A DNA stretch of 58,453 nucleotides, the filler included, from Sluysia triapertura (Eukaryota), in the NCBI GenBank assembly GCA_046118255.1. It is 4 parts of 4 records of this genome, joined end to end, with 100 filler letters (N's around TTAATTAATTAA, not from the genome) between each part and the next. Parts side by side here need not be neighbours in the genome. Positions count along the whole stretch, not along the records: positions 42,111 to 58,453 come from JBJNIA010206259.1; 3 more parts are not named here. The stretch is one strand, 5' to 3'. A model generated the notes under the pieces. It was not told the DNA's origin, searched no databases, and saw nothing but the letters and a program-made list of their open reading frames with translations. The translations under genes and the position numbers were made by a program. Numbering within the stretch: position 1 is the first letter of the stretch; each line of letters starts with the position of its first letter. Below are positions 1-58,453 of the stretch, one piece after another.

Positions 1-700
1 TATTTTAAAGTAAAATTACTCGACCCTGTTATTAAGGTGTCGATGAAAAATTAAAATTAAATTTAAGTCTGATTTTATATATCCCTGTATAAGGTGATAT
101 AAGAAACTTAAAAATAAAAAATTACTTTGATGACATGGAATAAAACAATTTCTTGAGATTTTCCCTTCTAAAATTTCTTGAATTTTTTCTTCTTAAAAAA
201 TCTTTGTCTTCTGATAATAATTTCTTAAGCTTCCTAAAATTTCTTTAAAAAATATCTTCTAAAAATTTTGTCTTCTGCTGAATAATTGATATTTACTTCT
301 AATTTTCTGACAATAAAACTTACTTATTTATACAAGTTTTTCCAATATGGCTGTTTCTAGAATAATTTTTAATTTTTTAACTAATTTAAACAAATTAATT
401 TTCTAAAAATAATTAATAAAATTTTACCTAGATTTCTTACAAATAAATTTTCTTTTATTCCAAATCCCAATTAATAATTTTATATTTTATTTTTTAATTA
501 ATAATTTTATTCTATATTTTATTTTCTAATAAAATAATTAATTAATAATTTTATTTATATTTTACTTTTTAACTAATAAAATAAAAAATTTTATAATAAT
601 AATAATATTAATTTTAAAAATAAAACACATAACATAATAAAACCTTTAAGCGTATTAAGTATAAAAACCTTTACACGAGTTTAGTTTATAATAAATTACA
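1..700 (+). mobile_element. Internal non-coding segment of an LTR-element family (related to 48830-49500 + and 56700-57075 -)
   Basis: Starts with CCCTGT(T)ATTAAGGTG-type motifs (24-39, 83-96), then GACATGGA (132), a TTTCTTCTT...TTTGTCTTCT tract and a T-rich then A-rich stretch. The same CATGGA-onward order is seen at 49189 (+) and 57071 (-). Confidence 0.45.
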
Positions 701-759
701 GGCATACATTTTATTACTTTTAAATTGTTTTTACCAATTTTATTATTTTATTTTGCTAT

Positions 760-1450
760 TTTATTATTGCAATTATTACCGTTAGTATTAATGCTGCTAA
801 CGATAAAAACATTTTGTTTCTTACTTTTGTAGTTTGTAATACGATTTATTATTTAGTGTGAATTATCTGCTATTTATGTGGCGATAAAGAAAATGGATTA
901 TCAGAAACGTGTTATAAGTCCACTACCTAATCGATTTAATATTTCTATTGATTTGAGTATTATTCTCGGTGGTATTATGTTATTATATATTCCAAGTTAG
1001 TTTCAGTTTTTATCATGTACTTCGTATTTATTGATATTATAAATATTGTGATTTGTACTAATTACAAGAATAATTTTATTTTTAACAACTAATAGTCCAG
1101 TTATTCTGAAAGGAAGCATACCGTTTTGCACGGATAGTTTTTCTGTAAAATTTTATAAACAAACATTTTGAAAATGTTGCACTTAGCGTTACTGATTAGG
1201 TGTAATATTTAAATAACAATAACAATATATTAATTTGTAAAACACTAATATCTACTAAGAAAAATTACTTACAGAAAGAAATTTGCTTACATTTTTAATG
1301 CTTCTTAATCTTTCAATGATTTGGCATTATCTTGCACTTTATTGTCACTGTGTATTCTGAACATAAGATCTTAAAGATATATTCAGGCGTAATGTAAGCA
1401 TTTATAAATTACCATAATGATTTTGAATTCTACTAATGAATTTAATTGTA
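760..1450 (-). pseudogene. Decayed ORF-X family copy
   Basis: Manual minus-strand translation gives INAYITPEYIFKI (1367-1405), RIILKSIEIL (~937-966) and VFIVSSINTN (781-810). These are collinear with INSRIEPNLLSQI / QKLLKIEIF / FRISSYDN of the 55530-56490 copy. Confidence 0.5.
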
Positions 1451-1829
1451 GCTAATGTAAGTCTTTATAATTAAATATTATTTCGTATTACTTGTGTTGA
1501 ATTGAGTATTATAAACAATTGTTACAATCTATTATATTAATTATCAATGAATGAACAATGCATTTCCTATATTTTATATCTTGGACTTCATAATATAAAC
1601 TAACCGGATTTGAGCTCAGGACATTTTACTTCTACTGAACTATCATTAACATCTAACAATTTGTTCTTATTCTAGTTTTAATCTTTTTTATTGTTTCTTT
1701 AACTTATTCAACTTTCCAACATTCTCTTCACTTCATGAGGACAATAAATGGTATGATAGATAAGAAGGCTTAATGGCATCTAATGTCGTTTGCATTTGGA
1801 GGTAGTGTGTTACTCTCTTAATCGTATCA

Positions 1830-2140
1830 TTCGCCTGCAGAAATTCACTTGTTTTAAGAGAACTTAATGTGATGAATTATTGGTTGGTGTTTCTTACAGG
1901 CAGGATACATTATATATCTTATTAGGTCGTAGTTCATCAACATTTTTGAATTGTAAAGTTGAAGTATTCCCTAGAAATAGTGATTCACAAGGATAGCTTG
2001 GTATAGCGGTTGGCGTAGATGGTAATATCGTGTGTTTTAAGAGAAAAGATTAAATCTAATGTCTACTTTTGGAATAAGTGCATGTAATGATTCCAAATAT
2101 AAATAAACTTCGTAAACTCCATCCTGATGTAAGAGATGGA
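1830..2140 (-). pseudogene. Possible N-terminal remnant of a class III glycoprotein (signal-like segment plus YxC...N.TT...V.E motif)
   Basis: WSLRSLFIFGIITCTYS (hydrophobic), then after stops IPSYPCESLFLGNTSTLQFKNVDELRP...VLLKQ. This resembles the YDC...NITTISLLDVGEC...QLLQ start of chuvirus-like G proteins; judged by eye only. Confidence 0.35.
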
Positions 2141-2385
2141 TTGCTTGAATATGAGGGAGGCATTGAAGTATTGTTCGTTGCTTTATCATAAGAGGGATTT
2201 TTGATTTTTTGTGAAGTATAGATTTCCCAGCCTTTTCGAGTTAATGATAAAAGAATTAGCGTCAGAAATAAAAGAATCGGGATTATCATTGTTAAAGTAA
2301 ATAATGATTCGTGGAGTACTATTGAGTTAGTAGTTATATTAGTTTCGTTATTGAAATAACGTAACATCCATATATGAGAATTCAT
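2056..2385 (-). pseudogene. Retroelement-internal ORF fragment with a transmembrane segment
   Basis: 109-aa ORF with TM-like LTMIIPILLFLTLILLSL, a NET/NIT sequon region, a PPSY motif and a second hydrophobic stretch at the end. Confidence 0.35.
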
Positions 2386-3269
2386 TATTACTATGCAGTA
2401 ACATGTTCTTCATTATCGTCGCATAAAGTTGAAATCAGTGGGTTCTATTTATTAAGATAAACTACGTTTGTAATAATATTGCATAAGTGGCGGTAACATG
2501 AGGGTTTACAGTAAAGTAAAGCACTTGAAGCGTTATTTTTAAGATAAACCGAGACTAGATCTTAGTTCTTTTAGATGTCACAGGATTCTTATCTGTTCTT
2601 ATTTGACATGCTTGAATATTAACAGTTAGATTGTTCCAAAGGATAAGTAACATTAACGGTATAAAGATATTTTTAATACACTGGAGATTGCATAATTTGC
2701 GGTTAATTACTCTGTATCATGCACACTCTGTCTTCCTTTAGATCGGATATTATAAGGGGATTCTTTAACGGCCATTTTTCACCTATTAGCATGGTGTTAA
2801 GTAATAGTCGACGTCTAATACTATTTCTCTGTAGTAGATTTCTACAGCTTCGTTAGTATTCAAACAAGATTTCATGAAGTCTTGTAGTGAGCAAATTGTT
2901 ACGTTAATTTTAAAGTTTGTAAATATTACTCAACTTATTTCTTATTTTGATTCTCATGATTTTACCTCTTTCTATATCTCCAATTTTGTTAAATAATTTG
3001 AACACTTTCTTTTTCTGCTTTGGTGACCATGTTTATATTGACTTATTTCAATTGCGGATATTTATGTAATGGATCATGATAATTCATAATAGTATTTACA
3101 ATAGTTTCTAGTTTATTCATTTTACTAGGATTTTTTAAAGCTTCTATTTTTTTAGATAAATTTCCCAGTTTGATATGTCCGACTATTCCTTTTAACATAT
3201 ATTTTTATTTCCATTTTCTTTGAGCGTACATAGTCTTTCTTGTGGTACTTCTTTTTGTGTATATAAATC

Positions 3270-3530
3270 GGTTTTCAATTTGATTCCTTTATTTATCAAT
3301 ATATCTGGCACTTGTTCTATTATTAATTCTTCAGGGCAATTATATGCCACTGCAATTTTTAAGTGAAGTATTTTATGTTCTATGCCTATTTAGATTTCCT
3401 ATAAATTAAATATGATAGTGGATCTGACTACTCCCTCGAATTTTTCGAGAACTATCAAATTCTTTTTTTGATACATTTCCATTGATAGTAATTTCCTTAC
3501 ATAACCTATATGGCATTGATCCATTTCTTG
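3270..3530 (-). pseudogene. Possible second, degenerate aspartic-protease-like domain
   Basis: LEKFEGVVRSTIIFNL*EI*IGIEHKILHLKIAVAYNCPEELII parallels the C-half of the first protease (LEGINRKRISEQSIIANIKILNQEIETKVYATSECSEDII). No intact DTG is seen. Confidence 0.3.
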
Positions 3531-3616
3531 CGAAACGAAATTTTTTTGATACAACTGTTATATTGATTAGCTTCGTATCTTGATATGGCCTGTTCCATTG
3601 GTGTATTCTAAAAATT

Positions 3617-3900
3617 GCACATTTTATATGCTTGGCACCATTCGCTTATTTCTTGATCCATTCTGTCCCAATAGTATTTTCTCCGAATTCTCTATAGTTT
3701 TATCTACCATGATGGTAATATGGTGGTTTTTCTTGAGTTGAGTTTTTTGATTAACAATTTGCCATTTACTTTATATTTAAAAAGATTGTACTGCATTTCA
3801 TAACCTTGGAAGATATGTTTTGCTGAGTTGCCACTTTGTATAGCATTTATAACGAGTCTGATATTTTCATCGTTTTTCTGTTCTCTTGCTATTTCCTCTT
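3617..3900 (-). pseudogene. Gypsy-type integrase N-terminal (HHCC zinc-binding) region, frameshifted
   Basis: EEIAREQKNDENIRLVINAI (pre-integrase Q..D motif), then HHG/DKTIE/RIRRKYYWDRMDQEISEWCQAYKMC across frameshifts. This matches the H.G..KT...I...YYW..M...I.....C..C signature. Confidence 0.8.
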
Positions 3901-4109
3901 ATTGTAGGTCCTCGATATTGTCTGGTGTGACCAATTCTTCCAGATCACTAAGAATTTCCAGTGGTAATATATTGTCAATATCGTTTATTTCTATTCTTTT
4001 TGCTGGATTTTTGTTAATTGTGACATCTATATCTAATATTACTTCTTTTACCATTTCTAATGTAAAACCGTAAGCTGGATGTATGAACAGGTCTTCTAAT
4101 TGTCGCAGT

Positions 4110-4380
4110 AAGTTCATACAAATTATGTCCTCAGAGCATTCACTCGTAGCATAAACTTTAGTTTCGATTTCTTGATTTAGAATCTTTATATTGGCTATTA
4201 TGCTTTGTTCACTTATTCGTTTTCTATTTATTCCTTCTAGGTATTATACTTCATCTATTATCTTTTTCCTTTCCCTATGTGGAAGTACTTTATCGCGGAT
4301 TGCTGATATTTGTGATCCGGTATCTATAAATCCATTTAGAGATAAATTATCCATTAATACCCTTTGATAGATTCCAAATT
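4110..4380 (-). pseudogene. Retropepsin aspartic protease
   Basis: LNGFIDTGSQISAI in ORF 4244-4537. It continues past a stop to ...SEDIICMNLLRQL, a decayed D.ILGMD.L motif. Confidence 0.85.
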
Positions 4381-4497
4381 CATTATAATATTTCTTCAGA
4401 TAATAGCAGTTTTTTCGTTCGTTAGAGTTTATTTTATTTTCTTGCATTGTCTCAAGTTCTTTGTTTGGGTAAAGTGCCTTTGATTCCTGTTCTTGTC

Positions 4498-5360
4498 CTA
4501 TGATGGGATTAAGGCTGTGATAATTCTTCGCGCGCATTCTGTTAATCTGTAAATATTATAAGTTGACAACACTTGGGTGCATACAATAATGATAGTTTTT
4601 ATTACAATGTAGATTCCGATACAACCCGAGAAGAATTGTCCAATTATCGCAAAATTTCCCCCTATTTTATAAAGTGTATGCTTAGCTGCTTGTTCAAAGT
4701 GATCCTGCGTCAATAATAATTCGTAATTAGGAGCTTTGACACATTTTGGCAATGCTGCGTCAACAATCTATGTCAAGATTATTGCCATTTGAATTGGAAA
4801 TATTTCGTTCCGAGCCTTTTTTATATCAGATATTTGATACATGCCGCTTTTCGATATATCATTTTCTGTTTGGAAATTAATTCTCTTCCTTAACTCGGTT
4901 AAACTTAGTGCTGGAGGAGCTTCTACCCTTATTCTTGATGGTAAGGAAATCCAATAATTTTATTATACTTTGTATATCGGTGACATTAGGACTGAGCAGT
5001 CCAATATCTTAACCTTATTGGTACTTTAATCATTGTAACAGGCCATACATATCGTCTCTTACCTTTATATTCAATTGGCAGTTCATTTGTACATTCCAAA
5101 TTGTCGTGTAATTTTACTGTTACTCGTTTATATTCGTAAGTATACATCACCTCTCCTATTGGTTTCCCAAATACTCCATCTTTCAATGGTAGTATTGGTG
5201 TTGCCATATCTGGATTAGTGATCATTGTAATTTCCTTATTTAATTGACAATCTCGGTACATGAGTATTTGATATATTTTTTCTAAATGTGTCAAATTGAG
5301 GTGATAATAGAAGTCAATTTTGTTATTAAAATAAAGTTGTATAATCTTACATCGCTAGAC
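4498..5360 (-). pseudogene. Envelope glycoprotein C-terminal half, chuvirus-G / herpesvirus gB-like class III fusogen
   Basis: LYFNNKIDFYYHLNLTHLEKIYQILMYRDCQLNKEI; GVFGKPIGEVMYTYEYKRVTVKL...ECTNELPIEYKG...WPVT; and membrane-proximal/TM FAIIGQFFSGCIGIYIVIKTIIIVCTQV...YNIY...IITALIPS. These motifs follow the order of Jingchuvirales-like G proteins. Confidence 0.75.
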
Positions 5361-5361
5361 A

Positions 5362-5826
5362 TTATTTTCGTTTTGGCGTTAAGCATTGGTTGTCCTCTTT
5401 TGACGAATATTCCATGATAATTTGTACTGTGTTTGTGTGAATATGTCGTTGGATTTCTTTTGTCTCAAATGGTAAGTTCGGTCTAATTTTTATTTTTTGG
5501 CTAGGGTTATTATGCATTAAATGTTTACCATAATTTTTTAATATAAGTTTTGCATATTCCTTTTCGTTTTCATTAAAAGGGTCTCGTATTTTTAATAAAG
5601 TTTCTCTTAATCTTTCTGTTTTACTTATACCTATATCTCCTGTTGCATATTCTCTTAGGGCATTGAATAATCCTCTGTGGTGTGTGCTCCAAATTCCCAA
5701 TTTTATCCTTTGTATAATTTCTTTTATAGCCTCTTGAGTGGCCCTAGCTTTTGGTGTGTTTAATTGATTGTCATCTTTACTATGTTTTTCGTCTTCTACG
5801 GATGTTCCTGCTACTATTTTATTCAT
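5362..5826 (-). pseudogene. Unassigned retroelement ORF fragment between gag and the recognisable env region
   Basis: 154-aa open frame on the element strand. GIWSTHHRGLF weakly recalls the TEHPKLF motif of chuvirus G. Confidence 0.4.
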
Positions 5827-6004
5827 TAGACAGTTATTTAATTGACTTCTTTCTTTTCCTTCTTTGTCTTTATGATCTAATTTTTGTCGTTGATACTTGC
5901 GTACTAAACTTCATTCATTCTGGCAAAATCTCGAATTTCTTCCCTTTCATTATTTTCCATCATATAAATATTATTTCTTTTGTTTAACGGAAAGTTGTAG
6001 CGTA

Positions 6005-7019
6005 ATTCGGGAAGGCTCTTTCATAATGTCCATATTTTTTTATAATTATTGCAATATATCCTATCCTTTATATCTACTTTATTTCTGTCGGAATAATTTT
6101 GAAATTTATTTCTGTTGTCATTGTATGGTCTAAATATTGGAAATCCGTAATCATACCTTTACGTATCTAAATAATTCCTTCTGCAATGGATAAGTTTTCT
6201 GAAGTGCTAAGTTATAAGGCTGCTGGGTTCTTGTGTATGGTTCATAACGATTTTATCTATCTCTATCTTCTTGGAATCTATGACTTCATTTTTTATGAAA
6301 GTAATTATAGTTTCATTGAGGCGATTTCGGTCTATTAAGTTGCTCGTGTTTCGTATTTTTTATTGGTTTTAATACATTATCCTTGTAATTTAGCTTTTTC
6401 ACCTAGATCTCTTCTTTTTTGACTCTTACTAGATTTATCTTATTATTCCTTATTATTCCTTATTATTCCTTACTAGATTATTCCTTATTATAAATTTGCT
6501 CTTCTAATTCTGTGGCTTTTTCTAGCGTTGCATTACATCCTTCGGCATTAGATGCTGTTAATAATGTATCAATATTCTTAATTCCTTTTACGAAATTTTT
6601 CCATAAGTTTTTTATCGAATTAATTTTTTCCTCTTCGATATTTATCTTAGATGGATAAGCCCTTTTGGCTAATATTCTCAATGAGCGTATTCCGCAACGG
6701 TTGTTGCACTCTTTGAACACCGTTTGCTTAAGTTCTTAATATCATCTCCAGCAGTGTCTTTAATAAAATCTGCTTTCAATTTTTCCCAATTGGTTTTTTC
6801 TTCTGAAATGAATTTAAATACGTTCGATCCATGTCCTGTTAGGTATGAGGGGAATTTTCGACATTTATTTTGAGGTCCATCTAAGGGATCCTGTTTCTTG
6901 ATTATATTCGGTAATAAAATCCAAAGTTTCTTCTTGTCCCTTGAAAATTTATCTGTTTTTAGGTTTTATTGCGGATATTAGCTTCGACCTTGGTTGTGAG
7001 TGTTCGTATTATCATCCAT
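6005..7019 (-). pseudogene. Gag (retrotransposon gag domain plus decayed CCHC knuckle)
   Basis: ATG at 7019; fragments FQGQEETLDFITEY, KFPSYLTGHGSNVF...NWEKLKADF and LRILAKRAYP align with ORF 57218-57739. IYCNNYKK/YGHYERAFP at ~6010-6060 is a mutated C-x2-C-x4-H-x4-C. Confidence 0.8.
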
Positions 7020-7206
7020 TGGATCTTTATTCTCTTTATTTGATTTACTATTATATTTAAGACTACTTCTAGTAGTATACACTTTTAGTGTTCAAAACTT
7101 TTAAAGATTATAACATTATCGGAAATAAATTTTTATTTAATCTATACTAAATATAGATTCACTAACTTAATCTTATCAAAACTTATTTATTTAATGTGCA
7201 CCGAGT

Positions 7207-7224
7207 TCCCTAATCTTGGCACCA
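7207..7224 (-). promoter_or_regulatory. Primer-binding site TGGTGCCAAGATTAGGGA
   Basis: TGG-initiated 18-mer 3 nt inside the LTR end (...TCTAACA) and ~190 nt upstream of the gag ATG. Confidence 0.8.
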
Positions 7225-7227
7225 AAA

Positions 7228-8250
7228 TGTTAGATTAGATTGTTTAACTTAAGTTTATCTTGTTTGGATTACTGAACTTGAGTTTTTTTATTGATTGTAT
7301 TCTAACACTTAACTGGAGGTTATCGTTCGCTCGTATCTGGTGGAAGAGATTATCTACCAAAGTTTAAATCTGAGATTAAGTAATTTAAGTTAAACTACCC
7401 GAAAATTTATTAATCAAACTTTTAGTTATTCGATGCAATATTTATCAACAAAATAAATCGTCACAAATTCAGTTAATATTCGATTTCTCTGATAGTTAAA
7501 ATTATTACCACACGTAATTATTGTATAAATTTTTCTTTTCGTTTTTATTATTTCAATGATAATATATTTGTTTAAATATTCTCTTTTACAATATAAAAAG
7601 TGAAAATATATAGAAAGTTAAATTACGTTGTTAATAATAGTTAAATTATACAAATTGTACCTCGTCTAACAGAATAGTAATGATCAAATTACACCTCGGT
7701 CAGTGGAATAAAAAATGTATCTCGTTCAATAGATTAACAGTCGAATTGTATCTCGATCTGTGGAATATTTGATTAATCCAAATTGTATCTTGATTAATTG
7801 TTAATGAACAATTCAAATTGTACCTTTTATACTTTTTTTTCTTCTGCTTGTTTCAACACTGTATTTTTATTCCATTATTAATTACTTTGTTGTGTAAAAA
7901 ATAATTCCACAAAAGAAGCTATTTATTTTTATTCTATAAAAATTATTTGCTACATTGAATACCTTATCAACATTATTCGTTTTTATTCCATTGTTAATTA
8001 TTTATTGAAATAACCATACAATTCATTCTATTGTTACATTAAATACATTAATTCCAACAATGAGTACTATTATATTTTAATTCTATTAATGATTACTTTT
8101 TTGATATAATATTGTTCATGTTTATTCCACTTTAATTATTTATACAATACATTAAGTTTAATTCATTCTTTAAAATATATTAGTTTAATATTAATTTAAT
8201 ATTACTTTTAATTTATATCTGTATTCATTCCATTTTACATTACAATTTTT
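7228..8250 (-). mobile_element. 5' LTR of the Gypsy element (outer end uncertain)
   Basis: Begins TGTTAGA on + (CA end on -) next to the PBS and contains internal tandem arrays. No matching 3' LTR was found in the window. Confidence 0.6.
7650..7826. repeat. About 6 degenerate ~30-bp tandem units, core AAATTGTA(C/T)CTCG
   Basis: Copies near 7651, 7685, 7712, 7743, 7779 and 7814. Confidence 0.8.
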
Positions 8251-8328
8251 GTTTAACATTTTTCTATTTACAATTTTATTTTGCATTTTTATATTTTATT
8301 TTATTTACAATTTTATTTTATTTTACTA

Positions 8329-8330
<2 letters not shown>

Positions 8331-8386
<56 letters not shown>

Positions 8387-8624
8387 GTAATACTATTATT
8401 TCAGTACTTATATCATTATATTTTATTATTTGTTATTATAGTATTAACATTATCTTTACTATGATATTATTACTATTATTACTGTTATTATTTTTATTAC
8501 TATTATTATTGTAATACTAATTATATCATTATAATTATGGTTGTCATTATTTCAGTACTTACATCATATTTTAGTATTTGTTATTATAGTATTAACATTA
8601 TCTTTACTACGATATTATTATTAC

Positions 8625-8676
<52 letters not shown>
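8331..8676. repeat. (TTA)n microsatellites bracketing a ~100-bp direct duplication
   Basis: TTTCAGTACTTA...TTTGTTATTATAGTATTAACATTATCTTTACTA.GATATTATTA occurs at ~8399 and ~8550. (TTA)n tracts lie at 8331-8386 and ~8626-8676. Confidence 0.9.
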
Positions 8677-10289
8677 GCTGTGAGTTTTTTAAATCAAAAT
8701 GAATAATCTTAATTTGTTAGACGACAATTCACGACTTAAAACGTACAGTAAACGTGCATGTAGCTATATATATGTTAACGCGACGTATATGTTCTGCAAT
8801 TTAAATTCATAGCATATACATAGTTAAAATGTTACGCAATTTATCTAGTGTTTTATTTTGTCAGCGGAAATTCTAGATTTGTAGAATGAGAATTGTAATT
8901 GTAATAAGTTAATGGTGTTGCTTTTTTAAATCTAACTTTATGGAGGGTCTAGGAACTTTAATAACTGATATTTATTTCCTAAATTATTCACATGGAAAAC
9001 GCACAAAAGACTGAATTAATATTTTTTATGCAAATTTTCGTTTTAAAGATTAAATCGTCAAATTTACATCAATCATAAAAAGCAGATATACGAAAATCAA
9101 AGAAAAATGTGTAAAAGAACAGCAAGAATATTGTAAACAAAAGTTGTTAGGTTACTATTAAAGATCTATTGCCTTTAATTATTATTTATTAATTATTATA
9201 ATATTGAATTTTTATGAGAGTCTAACTCTCATTAAGTCGGGCAAATAATGATTAATGAAATGATTTTAAGTAAGAATTTATTGGAAATTTTTCAGAGACA
9301 AAACTACCCTCTAATCAAACGTACTAAAATAATTGTTAATTCCAATTAGAATGTCTTAAATTCACCGGATAGATGATACTAATTAAAACTTTTCAAAATA
9401 GCGACTGATTGAATCAAAATGAAATCCAAAATTTCTTCGTGCTTAACCAAAAATAATTTTTAATTGTGCTGATTTTGTCAAAGGGAATCAGTATAAATAC
9501 TTAATATTTTCTCTCATATTATTATTATATTTTAAAAATTATATTTACACAGTGAGCAATTCTCATAAAAATCCATTTGAAATTCTTAAAATTTATTATA
9601 TCAAAATTATTATGACTCAAAATATTATCTTATGATCTTACATTTATTCTCTATCAAATTAACGATTGTGACTTGGTTAGCCTATGAGGTGGTCATATTG
9701 TATTTTCAAATGATGAAAATTAAGAAATTTATTGAGTTAATTTTATCATATTACTAGACAACTTCATGCTAATATGGAGAAGGTTGTCTTCTTTTGACGT
9801 TAATTTTTATTAAAATTTAACAAACAAATCATTAAATAAAATTGTATGTGCAAAAAAATATTGTAATATAATATTCATCTATTTCTAAATTTATAATCTT
9901 TCAAAATTTTAAATCAAATCTAAAATCCATTTAATATAAATTTATTTCTTAAAATAAAATTAAAATTATTATCATAATGCTTTTTCAATTTAAAATGAGA
10001 TGTACTAAAGTTAATATAAATTCGAAATTTAATAGCAAATAATAACCAATTTTAAATTGAAATTAAATGAATAGTCATTTTAAAATGAGATTCTACAAAG
10101 AGAATGCAAAGTTCAATAAAAATCATTTTAATACGCAAGTTATAATCATGTTAAACTGATTAAAACTTGTATGTAATTAAAAATTAGTAACATTATTCTC
10201 GATTAAAATCAACTTAAACTAAATTATTTAGAAATAAATTTAGACAGAAAATTAGTATTAAAACTTATTACTTTTATATATTTATTAAC

Positions 10290-10343
<54 letters not shown>
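10290..10343. repeat. (TAT)n microsatellite
   Basis: Direct read. Confidence 0.95.
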
Positions 10344-10344
<1 letters not shown>

Positions 10345-10793
10345 TAATGCTTGTATGTATTGTGTTGTATTAATGCGGTTTAATTTATTGTATACAATTA
10401 AAATTATTAAATTGAGAACATTTGTTATTAAAATATGAACTTGAAAATTACGATTAAGTTTCATTGTAATCTTCATGTTTTAGATTTGTTACAATAAAAT
10501 AAAAAGTAAAATAATAAGTAATAAAACTAATTTTATTTATATTAATTAAACTAAAAGTTTTTGAATTGATACTGATTATCTCCTGAATACGCCTTTTACT
10601 TCGTAGTTACTTCGTAGTACACATTTCACTAAATAAATAAAAGCATAGAGTTAATTTATAATCAACACAGAAATATTTAAAATTTACTTTTATGTTATCT
10701 GATACCACTCGATCGAATTGTAGATTTACGTAATTGTCGGTAGACACTTTGAGCTCTTTTATATGGGGAGAAGTAACTAAAGTTGCTAACTAG

Positions 10794-11872
10794 TTACTTA
10801 TTATGATGTATGATGGCAAGTGTTGAGTTAATTCCGAGATCTTCAAGCTCATCAACCGAATGGTAATATTTGCATCTTGCAGCATTTTGTGAACATTCTC
10901 CAGTTTGTATTGTCACATACGGACATAGGGCCGTCTTATAATGTTTATTGAAAACTGCTAAATTGGACATCTTTATGCATAGAGGTTTGTTATTAACATA
11001 CAGTGACTTCGAATGTCCAAACTTTGAATTCTTGTTTAGATTTTTGTATTGTGAGGCATGGACTTTCTTTGTCATGACGAACAAATCAATGTCTATTATT
11101 AAGTATGATGATAGTAATATATTGACAAACATCAATATAATTTGATTCTCATTATTCGTTATAAATCTGTCGCAATTTTCATGTCGCTGTATTAATTTGT
11201 ACTTGCTCATATAAGATTCATTCAATGTCGAATTTATTTTTACATGAGAGATATAAATTGATGCAATTAGACTTAAAACTAAAGTTTTGTTCGTGTATGA
11301 AATTGACACATACTTAATCCTCTTTATCATTTGGAGAATTTTTATCAATCGCCAACTCTGCAAAATCCATAATGCGTATTATGTTTTGTGTGATTATTTG
11401 TTGAATAAGTTTTTAACATTTTAAGACATAAGAATACATCAATTTCAAACTTGGATTCATTATATTTTATTAACTTGCCTTTATCGAAAGAACATGTATA
11501 GCCAAATTGTAAGTTATTCTCTATCTGAGATTCGGTAACATTAACTCCGTTGACGTATTTGAATGGCACATATAATGACGAACTCTCGGGTAAACTAAAC
11601 CTATTTTGTAAGACTTCATTTTTACGAATCATAAAAGTATTATTTGGTTGAACAAAATCGCAATCTAAATAATTCTCAATTAAAATTTGTTCAACAATTG
11701 ATCTTAAACATTTTGATAAGTAACATGAACTTGATTTTAATTTTATGTAGTTATAAGAGAATAAATTTTCTTTTGGATTATATACAGATCTGTACAAGTT
11801 TGGACAAAGTGTCAGATCATCACTGTCTGTCAGGACAAAATCGTGCGATACTTCATCTTCCATTTTTAACAT
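10794..11872 (-). pseudogene. Best-preserved ORF-X copy: unknown domain plus C-terminal CCCH zinc finger, split by a frameshift near 11350
   Basis: Two overlapping ORFs (175 aa and 189 aa). HYKTALCPYVTIQTGECSQNAARCKYYHSVDEL (10860-10943) is a C-x9-C-x6-C-x3-H finger with a TTP-like YKTxLC lead-in. Confidence 0.75.
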
Positions 11873-14199
11873 GAATTAAATAAATTATTAATTTCTCTTT
11901 ATCAGTAAAAGATATTATCAATGAATTTCTGTGATCTTCAATATTGAATTAAATTAAATTTATATAGTAAAGATTAAAACTGCTATACCAACCGCTATTA
12001 TAATAAAGGATTATGACAAAATCAATATTATTATTTGTACTGTAAAAATTTTTCTAATTATGCTCATAAAACTGTTCAGTAACACAATATATTATAGTAG
12101 AGTAGTTGTAAACAAACATGCAATAATAAAAGGTGATGAAATTTGTCTTTAACACATTTTGTGATTTGACTCTGTAACTATCATTGGCTGTTCAATCAGG
12201 ACAAGAGACAACAATGAAAATAGCAATTCCGATTGGACAACGAGTGAAAGCGTAACTAAAGTAATGATATGACTCTACCAAGTGACCATCAATAATGACA
12301 GCAGATGGTAAATACGAATTGATACTGCCATTATTGATAGTGGTAGTTACTGAACGGAATTAATGATGTTTTGATTTAAGTTAATTATGATAAAACTAAC
12401 GATAATAAAAATAATAAAAATGACGATAAATTAAATAAAAACATAAATTTCTTTCTTTGATTATTACACAAACGTTCTTTTAATTTTAACTATTTTCTTG
12501 ACGCATCTTGAAATGTTAATAAGTTGATAAGAGGTATCAATGTGGTTAATGTTGGAGATTGATGGATGTATAAAGTTAAAATTCTAACGTTGCGAGATAG
12601 TAAATGAAAATGTTTTAAATGAACTTTTAAATATACATTGAAGGTTTTGAAAGTCATAGTTTGAATGTTGACAGATTGTGTATTAAAAATGTTTTGAACA
12701 AGGTTTAATGCGTATTAATGGTTTTGAAATTAGACTAGTTTTAGTGGATCTGAAAGGAATAAAATATAGTAATGGTTTTGATAATTTCTAAGAGGTATTT
12801 GTGCAATGTTAAGAGTTGTGCTTATGATTGTACTGTTATTGAATTATGAGTAGAAAATGTTCTTGATGCATTTTTTTAATGTATGTTATTAATCTGAAAG
12901 TAAATGTAATTTTAATGTTATGAAGTATGAAATAGAGATGTTTTGAGAAGGTTAGGATAATGTTTTAGTGGAAGTAAAGGAATGAAATATGGAAAGATTT
13001 AAATGTAAGAATAGTTAAAATGTTATGGAATGTGATTTTATGTGAAATGTGTTGAATTAAGTTTGCAATATTATGGATTAATTTTTTAAGTAAATCTTTG
13101 ATGATTTTCGGTATTAAATGTAAATTTGATGTTATGTAATTTTATGTTTAGAATATTTGGAAATATTATGAATTATGAAATGTTGTGAAAGGTGATTTCG
13201 CTGTGATTTTTTAAAATAAAACTATAAGATATTGGGTTGGTCACCACAGTATTTGCTAACTATTATTAATATTTGAACTAAATTAACATTACTAATTAAA
13301 TGCATTATATCTAATTACTGTTGATAGTTGAAAAATAACTATTAATATTCAGACAAAATGTAAACATTAAAAATTAATTATTTAATGCTTAACAAAAAAA
13401 CAATATAAGTACAGTTACTGAAAATAAAAAACGCTACAAAATAATAGAAAACTTCACTGAAGAATTTATTGAAGAATTTAAACTGAAGAAATTGAATTTA
13501 TCGATACGCATCGATACCACTGGACATTTATTACAAACAAAAATTAATTGAACATTCCAATCTTAATTGAAACAGTAAGTAATATTATATTTCCTTCGAA
13601 CAATAAAATTATAAAATAATTTTATTTTTAAAAATTTTAATTTTAAAAATTAAAACTGTACATTTTTTGTTATCATTGTTTCAGTATAAATCTGTAAACT
13701 ATAAATAAACTATAAACTGTAAATGTCAAATTGAAATATAATAAACTGTAAACTACAACCGTAAGTGTAAGTAATGAATGTTAAATTGAAATATAATAAA
13801 TAAAAACTGTAATGTATGTAAATTTTAAGTAAAGTAATATTTGTAATATTTTAATTATAAATAATATTTTAATATTTTAAGCAATAAATATTTTCAACTA
13901 AAATATTTTAATATTCCAGAATAAAGTGAAATAATGATAATTAAGTTGCTATTATTATGATTATTATTATTAACATGTGTAATTAGATAATTGATATTGA
14001 ATGGATTTGTGCTACAAAATTATTAGTATGTATAATTAGACAATCGGTTTTAGTGGATTTGTATTACAAAATTATTCTTAGCATTTGTAATTAGACAATT
14101 GATTTAAATATTGATTGTAATTAGATTTAGTTTTGAATATTCGTATTGACTATTTAATTTTGACTACTATTATAAAAATATTATTTGATTTGTACTGCA

Positions 14200-14500
14200 C
14201 AAAGAGTATAAAAGGAGTAAAAATTAAAACAAAACACACTGTGGAAATTGGAGAAGATAAATTTTTTTAATTTTGGCCGATCTACCTTTATCAATAACAG
14301 TGAAGAACAAGAACTCTATTATTAAACATTGGTATATTCAATTTTGATTCAGTAAGTAATTATTTATTATTTCATTTTTTTTCTGGAATTTCTTAAAATT
14401 TTACTTTATCCTTTATAAATAAAAGAAATAAATAAATAATTTTGAGTGTTATTGTTTTATTTTAAAATCGATCTTTGGGAGTGGTGCCACTATTAAATCT
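14200..14500 (+). promoter_or_regulatory. TATA plus splice-donor module resembling the LTR-like repeat family
   Basis: GAGTATAAAAGG (~14204), AACACAC start-like motif, CA/GTAAGT donor (~14352) and GGGAGTGGTGCC (~14478). The layout is the same as at 30648 and 42188. Confidence 0.4.
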
Positions 14501-14761
14501 ACTTATAAAATATTACCTTTGAATATTAGTTAGAGTGTAACTAAATAATTATTAAGCACTTCTATCCTAAACAACAGGGACAAGTACATTAATTCATACT
14601 TCCAGTTAAGTCTAATATAAAGTGATGCTATTAATTGAATTTCAGAATAACTATAAATTTTATAAAGGATTTGAATTAACAATACAGAGCAAGGATTTTT
14701 TAGAGTATAAAATAATATCCAGACATATTTAAATTTGTTATAGATTTAAACAAATAACATA

Positions 14762-14839
14762 TGGGGTCGTTCGGAAAACACGTCACACTTTAGGGGGGAG
14801 GGGGGGTCTAGAAAAGTGTGACACATTGTGACAGGGGGG
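14762..14839 (+). mobile_element. End of a MITE-like element truncated by the gap
   Basis: GGGGTCGTTCGGAAAACACGTCACAC...GGGGGGAGGGGGGG...GTGTGACA is a GC-rich end with an internal GTCACACTTT/AAAGTGTGAC inverted repeat, typical of a widespread invertebrate MITE type. Superfamily is uncertain. Confidence 0.55.
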
Positions 14840-14939
14840 NNNNNNNNNNNNNNNNNNNNNNNNNNNNNNNNNNNNNNNNNNNNTTAATTAATTAANNNNN
14901 NNNNNNNNNNNNNNNNNNNNNNNNNNNNNNNNNNNNNNN
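14840..14939. other. Assembly gap with TTAATTAATTAA linker
   Basis: N44-TTAATTAATTAA-N44, identical in all three gaps. Confidence 0.98.

Positions 14940-15010
<71 letters not shown>
14940..15010. repeat. (AAT)n microsatellite at contig start
   Basis: Direct read. Confidence 0.95.
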
Positions 15011-15012
<2 letters not shown>

Positions 15013-17139
15013 GATAGTGTTATAAATATTTTAACTATTTTTATCTAATTTTATTTTAAATTTTTTACTTTCACTTTGACTTTGTTATTTAAATCCCATT
15101 CTTTAGAACTGTCAAAATTATTCGGAAGGTTAAAGTCTTACTCGTCTCTGGAAATGCAATTAATTTTAAGAATTTAAAATTTCGAACTTTCTCCTCATTT
15201 GTACTTAAACGAAATAAAAAGACTTAGTTTTATTAACCACGAAACTATATACCAAAAGAGTGATTTTAAAGAGTTTTTTAATTTTATATTAGTTTATTCA
15301 ATAAGTTTATTATTGAATTCTTTTTCTACGTTTAACTTCACAATTAATTCAATATAATTCAAAGTTTTAATTCAATAAACAATATGTTGGGCAAGAAATT
15401 GTTACAAATCTTCAATAATTGTGGTAAGTCTTCAATATACACCTGATAATAATTGTGGCAATGTAGTGCAATTTGTTGGTTCTTATATACTATATGCAAT
15501 AATAAATTCCAATATTTCAATAATTCCAATACTAATTTACTATAAGATAAATTTTATTCCGTAATGTTTATTCCTATATTATAAATTCAATATTTATTTC
15601 AGTAATTCCAATTACAATAAATTCTAATATCAATAATTTCTGTAGTTATTCTATGATAACTCTACTATTCAATAATAATAAATTTAATTTAGTTTTAAAA
15701 CATAAATTTATAAGTAATTTAATTTAGTATAATTATTTATATAATAGTTTATAATTAATTTTTATTTCATAACAATAATAATAAAATAATAATTACTAAA
15801 TAACAATAATTTTGCAATATTATTTAATAATTAACTACTTACAACAGTAAGTGGATAATCATTTGTAAAAATTCAAAATAACAATAATAAATAATAATGA
15901 TAATAATAATAGACATAATTTAAGTATTTGTTCTTTTCCATTTATTAGAATTCTTTTGATGGCGACATTATTTTAGATTATAAGATATTATGTTAATACT
16001 AAGAATGATCAATATGCATTCTTTAACAAGTATAAATGCACGTATTTTAATTGTTTGGATGAATGTATTTAACCGTGAATTGTCTTCATAAAATGTTAAT
16101 GTTTGAACTATTATTAGGCTTTATTTTAAGAAGCGTTGGTAAGAGAATACCTTTTAATTATCGTATTATTTTATTGAATCATTGAATTAAATTTCAATAA
16201 AATATTTAAACTAATTATAAATATCAGACCAGAAATTATTTTTTGCTTTATTTCAGAAAATTATTATAAATGAAATTGACGTTATGAAGGTCAAGTTTTT
16301 TATAAAATATATTTTAAACAATTGTCTGTATTATTATTATAATATATTTATTATAATAGATTATCATCATCATCATCATCATCAGAAATGGTTTTTTAGA
16401 GAAATAATAAGAGATAACTAATGTTAAAAAACAGATGAAAAGAGGTAAAAAGTAAAATAATAATCATGTAACAACAATATGATAATAATTTTAATAACAA
16501 TATTAAATTTGAGACTGGTTCTGCGTGAATATAATAATCAATATTATGATGGTTGTTGCGAATATAAAGTAAGCATTGTATGAAGAATGTTGCTGGTTTA
16601 TATACGTTACTTTTTAAAATTTTGTTAACTTTTTAAATTAAATTTTGTTTTAATTATGATATAACATTTTTAAACAATACATTTTCTATTTCGCTTTATT
16701 GCATTATTAAACATAATAATGTGTTATATTTAAAAATTTATTGAATTAAAAAAATTAAATATGAAATATTAATGTCGTAAGTTTTAGTTATAACTTTGAA
16801 GTGAAGAAAAAACAATTTTATCGAAATTTTTTCTTTCCATTTAAACCTAATTTACAAAAATCTTGTTTTTTAAAGAAAGAATTATGTCTATGTAGCCAAA
16901 TTTGTAAGTGAGGAAAATTATAATGTAATAATTTAAATAGATAATTGGTAGAAAATAGATAATTGGTAGATATTTGCTTTTAAAATGTTAAGTTTTGATA
17001 TGAGAAATTAATCTGTGTCTTATTTTATTGGCTTCCTTTTTTTATAATTATTGATTGAAAAAAAATATTTAAAAATTAGAAAATGGTATATATATATATA
17101 TATTTTATTTAATTTTAAAATTATTTTTGTCTTTCAGTT

Positions 17140-18350
17140 TGTAAAAAACGTTCATTTACTGCTTGGTTGTAGTATATTTACTTTTATTAAATTAAATGAT
17201 TGCTTGGACTCATGTCACATTATTATACAATAACATTGGGAATAAGTTGTGACACTTGCTACCAGTAATTTAATTAATGTACATTATTTAGATTAAAAAT
17301 CTAATTGCAACTTTAATTGTAAAATAATTATGCGGATATCATTTAATCAAATTTAATTAAAACATTGCAAAGTAGCAGTAACAATTTCTATTAATAATAT
17401 GAAAAAACATCGGAGCACAGAATTATTTAGAACAGTACTTTAACGGGACTCAAAGGTAATAAGTAATATATAATATTAGTAATATAAATTTATGATTAAT
17501 TTTATGATCAATATTTTTTAACAATTATCAAAATAATTCAGTATATATAATTATTGATTGTATGATATAAAAATTCATATATTCATGTACGAATTTTACA
17601 TGAGTATTTACATACCTGGAATATTAAGTATGCTAATGATTGACTAAAATGCTGAGTCCTGATTCAGCAATTGTTTTTATTAACTTCTCAAATAAAAAAA
17701 TAAATAATAATCACAAAATATTATTACTTAATTATTGCATTTTTAACCCATTCGCTGCCAAGGACGAGTATACTCGTCCTTGGCAGGGTGTCACGCATTG
17801 CCAAGACGAGTATATTCGTCCTACTTTAAATGTATTATAACATGCAGGCTTTTGAATAAGCAAATTATAAATATAAATGGCAATGGGGATGATTTCATAT
17901 AATTTGGGCTTGGCAGCGAATGGGTTAATCTTGTACAATTTGAATAACTAGTGTTAAGAAAAACAAATAAGTAGAAAGATTATGTAAAAATCTTCCTTAA
18001 AGATTGTAAAGGATGTTGAAAATTTGAAAATAAAAACATTTTAAAATGGTATCGTACTTATTTTATAATATATAAATATTCACAACTTAAAAAACGGCTG
18101 GAAAACCCAAAATGTACCTATAAATATCTTTAAATAACAAGATAGAAGCCAGAAACTAATAGAAAAAGTGAGAGAAAAAGCAGGAATCAACAATACTTTC
18201 AGAAAATGTAATATATAAAGTGTGATTGTGTATTACAGTATCGAAATGTATCTATTCACCTAGTTTATTAGTATCAGATTATCTACCCACAGAGAAAAAC
18301 GTATCAATCAAGTTACATTATCTAAATAAAATAAGATTTATATCAATGAA
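17140..18350 (+). pseudogene. Decayed CR1/L2-type LINE ORF1 (PHD finger remnant), interrupted by a piggyBac MITE
   Basis: GISCDTCYQ*FN*C at 17239-17280 matches PHD I.CD.C..WFH..C. YRNVSIH at ~18238 resembles the ORF1 C-terminus. Confidence 0.45.
17747..17924. mobile_element. piggyBac-type MITE, 178 bp
   Basis: TTAA target duplication (17743-17746, 17925-17928) and perfect 16-bp TIRs CCCATTCGCTGCCAAG / CTTGGCAGCGAATGGG. Confidence 0.93.
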
Positions 18351-18519
18351 AACTATCAATACAAATTAGAATTACTACAAAATTTATCCAGATTTGAATT
18401 ATTCGATTTCCGTGGATATTTAACATTTATCAACTCTTGGCAGTCGACATTTGACATATAAAAATTACTGTAGCATTAAATTTTGAATAATATTTAGTAT
18501 CATTTGATTTTGATAGGTA

Positions 18520-19000
18520 CAGTAAGAACGAACAATCTAATAAACATTTATTCATAAAACAAAAATATTAATTTTTTGAAATTCGTGTTTGATTCACGAA
18601 ATCTTCTCCTGAAATAACTTTTGAGCTCAGATTATGTCTGCTTTGAAACATTCAATCCATCCATTTGAAGCTTTAAAAGTATCCTTTCAAATTTTACTTC
18701 CATTTCCTAGTGTCATAGTCTTGATCATATCACCAGATATAATGAACAAACCACTCACACACTAAACTATAGATTTTTTAAAGTGGAAAAGTTATTATAA
18801 ACTCTTTTTACATCGTAAACTCACTTTTATTTATAATATCCATTTTATTTTTAAGAATTTTGTGTATGACTACAATGGAATGTTAAATTTTGCTGCCAGA
18901 TTTTTTTGAGAGTATAAAAGCCCTTCATTGATTTCTGAATTTGATAATTTGAATTTGTTGGTCAATAGTGTACCTTTTCCTACTTTTTTTCCTGATCATT
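18520..19000 (-). mobile_element. Tigger/pogo transposase remnant (psq and CENP-B HTH)
   Basis: MIRKKSRKRYTIDQQIQII...SQKNLAAKFNIP...ISGDMIK...TFKASNGWIECFK; TA-CAGT terminus-like sequence at 18518-18523. Confidence 0.85.
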
Positions 19001-19867
19001 TAATGGTTGAAAATATGAAGTAAATTTTAATAAAATTTAATATTACAAAAATATGATTTATACTATCTTGAAGTGCTAGTTACATGTTTTCAAAAAATGT
19101 GGTGTTCATTAAGTAGAGTGTATATTATGCAGACATCTGACTATCAGATATTTAATTGATCTAAGTATTCTACCAAGGATATTTTTAATTATTCGGTTTT
19201 GACATTCTGGTATTCTATACATACAAAGTATCAGTAAAATAACAAAATTTAATTAAATTTTAAATTAATTTAATTAATTAAATTTATTAATAAAAACATC
19301 CTTAATTAATTCACAGTTAATTCCTTATTCTACAATAAAATTGTTAATCGTTAAATATTGTGGCCCCTTTATAGTCGATTGCTATATTAATCTTTTTTGT
19401 TGATATAAATAGATTTCAGTATTTGAATTAATTAATTAGTCGGAAAATTTATTAGGATATTTCAGATTACAATAACAAAATTGGATTATACATTATAAGT
19501 AATAAACAAACTGGTTACAGAATATCATGCAAACTTTGATAATACCGAAGTTGAAAGTTAAATATCTGTAAAATAAATAAAGAAATCGTATTACAGGAAA
19601 ATAAATAATTTCAGTTAGCAAATTAAATAATTATTATTTTAATAAACACATTTTTTAAAAATAGGTTTATTGAATAAATATTAAAATTTTAAGCATTTTT
19701 TTGAAAGTTTCCGTAATTATTAATTAAAATAACAATATAATATTATTATTTTTATTAGCTTTTAAAATTTTCTTTTATTACTATTGGCTAATATTTGAAC
19801 CAATTGATGTGTTTCATTGAATTTTTTTAACATTTGTTTTAGTAATCATCAAAGTAAAATTTAAAAA

Positions 19868-20293
19868 ATGTCATTGAAATCTTCGTTAAATGAAGATAAA
19901 GAAAACAATAATTTGGTTGTTATGGATTATAAAGAATCTTTATCTTCAATGTCGTATTTGAATAGTAATAATGATAATAATAATAATAATAACGATAATT
20001 ATAATCAACCATTGCAATTATCTCTTGATATGGCTATAAAACCTGATTTACGATCACCAACTGTTGATTTATGTATTGAATATGAATTTTTGCATGCTTT
20101 AACTTGTCTTGCTATTGGTTCAAATGAAAACGAAGACATTGAATTGGATGCTTGTGATGATAGTCATTATTTAACTAGCACACATTATTATGGTAAATCT
20201 ATTTACTTTCATATAACTCCACTATCGGTTTCGAGTTTTGTATCAAGTCCATTTGTTGAATTTATCGAAACTTCACCAACTACCAGTTCATGA
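19868..20293 (+). CDS. Hypothetical 141-aa protein (unknown; may be a gene fragment or pseudogene)
   Basis: ATG in AAAAATG context, coding-like composition and a poly-N tract; AATAAA at ~20496. No domain recognised. Confidence 0.4.
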   Translation: MSLKSSLNEDKENNNLVVMDYKESLSSMSYLNSNNDNNNNNNDNYNQPLQLSLDMAIKPDLRSPTVDLCIEYEFLHALTCLAIGSNENEDIELDACDDSHYLTSTHYYGKSIYFHITPLSVSSFVSSPFVEFIETSPTTSS

Positions 20294-20969
20294 ATTATTC
20301 AATAATTAACATTATTTGTTGAAAAATCACCTGTGAATGATTGATTTTTATAAAAAAAACTTCTGTTTGACTTATGCAATATTGTTCATTCTATAGATTT
20401 ATTATTGATTGTTGATTGTTGATTATTTATGTTATTTACACTATCGAAACAGTGTACAATATTTACATCGATTTTGTGGTAAAAGTTGTTTAAGAAATAA
20501 ATGTCAAATTGTTTTTAATTTTTACTAGTTTCTTGTTATTCTGTCACTTTTAGCAGATTGTCGGAAAATTATTTTTCAATTTTAAGCTTTGTGTAGTGCC
20601 ACATGTACGTACTTTTTTAGTGAATAAAACATTATTCAGAAATTTTTCTACCAATTTAACTTTGGTAAAGTGAAGAAAATCGATCAATATGAATTTAATA
20701 TCATCGAAGATGCAAACTATTAATGTGAATAAGGTTTTTAGGATAAAAATTTGATGGCTAATTAGGAATGGTTAAGGATTTTTAACTGAGTTGATATTAT
20801 TGTTTGAAATTAATTCTTTCAAAATCAAAAAAGAAAACTTAGAATTTAAAATTTTCGGTAATAAATGAAACAGACGACAAACTAAACATAGGATGTAAAT
20901 GCAAATTAAAGAAAATATCAAATATAAGAAAATTTATAATAATGATAACGAATTGTTCATTCATTAATT

Positions 20970-21530
20970 CAAAGATGCACAAACTAGGGGGCGAGCGCGT
21001 GATAATATTTTGGCGGCGCTAAAAATTTTAACATTGTTTAATTTTACAAACAAAATTTTGTTTTTTCTTTGAATATTTTTTGTTGCTTTTTTACCAATTC
21101 AAGTAATGCATAATTTAGGTTCTTGATGTAGAACAATCATCAAGAATAAAATTACAAAGTAAATATACTTACAAATTCATAAAGCAATTATACATGCTAT
21201 TTGGTATTCTACTATTTTTTAGATGTTAATTAAAAATAATGTTAGCAGCTACTAAATAACAGCGACGTGTTGAAAAATATTAATATTTCACAGAAGTGAG
21301 GCATACTATTTTTGACATAAAGAATTAAAATTTAATTTTGTTAATATTTCTTTATTTTTGCTAAAGAATTAGACCTGTTGTTTTCATAATATTTAATTTA
21401 TTTAATTTATAGAAACAGAAAAAATACACTTTGTTATTAAAAAGGTGTTTATTTTATTTATGAAGTTTTTTTTTATTAAGTTTGGGGCGCCGAAAATAAA
21501 TATGTTGAAATGGGGCGCAACTTAAAAAGT
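20970..21530. mobile_element. Probable non-autonomous hAT-like element
   Basis: GC-rich GGGGGCG/GGCGGCGC subterminal motifs at 20987-21019 and GGGGCGC twice at 21484-21518 in an AT-rich background. TIRs are decayed. Confidence 0.4.
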
Positions 21531-21574
21531 ACTCCACTTATATAGTACTCAATTCTATTCAGAATAGTGAAAAA

Positions 21575-21948
21575 ATCTTAATTACTATTGAATCAATCCG
21601 CAAGACCAATTTTCGAAGTAGGAAGATCTCATACAACACTATATCTTAAAGAATTACACTGGTTACCAATGAAAAACAAGATTATAATACAATACAATGA
21701 CACCAACTTATAAATTCTGTATTATTGAAGTTCTGAATAGCTCTTGGAATAGTTCTGAAACCAAAATGCTTACATTTTGGATATAAAAATTTATGCAGAA
21801 TCTACAGTGATAATAGAAAGAAAATATTTCCAAACTATGAAATCAGTTACCAGAAAATGTCAAATATTTAAGAAAATGGCAAAGTTCTTTCTATTTCAGA
21901 AATGTCTCAGTGCTTATTTTATTGTAGATATTATCACTATAGAAATTA

Positions 21949-22010
<62 letters not shown>
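21575..22010 (+). mobile_element. L2/Crack-type LINE 3' remnant with (TTA)n tail
   Basis: LLNQSARPIFEVGRSHTTLYLKELHWLPMKNKI matches the L2 ORF2 C-terminal QN.AAR.I...H.TP.L..LHWLP motif and ends in (TTA)n at ~21948-22009. Confidence 0.85.
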
Positions 22011-22013
<3 letters not shown>

Positions 22014-22760
22014 GAAATACTTTTATTGCATGAAATGCTCATGTAACAATAAGATATTTATTCCATTATGTCTAACCATATTTGCATATTTCAAACAAAT
22101 TGAAAAATTGATAAATCATGCCCTATAGATTTACAAAAATATAAGAAAATGTATCGATTTGAAATCTCTTCTCAGCTCTGAAATGAAAACTTTTTATGAC
22201 TACAAATGCATTATTCTCATGAGTCCATATTAGAATCATATTTGTGTGAAAACATGATGAAAAATTCTCTAATTTGTTTACAACATAAATATTCTGTTTT
22301 AAATATTTCTTATATATTTTTTAAATTTTAATAAAATATATAATGAAAATATTATTCTGATATTACTGGAGAACACAAGTCATGATAGATTATTTATGTA
22401 AAATGATATCCGAGAAAAATAAACAAATACTGCAACAGTCAAATGCACCTAAGATATACCATTTTTTCCTATAATAGGGCAATGATAATTTAATAAGTAA
22501 AGATTTACTTCCAGATGCTTAAAATAGTAGTTTGGATAATAGTTCTAAAGTTTAGGCGCATTTGTAAATGAGTTTAATATTAATTTTGTATTTATGAAAA
22601 TAATTTTTTAAAGATTTTTTAGTAGTCATTTATTATTTTCTTTTATTTTTAATTCGCATTTTCATTGTTTCATATTTGTACCTTATTAAATTAAGTTTAG
22701 TTATGTTTAGTTCATTTTACATTCTTTTGTCAGTTTATCTACTTTTTCATTACTTAATAA

Positions 22761-23340
22761 CGTGTTTCCCGAAAATAAGAGCCAGCGTGATGTTTCAGGA
22801 TGATTTTAATTTAAGACCTACCTCTAAAATAAGCCCTGGTTGATTTGATAGCCGATTAGGATACCTCATAAAGCCAATGAATAGCTTGAGTCAGTGCATT
22901 CTTTAGCACATACTTCTGTATTTAAAGCACAATTAGCTTTAAACTACAACACATTCTGAGATACTTTCATAGTCAAAACATTCTGGTTCACTTCCTGACT
23001 TTGATTGATTATACCAAGATTCTAATTGTGATTTATTTTCAGAAATCCTCCAAGTTTGATTTTATTAGCAATTATCAAAGCATTTCTCCTTTGCTGTACA
23101 GTATTCATAAGAATGACTTTAAATAATGAAAATAAGTTAAATTAAGAATGTTCATAGTTAGTGGTTTTTAAGTATAATACGTATTATTCATTAGTAAATG
23201 CAAATCGGTTTTTTTTGGATATTTAGAAATTTCATAATTCTCTACTTTGTAACTTTGTTTTTCGATAGATGAAAATAGGTTACCCCATAAAAATAATAAG
23301 TGAATATTAATATAAGCCATGTCTTATTTTCGAGGATCCA
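22761..23340. mobile_element. Tigger/pogo-like internally deleted element
   Basis: Inverted ends CGTGTTTCCCGAAAATAAGA (22761) and GTCTTATTTTCGAGGA (23321), with subterminal TAAG(A/C)CC repeats. Confidence 0.7.
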
Positions 23341-23941
23341 ACTTTTATTATGCATTTCAACTTTTTGAATATCATTGGATGATTTTATATGCAACACATA
23401 ATTTTACTGTCAACAGAACATAATCACCTTAAAATATTTAACAAATCTTTAATCATAATCACACGTTTCAGATTATCAAATATTCCTTTTGACATTCTTT
23501 GTTAAACCTTACTAAACTATTTAACACACAATATTACTGGTTAAAACATATTAGTTTCACGTCAGTTAAGCATAATATAAGTATTAAACCATATTATACG
23601 AAGATCATTTTAATTGCAAAGTACATCGAGGTTGAAAATAGCACACTGAGAAACTCAGAAACTCGCAGTTCGTGCTGGGAAATAATGTGTACTTATATTT
23701 GGAAGATTTAGTAAATGAATTTTCAGTTTTTAATTATGACGAATCGAACATGTAAGATAGTAATCTGATAGTCTTATTACTTTTAATATCATTACATTTT
23801 CTTAATTAAATCGAAGAATATTTTTGTGAATTAGAGACATTATTATTATTATCAAATTTTTTGATTACTATTTTAAGATGCTTAACTAATTTTTCATCTT
23901 GATAAAAATGTACACTGATTCCTACTTCAACTTGGTTAGAA

Positions 23942-24028
<87 letters not shown>
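23942..24028. repeat. (AAT)13(ATT)16 inverted microsatellite
   Basis: Direct read; perfect palindrome centred at 23980/23981. Confidence 0.95.
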
Positions 24029-24031
<3 letters not shown>

Positions 24032-26569
24032 CGTAATGTTGATGATGATGATGTGATGATGATAATAACAATAATGTTAATAGTAGTAATAATAAATTAC
24101 CTAAATAAAATTGCCGAATTAGTCCAATTGTCAAACCGATGAAATGTGAATTAACTGCACCAGCTGATACAGCCAATTCATATTTCATTGGAGCAAAATT
24201 TAGCAATAAACTTTATTAGTATTGTGCGTATATTAAAAAGATACCTATAAAATACCAGTAAAATTTTTTGTAGTATCTGAAGTTTTAAATTATTTCGTTT
24301 TTTCTTATAAAATATGAATGGTTTAGTGGCGTTAAGAACTAAAGATAATTACGATGTTAAAATAAATGTAAGGAAACAATTAGAAGTTATTTTCGATTCG
24401 TTGATAATGAAAATGGTCAGTCAACATTATTTGAATTTATGGATGGATTTGATTATATTATGACTGGTGTTATTCGAAACAGCTACTAAATCGTTATTAA
24501 CAGAAGATTCTATAAAATTAGAGATTTTTATGCTATACAATTATTCGACATTCGATAGATACTTATTAATCCATTACCTCAAGTTATGTTAATGTTTATT
24601 TGGCTAATGGCCGAACATTTATTCTTCAACGTTTTTTGCTCAAAAAATACAATATTATTATGTATTCTATTCATTAACATATCTTCTATAGCAAATGAGG
24701 TTTTGTTCAAACCTTTTAGTAATCATTTTGTATTTTATTGTTATTATACATATTAATAACTATGCATTAATTATGGTTTATTAATTTTTTTGATTATAAT
24801 TAAAGTAGATCTTACTCCTATTAATACTAAAATTGTGATAATGCAGATTTTATTAATTCAATATGAAATCTAAGTTTAGTCCGAGTTAAATTAAGGTTAG
24901 AAATAAGAATTGAAATAAATTCTTCACAATTTGCATTAGTAGGCTTTGAAATTGAAATAAATCTTAATCGAAATTCGAAGATAAATTACATTATAATGAA
25001 ATTATTAAAAATGACATTATTATTATTATTATTATTTTAGTTGATTTAGTTTAGTTGTTTGTATACGATCACGTTTATCGGGTTTCGTTGAATTATGTAA
25101 CTCTATAGGTGTTACTGTTGATTATTTAACTTATTAGGATTTAGCTTTATCGATATTCGAGATGGAAGTGCTTATCGACAATTTATCTTACGAGTTTTCT
25201 TGATTTAAATTTTTAATTGTATTCGAAATTATAAAACGAATTCAACTATTTCTTTATTAGTTATAACTCTATTTTAATTTATTAAATTTTATTTGCCTAT
25301 AACACCAAATCTTGTTCAGCTATTTTATTCTCTTTGGTAAAGGCTTCATTCTATCGTAACAGCTCTTAAGGTAATAAGTTTGATCACAACAAATTATTTT
25401 TTAACGTTATCTTACACATCCATTTATAAAATGCCTTTATTTTTTATCAACTTAAAAAAACTTTTAACTTTTCTAGATTGCTCTGTTTTCGAATCCCTTC
25501 TTTATAAATAAAATTAAACTAAGGTAATTTTTATTTATGAAATACTAAAATATTACAATATAATCGAATCATTATTTTAATTATTAAAATACGCAGTTTA
25601 AATACAATGTAATTAGAAAATATTACATTGTGTTATTTATTATATATTGTTTTATATTCAAACTGAATAACTTTACTAAAATTTCTTATAATAATAGTTG
25701 AAAATCGTCTGAATGGCTGATTGAATATCAAAATATTTGTCGATCAAATATCAGGAATTTTTTGTAAATATTGAATTGTTTCGAAATATTGTAAATAAGA
25801 TATCAGGAACTTTTTGTAACGTTTATAAATATTGAATTGGATCGAAATCGAAATTTCTTGCTTCTATGTTGATCGTTTACTTATGTTTGTTTGTCTTGCT
25901 TTTGGTTGATATTTATAGCATATCAATCAATTATAGTATAATTCAGACTATAATAATTTTTATTATTAGTATAACTTATAATTTAAATCGTAATTACAAT
26001 ATAAATTATTTAGTTTGAATAATGTCAACCTGTATTGTAATGAATCATTATATATTATATACAACATTATAAGTAAATAAATGCTATTAATTTGAATGTA
26101 TTATTAATTATTAATTTGAATGTTTAAATAAATTTTGATTTAATATTATTTAATATAATTTCAGTTTAAAATGATTTTTATCGATATTAATGTTTTTATA
26201 ATTTCTATCTATTCTATCTCATCATTAATTTTGATCGAATATAATGTTATTAAATTTTGATTTCGTAATTTTGATTCACTTTAATCCTAGTTTAATATGA
26301 TTTTATTTTATTTATCATAATATTCTAAACCATGTTTTTAAGATAATTTTAATCGGATTTTATGTTCTTAAAATTTGACTTCATATTATTTTTATTAATT
26401 CTTAAAATGATTTTATTGGAATGCAATAGTAGGATTTGATGTTTGTAAATTTTAATTTCATATTATCTTTACACAATCTCACTTTAAAATGATTATTTAA
26501 ACAATTTCAATTTAAAATTGATTGTTATTTGTTACTAAATTTTGAATTTATATTATCTCTTTAATCTCA

Positions 26570-26725
26570 CTTTAATTTAATATAAAAGCATTATGAGCTC
26601 AGTAATAATTTATTATAATTTTAAAATGATTTTTATTGTCGTGATTTTAGAATGAGGGTTAAAATAAGCATAAAATGATTTTAAAATATGAGTTTGTAAT
26701 TAAAAATGAGCATTATACTTTATAC
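26570..26725 (+). repeat. Dispersed repeat shared with 27965-28072
   Basis: AAAAGCATTATGA.CTC..TAATAATT...TAAAAATGAGCATTATACTTT is present in both places. Confidence 0.75.
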
Positions 26726-27661
26726 TTGTACAATAGTGCAATAGATAATAAAGATTTCTTTTATTATAGATAAGAAGATTTCTTTAATCTATCAATCCTG
26801 AAATTATAAAACTTAAACTAAATTTTAATTGGTGACTGAAATTAAATTAAATTCACACATGGTTTACAATAATGTGTGAACAAAATTATCTTTTCTGAAA
26901 CTATCTTTTCATTATTTTTAAATGATTTATCACTACATCAGTCTTACGAAATTTTAACATCTCATTTAATCACATCAAACATAATTTCTTAATGTTATGT
27001 ATTGTTAAACTTCAAATAAAGTTATGTATCATTTAATACCAATTACAGAATATTATTTAACCCTTTCAATCATATTGGGATATGTGTGTTCCAATAAATT
27101 TCTAATAAAACTACTAAGAAAAAGGATTATTTAATTTATACTGTGTCGGAAAATTATGAGTTTTGTATTTGATGAGTTTGCAGGTTTGTGCATATTGATA
27201 ATATTTCCTGTATCTGTAATATATTAGTGCTTATTATCCTAAAATTTAGATGCAAAAATTGTTTAGAAAATTCGTATTGAAATGATTAAATACAGTAGAA
27301 TTTATGAATATCAATATTCAATTTAATGCACATACAATTTATATTCTGGCTTTATTTTATTAAGTAAATTAAAATAAAGTAATAAAATATTTAACTAAGT
27401 CAATGTTTATTTTCTTGTCAAATTCATGATGCACGAAATATAGTTCCTTTTCTTGTTAGTGCATCAATAGAGCTAATAATACAGTCAAATTCTCATTGGT
27501 CTATAAATTGGTATTTCAATTAAATATAAATAAAACAATTTTTATTTTATTATCGATTTTTATTTCAGACAAAATTGAACATATTGTTAATTTATTGTCA
27601 ATTATTTATTTTAAGCAATTTTACAATTATAAACATTAAACTTGTCAAATTATTGATTATA

Positions 27662-27761
27662 NNNNNNNNNNNNNNNNNNNNNNNNNNNNNNNNNNNNNNN
27701 NNNNNTTAATTAATTAANNNNNNNNNNNNNNNNNNNNNNNNNNNNNNNNNNNNNNNNNNNN
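27662..27761. other. Assembly gap with linker
   Basis: N44-TTAATTAATTAA-N44. Confidence 0.98.
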
Positions 27762-27835
27762 GTGGTAGAGCATCGACTGCGCAGACGATGGTCCCGGGTT
27801 CGATCCCCGGTCAGTCCATTTTACGAAGTCTAACA
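27762..27835 (+). mobile_element. tRNA-derived SINE / tRNA-like element (5' end lost in gap)
   Basis: GTGGTAGAGC (A box end), CCGGGTTCGATCCCCGG (T arm / B box) and TCAGTCC acceptor strand. The anticodon arm is non-canonical (6-nt loop, mismatch) and the tail GAAGTCTAACA is shared with two other copies. Confidence 0.75.
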
Positions 27836-29380
27836 TAAATATAATAAAAATAAATAAATGTAATTTATGTTAATATAATGTTATTTTTATTTCAAATAAT
27901 AAAGTAAATGTAATTTAAGTTTTCGCAGTTGGTTTCGCTGTTCCGTCACAATACCAATACCATTCTCGCAATTTAATTTAAAAGCATTATGATCTCCATA
28001 ATAATTTTTATAATTAAAATGATTAATTTAGTGCAATTTTTAAATGAGCATTAAAAATGAGCATTATACTTTAGAGATGTATTAATTATGGTTTAATAAG
28101 AATGGTTAGTTATTGTTTAAAACAAAATTATAATTATAGTAGCTTTGTAGTTCAACTACAACTACATAAAGGAGCTGATAGCTAATCAAAAAAAAATCGA
28201 ATTACTTTTCTACTTTTAGAAGCGAATATTCTTTTTTTAGAAAATAAGTTTCCCTAATGATTTTGACAACACAACAAGTACAAGTTATATGCCTTAACGA
28301 ATGCATATTAACCATACTCTTAAATATAGAAATCTCACTTAACAACATAATTAATCCTCGGAAAATGAATCAGTTGTTCATAATAAAATAGCTTCATAAT
28401 AACCTTGGACTTTAGAAAAATTAATATAAATTTTTGTTTGCTGGTTCACTGTACAATTAATCAATGAATCAGAAAATACAAGTATTAAAATTGGTAATTT
28501 TATAAACAAAAAACTAATGAATTTTCAACATTTTTACAATTTAATAACTAAGAGATAAATCAAGCCTTTTTTGGCCTTAAATTTATTGCTTTTATGATTT
28601 TTTAAAAACAGAATTTTCCCCTTCATTAAATCGAAGTAAAAAATTTTTATTAAAAAGGATATTTCCACCGGGAGTAATTAAACTGAGTTAATTATGATTG
28701 TAGTGCTAAAATCATATTCTTGTTTTCAAAATTGTATTTATGATTTACTGTAGCCAGAATATATACTAGCTAACAGCCAATCAAAATTGAATATAATTCT
28801 TGAGAATTATTTTTTCGAAAATTAACTTTATTTTTATACTTTTAAAGATTTTAAAGGGTTGTGATGGCAACCTAATTATGCCATTTTTCTTTGGTTAATG
28901 ATTATTATGACTGTAAAATGTAAAAAATTATTTTTCACACTAAAATAAAATATAACTAATTAATATTTTTACAAACGATGAAACATCAATGTAAAAATAA
29001 ATGTGTAAAAATTTAAATTCGGATTTAATAGAAAATATTAAAACATTACCAATAAATGTTACTTGTAAATGTTCACGTGATATATTTCATACAATTCCAA
29101 TCAATCAAAATCAGTGTTTATAAATTGGTTTTAAATTCATAGACAGAAACGATGTGTGTGTATCACGTGTAATGCTATATCGTTAAAATGTATTTTCAAG
29201 TTTAATAATTTCAATAAAATATTTAGAAATCATCAAGTGTGTTAGGCATCATTGAAATTATATTTATAATAAATATAACATTTATTTTATAAACAATTTT
29301 ACCTAAGGCTGCTATAAACATTCAATGTAATTTTCCATAGACGGTAAAAGTAAATTTTCAATATTTGTTATTATTATTGT

Positions 29381-31399
29381 TGTTGGGATTGCCCAACTGT
29401 AGATCAGGAGATAGTGAGAAACATATAGTGTTAGGATTGCCCATTTAGTATATGTAAAATAGGTTAAAAGGTAACATTTTAAAATGTTTATAAGAAAAGT
29501 GATGTAGAATATCTGAAATATGTTAATATCAAAATAATTAAATATTCCTAGAGCAAGAATAATGTACAATAAAATTTTTATAATAATTTGAAACCGAAGA
29601 ACACCTGGGAGTTCCAAAGACCTTTGTAGGGTATTAAGACACTTATGAAGACCTAAGTAAAGTTTGGAAAGGTTTTTTGAAGTATGAATATACCTTCTAA
29701 ACTTCTGAACAAATGAGATCATTTGAGACCTTGTTGATCTGTTGGAACCTTTTAAGACTCTTGAGACCTTCGAGTAATTTTGTAAAAATATTTGGAACCT
29801 TTAAAATGTTCAAAGATTAAAATTATGATTAATGAAACTAAAGACAAATTTAATACATTAATAATTGGAATAAAAAAAACTAGAAAAATGGATCTGAATT
29901 GTGAAGGTGAAAACATATAGAGCCTCCTGAGTACCTTATAAAGTGTTTAACAACTTTATAATCATAATAAAATCTTTAAACTTAGAATAAAATAAGTCAA
30001 ATTAATTAATTAATTAAGATACATTAATTAATTAATTAGAGCTTAATTAAGATACATTACGTTTGTGTGAATAAATTTTGAATGAGGAACGCTATGTTAA
30101 AACTGTAACTGTTACCGATGAAGATAAGGCTTGATCGAGTTAATGCCAGGAAAGCCTCTATATTGAGCAAAGTCGAATTTTGATTAATTTTTAATTTAAA
30201 ATGTTAAATTTTTCATAATTAGGATGGTGAAAAGATAATGATTTGATGAAATAGGAGAATCCGAAAATGAGATCAAAATGTTTGTAAAATGGTTTGTTTT
30301 GAAATGAGAACCTTAAACATTTTCAATTAAAAAATTGAGTGTAGGGAATTGAAAATTAATTAAAATGTAAAAATTAAAGTTAAATTCATTAGTTTTAAGT
30401 ATGTCAATAATAATAATCATAATTGTTATTTTTATGTAAGAAGTGATTCATGAAAAACTAGATCGAGTGGAGTAGAAGAAAAAATGACAGTTGATTGTTA
30501 ATCGAATTGTTGTGTTTTGCTTGACAGGTCGTACCATTTAAATGTCAAAGTCGTTTCACTCGGTTTAATCTTTAGGAGAGGTTTTGATGATTTGTGTAAA
30601 GGTAATTCCTAATTGTGAGTTTGTGAGTGGTTAGACGTTAAAGAGATATAAAAGCGAATACATAGAAAAATTTTAACACTACAACACTTGAGACAACGTT
30701 TACGAGAAAAAAGAAAATTCATTATGATGGTGATATTTTTTTATTTTATAATTTTAATTAATTGAAATAGTTTTTTATTTATTTTGGGAAATTTTTTGTC
30801 TCTTGATAAATTTGAATATTTTTTGGGGCTCCCTCTCCGAATTGTTTTGAATTGTTTTGAGTTATACATTTAACTATTATTTTAAGATTGAATTTTGTTT
30901 TTTAACTTTTAGCTGTTGATTTTAATTGAATAGTGGGAGACTCCCTGCCGAATTTATTTTTACATTTTTTTGGTTATTAAGTAAAATAAAGACATTTGAC
31001 AAAACATAAATAGAATTTCCATTAACTCTAATTTCTGCGGATATTGATATTTTAATTAATATTGTTGAAGATCATTTTTAGTTAATTTACTCATATTCTT
31101 ATATTTGATTTTCTTTTGTAGTTAATATAGTATTGAGTTGTTTTTAAATTTGTAAATAATAAATAATTTTTGGGTTGAATAAATATCGTTATTAAGATAA
31201 GAAAATTGACGATAAATTGTACTTGTTAATTGAATTTACAAGGATTTTAAATTAGAATTTGCATTTATTCTGTGAATAATGAAATTTAGAGGATAATCAA
31301 TAATTAATAACCATTTCACGATCATGGAAGATATATTAAAAATTTGGAATTAATTTAATTATTAAATTATTGTTAATAATTTGGATTTATGACGCAACA
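29381..31399 (+). mobile_element. ~2-kb LTR-like repeat (family A), TGTTG...GACGCAACA
   Basis: 5' part matches 47427-48330 and 3' part matches 42111-42872. TATAAAAG at ~30648 and GGGAGACTCCC at 30935. No TSD seen. Confidence 0.7.
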
Positions 31400-31449
31400 A
31401 ATGAACTATAAAATGAGGAAAAAGTGATACCAAATGATGGATTGAACGT

Positions 31450-33392
31450 GATAAACATGAAAGTGAAAACATCTATAATATTAACACCTAAATAATACCA
31501 TGAAATTCCAAAGACCTATATAAGGGTTTGATACTTTATGGAAGCTTGAGATGGACTTGAAAAACCTTTCGAAGCATTAAAGTGCCTTTGAACTTGTGAA
31601 CTTTTAGATCATTTAGGACCTTAGTAACCTTTAAGTTGTTGAGTCACTGAACTAATTTGTATTTGATGTGTATAAATTTGTTTTCTGTGTAAATTTTAAA
31701 ATTTTGTTTTATTATATTTATTCACTATTATTTGATGTATTATATTTTAAAGAATTTATTAATTTGTATATGAATTCAATTAATTTGAAAAAATTAAATG
31801 TATAAATTAAAGTTTAAATGTAACTTTTAAAATTTTTATATTAAAATTAAAATGTAAATTATAAAATTTTTATACATAATTTTTAAAAGAATAATTTTTT
31901 AAAATTATAATTTTGTTTTAAATTATTAGAATAAAGAAAAAACGGTAAATTTTGTTTATTTAAATTAATTAATATATATTATAAACAGTTAAGATAAATT
32001 AAGATAGAGAAAATTATATAAATAGAAGAAGTTTAGTAAATTAGCTAGAGTAATTTTTAGTAAGGACTTAAGATATAATCAAGCATTCTTCGAATTAATG
32101 ATGATGCTGTCAAAAACAAGTAAGATTATTTGATATAAGTTTTTTAATTTTCTGATTGTAAGTAAATTTAAGTAAATAAATCCACTTAAATTTATTTAAT
32201 TTTCATAGACCGTAAAAGGCAAGGTTACAATCTTTCAAACTTTCAAGTACTAAGGGACTGAACCCCTTAAGAATTCATTGTGGTGGAGAGCCTTTTATTC
32301 AAAATTTAAATTATTTTTACACATACTGAATATCACTTTTCTTAACATTTCACATTTTATTTTTCAGATTCTTTAAAATCCTCTTACAATTTAAAACATT
32401 TTAAAGTCACATTAAAATTATACTTACATCGAAAACCATTAAACTTACATTTCAAGCTCACAACGATCTCTATCTCTTTCACAAAAGTCACACCAATCTT
32501 ATATCCAAGTCAAAATAACATTAGGTGAAAGGAATATCACAAGCAATTATTACAAGAGTGGCATTTGCCTCTTTACCACGCTACTTGCGGAAAATGTTCC
32601 AAAATCGGTGCAAACTGCAATTATGCACATGATATCTTTGAAGTACAGCAAGATTCAAATCAAGAACAGATTTTCTCCGATAACCTGAACCATGTGATCA
32701 ATCTAGTTTATAGTTTGAGCATAAGACCAGTTATTTCAAATCCCTACAACAATCGTCGATTAAGACAGGTCGCCTACGGATATAAATTTAGTTTTAAAGT
32801 AATTTTTTCGTTTGATATAATATTTTACAAACATCTTTTTAGAATTGTATTTCCAAAATAGAAATTGGACTATAACATTCCCAAACGTTTTACTACACAA
32901 CAATAACAACATTTAGTAATGCAAACTATACTTTAAGTAATTTTTGAATGTATTTTATAATTAAAATTAATATTATTTTTTGGGGGATTTTTATTAAAAT
33001 AGTTTTTGTTTTTGTGTTGTTTTTGGAAAATTTACGTTTGATTATTATTAAGGAATAAGCGTGAATAATAGTTAATATTTATTTTAATGTTGCGTCACCT
33101 TTGGCTTCTTTTGGATAGATTGTTATGTCTTTAATATTATTAAACATTATTATTAATTTTGTGATTTAATAATTTTTATTATTGTTAAAGCGGAAATTTA
33201 TAATATCAATTTGTATTTGTAATTATTAAATTATTGAATTATTGTTATTAATTTGATTTCAAAACGTAAAATTTGGGTTAAATAAATATCGTTATTAAGA
33301 TAAGAAAATTTGTGATAATTTGTATTTGTTTTAGTAATTATTGGAATTTTTGAGATTCATTTAAACTGATATTTAAATTCAAAGACGCAACA
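31450..33392 (+). mobile_element. Adjacent family-A derivative enclosing a CCCH ORF
   Basis: 31450-31640 matches 47520-47700 (TTCCAAAGACCTATAT...TTATGGAAGCTT.AGATGGAC). 33088-33392 matches the family-A 3' end. The interior has splice-like sites and the zinc-finger remnant. Confidence 0.6.
32545..32861 (+). pseudogene. CCCH zinc-finger ORF remnant (ORF-X family)
   Basis: NYYKSGIC / PLYHATCGKCSKIGANCNYAHDIFEV across a 1-nt frameshift restores the same C-x9-C-x6-C-x3-H spacing as 10860-10943. Confidence 0.7.
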
Positions 33393-33699
33393 TAATAGTA
33401 ATAATAATTGTAAATATTGATAAATATGATTATTAAATGTTTAATGTGTAAATAATTTTTAATTAATTATTAAATGTTTAATTTGTAAATAATTTTTGTA
33501 ATTTCTATAAAAAATATTTAACTTTAGAAAAGATAAAATTACAAATTTAAAAGTACAAACTTAATTAATAAGTGCAAGTTTAATTAATTAATCATATTTT
33601 CGATAAAAAATCTTATTTTTATCAATAAAATAAAATTATTGCCGCAATTAAATTTTTATCAATTGTCGGTATACTTCAGAAGGATAATTTAGTATAAGT

Positions 33700-34620
33700 A
33701 GCAAACGATTTTCAGTTGATTATCATAACTCGACAACACTAAAAAACTCATGGTTTATAACAAACTCAAACTAATCTTGCAATATTCATTTGGTTCAATG
33801 AGTTTGGATATACGTTTCATTTTTTACGCTATATTTGGTGATATATTCGATTTGGATCTTTGTCAGTTTTAGTAATCGGATCGAGAATTTATCCTTGTTT
33901 CAACGACGCGGTTATGATAAAGAATTCATAAGCTATTTATGTTAAGTTATTTCACATAAATAATATTGTGTCAAAATACACTTAAATTATTATTAAAGTT
34001 TGCAAACCCAAACATTCGCCTCGGTCAAAATCTTTTTAAACTTTTGAATTATATTGCTTGAGTTTAGGAGAAATCCTATCAGTGATAATTATATATATTT
34101 GTGTATTGTTCATATATAATTTTTTTATTTTTGTTCGTAACATCCAGAATATTTGGATTTTCCTTGCAGAACTCTAAGTTTGATACAAGTTTATGTCCAG
34201 ATCCCGATTCAGTCATTACTTTTATTTCATAAAGATAAGATTTCATTACAGACCTTTTGATGTTAATTCTAGTCACAAAATGTTTGTAACAATTTTGTTA
34301 TTTATTTTTACAATTCTATGTTTAATTTAATAACCTGAGTCATCGAAACGTGCAAAGCAATGCTAAAAGGCTATAATAATAATCCAAAAGCTTTGTTTAA
34401 TTGGAGTAAACCTCAATAATTATCTTCAATAATATTGGTAGTGAGTTAAAATAAAACGTTATTTTGATTTATATGGTCATTTAAGAAAGTTTCAAAATGA
34501 AAATTTGGTACATCAACTTCCTCATTTTTTATTTTTCTAAATAAAAAGAGAACATTGGAATCAGATACAAGCAAATTAATTTTCGCTGTGTCGTATTTAT
34601 AAAATCCTATCGAACTATAA
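33700..34620 (-). pseudogene. Decayed ORF-X family copy
   Basis: GFYKYDTAKINLL ~ GKLIKYNESKFEI; TRINIKRSVMKSYLYEIKVMTESGSGHKLVSNLE ~ SHVKINSTLNESYMSKYKLIQRHENCDRFITNNE; also KLTKIQIEYIT and FLVLSSYDN. Confidence 0.65.
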
Positions 34621-34775
34621 ATCGTAATATATTCTCTGTTGTTATTGTTATTTAATTAAATTAAGATTCGATAATTACTAACCTAAAAATGGATTATTGT
34701 TAATAAAATATTATTTACTTTGATATTAATAAATAAAATATAGGTAGAATTTATAATTTGTGAAAAAGTTGGAAC

Positions 34776-34847
34776 TGTTAGACTTCATTTAAATGGATAA
34801 AGCTCACAGGTGTGCAGTTCGATGCTCTGAATACTAAGCTATCAGCC
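34776..34847 (-). mobile_element. tRNA-derived SINE copy (B box lost)
   Basis: GGCTGATAGCTTAGTATTCAGAGCATCGAACTGC...CCATTTAAATGAAGTCTAACA. Confidence 0.7.
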
Positions 34848-34970
34848 AACAATACTATCATTATTCTAAATTGCACTTTTACGCCTGTACTTCAATTATG
34901 TTTGACCTCAAACATCATGTAAATAGTTAATTCAACATCGGAATGATATTCGATATGTGGACTCACCAAA

Positions 34971-35038
34971 TGTTAGACTTCATTAAATGAACTGACCGGG
35001 ATTCGAACCCATACTCTGAACACTAAGCTATAAGTCCC
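34971..35038 (-). mobile_element. tRNA-derived SINE copy (anticodon arm deleted)
   Basis: GGGACTTATAGCTTAGTGTTCAGAGTATGGGTTCGAATCCCGGTCAGTTCATTTAATGAAGTCTAACA. Confidence 0.75.
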
Positions 35039-38000
35039 TTATAACAATTTTATTTTATTATAGTCAATTATACTATCATTATTTTAAATGACACTCTTAG
35101 GCCTCTACTTTAGCAGAACATTCTTAGTTCGTAAAACACAATAGAACTGGACAAGCGCTTTTCCAAAGTAGAGTTAATAATTTATCTTAAAAGAGAATTT
35201 AAAAGCAAATTAAAACAGCATCATTGAAAAGATTTTTTAGGGAATCATAAGGTCAAAAGAATTTACTATTCGAAACTGATTAAATTGTGACGAACTTAGT
35301 TAATTAAAAGAGAATTTATTCATAAATGCACCCTCAAAGTGATATTAGTTAAGGAAGCCAGTTTGAATTTAGAATTTTGTTAAAATTACCTTCAAAATGG
35401 ATATATTAAACCACAAAAGCATATTTAAATCACTTTTAAGTAGTTTTTAATTGAATATTTTAATTGAAATGTAATTTAATTTATTTTGGTTTTAGTAAAG
35501 CATAAAACTTATTTTGTAATATTTTCAATTTCATTATTGTAATTGTGCAATTTTTACGTTATTAGTGTTCCATAAATTTAATTCTTAATTAAATTATATT
35601 TCTTGGTTGTATTTGAATGTTTGACTTTTATTCGTGAAAATTGGTATTTGTAGCTGATTGTACATATTTTAAGAAAAAATGATTAGAACTAATCGTATTA
35701 TCATGGTTATCGTATAAATAGTTATAAAATTTTGTAAAATAATTATACTGTTATCTACTTTAAAATGAGGGTAGATAATTGTATAACAAAACTTAAAATA
35801 GATTATAAATTTTTTATAACTTCTTAAATCACAAAACTGCTTTAAATATCTTAACTTTTGTGTATTGTGATTGTCTATTTACAAATTTAATTTCATGTTT
35901 ATAATTAATAATTTTGTAATTAATAATTTGAAATGTAATATAATATTAGAAATTTTGTGAATTGATATCGATTTTTTAATTAAATTAATTATTTTTTTGA
36001 AGATTAAATTAAATACAAATTTATTATACGATTATATAGTTTATTATTTCATTATAATTTTTAAATCTACAATGAAACAAAAAATAATGCATAAAATCCT
36101 ATTTTAGTGTTCTTAGAATGTAAATATTGTCTTGTTTTATTATTATTATTATTTACATTGTTTTATTTAATTATTTGTTTAGTTAAATGTGACTTTCATA
36201 ATTTGATTTTGTTTTTAGAATATTGAATAATGTGAATCAATTTTAATTTGATTTCAAAAAATAACTTTTGGGAAAATAATTTTATTACCTAAAATTTATT
36301 TTGTAATTTTTATCTATCTTTTATTATTATTGTTTAAATTGTACTTAAAACAAATCATTTATTGAGATATTTTTATTTATTGACTATTATAATTAAAAAT
36401 ATAGTGTAAAAGAACGTCTAAATCACAAATTTATTTATATAAGTATATCGCGTAATATAAAACTAATTGATTTTAATGTGTAATAAAATTACCGTTATAT
36501 GAAGTATGTTATTGTATATTCTTTTGGATTTTTTATTAATGATAGACTTATTCATATTGTGCAATTATAAAACCGTAGCAGTATAAAACGATTCAATTAT
36601 ATAAAATTGCAAAAAACATGAAAATGAAAAGTTGTGAGACACTAGAACAAGTGTTGCTTCATAATGACGACGGGATGACAGGGTGTAATCTACTTTATTA
36701 AGCATCTGTGATTTTATAATAGTGTAATGTTGTGACTGATGTAGACTAGACATGTATTGTATTCTCGTGATGAATACAATTATTAGTTGTTATGATTTAT
36801 GTGATGTGACGTAGTCGTCGGCTGAACCACCACACCTACTTCGACCAAAAAGTGTACATTTAGATCTAGAATGAACCGAAGGAAATTTATACCGCTAAAT
36901 AAATTTAACAATTATTATAGGAAAAATCAAAAGATGAATTGAAAAAAATGGTTAAACTTAGAAAATGATTTCAAATTATAAAACTTAATGTTTAATTAGC
37001 GAATTAAAATAAATTATTATATTTAGTTTTATTAAGGTCATTCTCAGATTATATAAGTAAACCTCAGAAGAGAAAACGCACAGTTGAAAAATGTAATTAA
37101 ACGTTTTTCTTAATTTTTTGAGCTACGATTAAATTAAAGTTTACCATTAAATCTACTTTAAGAAAATAAAAGGATCGACAATATTTTGGATTCACTTACA
37201 CATTGAAGATTATACTCAACCTTGTTTACAAATTTATTCGTTAGTTATATTTAGTTTAAGTTTTCTGTTCACGAATTTAAAAGCAATGGATATAAAATAC
37301 ACATAAATTTCATTTAAATAATTCTTTTTAGTAATAGTTTAAATTTTGTTGCTTAGTAAAATTCATCTTGAAAAATTTTACATTAACGAGTTTATTCATC
37401 AAAATAATCTGAATAATATATTTGTTAGCTTTTTCCTTACTTTCTTAACCTAACAATTATAATTCTAAAAACGGGTATTGTATACGGTTTAAAACTTAAA
37501 GTAGACGTATCCACAGGAAATAGCTACGAAATAAGTTTCCTTAATCTTGACAAAAATTCGAATAAAAATTATTTAATAATTGGGTCTTTTGTAATATTAA
37601 TTTTTAATTTTATTCTTTATTTAATTCTTTTTCTTTGATTAAATATTTAGTCAATATGCAACTACTAAATTATAAGTAATTCTAAATGTCTTAGATATTT
37701 CTTTTTGGAAATCGTGTAAACTCTTAATTTCTTTTATATCTTTTATCGTAAAAAATAACTAATTAACAATGAAAACAATGAATTAATTTATTAAATAATT
37801 AAGACCTTTTACAACAAAAATAAAACAAATATAATAGTAATAATAAACTAAACAAAAGAAATAATTTCTATTTTTTAGTTACAAAATTTGGTTAAGATTT
37901 TAACTCAGGCCTAATGCTTGGGTTTCAAATGATAAATGATTTTAAGTACAGATTTTAAAGCTGACTTTTTCAAAGCTCATCTTAACAAATATTATCTTAC

Positions 38001-38859
38001 TGAATTTTGATGACCACAATTTCCAAATAATCAATGTAATATTGTCCTCCAAATTCGAGAATCGATAAAAATTGTATCCAAAAATCATCCAAAACTGATT
38101 TATCTTTATAAAATTTTCTGAATTGATACCACAATGATATATTTATCTCAAAGATCCAAAATAATTGCCTTTAAATATTTATAAAAATTCTCCGTATTTA
38201 TATAGTTGTTGAATAATTTCTTTTTTATCATTCAAATTCAATAATGATCATTAAAATCCAACAATAATATTTTTATTGATTTTTGTGCCATCAGAATTCA
38301 ATAATAAGACAATAAAAGTATTTTAATAATATTTTTACTACATTTTTATGTGATCAAAACTCAATAATAATAAAAAGTATTTTATAATTTTTTGTATTAG
38401 ATAATAATAATAATTTTTAAAGTATAAGTACAATTTACAATTTTTTGAAATGTATAATTATTTACAAATTGTTTACGAATTACAAATAAAATTTATGTAA
38501 TATTTATTAGAAAGTTAATTTAGAATAAAATACCATTTATAAACTTTTATTATTTACTCTATATTAATAGCAGTAACATTTACAATTTTTTAATACAATT
38601 TTAATATTTACAATTTAAAGGTTTATATTATTATATTGTGTAATGACAACATAAGCTGATTAAAATTATGTGTGAAAAACTTAGATACACAAAATTCAGT
38701 AGTATGCTTTCTTCTTTTCTTAATATAATAACGTAGTTTTCTCAGTTTAAATTCAGCATATATGCGCATATTAATTTGAAACATATATGGATGTCTCTAT
38801 TTAACATTCTCTGTACACATAAGTAACCTTGTGAATTAACTAACACGAAAATGGCTTAT

Positions 38860-39260
38860 GTTAGTATTAAATGTAAAAATGGGTAATTATAAACAAAATC
38901 GAACCCTACTTTCACTGGATAATAACTGTGGATGAGAAGTAGGCTACCTGCGAAAACATTGTAAGAAAAAGAGCGCACTATGAACCCGGACGACAGCTCC
39001 TCCACTCCTAAACCGAACTTGAGAATGTTGTGTATTCGGTGTAACATCCGAGGTAAAAAGCTCAATTTGGAGTGGTACTATCAGCATTTAGATGGTTTAA
39101 ACAAAGCACTCAAAGAAAAGCATACAACATCATGAAAATTATAGGTCACATGTGCTTTGGGGATTCGCCAGAAAATTGCAGAAAATTGTTTTTCCTATCA
39201 AAAAATTTGCGCTTTTGAGTTTTTCTCCTCTAAGGTCAAAGCCATTACGTTGGCAAATGC
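38860..39260 (+). pseudogene. Decayed ORF-X family copy with degenerate CCCH finger
   Basis: WVIINKIEPYF (38880) ~ GINSRIEPNL. NYRS/CALGIRQKIAENCFSYQ (39137-39201) ~ CGKCSKIGANCNYAH, with C>R (cgc) and H>Q (caa) single-base changes. Confidence 0.55.
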
Positions 39261-42010
39261 CATAACTACTATTGGAAATTATATTTTACAATAAATATTA
39301 TCAAATACATGAAAAATTTATTTATTTTGTTTTATTCTATAAACGGACGGAACGTTTCGGTAGGCCTAATAAACCGAAACACTAGCGAACAATTCTGAGA
39401 AATATATTGAGAAATTCTGAAAAATCTACACTGTTAATTATTTATTTATTAATTACTCAAAAGAGTTTAAAATAAATAATTCTAAAAAGATACAACTTTG
39501 TCTTTTTCATAAATGTTTCATTAAGTTAGCAAGCTTAATATAAACATAATCTTAAAATCATTTTTTTGACTTAATTTTTAGTAAATCAATGTTAAATATA
39601 AAATATTAAATTAATTTTTTAAACAATGTTGATTTACATCTAAATTTAAAAATAACTGTCTATTTTAATTATGACAAAAATTATATTTATGTTGGGTATT
39701 TATTATTCTAATTATAAATTTATTTATTTCATGTCAACTAAACAAGAAACTATATAAACTAATTTCATAATTTTGTTTATTAAATATTGTTTACATGAAA
39801 ATAGTACGATCTTATTTAAACAATTTTCATGAAGTTATTTATTGATAGACATTAACTAATTCAATTTCTGAAAACTGTTATAATTCTATATGTTAATTTA
39901 TTAATATCGTTTTATTGTTACTGTTAAGTAGTAGTCTTGAGAATTAAAATTATTTAAATATTTTGAACAATATTTTGATTTTATGCTGTATTTAAGATTT
40001 GTAAGCTTTAAATATTTTACAAGAACATTTTAAATAGATTATTATGCAAAAATTTTAAGGTAAATTTATAATTAAATGTAATTTTTAGTAAATGTATTTA
40101 TATTTTTTATCAATTGTTGAAAAATTAATTAATCATATTAACATGCATCATATAATGTTTATAGAAAAATCACACTAAGAGTTTTGATTAAACGAAAAAA
40201 ATTAATTAATTAAAAATTAAAAGTAATAATAATAATAGTAATAATAACAGTGATAATATTATTTTGTCTAGGCATAATTAGTAAATAAAAGTTGATAATT
40301 CAGCATTAGTTATACAATAATTTTTGTATAAATTAATTAAACAAATAATTAGCTGAAAACTATAATTTGAATTTTATAATTTGAGCGAAAGTCAAGCCAA
40401 GCAGTCACATTAAACAGATATCAAACGAACGATTATTGGTATCAGACTATTCATATTTTATTGACATTTCCATTCGGCGTACAATAAGTTTTGTTTCTCT
40501 ATATCCTCATTGGTTTAACGTAAGGTAATTTAGCATTTTCATAAAAACTTTAATAAATTTCTAAATCAAATATTCAATTAATCTTAATATTTCAATTGTC
40601 AAAAAATCAATATATTAAAGCTTATGTTTTTGTTAAAAACAGATTCCATGTTTAATGTTAAAAATAGATTAAAGTATGTGTTGATTAATATGTCAATTTT
40701 TCATATCAAAAAATAAATGTCAAATAAAATAAATTTTAAAATCAATAATTTAGTAGTTTCTAAAAATAATACATATGTATAAATTTTAAAGGCATTATTA
40801 TTATTATAAACATTTTTATTTTTATTTTCAAAAATAATTTAAAAAAATAATTTTTTAAAATAAACCATGAAATTTTAATTCTTTGTTTTACATTCTCAAG
40901 TACACCCAAGTAGCAATAAAAGCTACATTAATTTTACAACACAACACAAATTTTTATACACAATTTTTTAAAAATATATTTTTAAACACAATATTTTCAA
41001 TTGGTATAACTCCTTGGATCATTTGTAACGTAGTTTCTATTCGATTTTAATTTGGATCATATTGTTTGCAACATTAATTGGATCACCGATCTTTTCATGG
41101 TTTATTTGGATCAAATCGTTTATCATTCATTTTTTGCGCACACAAATTTTCCTTATTTTAAATAATTTATTCGTTAGTTTAGTTAACTATAAGTTGTCTT
41201 TTTTAACAATATTGTAAATTTGACGTAAAATCATTTAAAAGAATTTGATACCCTTTTTAATTAATGGGTGGAAAATCTATAATTGTAAAACAAAATAGTA
41301 AAAGATTATATATTAATCTACTGATTATTGTTATAATCTATTATTAAAGATAATTTGTGAGAATTAAGACACCGTTTTATAATACGGTAGCAACCTATTA
41401 CTTAAAATCATTTGCTCAAACCATTTTCGTACGATAAAATTCTTATTATCAAAAGAATGCATTAACCTTATTTTAAATAGTTAATCTCCAATGTTTACTT
41501 CTCTTAATTGCTACTTACAACGTAAGTAGCGTAAGACTAAGATTGTAAGCAACTTACCACATAAATTAAGAAACAATAAATAACAAATCCAGACTCAATT
41601 CTTACATAATGTGTCGCTAAATGTTATGTTTTATTTGAGTTTATTCGTAATTTATTTTAAAGATATAAACTAGTTTATATATAACCTTTTCTCATTTAGT
41701 TAACAAAACTATATTATCACAAATATTGTTTTGAATGTTTAAGTTGCATTCAATATTATCAAGTGATATTATGACTTACTTATGAACTGTGTACGAACTC
41801 AACAAAGATTAATTTTTCTAGAGTAAATATTTGAAATAAAATGGCAGAACTACTATATTTTCAGGTATTCTTTTAATCATTTCAGAAAATGACTTAGTTT
41901 TAGACCAAGGAAATATAATATTTATTTTGTTATTAATAGTAGACATATAGTTATAATTAATTTAATTTTTATTTTATTTTATTATTAAAACACATGAAAA
42001 TTAATTTAAG

Positions 42011-42110
42011 NNNNNNNNNNNNNNNNNNNNNNNNNNNNNNNNNNNNNNNNNNNNTTAATTAATTAANNNNNNNNNNNNNNNNNNNNNNNNNNNNNNNNNN
42101 NNNNNNNNNN
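42011..42110. other. Assembly gap with linker
   Basis: N44-TTAATTAATTAA-N44. Confidence 0.98.
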
Positions 42111-42872
42111 GATTCTCAAAGAGGTTTGGATGATTTGTGTGAGAGAGTGTTTGGTTGTGAGATTGTGAATTGATTGGATGATGAGAGTATAAAATAAAAA
42201 ATTTCTAAATTTTTACAACACAAGAATATAATCACACTACAAGAAAATCCATTGAGAAAATCCATCTTTTGGTGAGGTTTACGTATTTTATTTTATCATT
42301 TTAATATTATTAGTTTGATTATTTTTATTATTATTATTATTATTATTTTAATTGATTTTTTGAGGATTATTTTTCAATCTTATTATTACTTAATAGAAAA
42401 CTCCCTTTATAATTTATTTTAAAATATTAAATTTATTTTTGTTTTTAACGAATTTCATTATCACTTAATGGGAGACTCCCTATATAGTGTGTTTTTAAGT
42501 TATAATATTTATCCAACATTAATATTTTAAAATTTCTGGATATTGATATTTTTTAGAGTCTGTTGCGTCACTTCTGGTATTTTCATGTAGACTGTCATAT
42601 CCTTGATTCTATAGACGTTGTTGCTAATTCTGCATTTTCAGTTATTTTATTGTTTTTAGTAAAGACTTATAATAATAATTTGTAATTTGATTCTTTTGTA
42701 ATCATTAAATTATTGTGTAATTTTGGTTTGATTTTAAAGAGTTTAATTTTGGGGGTGAATAACTATTAATATCAAATAAGAGAATTGTTTAGAAAACTTG
42801 AACTTGGTTTAACTAGTACTTAGATAATTGATATTTATTTTAAATAATTTAATAATTTTCAAAGACGCAACA
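42111..42872 (+). mobile_element. Family-A LTR-like repeat, 3' part
   Basis: GATGATTTGTGT...GATTGGATGATGAGAGTATAAAA, donor GGTGAG (42271), GGGAGACTCCC (42470), end AAAGACGCAACA. Confidence 0.75.
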
Positions 42873-43399
42873 AAGTAATAATTTATTACTTACAACAATA
42901 ATAATAAGATATACTAAAAACTAATTAAATTAATTGTAAAACGTAAATAATTAAATAATTTTAGTCATTAATATAAATATGCAATCATTTAAATACATTA
43001 AGGAATAAATTATGAAACAAAAATGATTGTATTAAAATAAAGTAAAATTTAATTAAATTGCTGAAAAGTTAATTAAATATAAAGATGAAATAATTTACAA
43101 GTAATAAATCCAAATCAATAAAGATTCGAGTTTTATTATTAACCAATTATCAGTTGGATTTTCTTGAGAAAATGGGTTTAAAAATTGTCACTTTTTGGGT
43201 TATTTTTATTTGACTACATTTACTAATGCAATTAATTAATTACAATAAATGTACTCAATAAGTAGTCTTAGTATGATATATTTGTTGGTTGGAATTATGA
43301 TGGTAATTTCACTATTTTGGGATACAGGTCTAAAGTGCTATTTGGTATAATGGACTATAATAAAATAAAATTTTAGACTCTAAATCACTAAAAATAAAT

Positions 43400-44130
43400 T
43401 TACAATTTTCATTCTCCAAAAAATCAACCAATTTAATAATTAGGGCTTCTCAGAAATAAAAAATGAATTAATCTAAATTTATAAATATCTAAATGATAAT
43501 ATGATTAATATTCTGTAAAAGTCTAATATCTCCTTAAAGTAACTTGGACAAGGAGTCTCCAAAAAATCAAAAGTGAACTAATTTATAAATATCTGAATAG
43601 TAATAAAATTAATAGTTTGTAAAACTCTAATGACTTGAGAAGACAGCCACCCAAAAAATCAAAAACGAAGTAATTTATGTTTATAAACATCTGAATAAAA
43701 ACTAATAGTTACAAAATTTTACTAACTTGGGCGGAGGCCTCCAATAAATCAACAATGATTTAATAAAATTGCTAATTTGTTTATTTATTTTGTGTTTAAA
43801 ATTATAAATAAAATTACCAATACATGAGTATCACTGTAAAAACTAAAATTCTTTTCTTATTTTTTGCGTGTTATGAAACATTTAAGGGTCCTCTTTTATA
43901 CTATCTCATCATCCAATCATTCTTGATTTTTACAATCAAACATTCTCTCACACAAATCATCACAACATTCTTTGAGAATTAAACTGACGATAATAACTTT
44001 GTCATTTGTATGGTACAGTTTGTCAAACTTTACCAGATGCAGAACACAAAAAGTTGATTTTTGAATAAAACCAGTATATAATTAAAAATTAATAACATAT
44101 TTTCGATTAAAATCAATTTAAACTAAAGAT
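43400..44130 (-). mobile_element. Family-A LTR-like repeat, inverted copy with four ~95-bp tandem units
   Basis: Reverse complement of 43890-44040 matches 42111-42195 and 30520-30655. Units AACTTG...GGAGTCTCC-AAAAAATCAA...AATTTATAAATATCT occur at ~43410-43750. Confidence 0.75.
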
Positions 44131-44393
44131 TGGGCAGAACAGAGAGAATAATGTGATAATAAATTTAATAGCATTATCATTGAGAAAAATCATATTAAAA
44201 TAAGATTGAAGATAGAATATATACAATGATAATGTAATAGTACACTCAGATAAAAGTAATACTTATTATAGTTGTTGAATTATTATTAATTATTATCACT
44301 ACCACTATTATTATGAATTTTATGTACAAAAATCATTCATTATTAGTGTAATTTAATGTACTATGAAATAAATTAAATTTAAAATCACATAAA

Positions 44394-44700
44394 TTATAGC
44401 AGTATATAATTAAACAAAATTTTTGAAACAGACACAATTATTATTACATAAACTGATGGGAAAATTAGAAGTAGACATTTTGCTGAAGACATTTGTAATC
44501 GATTATTGAACAGTTCTTCTCGTGAATAGAAAATTGGAAGTTGATATTTTGGTTTTACGCATCCTTTCGTGAACACATTTGATAATTAAACGGTTTTTTC
44601 GTTGGCACATTCGTAATTCAAACATTATAACAATATCTTCTGTGGACATAATTATTATTTATTTGATAATTGAATAGGTAAAGAATACTTAATACTAAAC
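44394..44700 (-). pseudogene. ORF-X family N-terminal fragment
   Basis: CVKPKYQLPIFYSREELFNNRLQMSSAKCLLLIF ~ FVQPNNTFMIRKNEVLQNRFSLPESSSLYVPF of ORF 11345-11872. Confidence 0.5.
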
Positions 44701-46104
44701 ATCTGAAAATAGTGCCAAAGGGAAAGATAAAATAGAATTATAATGTAATCGAGAATAATATTTGTTTTGATAAGCTAGAATTTGTATGGAAGATAAAATA
44801 ATGGTGTAAATAAAGTTGATTCTGAGTATTATTGAATCTGAGTTGAATTCAGTAAAATTCCAGGTAATCGGAACGAATATCTGATCTCACGTTCCCATAT
44901 AAAATAAATTTAAAAAAGACTGTAGAACGAGAAGACAAAGAGTTGATAAAATAATCATTAGAAGACTTTAAACTGTTAACGAGTAATAATTTTATAACTA
45001 AAGAAGTTTAAATTATTGTCGAAGTGAGAATATATGTATTGATAAAGTTAAGAACTAAAGCATTTCATTGAGTTTGCATTGAAAAGTTTCTACGTTTACA
45101 TTTATCGAAAGTACATATAAAATGCGTTACTATACAGAGATTCATTGATACAGGAAAGGTTCCACATTCATTTTAAGTTTTGCAAAGACCAATTACTACG
45201 TTTTAGTATCAATACTTATTAAATTTAACAGTATTAATTTTTTTTGGCACCAAAAATTACGGCTAACAGCTTTTGCTATTGTGAATTTTAATGCTTTAAG
45301 TCTATCACCGAATATATTACAATTTTTAACGACTTTATTTATTCAAAAGGCAATACGCTGCATTAAATTTATCAGCCGTTCTGATTTAATTAAGTACTTT
45401 TATTCAAATTCATTTAAAACGTCTAATCATTCATAAAACACAATTTAAAGTACTCATATTAAATTCCAACAATCTATTTAATTCACGAATGATAGTTATA
45501 TCTAACATTTATAAAATTTAATTCAAGACAAATATTACATATAAAAACGTAATATAAAAAGCAGGAATGTTCACAAAAATGGTTTAAGTAGGCAGCATTG
45601 AGTTTGAACAATCGGTTTCCAGCACACATTGAGGTTATTTTACATTCGTGCACTAAAGGTTAAATTTCGGAATAATTTTCAATTTATATCAGCCGTACTT
45701 ACCTTAAGGATCATTAAACATGTCTTTCTACCAATAATGGTATCAATAAATTCCTGATATGTATATAACTTATTTGTAGCTGAAGCAAAAAGACAATCTA
45801 CAAAAATGAATAACTCTACAAAAAATGAAATTATGTATTAAATTTCAATGTTAAATTTTTCTTCGCAGAAGTTAGATGTATTTTAAATATAAAAGAAAAA
45901 ATTAGACAATTTAATCAATATTTGAATTTTCCTTTTAACACTTTCTAAGTTGTACAAAACCGATTTAGTTGAAATTTACCAAAAATGACTCAACACGAAA
46001 TAGACAAATAACAACTATATTTGTAAGTCTGTACAGAATCAATGTGAAACCGTTTAAAAATTAAACTCAAATAAAAACATTAACTCCATTCTTTATTACA
46101 AAGC

Positions 46105-46728
46105 TCAATATCCACGAGAACGAGATCTAGACTTTCTCCTTTTAGAAGATTTCCGACGTCTCATATAAGATCTCAAATCTCTTTCAGCATCAGGTGAAAT
46201 TTTCTTGACATGCATAAAATTACAATGACCTCCTCTGGAACATACATTTTTTTCAAATTGTGCACAGCACGCGTCTCTAAAATCAGTTACTGGTGAAAAT
46301 TCAGCATAAATCGGCCTCATTCCAAACCAACGATTATTTAAATCATTTACCGCTTTCTCGGCATCTTCTTCACGATGGAACATAATGTAAACATTTCCGA
46401 CTAGATGTTCACCAAGATTTTCGCATACTTTCATTTCCTCAATTTCACCATATTTTTCTGAAACTTCAATAAAAACTTCTTTATAGAAATCATCAAATTT
46501 TTTCTGAGCTTCCTCATTCGAGCATGTTATATGGGAGTTATCACCAGTTAAGGCCAAATTTTCTGGGGTAATGTACATATTTTTTAGTAATATTGTTTGG
46601 CTAAATGTTGGTTTATTATGAATGCGAGAACAGTTATCTCCATGCCGACAAGCACCAATTTTATAATAAAATGAACAATTAACTTTATCTTTTTCTGTTC
46701 CAAATATACTTGCTAAATATTCAGCCAT
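46105..46728 (-). CDS. U2AF1: Splicing factor U2AF small subunit (U2AF35), intronless
   Basis: MAEYLASIFGTEKDKVNCSFYYKIGACRHGD, ZnF1-UHM/RRM-ZnF2 architecture and a short RS tail. Confidence 0.98.
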   Translation of the reverse strand: MAEYLASIFGTEKDKVNCSFYYKIGACRHGDNCSRIHNKPTFSQTILLKNMYITPENLALTGDNSHITCSNEEAQKKFDDFYKEVFIEVSEKYGEIEEMKVCENLGEHLVGNVYIMFHREEDAEKAVNDLNNRWFGMRPIYAEFSPVTDFRDACCAQFEKNVCSRGGHCNFMHVKKISPDAERDLRSYMRRRKSSKRRKSRSRSRGY

Positions 46729-47426
46729 TTCATCAACTATTCAATTTAAAATATAAATTTCATAATTTTTTAAGACAAATAATTAATTTGCGCACTTTAA
46801 AAATGATTTTTTAAACAATACGTAAAATATAAAAACTGTGGTATATTTTTATTGAAATTTAATACTTAATATTTAATTATTTAAAAAATTTTTTAAATTA
46901 TATGAACTTGAAATTATTTACTTGTTTGTTTCATTTTACTTTATTTTGAAAATTATTTTGCTATAAAATTTCAAAAGATTTCTATTATAAATTATTTTGT
47001 TTTATACATTTCATTGAATCATGATATTATTAATTTTTATTCAAAAGTGATAATTATAGTTCTGCAGCATAAATCGTCATCTAATTAGTGCAGCAAATAA
47101 ATGATTTCATTTTTTCGTAACCATTATTTACATTATATTATTCGTATTATTCTATAATATTCTTGTTATGCATATAGAAATTCCTTGATTGTCAAAATAC
47201 TGTAATTATTTAACTGCTTTCTCATACTTTTTAATGAAATATTAATGTGATATATGCCATCTTTTAATTGAGTCGAAGAGTTTTGGGTGGATAGTTTGAA
47301 ATTTTTATTCACACTTTCATCTATAAAACTAAAGACGACTTTTCAGATATAAATAATTACATTAAAATTTAAAAGTAATTCGACAGTGTAATTATAATTT
47401 ACGTATAAAACTAAAAGTAACATAGG

Positions 47427-48330
47427 TGTTACGATTTCCCAACTGTGGGATAAAGAGATGACTAAGGAAGATGATGAATTGAAAATGTAGGAAAAAGGGG
47501 CGGTTTGAGTTAAGTAAAAAGTAGTTGGAATATGAAAACTTTTATAGTCATATTAACAGCTGAAGAATATCTTGGAGTTCCAAAGACCTATATAGTTTGT
47601 TGAAACCTTATGGAAGCTTCAGATGGACATGGAAAAATTTTGGGACATTAGAGTAACTTTGAACTTGTGATCTTTGAGATCATTTAAGACCGCATAGACC
47701 TTCAGGTAATCTTTGAACCTTGATAAACATTTAAAATATTTCAGGAACCTTGTAAAATAGTTGAAATATTTAAAATATGTGAGAAGTAAGATTATTGTTA
47801 AAGATAAATTTAAAATCAGAGTGGTTTAGGTAAAATCATTAATAAAACCTTTAAACATAAAGTAATATTAAAATTGATTAATTAATTAAAATCATAATTA
47901 ACTTAATTAAGAAAAATTAAGTTTTTGTGAATAACCTTTGAATGCAGTATGCTATGTCAAAGTTGAAACTGTATATGTATTTGTTTTAAAAAGACCTTTG
48001 ATTAAGGCATTGTTTGATATTGAGCAAAGTCAAATTTTAATTATTCTTAATTATAGAATGTTGAATTTTTCTTAGAATGATGAAAAAGTAATGAATTGAA
48101 TGAGATAAATGTAGTGAAAGAGGAGAATCTGTATGTGATTTTGAATTGCCTGTAGACTGGTATGTTTGAGAATAAGAACCTTAAACATTTTCCATTAGAA
48201 AATTGTGCGTGAAAAATCGAAAATTAATTGAATTCTATAAAATTAAAGTTAAATTCGTTATTTTTATGTATGAAAACAATATTAGTGATTATTATTTAAT
48301 ATGAGAAGTAATTCAAGTAAAAATAGTTGA
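47427..48330 (+). mobile_element. Family-A LTR-like repeat, 5' part
   Basis: TGTTACGATTTCCCAACTGT ~ TGTTGGGATTGCCCAACTGT (29381). Shared blocks ATATTGAGCAAAGTC, AGAACCTTAAACATTTT and AAAATTAAAGTTAAATTC. Confidence 0.8.
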
Positions 48331-48503
48331 TTTATAACTCAAGAAAGTTAGTTTAGTTAGTTATTATTATTACTATCAACGATTTGTATATCTTCAATTT
48401 TCTGTATAATAAAGTTTTTTGGAATTAATCAGTCATTTAATTTTTATAGTTTTAATTTCTTAAAATCAAGAGTTACAATTATTTTCAAAAAGCTAGAATT
48501 TAA

Positions 48504-49500
48504 CTGTAGCAACGAAAAATCTGACATAAAGATTCCATATTAAGGAATTTAAGGAAAATCATTGAATAAATTTCGGTTTAATTTATATTTAAACAGTTAT
48601 TAGATAACCTCAGTTTTTTGCAATTCATATAAGCATTGCGATAGACATTAATAAAGCTTACCTCCAGATAAGATTAAGCATTAAAATTTTAATAGCATAT
48701 CTTGAGACTTTACTTTGATTTACAAAATCAAACGGCTGGCCCTAATCGGTAAGCCCAGAACGTTGGTGAACTCACCTTGATAATCGTTTTATTTTATTAC
48801 TACTTTTTCTCACAATATATTAAGACAGACTTTTTACGGTCTGCCAAATGGCAGTTATAATTTATACGTTAAGAGAGCCTTATTACAGTGTGTCAAATAT
48901 TCAAGTAAATTAAAGATTAAATTAGCCTTTTTACGGTCTGATTAAATTTAGTAAATACTTTTAAATAATTTTACAAATCATACAGAACTTATACCAATAA
49001 AATAGAACTCACACATATATATAACAATAATATTTTAAATCTTAAGATATTGATATTATCTTAGATTATGATGATTTATCTGAAAATTAAGTCAGCCTTT
49101 TTACGGTGTTACTATGAATTAGAGATTTTAAGTTAGATTTATGTCCTATTCAATTAAAATTAAAACTTAGCAAAGATAATTACTTTTTCATGGATATTGG
49201 AAATCTGCATTAAGTTCGACGTCAAAAATATCTCATATTTCTTGAATCAATATTATTTCTTCTTGTCTTTCTTTTTTGTTCCGAAAATTTTATTAACTAA
49301 CTACTATTTATATACCTGTGTTGTGTCAGCCATATTGTTTGATTATTGATTTAATTTATTTAAACAAATAAACAATTTTATTTAGACAATTTTATTTTAC
49401 TAATTTTATTTTTTTTAATTTTATTTTTTATAATTTTTATAATAATAATATTTAAAATTAATATGTACAATAAAATATAACAATGTCTAATATAATTATA
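48504..49500 (+). mobile_element. LTR plus leader/internal segment related to the element at the right end of the window; gag absent
   Basis: 48742-48779 (TAATCGGTAAGCCCAGAACGTTGGTGAACTCACCTT) is the reverse complement counterpart of 58418-58453. 49189-49300 matches the reverse complement of 56970-57075. Confidence 0.6.
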
Positions 49501-51070
49501 CAATAAATAATATCATCACAAAAAAAATTAATTGAATCATTAATTAAATCGGTTCAATAAACAGCATTTATTCAATGAAGCGCCATCCCAGCTATCCAAC
49601 ATACATATACACGTATAACCAAGATATTTCCAGAGAATAATCTTAAAGTTAAAAGTGCTGTTACTTACGATTACGTCTCCGTAGGTCTAAATCGTATATC
49701 GTAAGCGAATCATTATTAATTATAAACAATTTGCATGAACAAATAAATAAATTTATAGAAAAAATCGTAGCATAATTTTAAAACTGATAATAAATTTATA
49801 TACAGAAGGCTTTTTGTTGAAGGAATTTTATAGTTTTATTTATATAATAGAAGTGCATTATTATATAAAGAATTTTTATTGTTATTTTAAAGAATATATC
49901 GCGATTCAAAATTTGTTTAATTACTGGATTACAGTTTGATAATTTAAAGTAAAAGTATAAAAGACGCAACACATACATAAACATGACTTCTTCCGATGCA
50001 ACCACAAACACCTTGAAATTTTCTTTCTCTTTAATAGTATCACCGTAATTCAGTTTTACCGTTTCTTACATTTACAGTTTAAGATGAGCATTTCATTCCA
50101 ACCTACAATACTGACTGAAAATTTTATTCAAGAATAGTTTCCAAACGACTTCAGACTGTCATGAATGGACTCTGCTCGTCAGCTCTAAAAGCAAACATTC
50201 TATCCCTTGTACAGGACCGCATAACTATGTGCTGTTGCCAATAACTTCACGCAAGTATCACATAGTTATTTCTCATGTGTTAAAATTGGATTCCATAGCT
50301 ACTTCACTATTCGGCGCAAGACTACAACCATAATATCCACATAATAATTACGAAAGCTTAGAACCAAACATTATTTCCAATTATTATGAAATTATGAATT
50401 ATTATTAACAAAAGTATAACATCGTCAAAAAAACTTTATTAAAAAAATAACCTTTTTCTAACCATTATTGATTTACAAAACCTTATAATTTTTCAAGGTA
50501 TTTACGAGATAAATTATAATTAATCTCGTTTTAAAATTAGTATTGCGTATAATTTGAATCATCTTAACAAAATATTTATTTGGTAATTTTATATATTTCA
50601 TATAATATAGAAATTTACATTTTTTAATAATTGAGCAACTAATTATCAAATATATGTGCACTTTGCATATTTTACAATCTATTTTTATGCCACTTTATTT
50701 TATTTAATATTATAAGTACACAATCAATCACAAAATATAAATTTATAATAATTTTGATGAAACAATTAAAACAATTGTAATTAACTGAATTCATTGTAAC
50801 ATGTATTGCATAAAATAAATTATTTTAATTTTATTTGTATATTAATAATTATCTTTCGATGAATTGTTAAGATTAAAGATAAATAATTGTTTGTAATAAT
50901 GCTAACTTAGAAGTATGTGAAAATAATCAATGCTTATAATTTATACAAACTAATACATTTACTTAATAAATTGAGCAATTTTTTATTCACATGAATTATT
51001 ACATAATTAAAATCGATTTGGTGTATATTTAATTTCGGTATAAAATGTATTTGAAAATTGGAATAAATAA

Positions 51071-52210
<1,140 letters not shown>

Positions 52211-52889
52211 TTGAAATGTTACTGGGAATTAAAATAATTTGAAATTTAATAACTTACTTGAACTGTCACGTCACTTCGTAATTCTAATAAATATTGCTTC
52301 AGTTTCAATAAAAGCTTCATTGCTTACTAAATATAATTTTTGAAATTGTTTTAAATTGAAAATATTTTATGCATCAGTTCAGTTTTATTCGCATAAAAAT
52401 TTTCTTCCTTTCAATTTAACTCATGTACCGCAATTATAGTTCAATTTTTAGTTTTGATCTGTAGTTAATTGTTATTGAAAAGGAAAAATACACCTGTATT
52501 TAAATACGATTTTTGAATTCCAATGATCTATTTCTAAATTAGAAGTATATATTAAGTGATTTTAAATACTTATATTAACCATATCCAATACTAATTTTAA
52601 ATATTTAATTTAAATGATTCAAAATCATGTACTATTGGATTTTAATTTTTTATAAATAGATTACAGTGTTTCATGCATCTCATTAATAGTTAAAAAACTA
52701 CTATCTAAGTTTTGAGTTTTTATCTAACATTAAAATACTTTCTCACTTGCCTTAAATTTTTAGATAAACTAATTTATAAATAGTTAAATGTACGAAAATT
52801 CATTAATTATGTATTATCTTTTATTTAATTACATTTTTATTGATTATCTACCTGACTTTAAGTATCATTAAATTAATAATATAATAAAA

Positions 52890-53230
52890 ATGAATTTTGA
52901 CAAATCAATAGATTTTGAACCAGTTTACATTCAATATGATGCTAAATTAGAACATAATATGTCTAATCAATGCATGGAAGAATCTTCAATTGAATCAGAT
53001 TATGCTAAGCGTGTTATTTTAGAACCCTTAGCTGAAGCTATTGCTGATACTTTAAGAAAACAACCTAAAGATCCTATTTATCACATAGCACATTATTTGA
53101 GATTTTGCATGAATCGAAAAATTAATATTATGAAGGTTCGTTATATCATTTTTTGCATTACTCTAAAAATATTTTTCTTCATTCTAAATTGTTAGCTTAA
53201 ATTAAATGAAAATGAATTTTCAAATACTAG
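52890..53230 (+). CDS. Dpy-30 motif (DYDC-like) protein, first exons
   Basis: IESDYAKRVILEPLAEAIADTLRKQPKDPIYHIAHYL is a Dpy-30/RIIa-like docking motif. Exon 1 52890-53135, 60-nt GT-AG intron 53136-53195, in-frame exon 2 53196-53230 (LKLNENEFSNT). Later exons not resolved. Confidence 0.75.
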
Positions 53231-54289
53231 GTTATGCAATCATATTTGTTAATTTAATTTTTAATAAATTACTTTTTTTGGGGATACCTTGACTGTAATA
53301 TAAGCAAATGCTCGCTGAACAACCAAGAAGAAACAAATTCCATTTCTCACTTCGTAAAACATTTCTATATACCATTTAAATTTAAAAATTTCGCCTAAGT
53401 TTAGGAGCACAATCAAATTATTAAAAATTGTTACCTCGGAAATTAATTCTTTTGAAAAAAAAGGATGTACATAAATCAAGCAAACTTAAATAAAAGTAAT
53501 CGCCTGTAATCTAATATTAAAAAAATGATTTACCCACAGGATTTTGCAAAGTAAAAATGAAGATTAAAATATAATGTAATAACTGTAACTTAGGTGTAAA
53601 TATATTGCTCAACCTAAAATCGATAGTATCTCTAACTATATTTGTCTTAAATAGAACTTCAATTAGATAATAAACACAGTTTTTATAGGAGTTTATTATT
53701 TTAGCTTTAAAACTTTTATTTAAATTGATGTGTATAAAATCATTTCAACTCTACTTAAGGTGAGAGTTTACGTCATTTTATTATTGATTTTATACTATCC
53801 TTGAGTTTGAAATGAGGTGTGAAATGTGCAATATATTTTAAGGATACGCAATAATATAATAATTAAACTTTGTCTATAAATAAAACTGTTAATATGAGAG
53901 CAATGCAACGATACTGAATATTCTTTAAATATTCACTCTAAAATTTTAGTGCCTTTTAAAGTTTACGTAAATTTAACAAGTATAAAATTAACGTATATCA
54001 ACAATGATTTGAATTTGATATTCGATCTTGATTGGAACGAATTAAATGTTCAAAAAATTGCATTTAAATGAATAAATTTGTCATTGTTAAATTGTAAACA
54101 ATAGTAAATGAATTTCCTGTCGAAAAATCTTTGAACTATATTGCAAAAATCTCTAAAGTTTCTGTGTTAAATCATTCATAAGATTTATAAATCGCGTACA
54201 TTTGTGATCAGCTAAATGTGACTTTAAAATTGTAATCTTCCTCGCTTGGTTTTGAATTATTATATTAATGTTATTATTAACACTTAAAT

Positions 54290-55110
54290 TTGGAAAACCG
54301 AGCGAGATATGTTATAAAATAATTCGAGCAGGAAGCATCCACAAAAATCAATTTATCAATAGCTTTAAAATTAAAATAATAATCAAATATTTAACTTAAA
54401 ATATTTCAAAAATAATTCGGGCAGTTTCCCAAAAAATCAATTTAACAATAATTTAAATTTCAAAATAATGACATATTTAACTTAAAGTATTTTAAAATAG
54501 CTTGGGAATGCAGTCTCCCAAAAATCAATTTTCTTAAAAAAAGAATTAATTTAGAATATTTTCCCTACTCAAAATTAAATTAAATGAATAAAATTACCAA
54601 CAACTGATTTTGAACCTAGATTTAAAATAGTTGAAAATGTGGATAATTTGCGTGGATTTTAAGAAGACGAAAACGTATTAAATAAAGCTTACTGTTTCTT
54701 TAAGAATTAGCTTCAAAGCAATCATTGATGGGCCAAAAATATTCGCCTATTGAGTGCGTAATTTTTCGTGTCCAAACAATGTCAACTTTATTATTATGGT
54801 CAAAATAAATAGTAGAAATTTTTTGGTACTGTAAGTAACCGGTTACGTTTAAGATGTAGTGTTTCACCTCATAATTCAGAATTTTATACAGCTCTATTTT
54901 CACACAAAACAGAAATCTCCACACATTAAATAAACAATTAATCTCGAAATGCCAAATACCCTTACCACAATACGTTAATCAAAACACACGATAAGACAAA
55001 TTCTTAAATATCACACTTCCTACAAAAACAATAACATCTCTCACTTTCACTTCAACTTTTATTCATCTACACACAAAATTCCCACAATCCAAACATTAGG
55101 CTAATAACAA
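54290..55110 (-). mobile_element. Family-A-like promoter module with three ~90-bp tandem units
   Basis: Minus-strand GTATAAAA (~54882-54889). Units ATTCG.GCAG...TCC(C)AAAAAATCAATTT at ~54322, 54415 and 54500. Confidence 0.6.
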
Positions 55111-55529
55111 TCGTAGGTAATGGTAGTTATTAATTATGGTAATAATAGCATCGTTTTTATTGTTTTATTTTTATCATTTTTCTTTTCATTTTGTATATGT
55201 TCAATAAAATTTATTGTCCTTCTAGAACATATTTTACCAGAACTTTATATAACAAGGTATCTATATAAACCAACAGAACTTGTAGTAAAGTGTTCATTTT
55301 CACTGTTAATGGCTTGCTCATTTTAGTTTCAATATGTTATTTTGTATTTTGTTTCTTACATTAATGATCTAAAATTGTACAACTTCATATGTTAATGTTA
55401 TTCAGTGGCAAGTTATGTTTTTATTTTTTCTGTTTACGCGTCTATCTGTATATTATTTAATTAAAATTATTTTGCCTACTATTTATCATCATTAAATTAT
55501 AAAAATAATAATAATTTTTTAATCAATAA

Positions 55530-56490
55530 GTAAAAATTGATCTTGAAAATTGTGATCATGGCTGCCTAATTATCTTGAAGCACAACTCTAAAACTACTTT
55601 CATTATGGAACAAGATTCTGGTAAATCATTAATTAATTCATATGACAAATGTATATTTCTGCTAATTCATACTATGCTCAAAATTCGTTTAATAAGCTCA
55701 CATACCAACATGTATGTAAAGACAATTTGAATCGACAAGCTAATGTAATATCAAAGGTATTAATAGTCGTATTGAACCTAACTTATTGTCTCAAATTAAA
55801 ACCAAATTAATTAGGATTGAATTTAATGCTAATCATGTTAAAATTCACACATAAGCTACCTTTCATAAAATTATTCGAGGATTTTCTGGATTGTTGTCGA
55901 TTACAATATATATCATTTTCCATAGTTCATTCGACCTACACACAGAATATGATCAAAAACTCCTAAAAATTGAAATTTTTACTCCTTGTAATCTCAGATG
56001 AAGCTATGATAATAGACAAATCTTTAACTGTAAGTTTCATATTCATTAAACATAAAATTTTGTGTTTGTATTTGTGTTTTTTATTCTAAAATTTTTATAA
56101 TTAAATTTATCGTTTTATGCAATAAGTCAGTTGAATTTTTTATTTTATTTATGAATTTAACTTTAGTAAAGTAAAGGTCCTTAAGACCCATGTTTATGTT
56201 AAAGAATTGTTTAATTTAGTATTTAAATTATCAAAAAATAAAAATTATATTTTACTAACTTTTAAAGAAATTTGCATAAATGGCCACCATTTTAGAGTTT
56301 TTAACAGCACCTTTCAAGCAATTTTACCTTAATACTATAGACGTCATAATCTTAGACCAATCTGTAATTCATTTCATTAAACCTAAATTTGAAATTTATT
56401 TCTGCAAATTTCGTATCTCAAGTTATGACAATGCTGTGTTATACGAAACACTTTACAGCCTATTTTAACTATTCTCACAACACGTAAATA
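55530..56490 (+). pseudogene. Decayed ORF-X family copy, antisense to the adjacent Gypsy element
   Basis: KIDLENCDHGCLIILK (55533) ~ KFEIDVFLCLKMLK; INSRIEPNLLSQIK (55759); DQKLLKIEIFTP (55951); FRISSYDN (~56410); YFNYSH (~56461) may be a finger end. Confidence 0.6.
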
Positions 56491-57217
56491 ATGTTTTACT
56501 ATATTCATATTTCACTCGTGATCGTTTGTTTAAATTTCTAGGCGGATCGACTCTTATTTCAACTAAATCTATGATTTTTACACATCCAATTGTAGTTAAT
56601 ACACAAAACGAGAGTATGTTACTAAGTCTTCCATTAAGTATAACTGTTTACAAACTTGTATATGTCAGAATATTATATTTATATTACATTTATGTATGTG
56701 TAAATGTGTCGATTTTCTATTTTGAAAAAAATAGCAAATTATTATTTTTATTATATTAAATATTAAATACTGAAAAATATAAGTATCAAAAATATAATAA
56801 ATATTAAATACTAAATAAAAAATGTAAATATCAAAAAATTAGAAAATATTTAAAAATCTATCAAGTAATTTTGCATTAAATTACCAATTTATTTGAAATT
56901 ATTTGTAGGTTAAGAAGAAATTAATTTATTTAAGATGCCAACTTAGTAAATTTAATATAAATTGACTGAAAATTTTAGAACAAAAAACACAAATGAAGAT
57001 TTTAGAACAAGGACACAAGAAGAAAATTAGAAAAGAGTTTTACCATAAATTTGAATCCAGAAAATCCATGTCTAATAAGTAATTTCTTTATATTAAGTTT
57101 TCATATTCATACCATAATTTTTGGGAATATTAAAATATACTTAAATTCTTATTATCATCTATGTAACTTATATTTTTTCTGGTTTCATTTTTAGTACTTT
57201 CAATACTTCTTAATTTC

Positions 57218-57739
57218 TTAACTGTCTTTGAATGGCATTTCTTCGATTAAATCTACATAAATTCGTAATTCGGGACGTAGTCCATTTTTAAATTTTTCTA
57301 TTAATGTTATTTCTCTTCTATTATCTGCAATCCTGGCTCTGGACGCTAAACATCTAAGCGCACAGGCAAATTCATAAACTGTTTCGTTTGGTTTCTGCAC
57401 TCTTATATTAAGCAGACTTGCGTAGTGTTTTCCTATGTCTTCTAATGCTATTTCTTCGGTAAAAAAATCGACAAATGTGTTCCAATCTCTTTTATGTTCA
57501 TCTTTTATCTCCTTATATATTTGTATCGCGACACCAGTTAAATAATATTGTATTCTCTTAACCTTACCTATTGGTGACCAGCCATTAGCTTCAGTTAGGC
57601 TATCAAATTCAAATAAAAAGTCACAAAGTTCTTCCTCGGCGCCACTAAACTTGCACATTTCTGGAAGTATTACTATTTGCTTAATATTCTGAGTCAGTTG
57701 AGTATTACAATCTTTAAATTCTTCAAATGGTACCATCAT
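57218..57739 (-). CDS. Retrotransposon Gag capsid-domain ORF (173 aa, probably C-truncated)
   Basis: KFSG...DFLFEF...ANGW...YYLTGVA...W..F...F...RVQKPNETVYEFACALRCLASRA...EKFKNGLRPELR is a classic retrotransposon gag motif series. Confidence 0.9.
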   Translation of the reverse strand: MMVPFEEFKDCNTQLTQNIKQIVILPEMCKFSGAEEELCDFLFEFDSLTEANGWSPIGKVKRIQYYLTGVAIQIYKEIKDEHKRDWNTFVDFFTEEIALEDIGKHYASLLNIRVQKPNETVYEFACALRCLASRARIADNRREITLIEKFKNGLRPELRIYVDLIEEMPFKDS

Positions 57740-58200
57740 TCAAGTGAGTTGCTTCTTAATGTTCTCTTATATTATTATTATTTCTATCTATTTCTATTCT
57801 TAATGTTATTACTTAACAATAAGATTCAATAATCAAAATCAAATAATCGTATCATTTATTTAACAATTAACAATTTAAACTTAATATCAACACAATGTAA
57901 CTTCAAAAATCAAAAAAGTAACTTATCAAAAACTTAATGCATTCAAATTTAAAGTATTCAAACTATCAACTTAAACAACTTAAGAATATCAATAAACTTA
58001 AAAACTTACCGTAAACTTAAATTCAACTTAATAAACTTGAAAGAAATTCAACAGTAACTTAAGCTAAAATTCAACTTTAATCAATATAAACTTCAATTAA
58101 TAAAAAACTTTACTTCAACCGTGATACGTGACAAATATGAAATAAATTCAGCTTAACTTAATAATGAAAACTTAATAAACTTATAATATGCTTCGAGTGG

Positions 58201-58217
58201 TCCCAATTCGGGAGCCA
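58201..58217 (-). promoter_or_regulatory. Primer-binding site TGGCTCCCGAATTGGGA
   Basis: TGG-initiated, 5 nt from the LTR end, and followed by ACTCG as in the first element. Confidence 0.75.
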
Positions 58218-58453
58218 AATTTTGCAAGTGTTTCTATTAAAAACTTAATCTTACAAAATATCTAAGGAGTATGTCCGCCTAATATATACGATTTATACCA
58301 CTGTTGAAGACGTATTATTAGGATTTTATAACTTAGGAAACTTTTGCTTATACCTTATAATCTAGGAATAATTATTTGCAAGATTTGATTAAATGTGCGA
58401 ATAAAGTGTCACTTAAAAGGTGAGTTCACCAACGTCTTGGTCTTACTGAGTTA

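Follow-up and report, generated by a model that had tools for sequence, protein, structure and literature searches.

In the planarian element Burro, as described in the available part of PMC6431247, env lies in frame, preceded by cargo domains on the gag side (UBL and BCL2 among them) and followed by PR. GAG-ENV-POL errantiviruses with an HSV/gB-type ENV have been described in three phyla, Platyhelminthes, Nematoda, and Bryozoa, and six of them come from Schmidtea mediterranea (PMC13524379, available in part); Sacco et al. 2022, as cited in the same text, described nematode non-canonical ERVs in which ENV precedes POL in a Ty3/gypsy element. The locus described here is located in a stretch of 58,453 nucleotides from Sluysia triapertura (assembly GCA_046118255.1), referred to below as the window; a fusogen-bearing element sits entirely inside its first contig (JBJNIA010247649.1, positions 1–14839). 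Scaffold gaps in the window are found at 14840–14939, 27662–27761, and 42011–42110. The initial annotation of this locus assumed that env normally follows pol, which is right in general, but gag-env-pol elements with a gB/chuvirus-type env have already been published; the gag-env-pol order of this element is real but already known from the literature. What appears to be new, by the literature searched, is an array of proteases with ubiquitin-like domains (UBLs) and a spare zinc finger; no description of a multi-protease array was found in that literature, and it may be that two or more proteases are already depicted in Burro figures or Repbase entries.

The minus strand carries the gag, the class III env, and the protease of the window copy, in that order and at the coordinates that the initial annotation had given, with gag identified by tblastn, env by PF24664, and the protease by RVP; all features of the element given below are on this strand. 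A probable 5′ LTR region (7228–8244), which is multi-copy and non-coding, presented 65–75% matches in other contigs and a CA end right before a PBS-like motif; its outer edge is unfixed, and no second LTR copy was found in window positions 1–14839. The PBS-like motif, a weak candidate primer-binding site seen in the sequence (7207–7224, TGG after CA-TTT), is near the point at which many sister matches start (7232–7237); of 11 sister loci, just 1 contains the motif, at a non-matching place. The gag region (6005–7019) contains a frameshift and stops, matches sister copy L031 at 52–65%, and ends in a decayed CCHC zinc knuckle (near 6060–6010, judged by eye only). None of its pieces had a Pfam match at E ≤ 0.001; in tblastn comparisons with the gag regions of relatives, the Retrotrans_gag region of P0073 aligned to 6872–6681 (E = 3.7e-5) and the gag region of P0076 to 6866–6684 (E = 2e-4). 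Between gag and env lies a family-specific segment X (5432–5910) with a 182-aa ORF (5362–5910); a homologous stretch is present in seven sister loci, and the segment had no Pfam match, no usable Atlas match, and, against P0053, only a match at E = 0.47. The env (4498–5428) comprises the C-half of a class III (chuvirus-G/gB-type) ectodomain and a transmembrane (TM) helix. Its assignment as a class III fusogen, already made in the initial annotation, was confirmed by PF24664 (Monjiviricetes_fusion), which matched in three pieces colinear with the profile: 4986–5354 (E = 1.1e-7, profile positions 309–417), 4768–4959 (E = 1.1e-4, 441–495), and 4498–4767 (E = 2.6e-8, 523–592).

The env cytoplasmic tail or linker (4388–4497) leads into protease 1 (PR1; 4076–4387), a retropepsin with a DTGS motif and one internal stop that matches PR1 of L031 at 74%; read through with X, positions 3899–4555 contain FIDTGS and match PF00077 (RVP) at E = 1.3e-4, above the cut-off. 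PR1 is followed by a conserved linker (3776–4075; 54% to L031) and by a spare integrase-type H2C2 zinc finger (3599–3757; PF17921, E = 4.6e-5), which is partly deleted and has no integrase core after it; the same finger in L023 and L031 matches PF17921 at E = 9e-14. The next feature is a remnant of protease 2 (PR2; 3300–3500) that has lost the catalytic-motif region in this copy and matches positions 28–100 of L031 PR2 at 63%, L031 PR2 itself matching PF00077 at E = 3.3e-12. A spacer and a UBL remnant (2798–3190, the UBL at 2938–2798) were recognized with a profile of sister UBL domains (iE = 6e-10). The last segment (1729–2793) consists of the C-terminal end of integrase and a hydrophobic, membrane-type accessory segment, the counterpart of which follows integrase in nine sister copies (L120, L121, L123, L127, L130, L131, L132, L137, and L164). 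This post-integrase segment has helices of hydrophobic character and several occurrences of a PPSY motif, is found in more than 40 contigs, and had no Pfam match. In the contig of L123 and L156, a new LTR-end/gag start is found about 1.8 kb past the series of integrase, membrane segment, and C-terminal protease, as if one LTR served two copies. Elsewhere in the first contig of the window, a CCCH finger resembling that of Unkempt was matched below the cut-off (PF25427, E = 1.6e-6) in a minus-strand ORF at 10794–11378, which is preceded by a 176-aa ORF at 11345–11875.

The window element is a decayed, dead copy with internal deletions. The N-half of env was deleted near 5430, where L024, L025, and L031 contain 2.0–2.2 kb extra; this extra stretch of the sister copies holds positions 7–89 of the PF24664 profile. 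Approximately 105 nt are gone from the env tail near 4495, as compared to all three aligned sister copies (L039, L031, and L030), one of which (L039) has a single open frame, uninterrupted by stops, running from the env TM through to the protease. The stop-to-stop ORFs of env (4498–4767) and protease (4244–4555) overlap in the window because of this deletion; the overlap pointed out in the initial annotation is thus present, but it represents a lesion of this copy and not the native layout, and a programmed env/protease overlap is ruled out. RT is absent after the protease, the element is truncated at 1729 (its 3′ end), and the UBL remnant is joined straight to the post-integrase segment near 2800, with everything from the third protease through RT and RNase H to the integrase core deleted. 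In one public sequencing run (X1), a contig bridges the env–protease junction (4379–4660) without differences, and the join near 2800 is likewise bridged by an X1 contig, but the assembly may have been built from X1, which does not count as independent support. The env–protease junction exists as DNA. None of the X1 contig pieces listed shows the join near 5430, and the public sequencing runs listed include one with the element and no RNA run.

Because RT, RNase H, and the integrase core are missing from this copy and many other copies are partial, the window element could represent a non-autonomous family that has gag, env, and proteases and obtains RT and integrase from a helper. We consider this very improbable, as the join near 2800 is found in none of the 43 other matches, all of which start at or beyond 2793, and the protease arrays of sister copies continue into RT (L027, L023, L160, L162, L164, L166, L167, and L172). 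In L023, L164, and L172, the pol order that is deleted in the window copy is PR-RT-RH-IN, with a gypsy-type RT, and the best relatives are polyproteins of the Ty3/gypsy type.

The position of env ahead of the protease recurs throughout the genome (619 Mb in a fragmented assembly of 263,945 contigs). The env–protease stretch presented 51 matches from 40 scored candidates, and the env family presented 2,752 first-look candidates, 68 of which were scored. Among 74 env-TM loci (with one contig counted twice and the window's own locus included), 50 have a protease at most 1.2 kb downstream of the env TM, in the same frame in 25 of these 50 and stop-free in seven (L039, L072, L073, L076, L043, L047, and L086); the 24 env loci without a protease include 14 in which the sequence ends within 700 bp and 10 with at least 700 bp available. 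In 134 de-duplicated loci, chosen by targeted searches and not a random sample, env was followed by PR 46 times, and neither RT nor the integrase finger was ever followed by env (0 cases each). The gag-to-env stretch measures about 3.5 kb in L024, L027, and L031. Outside this genome, the best 120 long relatives of a sister pol included 13 with PF24664 in the same protein, and env came before PR/RT in every one of these 13; frame continuity from gag to env was seen only in these public relatives. Env between gag and pol is thus a family trait, and the junction in the window is not unique to this copy. The initial annotation had left a choice between a real non-canonical polyprotein layout and a post-insertion rearrangement; this recurrence in sister loci and public polyproteins supports the former and refutes the latter. 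More broadly, a one-locus accident, whether rearrangement after insertion, nested insertion, or misassembly, might be suspected in a copy with three large deletions and many stops from so fragmented an assembly, but given the 50 loci, the 13 public polyproteins, the published elements of the same order, and the X1 contig that bridges the junction, the chance of such an accident is negligible. One of the env-first gypsy polyproteins (P0069) is labelled as coming from a Flavobacteriaceae MAG, which is likely to be eukaryotic contamination; its RT pairs with that of L072 (98/96). Two others contain an immunoglobulin domain after integrase (P0075, 2481–2554; P0077, 2673–2749).

In the subfamily to which the window copy belongs, the order is gag-X-env-PR1-linker-spare H2C2 finger-PR2-UBL-PR2b-UBL-PR3-dUTPase-like spacer-RT-RH-IN-membrane segment-PR-like (DTA). 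This order represents a domain map assembled from overlapping decayed copies, using natural domain probes on sister copies, with no single intact copy seen; the dUTPase-like spacer was named by position after PMC6431247. The protease array segment presented 57 matches from 40 scored candidates. The adjacencies that define the array include PR1 followed by the linker (20), the finger by PR2 (23), PR2 by UBL (19), UBL by PR2b (14), PR2b by UBL (18), UBL by PR3 (16), and PR3 by RT (8); PR1 was never followed directly by RT (0). Four proteases are found within one contig in L027, L090, and L163, and three were scored in 12 further loci, including L034, which represents one protease split by an insertion. 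PR2b is missing from a subgroup (L023, L036, L164, and L166), so that three or four proteases precede RT.

The domain that is repeated before PR2b and PR3 is ubiquitin-like by its predicted structure. Its model (pLDDT 71.5) has a beta-grasp fold and matches ubiquitin-family structures (Foldseek best E = 8e-5, with 77 structures reaching E ≤ 0.001), and it resembles a ubiquitin cluster in the Atlas (0.92). At the sequence level, 14 pieces had no Pfam ubiquitin match, the PDB gave only chance Fab matches, and there were 0 matches among 1.84 billion representatives; a sequence search, itself weak, for longer proteins with UBL and PR3 found none. A UBL is also present before the BCL2-like domain in a sister subfamily, and PR2b and PR3 resemble retroelement proteases; capture of a host Ddi1 was considered as a possible source of the UBL–protease pair.

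The sister subfamily (L073, L076, L077, L079, L082, L083, L084, L086, and L087) has the order UBL-BCL2-like-env-PR-RT-RH-IN-extra protease, with open frames of 500–690 aa in some copies. Its BCL2-like domain matches Pfam Bcl-2 below the cut-off (E 0.003–0.006), and a BCL2 probe matched this subfamily only, with no match in the window subfamily; BIR, MATH, and ankyrin had no match in the ORFs scanned. In the RT tree (42 rows), the window subfamily is sister (100/98) to this BCL2-bearing subfamily, which has a single protease before RT, and both nest in a clade of env-first elements (100/99). More than one protease was also found in 6 of 19 public polyproteins examined, the remaining 13 having at most one. 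In three intact polyproteins (P0053, P0067, and P0080), env is separated from RT by two D[TS]G proteases, and IN is followed by a third; P0062 has two proteases before RT, P0064 has two after integrase, and P0073 has one on each side. C2H2 fingers are located between the two pre-RT proteases of P0053, and ankyrin repeats between the two post-integrase proteases of P0064. The two-protease public proteins form a separate RT group (96/86). This tree is compatible with protease amplification on at least two independent occasions, or with an old state of several proteases from which some were lost.

The four proteases of the array have diverged from one another. In a protease tree (51 rows, at most nine per class, 101 columns, with long branches), they formed position-specific clades in which PR1 paired with PR2 (96/96) and PR2b with PR3 (99/98), a pairing that suggests two old duplications. 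The DTG motif was retained in 20/22 copies of PR1, 21/27 of PR2, 10/15 of PR2b, and 14/19 of PR3; the post-integrase PR-like domain showed DTA in 5/9 copies and DTG in 0/9. Pairwise dN/dS values, which are non-independent and near saturation in the most distant bin, were 0.16–0.48 for the four proteases (PR2b being the weakest constrained, at 0.31–0.48), 0.21–0.36 for UBLs and finger, 0.15–0.30 for the linker, and 0.06–0.17 for RT, indicating that all parts of the array were once coding under purifying selection. Since conservation of the linker equals that of the proteases, this selection does not prove catalysis. The extra proteases, the finger, and the UBLs may instead be leftovers of an old recombination or duplication in pol that have been retained as folded domains with a spacer or scaffold role, only the RT-proximal PR3 being a cutting enzyme. 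The H2C2 finger without a core between PR1 and PR2 resembles a collapsed older pol, the sister subfamily has a post-integrase protease, the number of proteases varies from three to four, the dN/dS of the linker is close to that of the proteases, and the domain after integrase shows DTA in five of nine copies and DTG in none. We nevertheless find it doubtful that the extra copies are leftovers, since PR1, PR2, and PR2b have retained DTG at about the same frequency as PR3 although the proteases share an identity of only 26–43%, PR2 clusters with PR1 and not with the post-integrase PR (in a weak tree), and open frames with two DTG proteases ahead of RT are found in a separate RT clade.

We favor, with moderate confidence, the reading that the window element belongs to a Ty3/gypsy family that is related to Burro and has three to four tandem retropepsins before RT, that it encoded one membrane-crossing polyprotein, and that the extra proteases are active and free Pol from the Env tail. 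In intact relatives, hydrophobic helices are found on both sides of the ectodomain, which would place Gag in the cytosol, the ectodomain in the lumen, and Pol in the cytosol on an Env anchor. Under such a topology, Gag would be synthesized in the cytosol, the ectodomain would enter the ER by means of an internal signal helix, and Gag and Env would be separated by signal peptidase; the Env TM helix would then bring the chain back to the cytosol, leaving Pol tethered to Env and not to Gag. Pol would thus be packaged via the Env anchor and would have to be cut from Env. Retroviruses and LTR retrotransposons normally have one protease, the dimerization of which times maturation, and retropepsins work as dimers. 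Several proteases on one chain may allow self-processing at the membrane without a second chain, or may share out the cutting sites. The UBLs may represent docking or timing modules, by analogy with UBL-retropepsin proteins such as Ddi1. A more general proposal, which we put forward only tentatively, is that env-first elements repeatedly amplified their proteases (four here, two in the separate clade), yielding UBL-regulated retropepsins that work as a single chain or by division of labor and release Pol. If true, the release of Pol by a UBL-regulated array would represent a processing strategy not described for reverse-transcribing elements. The three to four diverged, motif-intact proteases and the intact two-protease relatives provide natural material for studying gag-env-pol processing and the packaging of Pol without a Gag-Pol fusion.

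Among known systems, Troyka (PMC12440569, available in part) has the same PR-RT-RH-IN order but was rejected as the family of this element, as Troyka elements, which have CG...CG termini, all lack env, and that text describes a single PR, whereas the window element has an env. Anakin, a mosquito BEL/Pao element (PMC7642597, available in part), is likewise an LTR retrotransposon that captured a chuvirus-type class III env; however, its pol is BEL/Pao, whereas the RT of the window subfamily falls among Ty3/gypsy-type relatives. The nematode ERVs of Sacco et al., as cited in PMC13524379, have the same ENV-before-POL order in a different host phylum. The GAG-ENV-POL errantiviruses of PMC13524379 share the Ty3/gypsy pol, gB-type env, gene order, and multi-copy state, and the N-half of the env of sister copy L022 resembles domain I-II sequences of the Smed_errantivirus group by eye. 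In the available text of that paper, a protease appears once, in a generic scheme, and no protease array is described; Smed_5 and Smed_6 span 2–3 kb more than Smed_1–4 and could be array-bearing relatives. Burro and GYPSM1 (PMC6431247, available in part) resemble the present family in an env with matches to mononegavirus fusion proteins, a single polyprotein, a ubiquitin/SUMO-like domain, and a spacer between PR and RT, and the UBL-BCL2-like-env-PR order of the sister subfamily of the Sluysia genome is also Burro-like. This layout, taken with the by-eye likeness of env to the Smed sequences, makes a planarian host likely. None of the Burro cargo domains was detected in the window subfamily, whether BCL2 with the probe or BIR, MATH, and ankyrin in the ORFs scanned, and while Burro is giant (internal region up to 25 kb, >30 kb in total), the gag-to-env distance reported above argues against a giant ORF here. 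Finally, the Burro text available describes one PR, with a UBL ahead of BCL2 and env, whereas in the window subfamily the interval from env to RT holds three to four PRs together with two UBLs and the spare H2C2 finger.

Follow-up and report, generated by a model that had tools for sequence, protein, structure and literature searches.

The right end of the stretch of Sluysia triapertura DNA analysed here (58,453 nt in total, filler included; hereafter the window) raises the question whether an animal Gypsy-type LTR element carried a protein-coding gene in antisense orientation, and what that gene encoded. The original prediction saw such an antisense accessory gene, encoding a CCCH protein, in a coding stretch called ORF-X, proposed at six places in the window. 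As a whole this reading is partly supported: order and strand speak for it at two copies, the CCCH link is weaker, and the candidate at 760-1450 is not supported. We see about even chances for the following picture: 54.3-58.5 kb (copy C) is an old LTR element of Gypsy type, non-autonomous, in which gag persists and pol is absent; 47.4-50.3 kb (copy B) belongs to this family too but has suffered more deletions; and a spliced gene for a protein lay antisense in the family, in the interval from gag to the 3' end.

Layout of the right-end element

The predicted order at the right end (LTR, primer-binding site, gag, internal segment, convergent ORF-X) was confirmed by an LTR end, a CA-TGG junction, a gag domain, the segment and a plus-strand remnant. 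LTR end, putative primer site and gag of copy C are on the minus strand, and the broken coding sequence is on the plus strand beyond the segment. The LTR end (58225-58453) is read as the 3' end of a 5' LTR, whose 5' side is truncated by the end of the window. It contains a 67-nt motif that recurs at 48746-48812 (49/64 identical, score 76.6, reached by 0 of 764 other tiles). Directly after the CA follows a primer-binding-site-like TGG word (58200-58217, minus strand; CA-TGG junction at 58224-58200), and this region is identical at 46 of 62 positions to the primer-site region of a second element at 7.2 kb. No tRNA genes were found within the window, and Rfam and ARAGORN scans gave no match. The intact gag ORF (57218-57739, minus strand, 173 aa; PF03732, Retrotrans_gag, 24.6 bits with a cutoff of 24.1) stops after the capsid domain, and tblastn matched it with E 4e-4 to another gag, located at 6.9 kb. 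It is the sole basis on which copy C may be assigned to the Ty3/Gypsy superfamily. No pol frame (RT-RH-IN) was found downstream of it, so copy C is at best non-autonomous. No LTR pair around copy C was found within the window, where the 5' LTR is truncated; the LTR end scored 42.8 against the left flank, below several chance tiles. No polypurine tract was present at eight candidate junctions, and no target-site duplication was seen at copy C.

The element at 7.2 kb is a separate, decayed Gypsy provirus (3000-7230, minus strand) with primer site, gag, fusion-glycoprotein env, protease motif and integrase. The fusion glycoprotein (PF24664, E 1e-20, at about 5058-4414) lies between gag and a protease motif near 4320, followed by Integrase_H2C2 (E 0.0024); RT/RNase H gave no match in this element and its 3' LTR was not found. 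An env between gag and protease is the mark of GAG-ENV-POL errantiviruses, and by its domain matches this provirus has it.

A probably shared segment and a second copy

The internal segment had been predicted in three places. By alignment and tile ranking we place it at 104-385 (copy A, plus strand), 49153-49512 (copy B, plus strand) and 56740-57110 (copy C, minus strand, non-coding and AT-rich). The word CATGGA alone is at chance level (13 occurrences in the window, 13.9 expected), a blastn self-comparison of the window found no match of at least 50 bits among the three copies, and alignments with uniform scores were no better than local shuffles. With composition-aware scoring all three align in register from a common start; the B-C score was equalled by 0 of 3000 random window pieces, A-C by 0.5% and A-B by 2.9%. 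When the copy C segment was used as query, B and A outranked all other tiles (0/756 and 0/758). The homology is weak and probably real.

The upstream part of copy B (47427-48965, plus strand) consists of a unit starting with TGTT, termed U, and then the LTR-end match. A decayed primer-site-like stretch comes next, gag is missing, and a heavily decayed ORF-X remnant is located at 49540-50340 on the minus strand (DNA similarity, rank and tile match). LTR end, segment and ORF-X piece are collinear in copies B and C (ranks 0/764, 0/756 and 1/758), each of the three copy C modules having copy B as its first- or second-ranked match in the window with the order kept, and the ORF-X piece is present at both window loci that carry the LTR-end motif. 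Two B-C alignments inside ORF-X assign one B stretch to different C positions, so one of them must be due to chance. The candidate at 49540-50340, originally called weak, gains from having the same order as copy C and a leave-one-out rank of 3, but not from its stop depletion (p 0.12). From sequence comparison, two copies, both of them decayed, speak for a single old family of Gypsy type, non-autonomous and with a coding stretch in antisense.

The antisense coding remnant

Copy C contains a broken coding sequence antisense to gag and downstream of it. The plus strand of 55530-56490 is depleted of stops (7 breaks versus 13.4, p 0.007; minus strand p 0.32), these and the following p-values being optimistic because the regions were picked after inspection. 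A probable first exon (55540-56029, 3 breaks versus 6.5, p 0.007), interrupted by frameshifts and stops, is followed by a probable intron (56030-56267) with a GTAAGT donor, a TACTAAC branch site at 56253-56259 and an AAG acceptor, all putative, and by a probable second exon (56268-56756, 2 breaks versus 5.5, p 0.003) with a 159-codon frame from 56280 that contains one stop. The coding remnant proposed for this end is therefore there, but its extent differs, the end being at about 56756 rather than 56490. Both halves show the depletion on the plus strand only and resemble control env and integrase remnants. Neither exon had a match in Pfam or PDB searches. Since the ORF-X copies beside an LTR end are pseudogenes, no protein function is expected there today.

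The remnant overlaps nested inverted arms at 55879-55892/57054-57067 (14/14) and 56070-56095/56969-56994 (25/26), together spanning 55879-57067 with a predicted long-range stem. None of 500 shuffles gave arms as good and the stem is predicted in both the minimum-energy and the centroid fold, and copy B has weaker arms, separated by about 900 nt (10/500 shuffles). One might suppose from this that RNA structure was functional and not a protein, the stem of segment and ORF-X folding the element RNA or feeding small-RNA silencing. We consider this very improbable: copy A has no such arms (394/500 shuffles), those of B and C differ in sequence and position, a local inverted duplication would account for those of C, and stop depletion indicates former coding.

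Repeats flanking the antisense stretch

ORF-X had been described as head-to-head with a TATA module. No homology of the TATA core could be detected at 54.6-54.8 or 14.1-14.6 kb. A G/T-rich tract is shared; it is head-to-head with ORF-X at 10.8, 32.5 and 55.5 kb, with mutual best matches of 56-66 and reversed-sequence maxima of 57-62. A TATA module at 43852-44059 is head-to-head with a possible further ORF-X remnant at 44398-44560 (plus strand, 0/2000 against copy B, not stop-depleted). The candidates at 32545 and 44394, set aside at first as misfits, do have the head-to-head flank in common. At copy C the tract (54860-55130, minus strand), a possible U3 of a 3' LTR, matches 48034-48167 in the upstream unit of copy B (1/758), as a direct repeat would. 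Beyond it lies an 86-90-nt tandem of unit U (54315-54607, minus strand), matching 43535-43827 (score 98 versus 33) and also 30818-31016. By analogy with plant antisense ORFs and HTLV HBZ, we slightly favour the view that tract and tandem are a 3' LTR that supplied a divergent promoter.

Unit U is found in at least six places in the window, and LTR ends or a matching gag are absent near four of the six proposed ORF-X copies. A further repeat, family A, is bounded by perfect inverted ends of 9 nt (TGTTGCGTC/GACGCAACA; 6 matches versus 0.07 expected) and varies in strand relative to U and ORF-X, agreeing with unit U at 42.6 kb and with ORF-X at 33.1 and 49.3-50.0 kb; its interpretation as an LTR end was not supported. 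Moreover, gag has no breaks and ORF-X about five, which fits different ages. These observations would suit a repeated unit of its own made up of ORF-X and U, either a mobile element other than Gypsy or a host gene family that has a bidirectional promoter and has expanded, to which gag and LTR end came to adjoin by nested insertion in a repeat-dense region. We hold this to be rather unlikely, as independent insertions seldom produce LTR end, segment and ORF-X piece in collinear order at two loci, and no transposase or Helitron frame was found among the ORFs scanned.

CCCH finger genes and a Grb2-derived ORF

At the DNA level 12 of the 15 pairs among the six ORF-X candidates were not significant. 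A clear relationship joins the 10.8-kb and 32.5-kb copies, and those at 55.5, 49.5 and 44.4 kb make up a weaker group (55.5-49.5, 9/2000; 49.5-44.4, 0/2000). Leave-one-out ranks among 206 GC-matched pieces were 2 (32.5 kb), 3 (10.8 and 49.5 kb), 10 (55.5 kb), 16 (44.4 kb) and 48 (0.76 kb). The last candidate (760-1450) was not upheld: it is not stop-depleted (p 0.46) and, contrary to its supposed antisense placement, shares the strand of gag in the adjacent Gypsy element (gag-env-PR-IN). An SH2 reading of the 44.4-kb copy was not supported.

A recognisable Unkempt-type finger exists only at 10.8 and 32.5 kb. The former is an open 178-aa ORF (10794-11330, minus strand) with an intact C-x9-C-x6-C-x3-H finger (PF25427, E 1.4e-6; 28.6 bits, under the cutoff of 31.1), the latter a broken copy (32515-32879, plus strand; PF25427, E 0.014, and kinship to 10.8 kb) whose finger is interrupted by a frameshift. 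No LTR end or matching gag was found near either, and the gag nearest to the 10.8-kb ORF is on the same strand. The finger pattern is absent at 49.5 kb and in all three frames at 55.5 kb, where at most one finger ligand remains in the gag-linked copy. Still, the top window match of the 55.5-kb first exon is the 32.5-kb finger gene, over about 90 codons that begin inside the finger. The score is 53, against a maximum of 52 in the reversed control, and up to 72 was reached in the reversed control with the 32.5-kb query; at the DNA level the similarity of the two is at background. Nowhere in the window did the second exon find a match that exceeded control, and by-eye motif matches (an FTHP word; second exon versus 0.76 kb) failed controls.

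Of the proposed antisense CCCH protein, the antisense coding remnant past a Gypsy gag is supported, and the link to a finger gene is borderline (53 versus 52). That the decayed gene by gag at one time coded for an RNA-binding zinc finger is no more than suggested. The remnant could instead be a real part of the element but an unrelated captured host fragment, a mere passenger, with the CCCH genes of 10.8 and 32.5 kb forming another family and "ORF-X" grouping AT-rich look-alikes. The missing Pfam and PDB matches, the missing finger pattern at 55.5 and 49.5 kb, the unmatched second exon and the single borderline score between {10.8, 32.5} and {55.5, 49.5, 44.4} all agree with this. We nevertheless find it unlikely, given where that one match lies and its top rank, and given the independent ties of the 32.5-kb locus to both B and C, through the G/T tract lying head-to-head and through family A on the ORF-X strand. 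Our preferred reading, to which we lean with modest confidence, is that the copy C gene would be the Unkempt-type CCCH gene of 32.5 and 10.8 kb, captured from a host mRNA. That its product bound element RNA and tuned splicing, export or translation is speculative and doubtful.

Half of the "ORF-X" proposed at 10.8-11.9 kb proved to be something else. The upstream open ORF (11345-11872, minus strand, 175 aa) is not ORF-X; over residues 1-95 it is a Grb2 SH3 of flatworm type and a partial SH2, both diverged, the likeness starting at the first Met and ending within SH2. A third SH3 across the 11.35-kb break was not detected and is not supported, a HEPN/DUF4559 assignment (0.94, low recognition) was dropped for Grb2, the repeat-protein matches P0001 and P0002 were summed weak repeats, and a single-sequence fold was uninformative (pLDDT 35). 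An intronless Grb2-derived ORF beside the 10.8-kb finger points to host-gene capture by the repeat complex or its neighbourhood. The DNA of this ORF also matches 48001-48209 (score 75 versus 36). Word-index protein searches yielded no relatives of the CCCH ORF (0/36 and 0/452 candidates), none were found in viral contigs or, with gag and CCCH ORF as queries, in metagenome contigs, and exact look-up of five window proteins gave no match.

The most far-reaching version, an animal (probably flatworm) Gypsy lineage with a fixed, spliced antisense CCCH gene that was expressed HBZ-like from the 3' LTR and bound element or host RNA, is tentative and would be more surprising than not; it would involve a captured Unkempt-type finger and one branch with a Grb2-derived ORF ahead of it. 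If true, an animal element would have an antisense ORF with a recognisable RNA-binding finger of host origin, and with it a testable function and antisense capture of a host gene. What the two decayed copies offer is a starting point for a survey of the whole genome.

Comparison with known systems

LTR elements with antisense accessory ORFs are described mainly from plants and fungi, and the function of these ORFs is not known. In the literature covered, excluding subscription papers and Repbase, we met no report of an animal LTR-element antisense ORF with a host RNA-binding finger. Plant Gypsy antisense ORFs of the aORF-3R type are similar in having antisense coding sequence past gag with its head toward the 3' end, and Retand likewise includes non-autonomous members. 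Copy C differs in its animal host, absent pol, broken ORF and putative 3' LTR, and in having a possible Unkempt-type finger in place of a TRP28/Smc domain. TR-GAG elements are non-autonomous LTR elements of plants with LTR, primer site and gag but no pol. Copy C has an LTR end, a primer-site-like word and gag, and likewise lacks pol; unlike them it has an extra antisense coding stretch, comes from a non-plant and is known with one LTR end. An antisense transcript of Burro-1 was reportedly noted by Grohme et al. in 2018.

The 10.8-kb ORF resembles Unkempt (PF25427; PDB 5elh) in finger spacing and sequence, but has a single finger and no tandem set. HBZ of HTLV-1 has its antisense promoter in the 3' LTR (PMC7264820); the likeness to copy C is an analogy only, that of a spliced antisense gene with a proposed drive from the 3' end, and a relation in sequence would not be expected. 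Bdelloid LTR elements also are animal elements with captured non-env ORFs, although ORF3 lies downstream of pol in spliced units, and the sections describing it name neither an antisense ORF nor a CCCH finger (PMC5408684). Planarian Burro/GYPSM1 and flatworm GAG-ENV-POL errantiviruses share with the 3.0-7.2 kb provirus the gag-env-protease order and a mononegavirus-like fusion protein (PMC6431247, PMC13524379). That provirus is not the ORF-X carrier, and the element at the right end is of small size and gag-only. Burro, a giant planarian Gypsy, carries captured host domains and accessory ORFs (PMC6431247, PMC13524379).

Right-end element and its antisense frame

The element at the right end of the window (54.3-58.5 kb, copy C) lies on the minus strand. 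Its LTR end has the CA-TGG junction at position 58224, and its primer-site region shares 46 of 62 positions with the corresponding region of another Gypsy, the one at 7.2 kb. Downstream of the primer site lies an intact gag of 173 aa matching PF03732, after which no pol was found. As originally predicted, ORF-X, the proposed CCCH gene, is antisense to this element: read-through of 55530-56490 (+) takes 7 breaks versus 13.4 in shuffles (p 0.007, 300 shuffles), with the opposite strand at background level. Stops are depleted on the plus strand in each half (55540-56029, p 0.007; 56268-56750, p 0.003), as in the env and integrase remnants used as controls, and the 238 nt between the halves are AT-rich and carry a GTAAGT donor, TACTAAC and an AAG acceptor. 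The depletion in both halves together with these intervening signals points to a gene, now decayed and probably once spliced, that runs antisense to gag. No Pfam match was obtained for either half, and the second has no match in PDB.

Nested inverted arms (55879-57067; 25/26 and 14/14; 0/500 shuffles) join the ORF-X region to the segment, the AT-rich non-coding stretch between ORF-X and gag, the inner left arm lying inside the probable intron. A long stem is predicted; another explanation for the arms would be an inverted duplication of local origin. Copy B (47.4-50.3 kb) has a weaker, non-equivalent pair (10/500 shuffles) and copy A, the segment at 0.1 kb, none (394/500); a role as structural RNA appears very improbable.

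Repetition of the element within the window

Among window tiles, the best or second-best match to the LTR end of copy C lies at 48.7 kb (rank 0/764), that to its segment at 49.2 kb (0/756) and that to its first ORF-X exon at 50.0-50.3 kb (1/758), in the same order and orientation in copies B and C. End-to-end alignment places LTR end and primer site at 48742-49000; copy B lacks gag, and its primer site has decayed. The left-hand G/T tract of copy C matches 48.0-48.2 kb, upstream of the LTR end of copy B (1/758), as expected if the tract were part of a direct terminal repeat. This shared order is the best support for the proposed order LTR, primer site, gag, segment and antisense ORF-X, at n=2 and with tiles chosen after inspection. 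Three results speak against that architecture: the LTR end of copy C scores only 42.8 against its own left flank, behind several chance tiles; no polypurine tract was found at the 8 junctions examined; and two B-C alignments inside ORF-X contradict each other.

The claim that one segment recurs at three places (104-385, 49153-49512, 56740-57110) stands in weaker form. Neither blastn of the window against itself nor uniform scoring detected it, but composition-aware scoring aligned all three copies in register (B-C 0/3000, A-C 0.5%, A-B 2.9%), and they are mutual best matches in a scan that covered seven regions, some 22 kb of the 58 kb. They are probably homologous, if weakly.

Relation to the CCCH finger

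At 10.8 kb a C-x9-C-x6-C-x3-H finger is intact (PF25427, E 1.4e-6, just below cutoff; weak match to Unkempt 5elh); at 32.5 kb it is broken by a frameshift (PF25427, E 0.014). These two copies are clearly related (score 74 vs a null maximum of 47; DNA 0/2000), while neither the 55.5-kb nor the 49.5-kb copy shows the finger pattern. Besides this pair, a frameshift-aware comparison of 20 pairs placed only 32.5-55.5 kb (53) above all 80 nulls. The 55.5-kb exon has 32.5 kb as top window match (53), but a reversed-window control reached 52, and a similar control 72 with the 32.5-kb query; at DNA level the pair is at background. The 55.5-, 49.5- and 44.4-kb copies form a weak DNA group. Leave-one-out ranks are marginal for 44.4 kb (16/206) and at background for 0.76 kb (48/206).

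A shared G/T tract stands head-to-head with ORF-X at 10.8, 32.5 and 55.5 kb (scores near reversed maxima), and family A, a repeat, follows ORF-X on its strand at 33.1 kb and at copy B (49 vs 34). These common features lend some indirect weight to a link, and we judge it somewhat more likely than not that the gag-linked and finger genes are the same. That the antisense remnant is an unrelated passenger fragment is, in our estimate, unlikely. The ORF-X copies next to an LTR end are dead.

Two positions drop out of the original prediction. ORF 11872-11345 is a diverged Grb2 (E 9e-5 among 1.84 billion proteins, 2.5e-13 within the window), the likeness starting at its first Met and stopping in SH2, so that 10.8-11.9 kb is not one ORF-X. 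This ORF (minus strand) is open, intronless and strongly diverged, and adjoins the Unkempt-type finger ORF in another frame. The 760-1450 (-) candidate is not stop-depleted; it lies sense and downstream to the decayed Gypsy at 3000-7230 (-), and 10.8 kb (-) sense and upstream, and hence neither gives antisense support. That Gypsy has the order gag-env-protease-integrase, with no RT/RNase H match; PMC6431247 and PMC13524379 report the same gag-env-protease order in flatworm errantiviruses and Burro. The env of the 3000-7230 element is a Monjiviricetes-like fusion protein, and the element is followed, at 2900-2056, by a stretch rich in Cys and by a 109-aa frame that contains PPSY and a hydrophobic helix.

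Repeat units and host sequence

Unit U, about 2 kb, has a TGTT start, TATA, a donor-like site, a 90-nt tandem and family A (29381-31950, 42112-43100, 43476-44130, 47427-48326, 33088-33590); its copies at 29.4-32 kb stand in tandem, those at 42.1-44.1 kb are inverted, and the unit may be a long LTR. The predicted head-to-head TATA module survives in part: flanking parts of the unit are common, but no sharing of the TATA core was detectable at 54.7 or 14.2 kb. That ORF-X and U make up a unit of their own, with Gypsy pieces nested beside it, seems somewhat unlikely. Family A (33088-33392, 42561-42872, 31391-31399, 49963-49971) has perfect 9-nt inverted ends and TG...CA termini, no target-site duplication, and an orientation relative to U that varies among loci.

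The window is animal DNA of 24% GC in four pieces; the three gaps (14840-14939, 27663-27762, 42012-42110) hold the same 100-nt stop-codon linker, and distances across them are unreliable. The nearest relatives of the Grb2-like ORF are flatworm Grb2 proteins, which suggests a flatworm host. Host genes are U2AF35-like (46105-46728, -, intronless), actin (51080-52210, +, intronless, between copies B and C) and one with a Dpy-30 motif (52890-53195, +). A tRNA-like short repeat, probably a SINE, occurs at about 1570-1620, 27763-27836 and 34970-35010, one copy separating the 760-1450 candidate from the 7.2-kb element; short repeat-like inserts with palindrome ends, and possible remnants of DNA transposons, lie at 17755-17914 and 22760-23330.

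Proposed origin and known systems

Gag and the CCCH ORF have no relatives in the protein, viral-contig and metagenome-contig collections searched, so all evidence on the finding is within-window. The most likely reading, to which we give an even chance, is a non-autonomous gag-only LTR family in which the interval from gag to the 3' end held a spliced gene in antisense, which would be transcribed divergently from the G/T-tract unit and was probably assembled from captured pieces of host mRNA. Should the gag-linked and finger genes prove identical, the encoded protein would, speculatively, be RNA-binding, with the RNA of the element itself as the simplest target; RNA binding is what Unkempt fingers do. 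Burro-1 reportedly has an antisense transcript. The literature searched (subscription papers and Repbase lying outside it) yielded no report of an animal Gypsy with a CCCH gene in antisense. An animal Gypsy lineage with a fixed, spliced antisense accessory gene, carrying a captured Unkempt-type CCCH finger and expressed from the 3' LTR, is a tentative further possibility. Captured ORFs are known from LTR elements of rotifers (PMC5408684) and planarians (PMC6431247), and Gypsy elements of plants and fungi are established carriers of antisense ORFs of unknown function, located between pol and the 3' LTR (PMC7264820).
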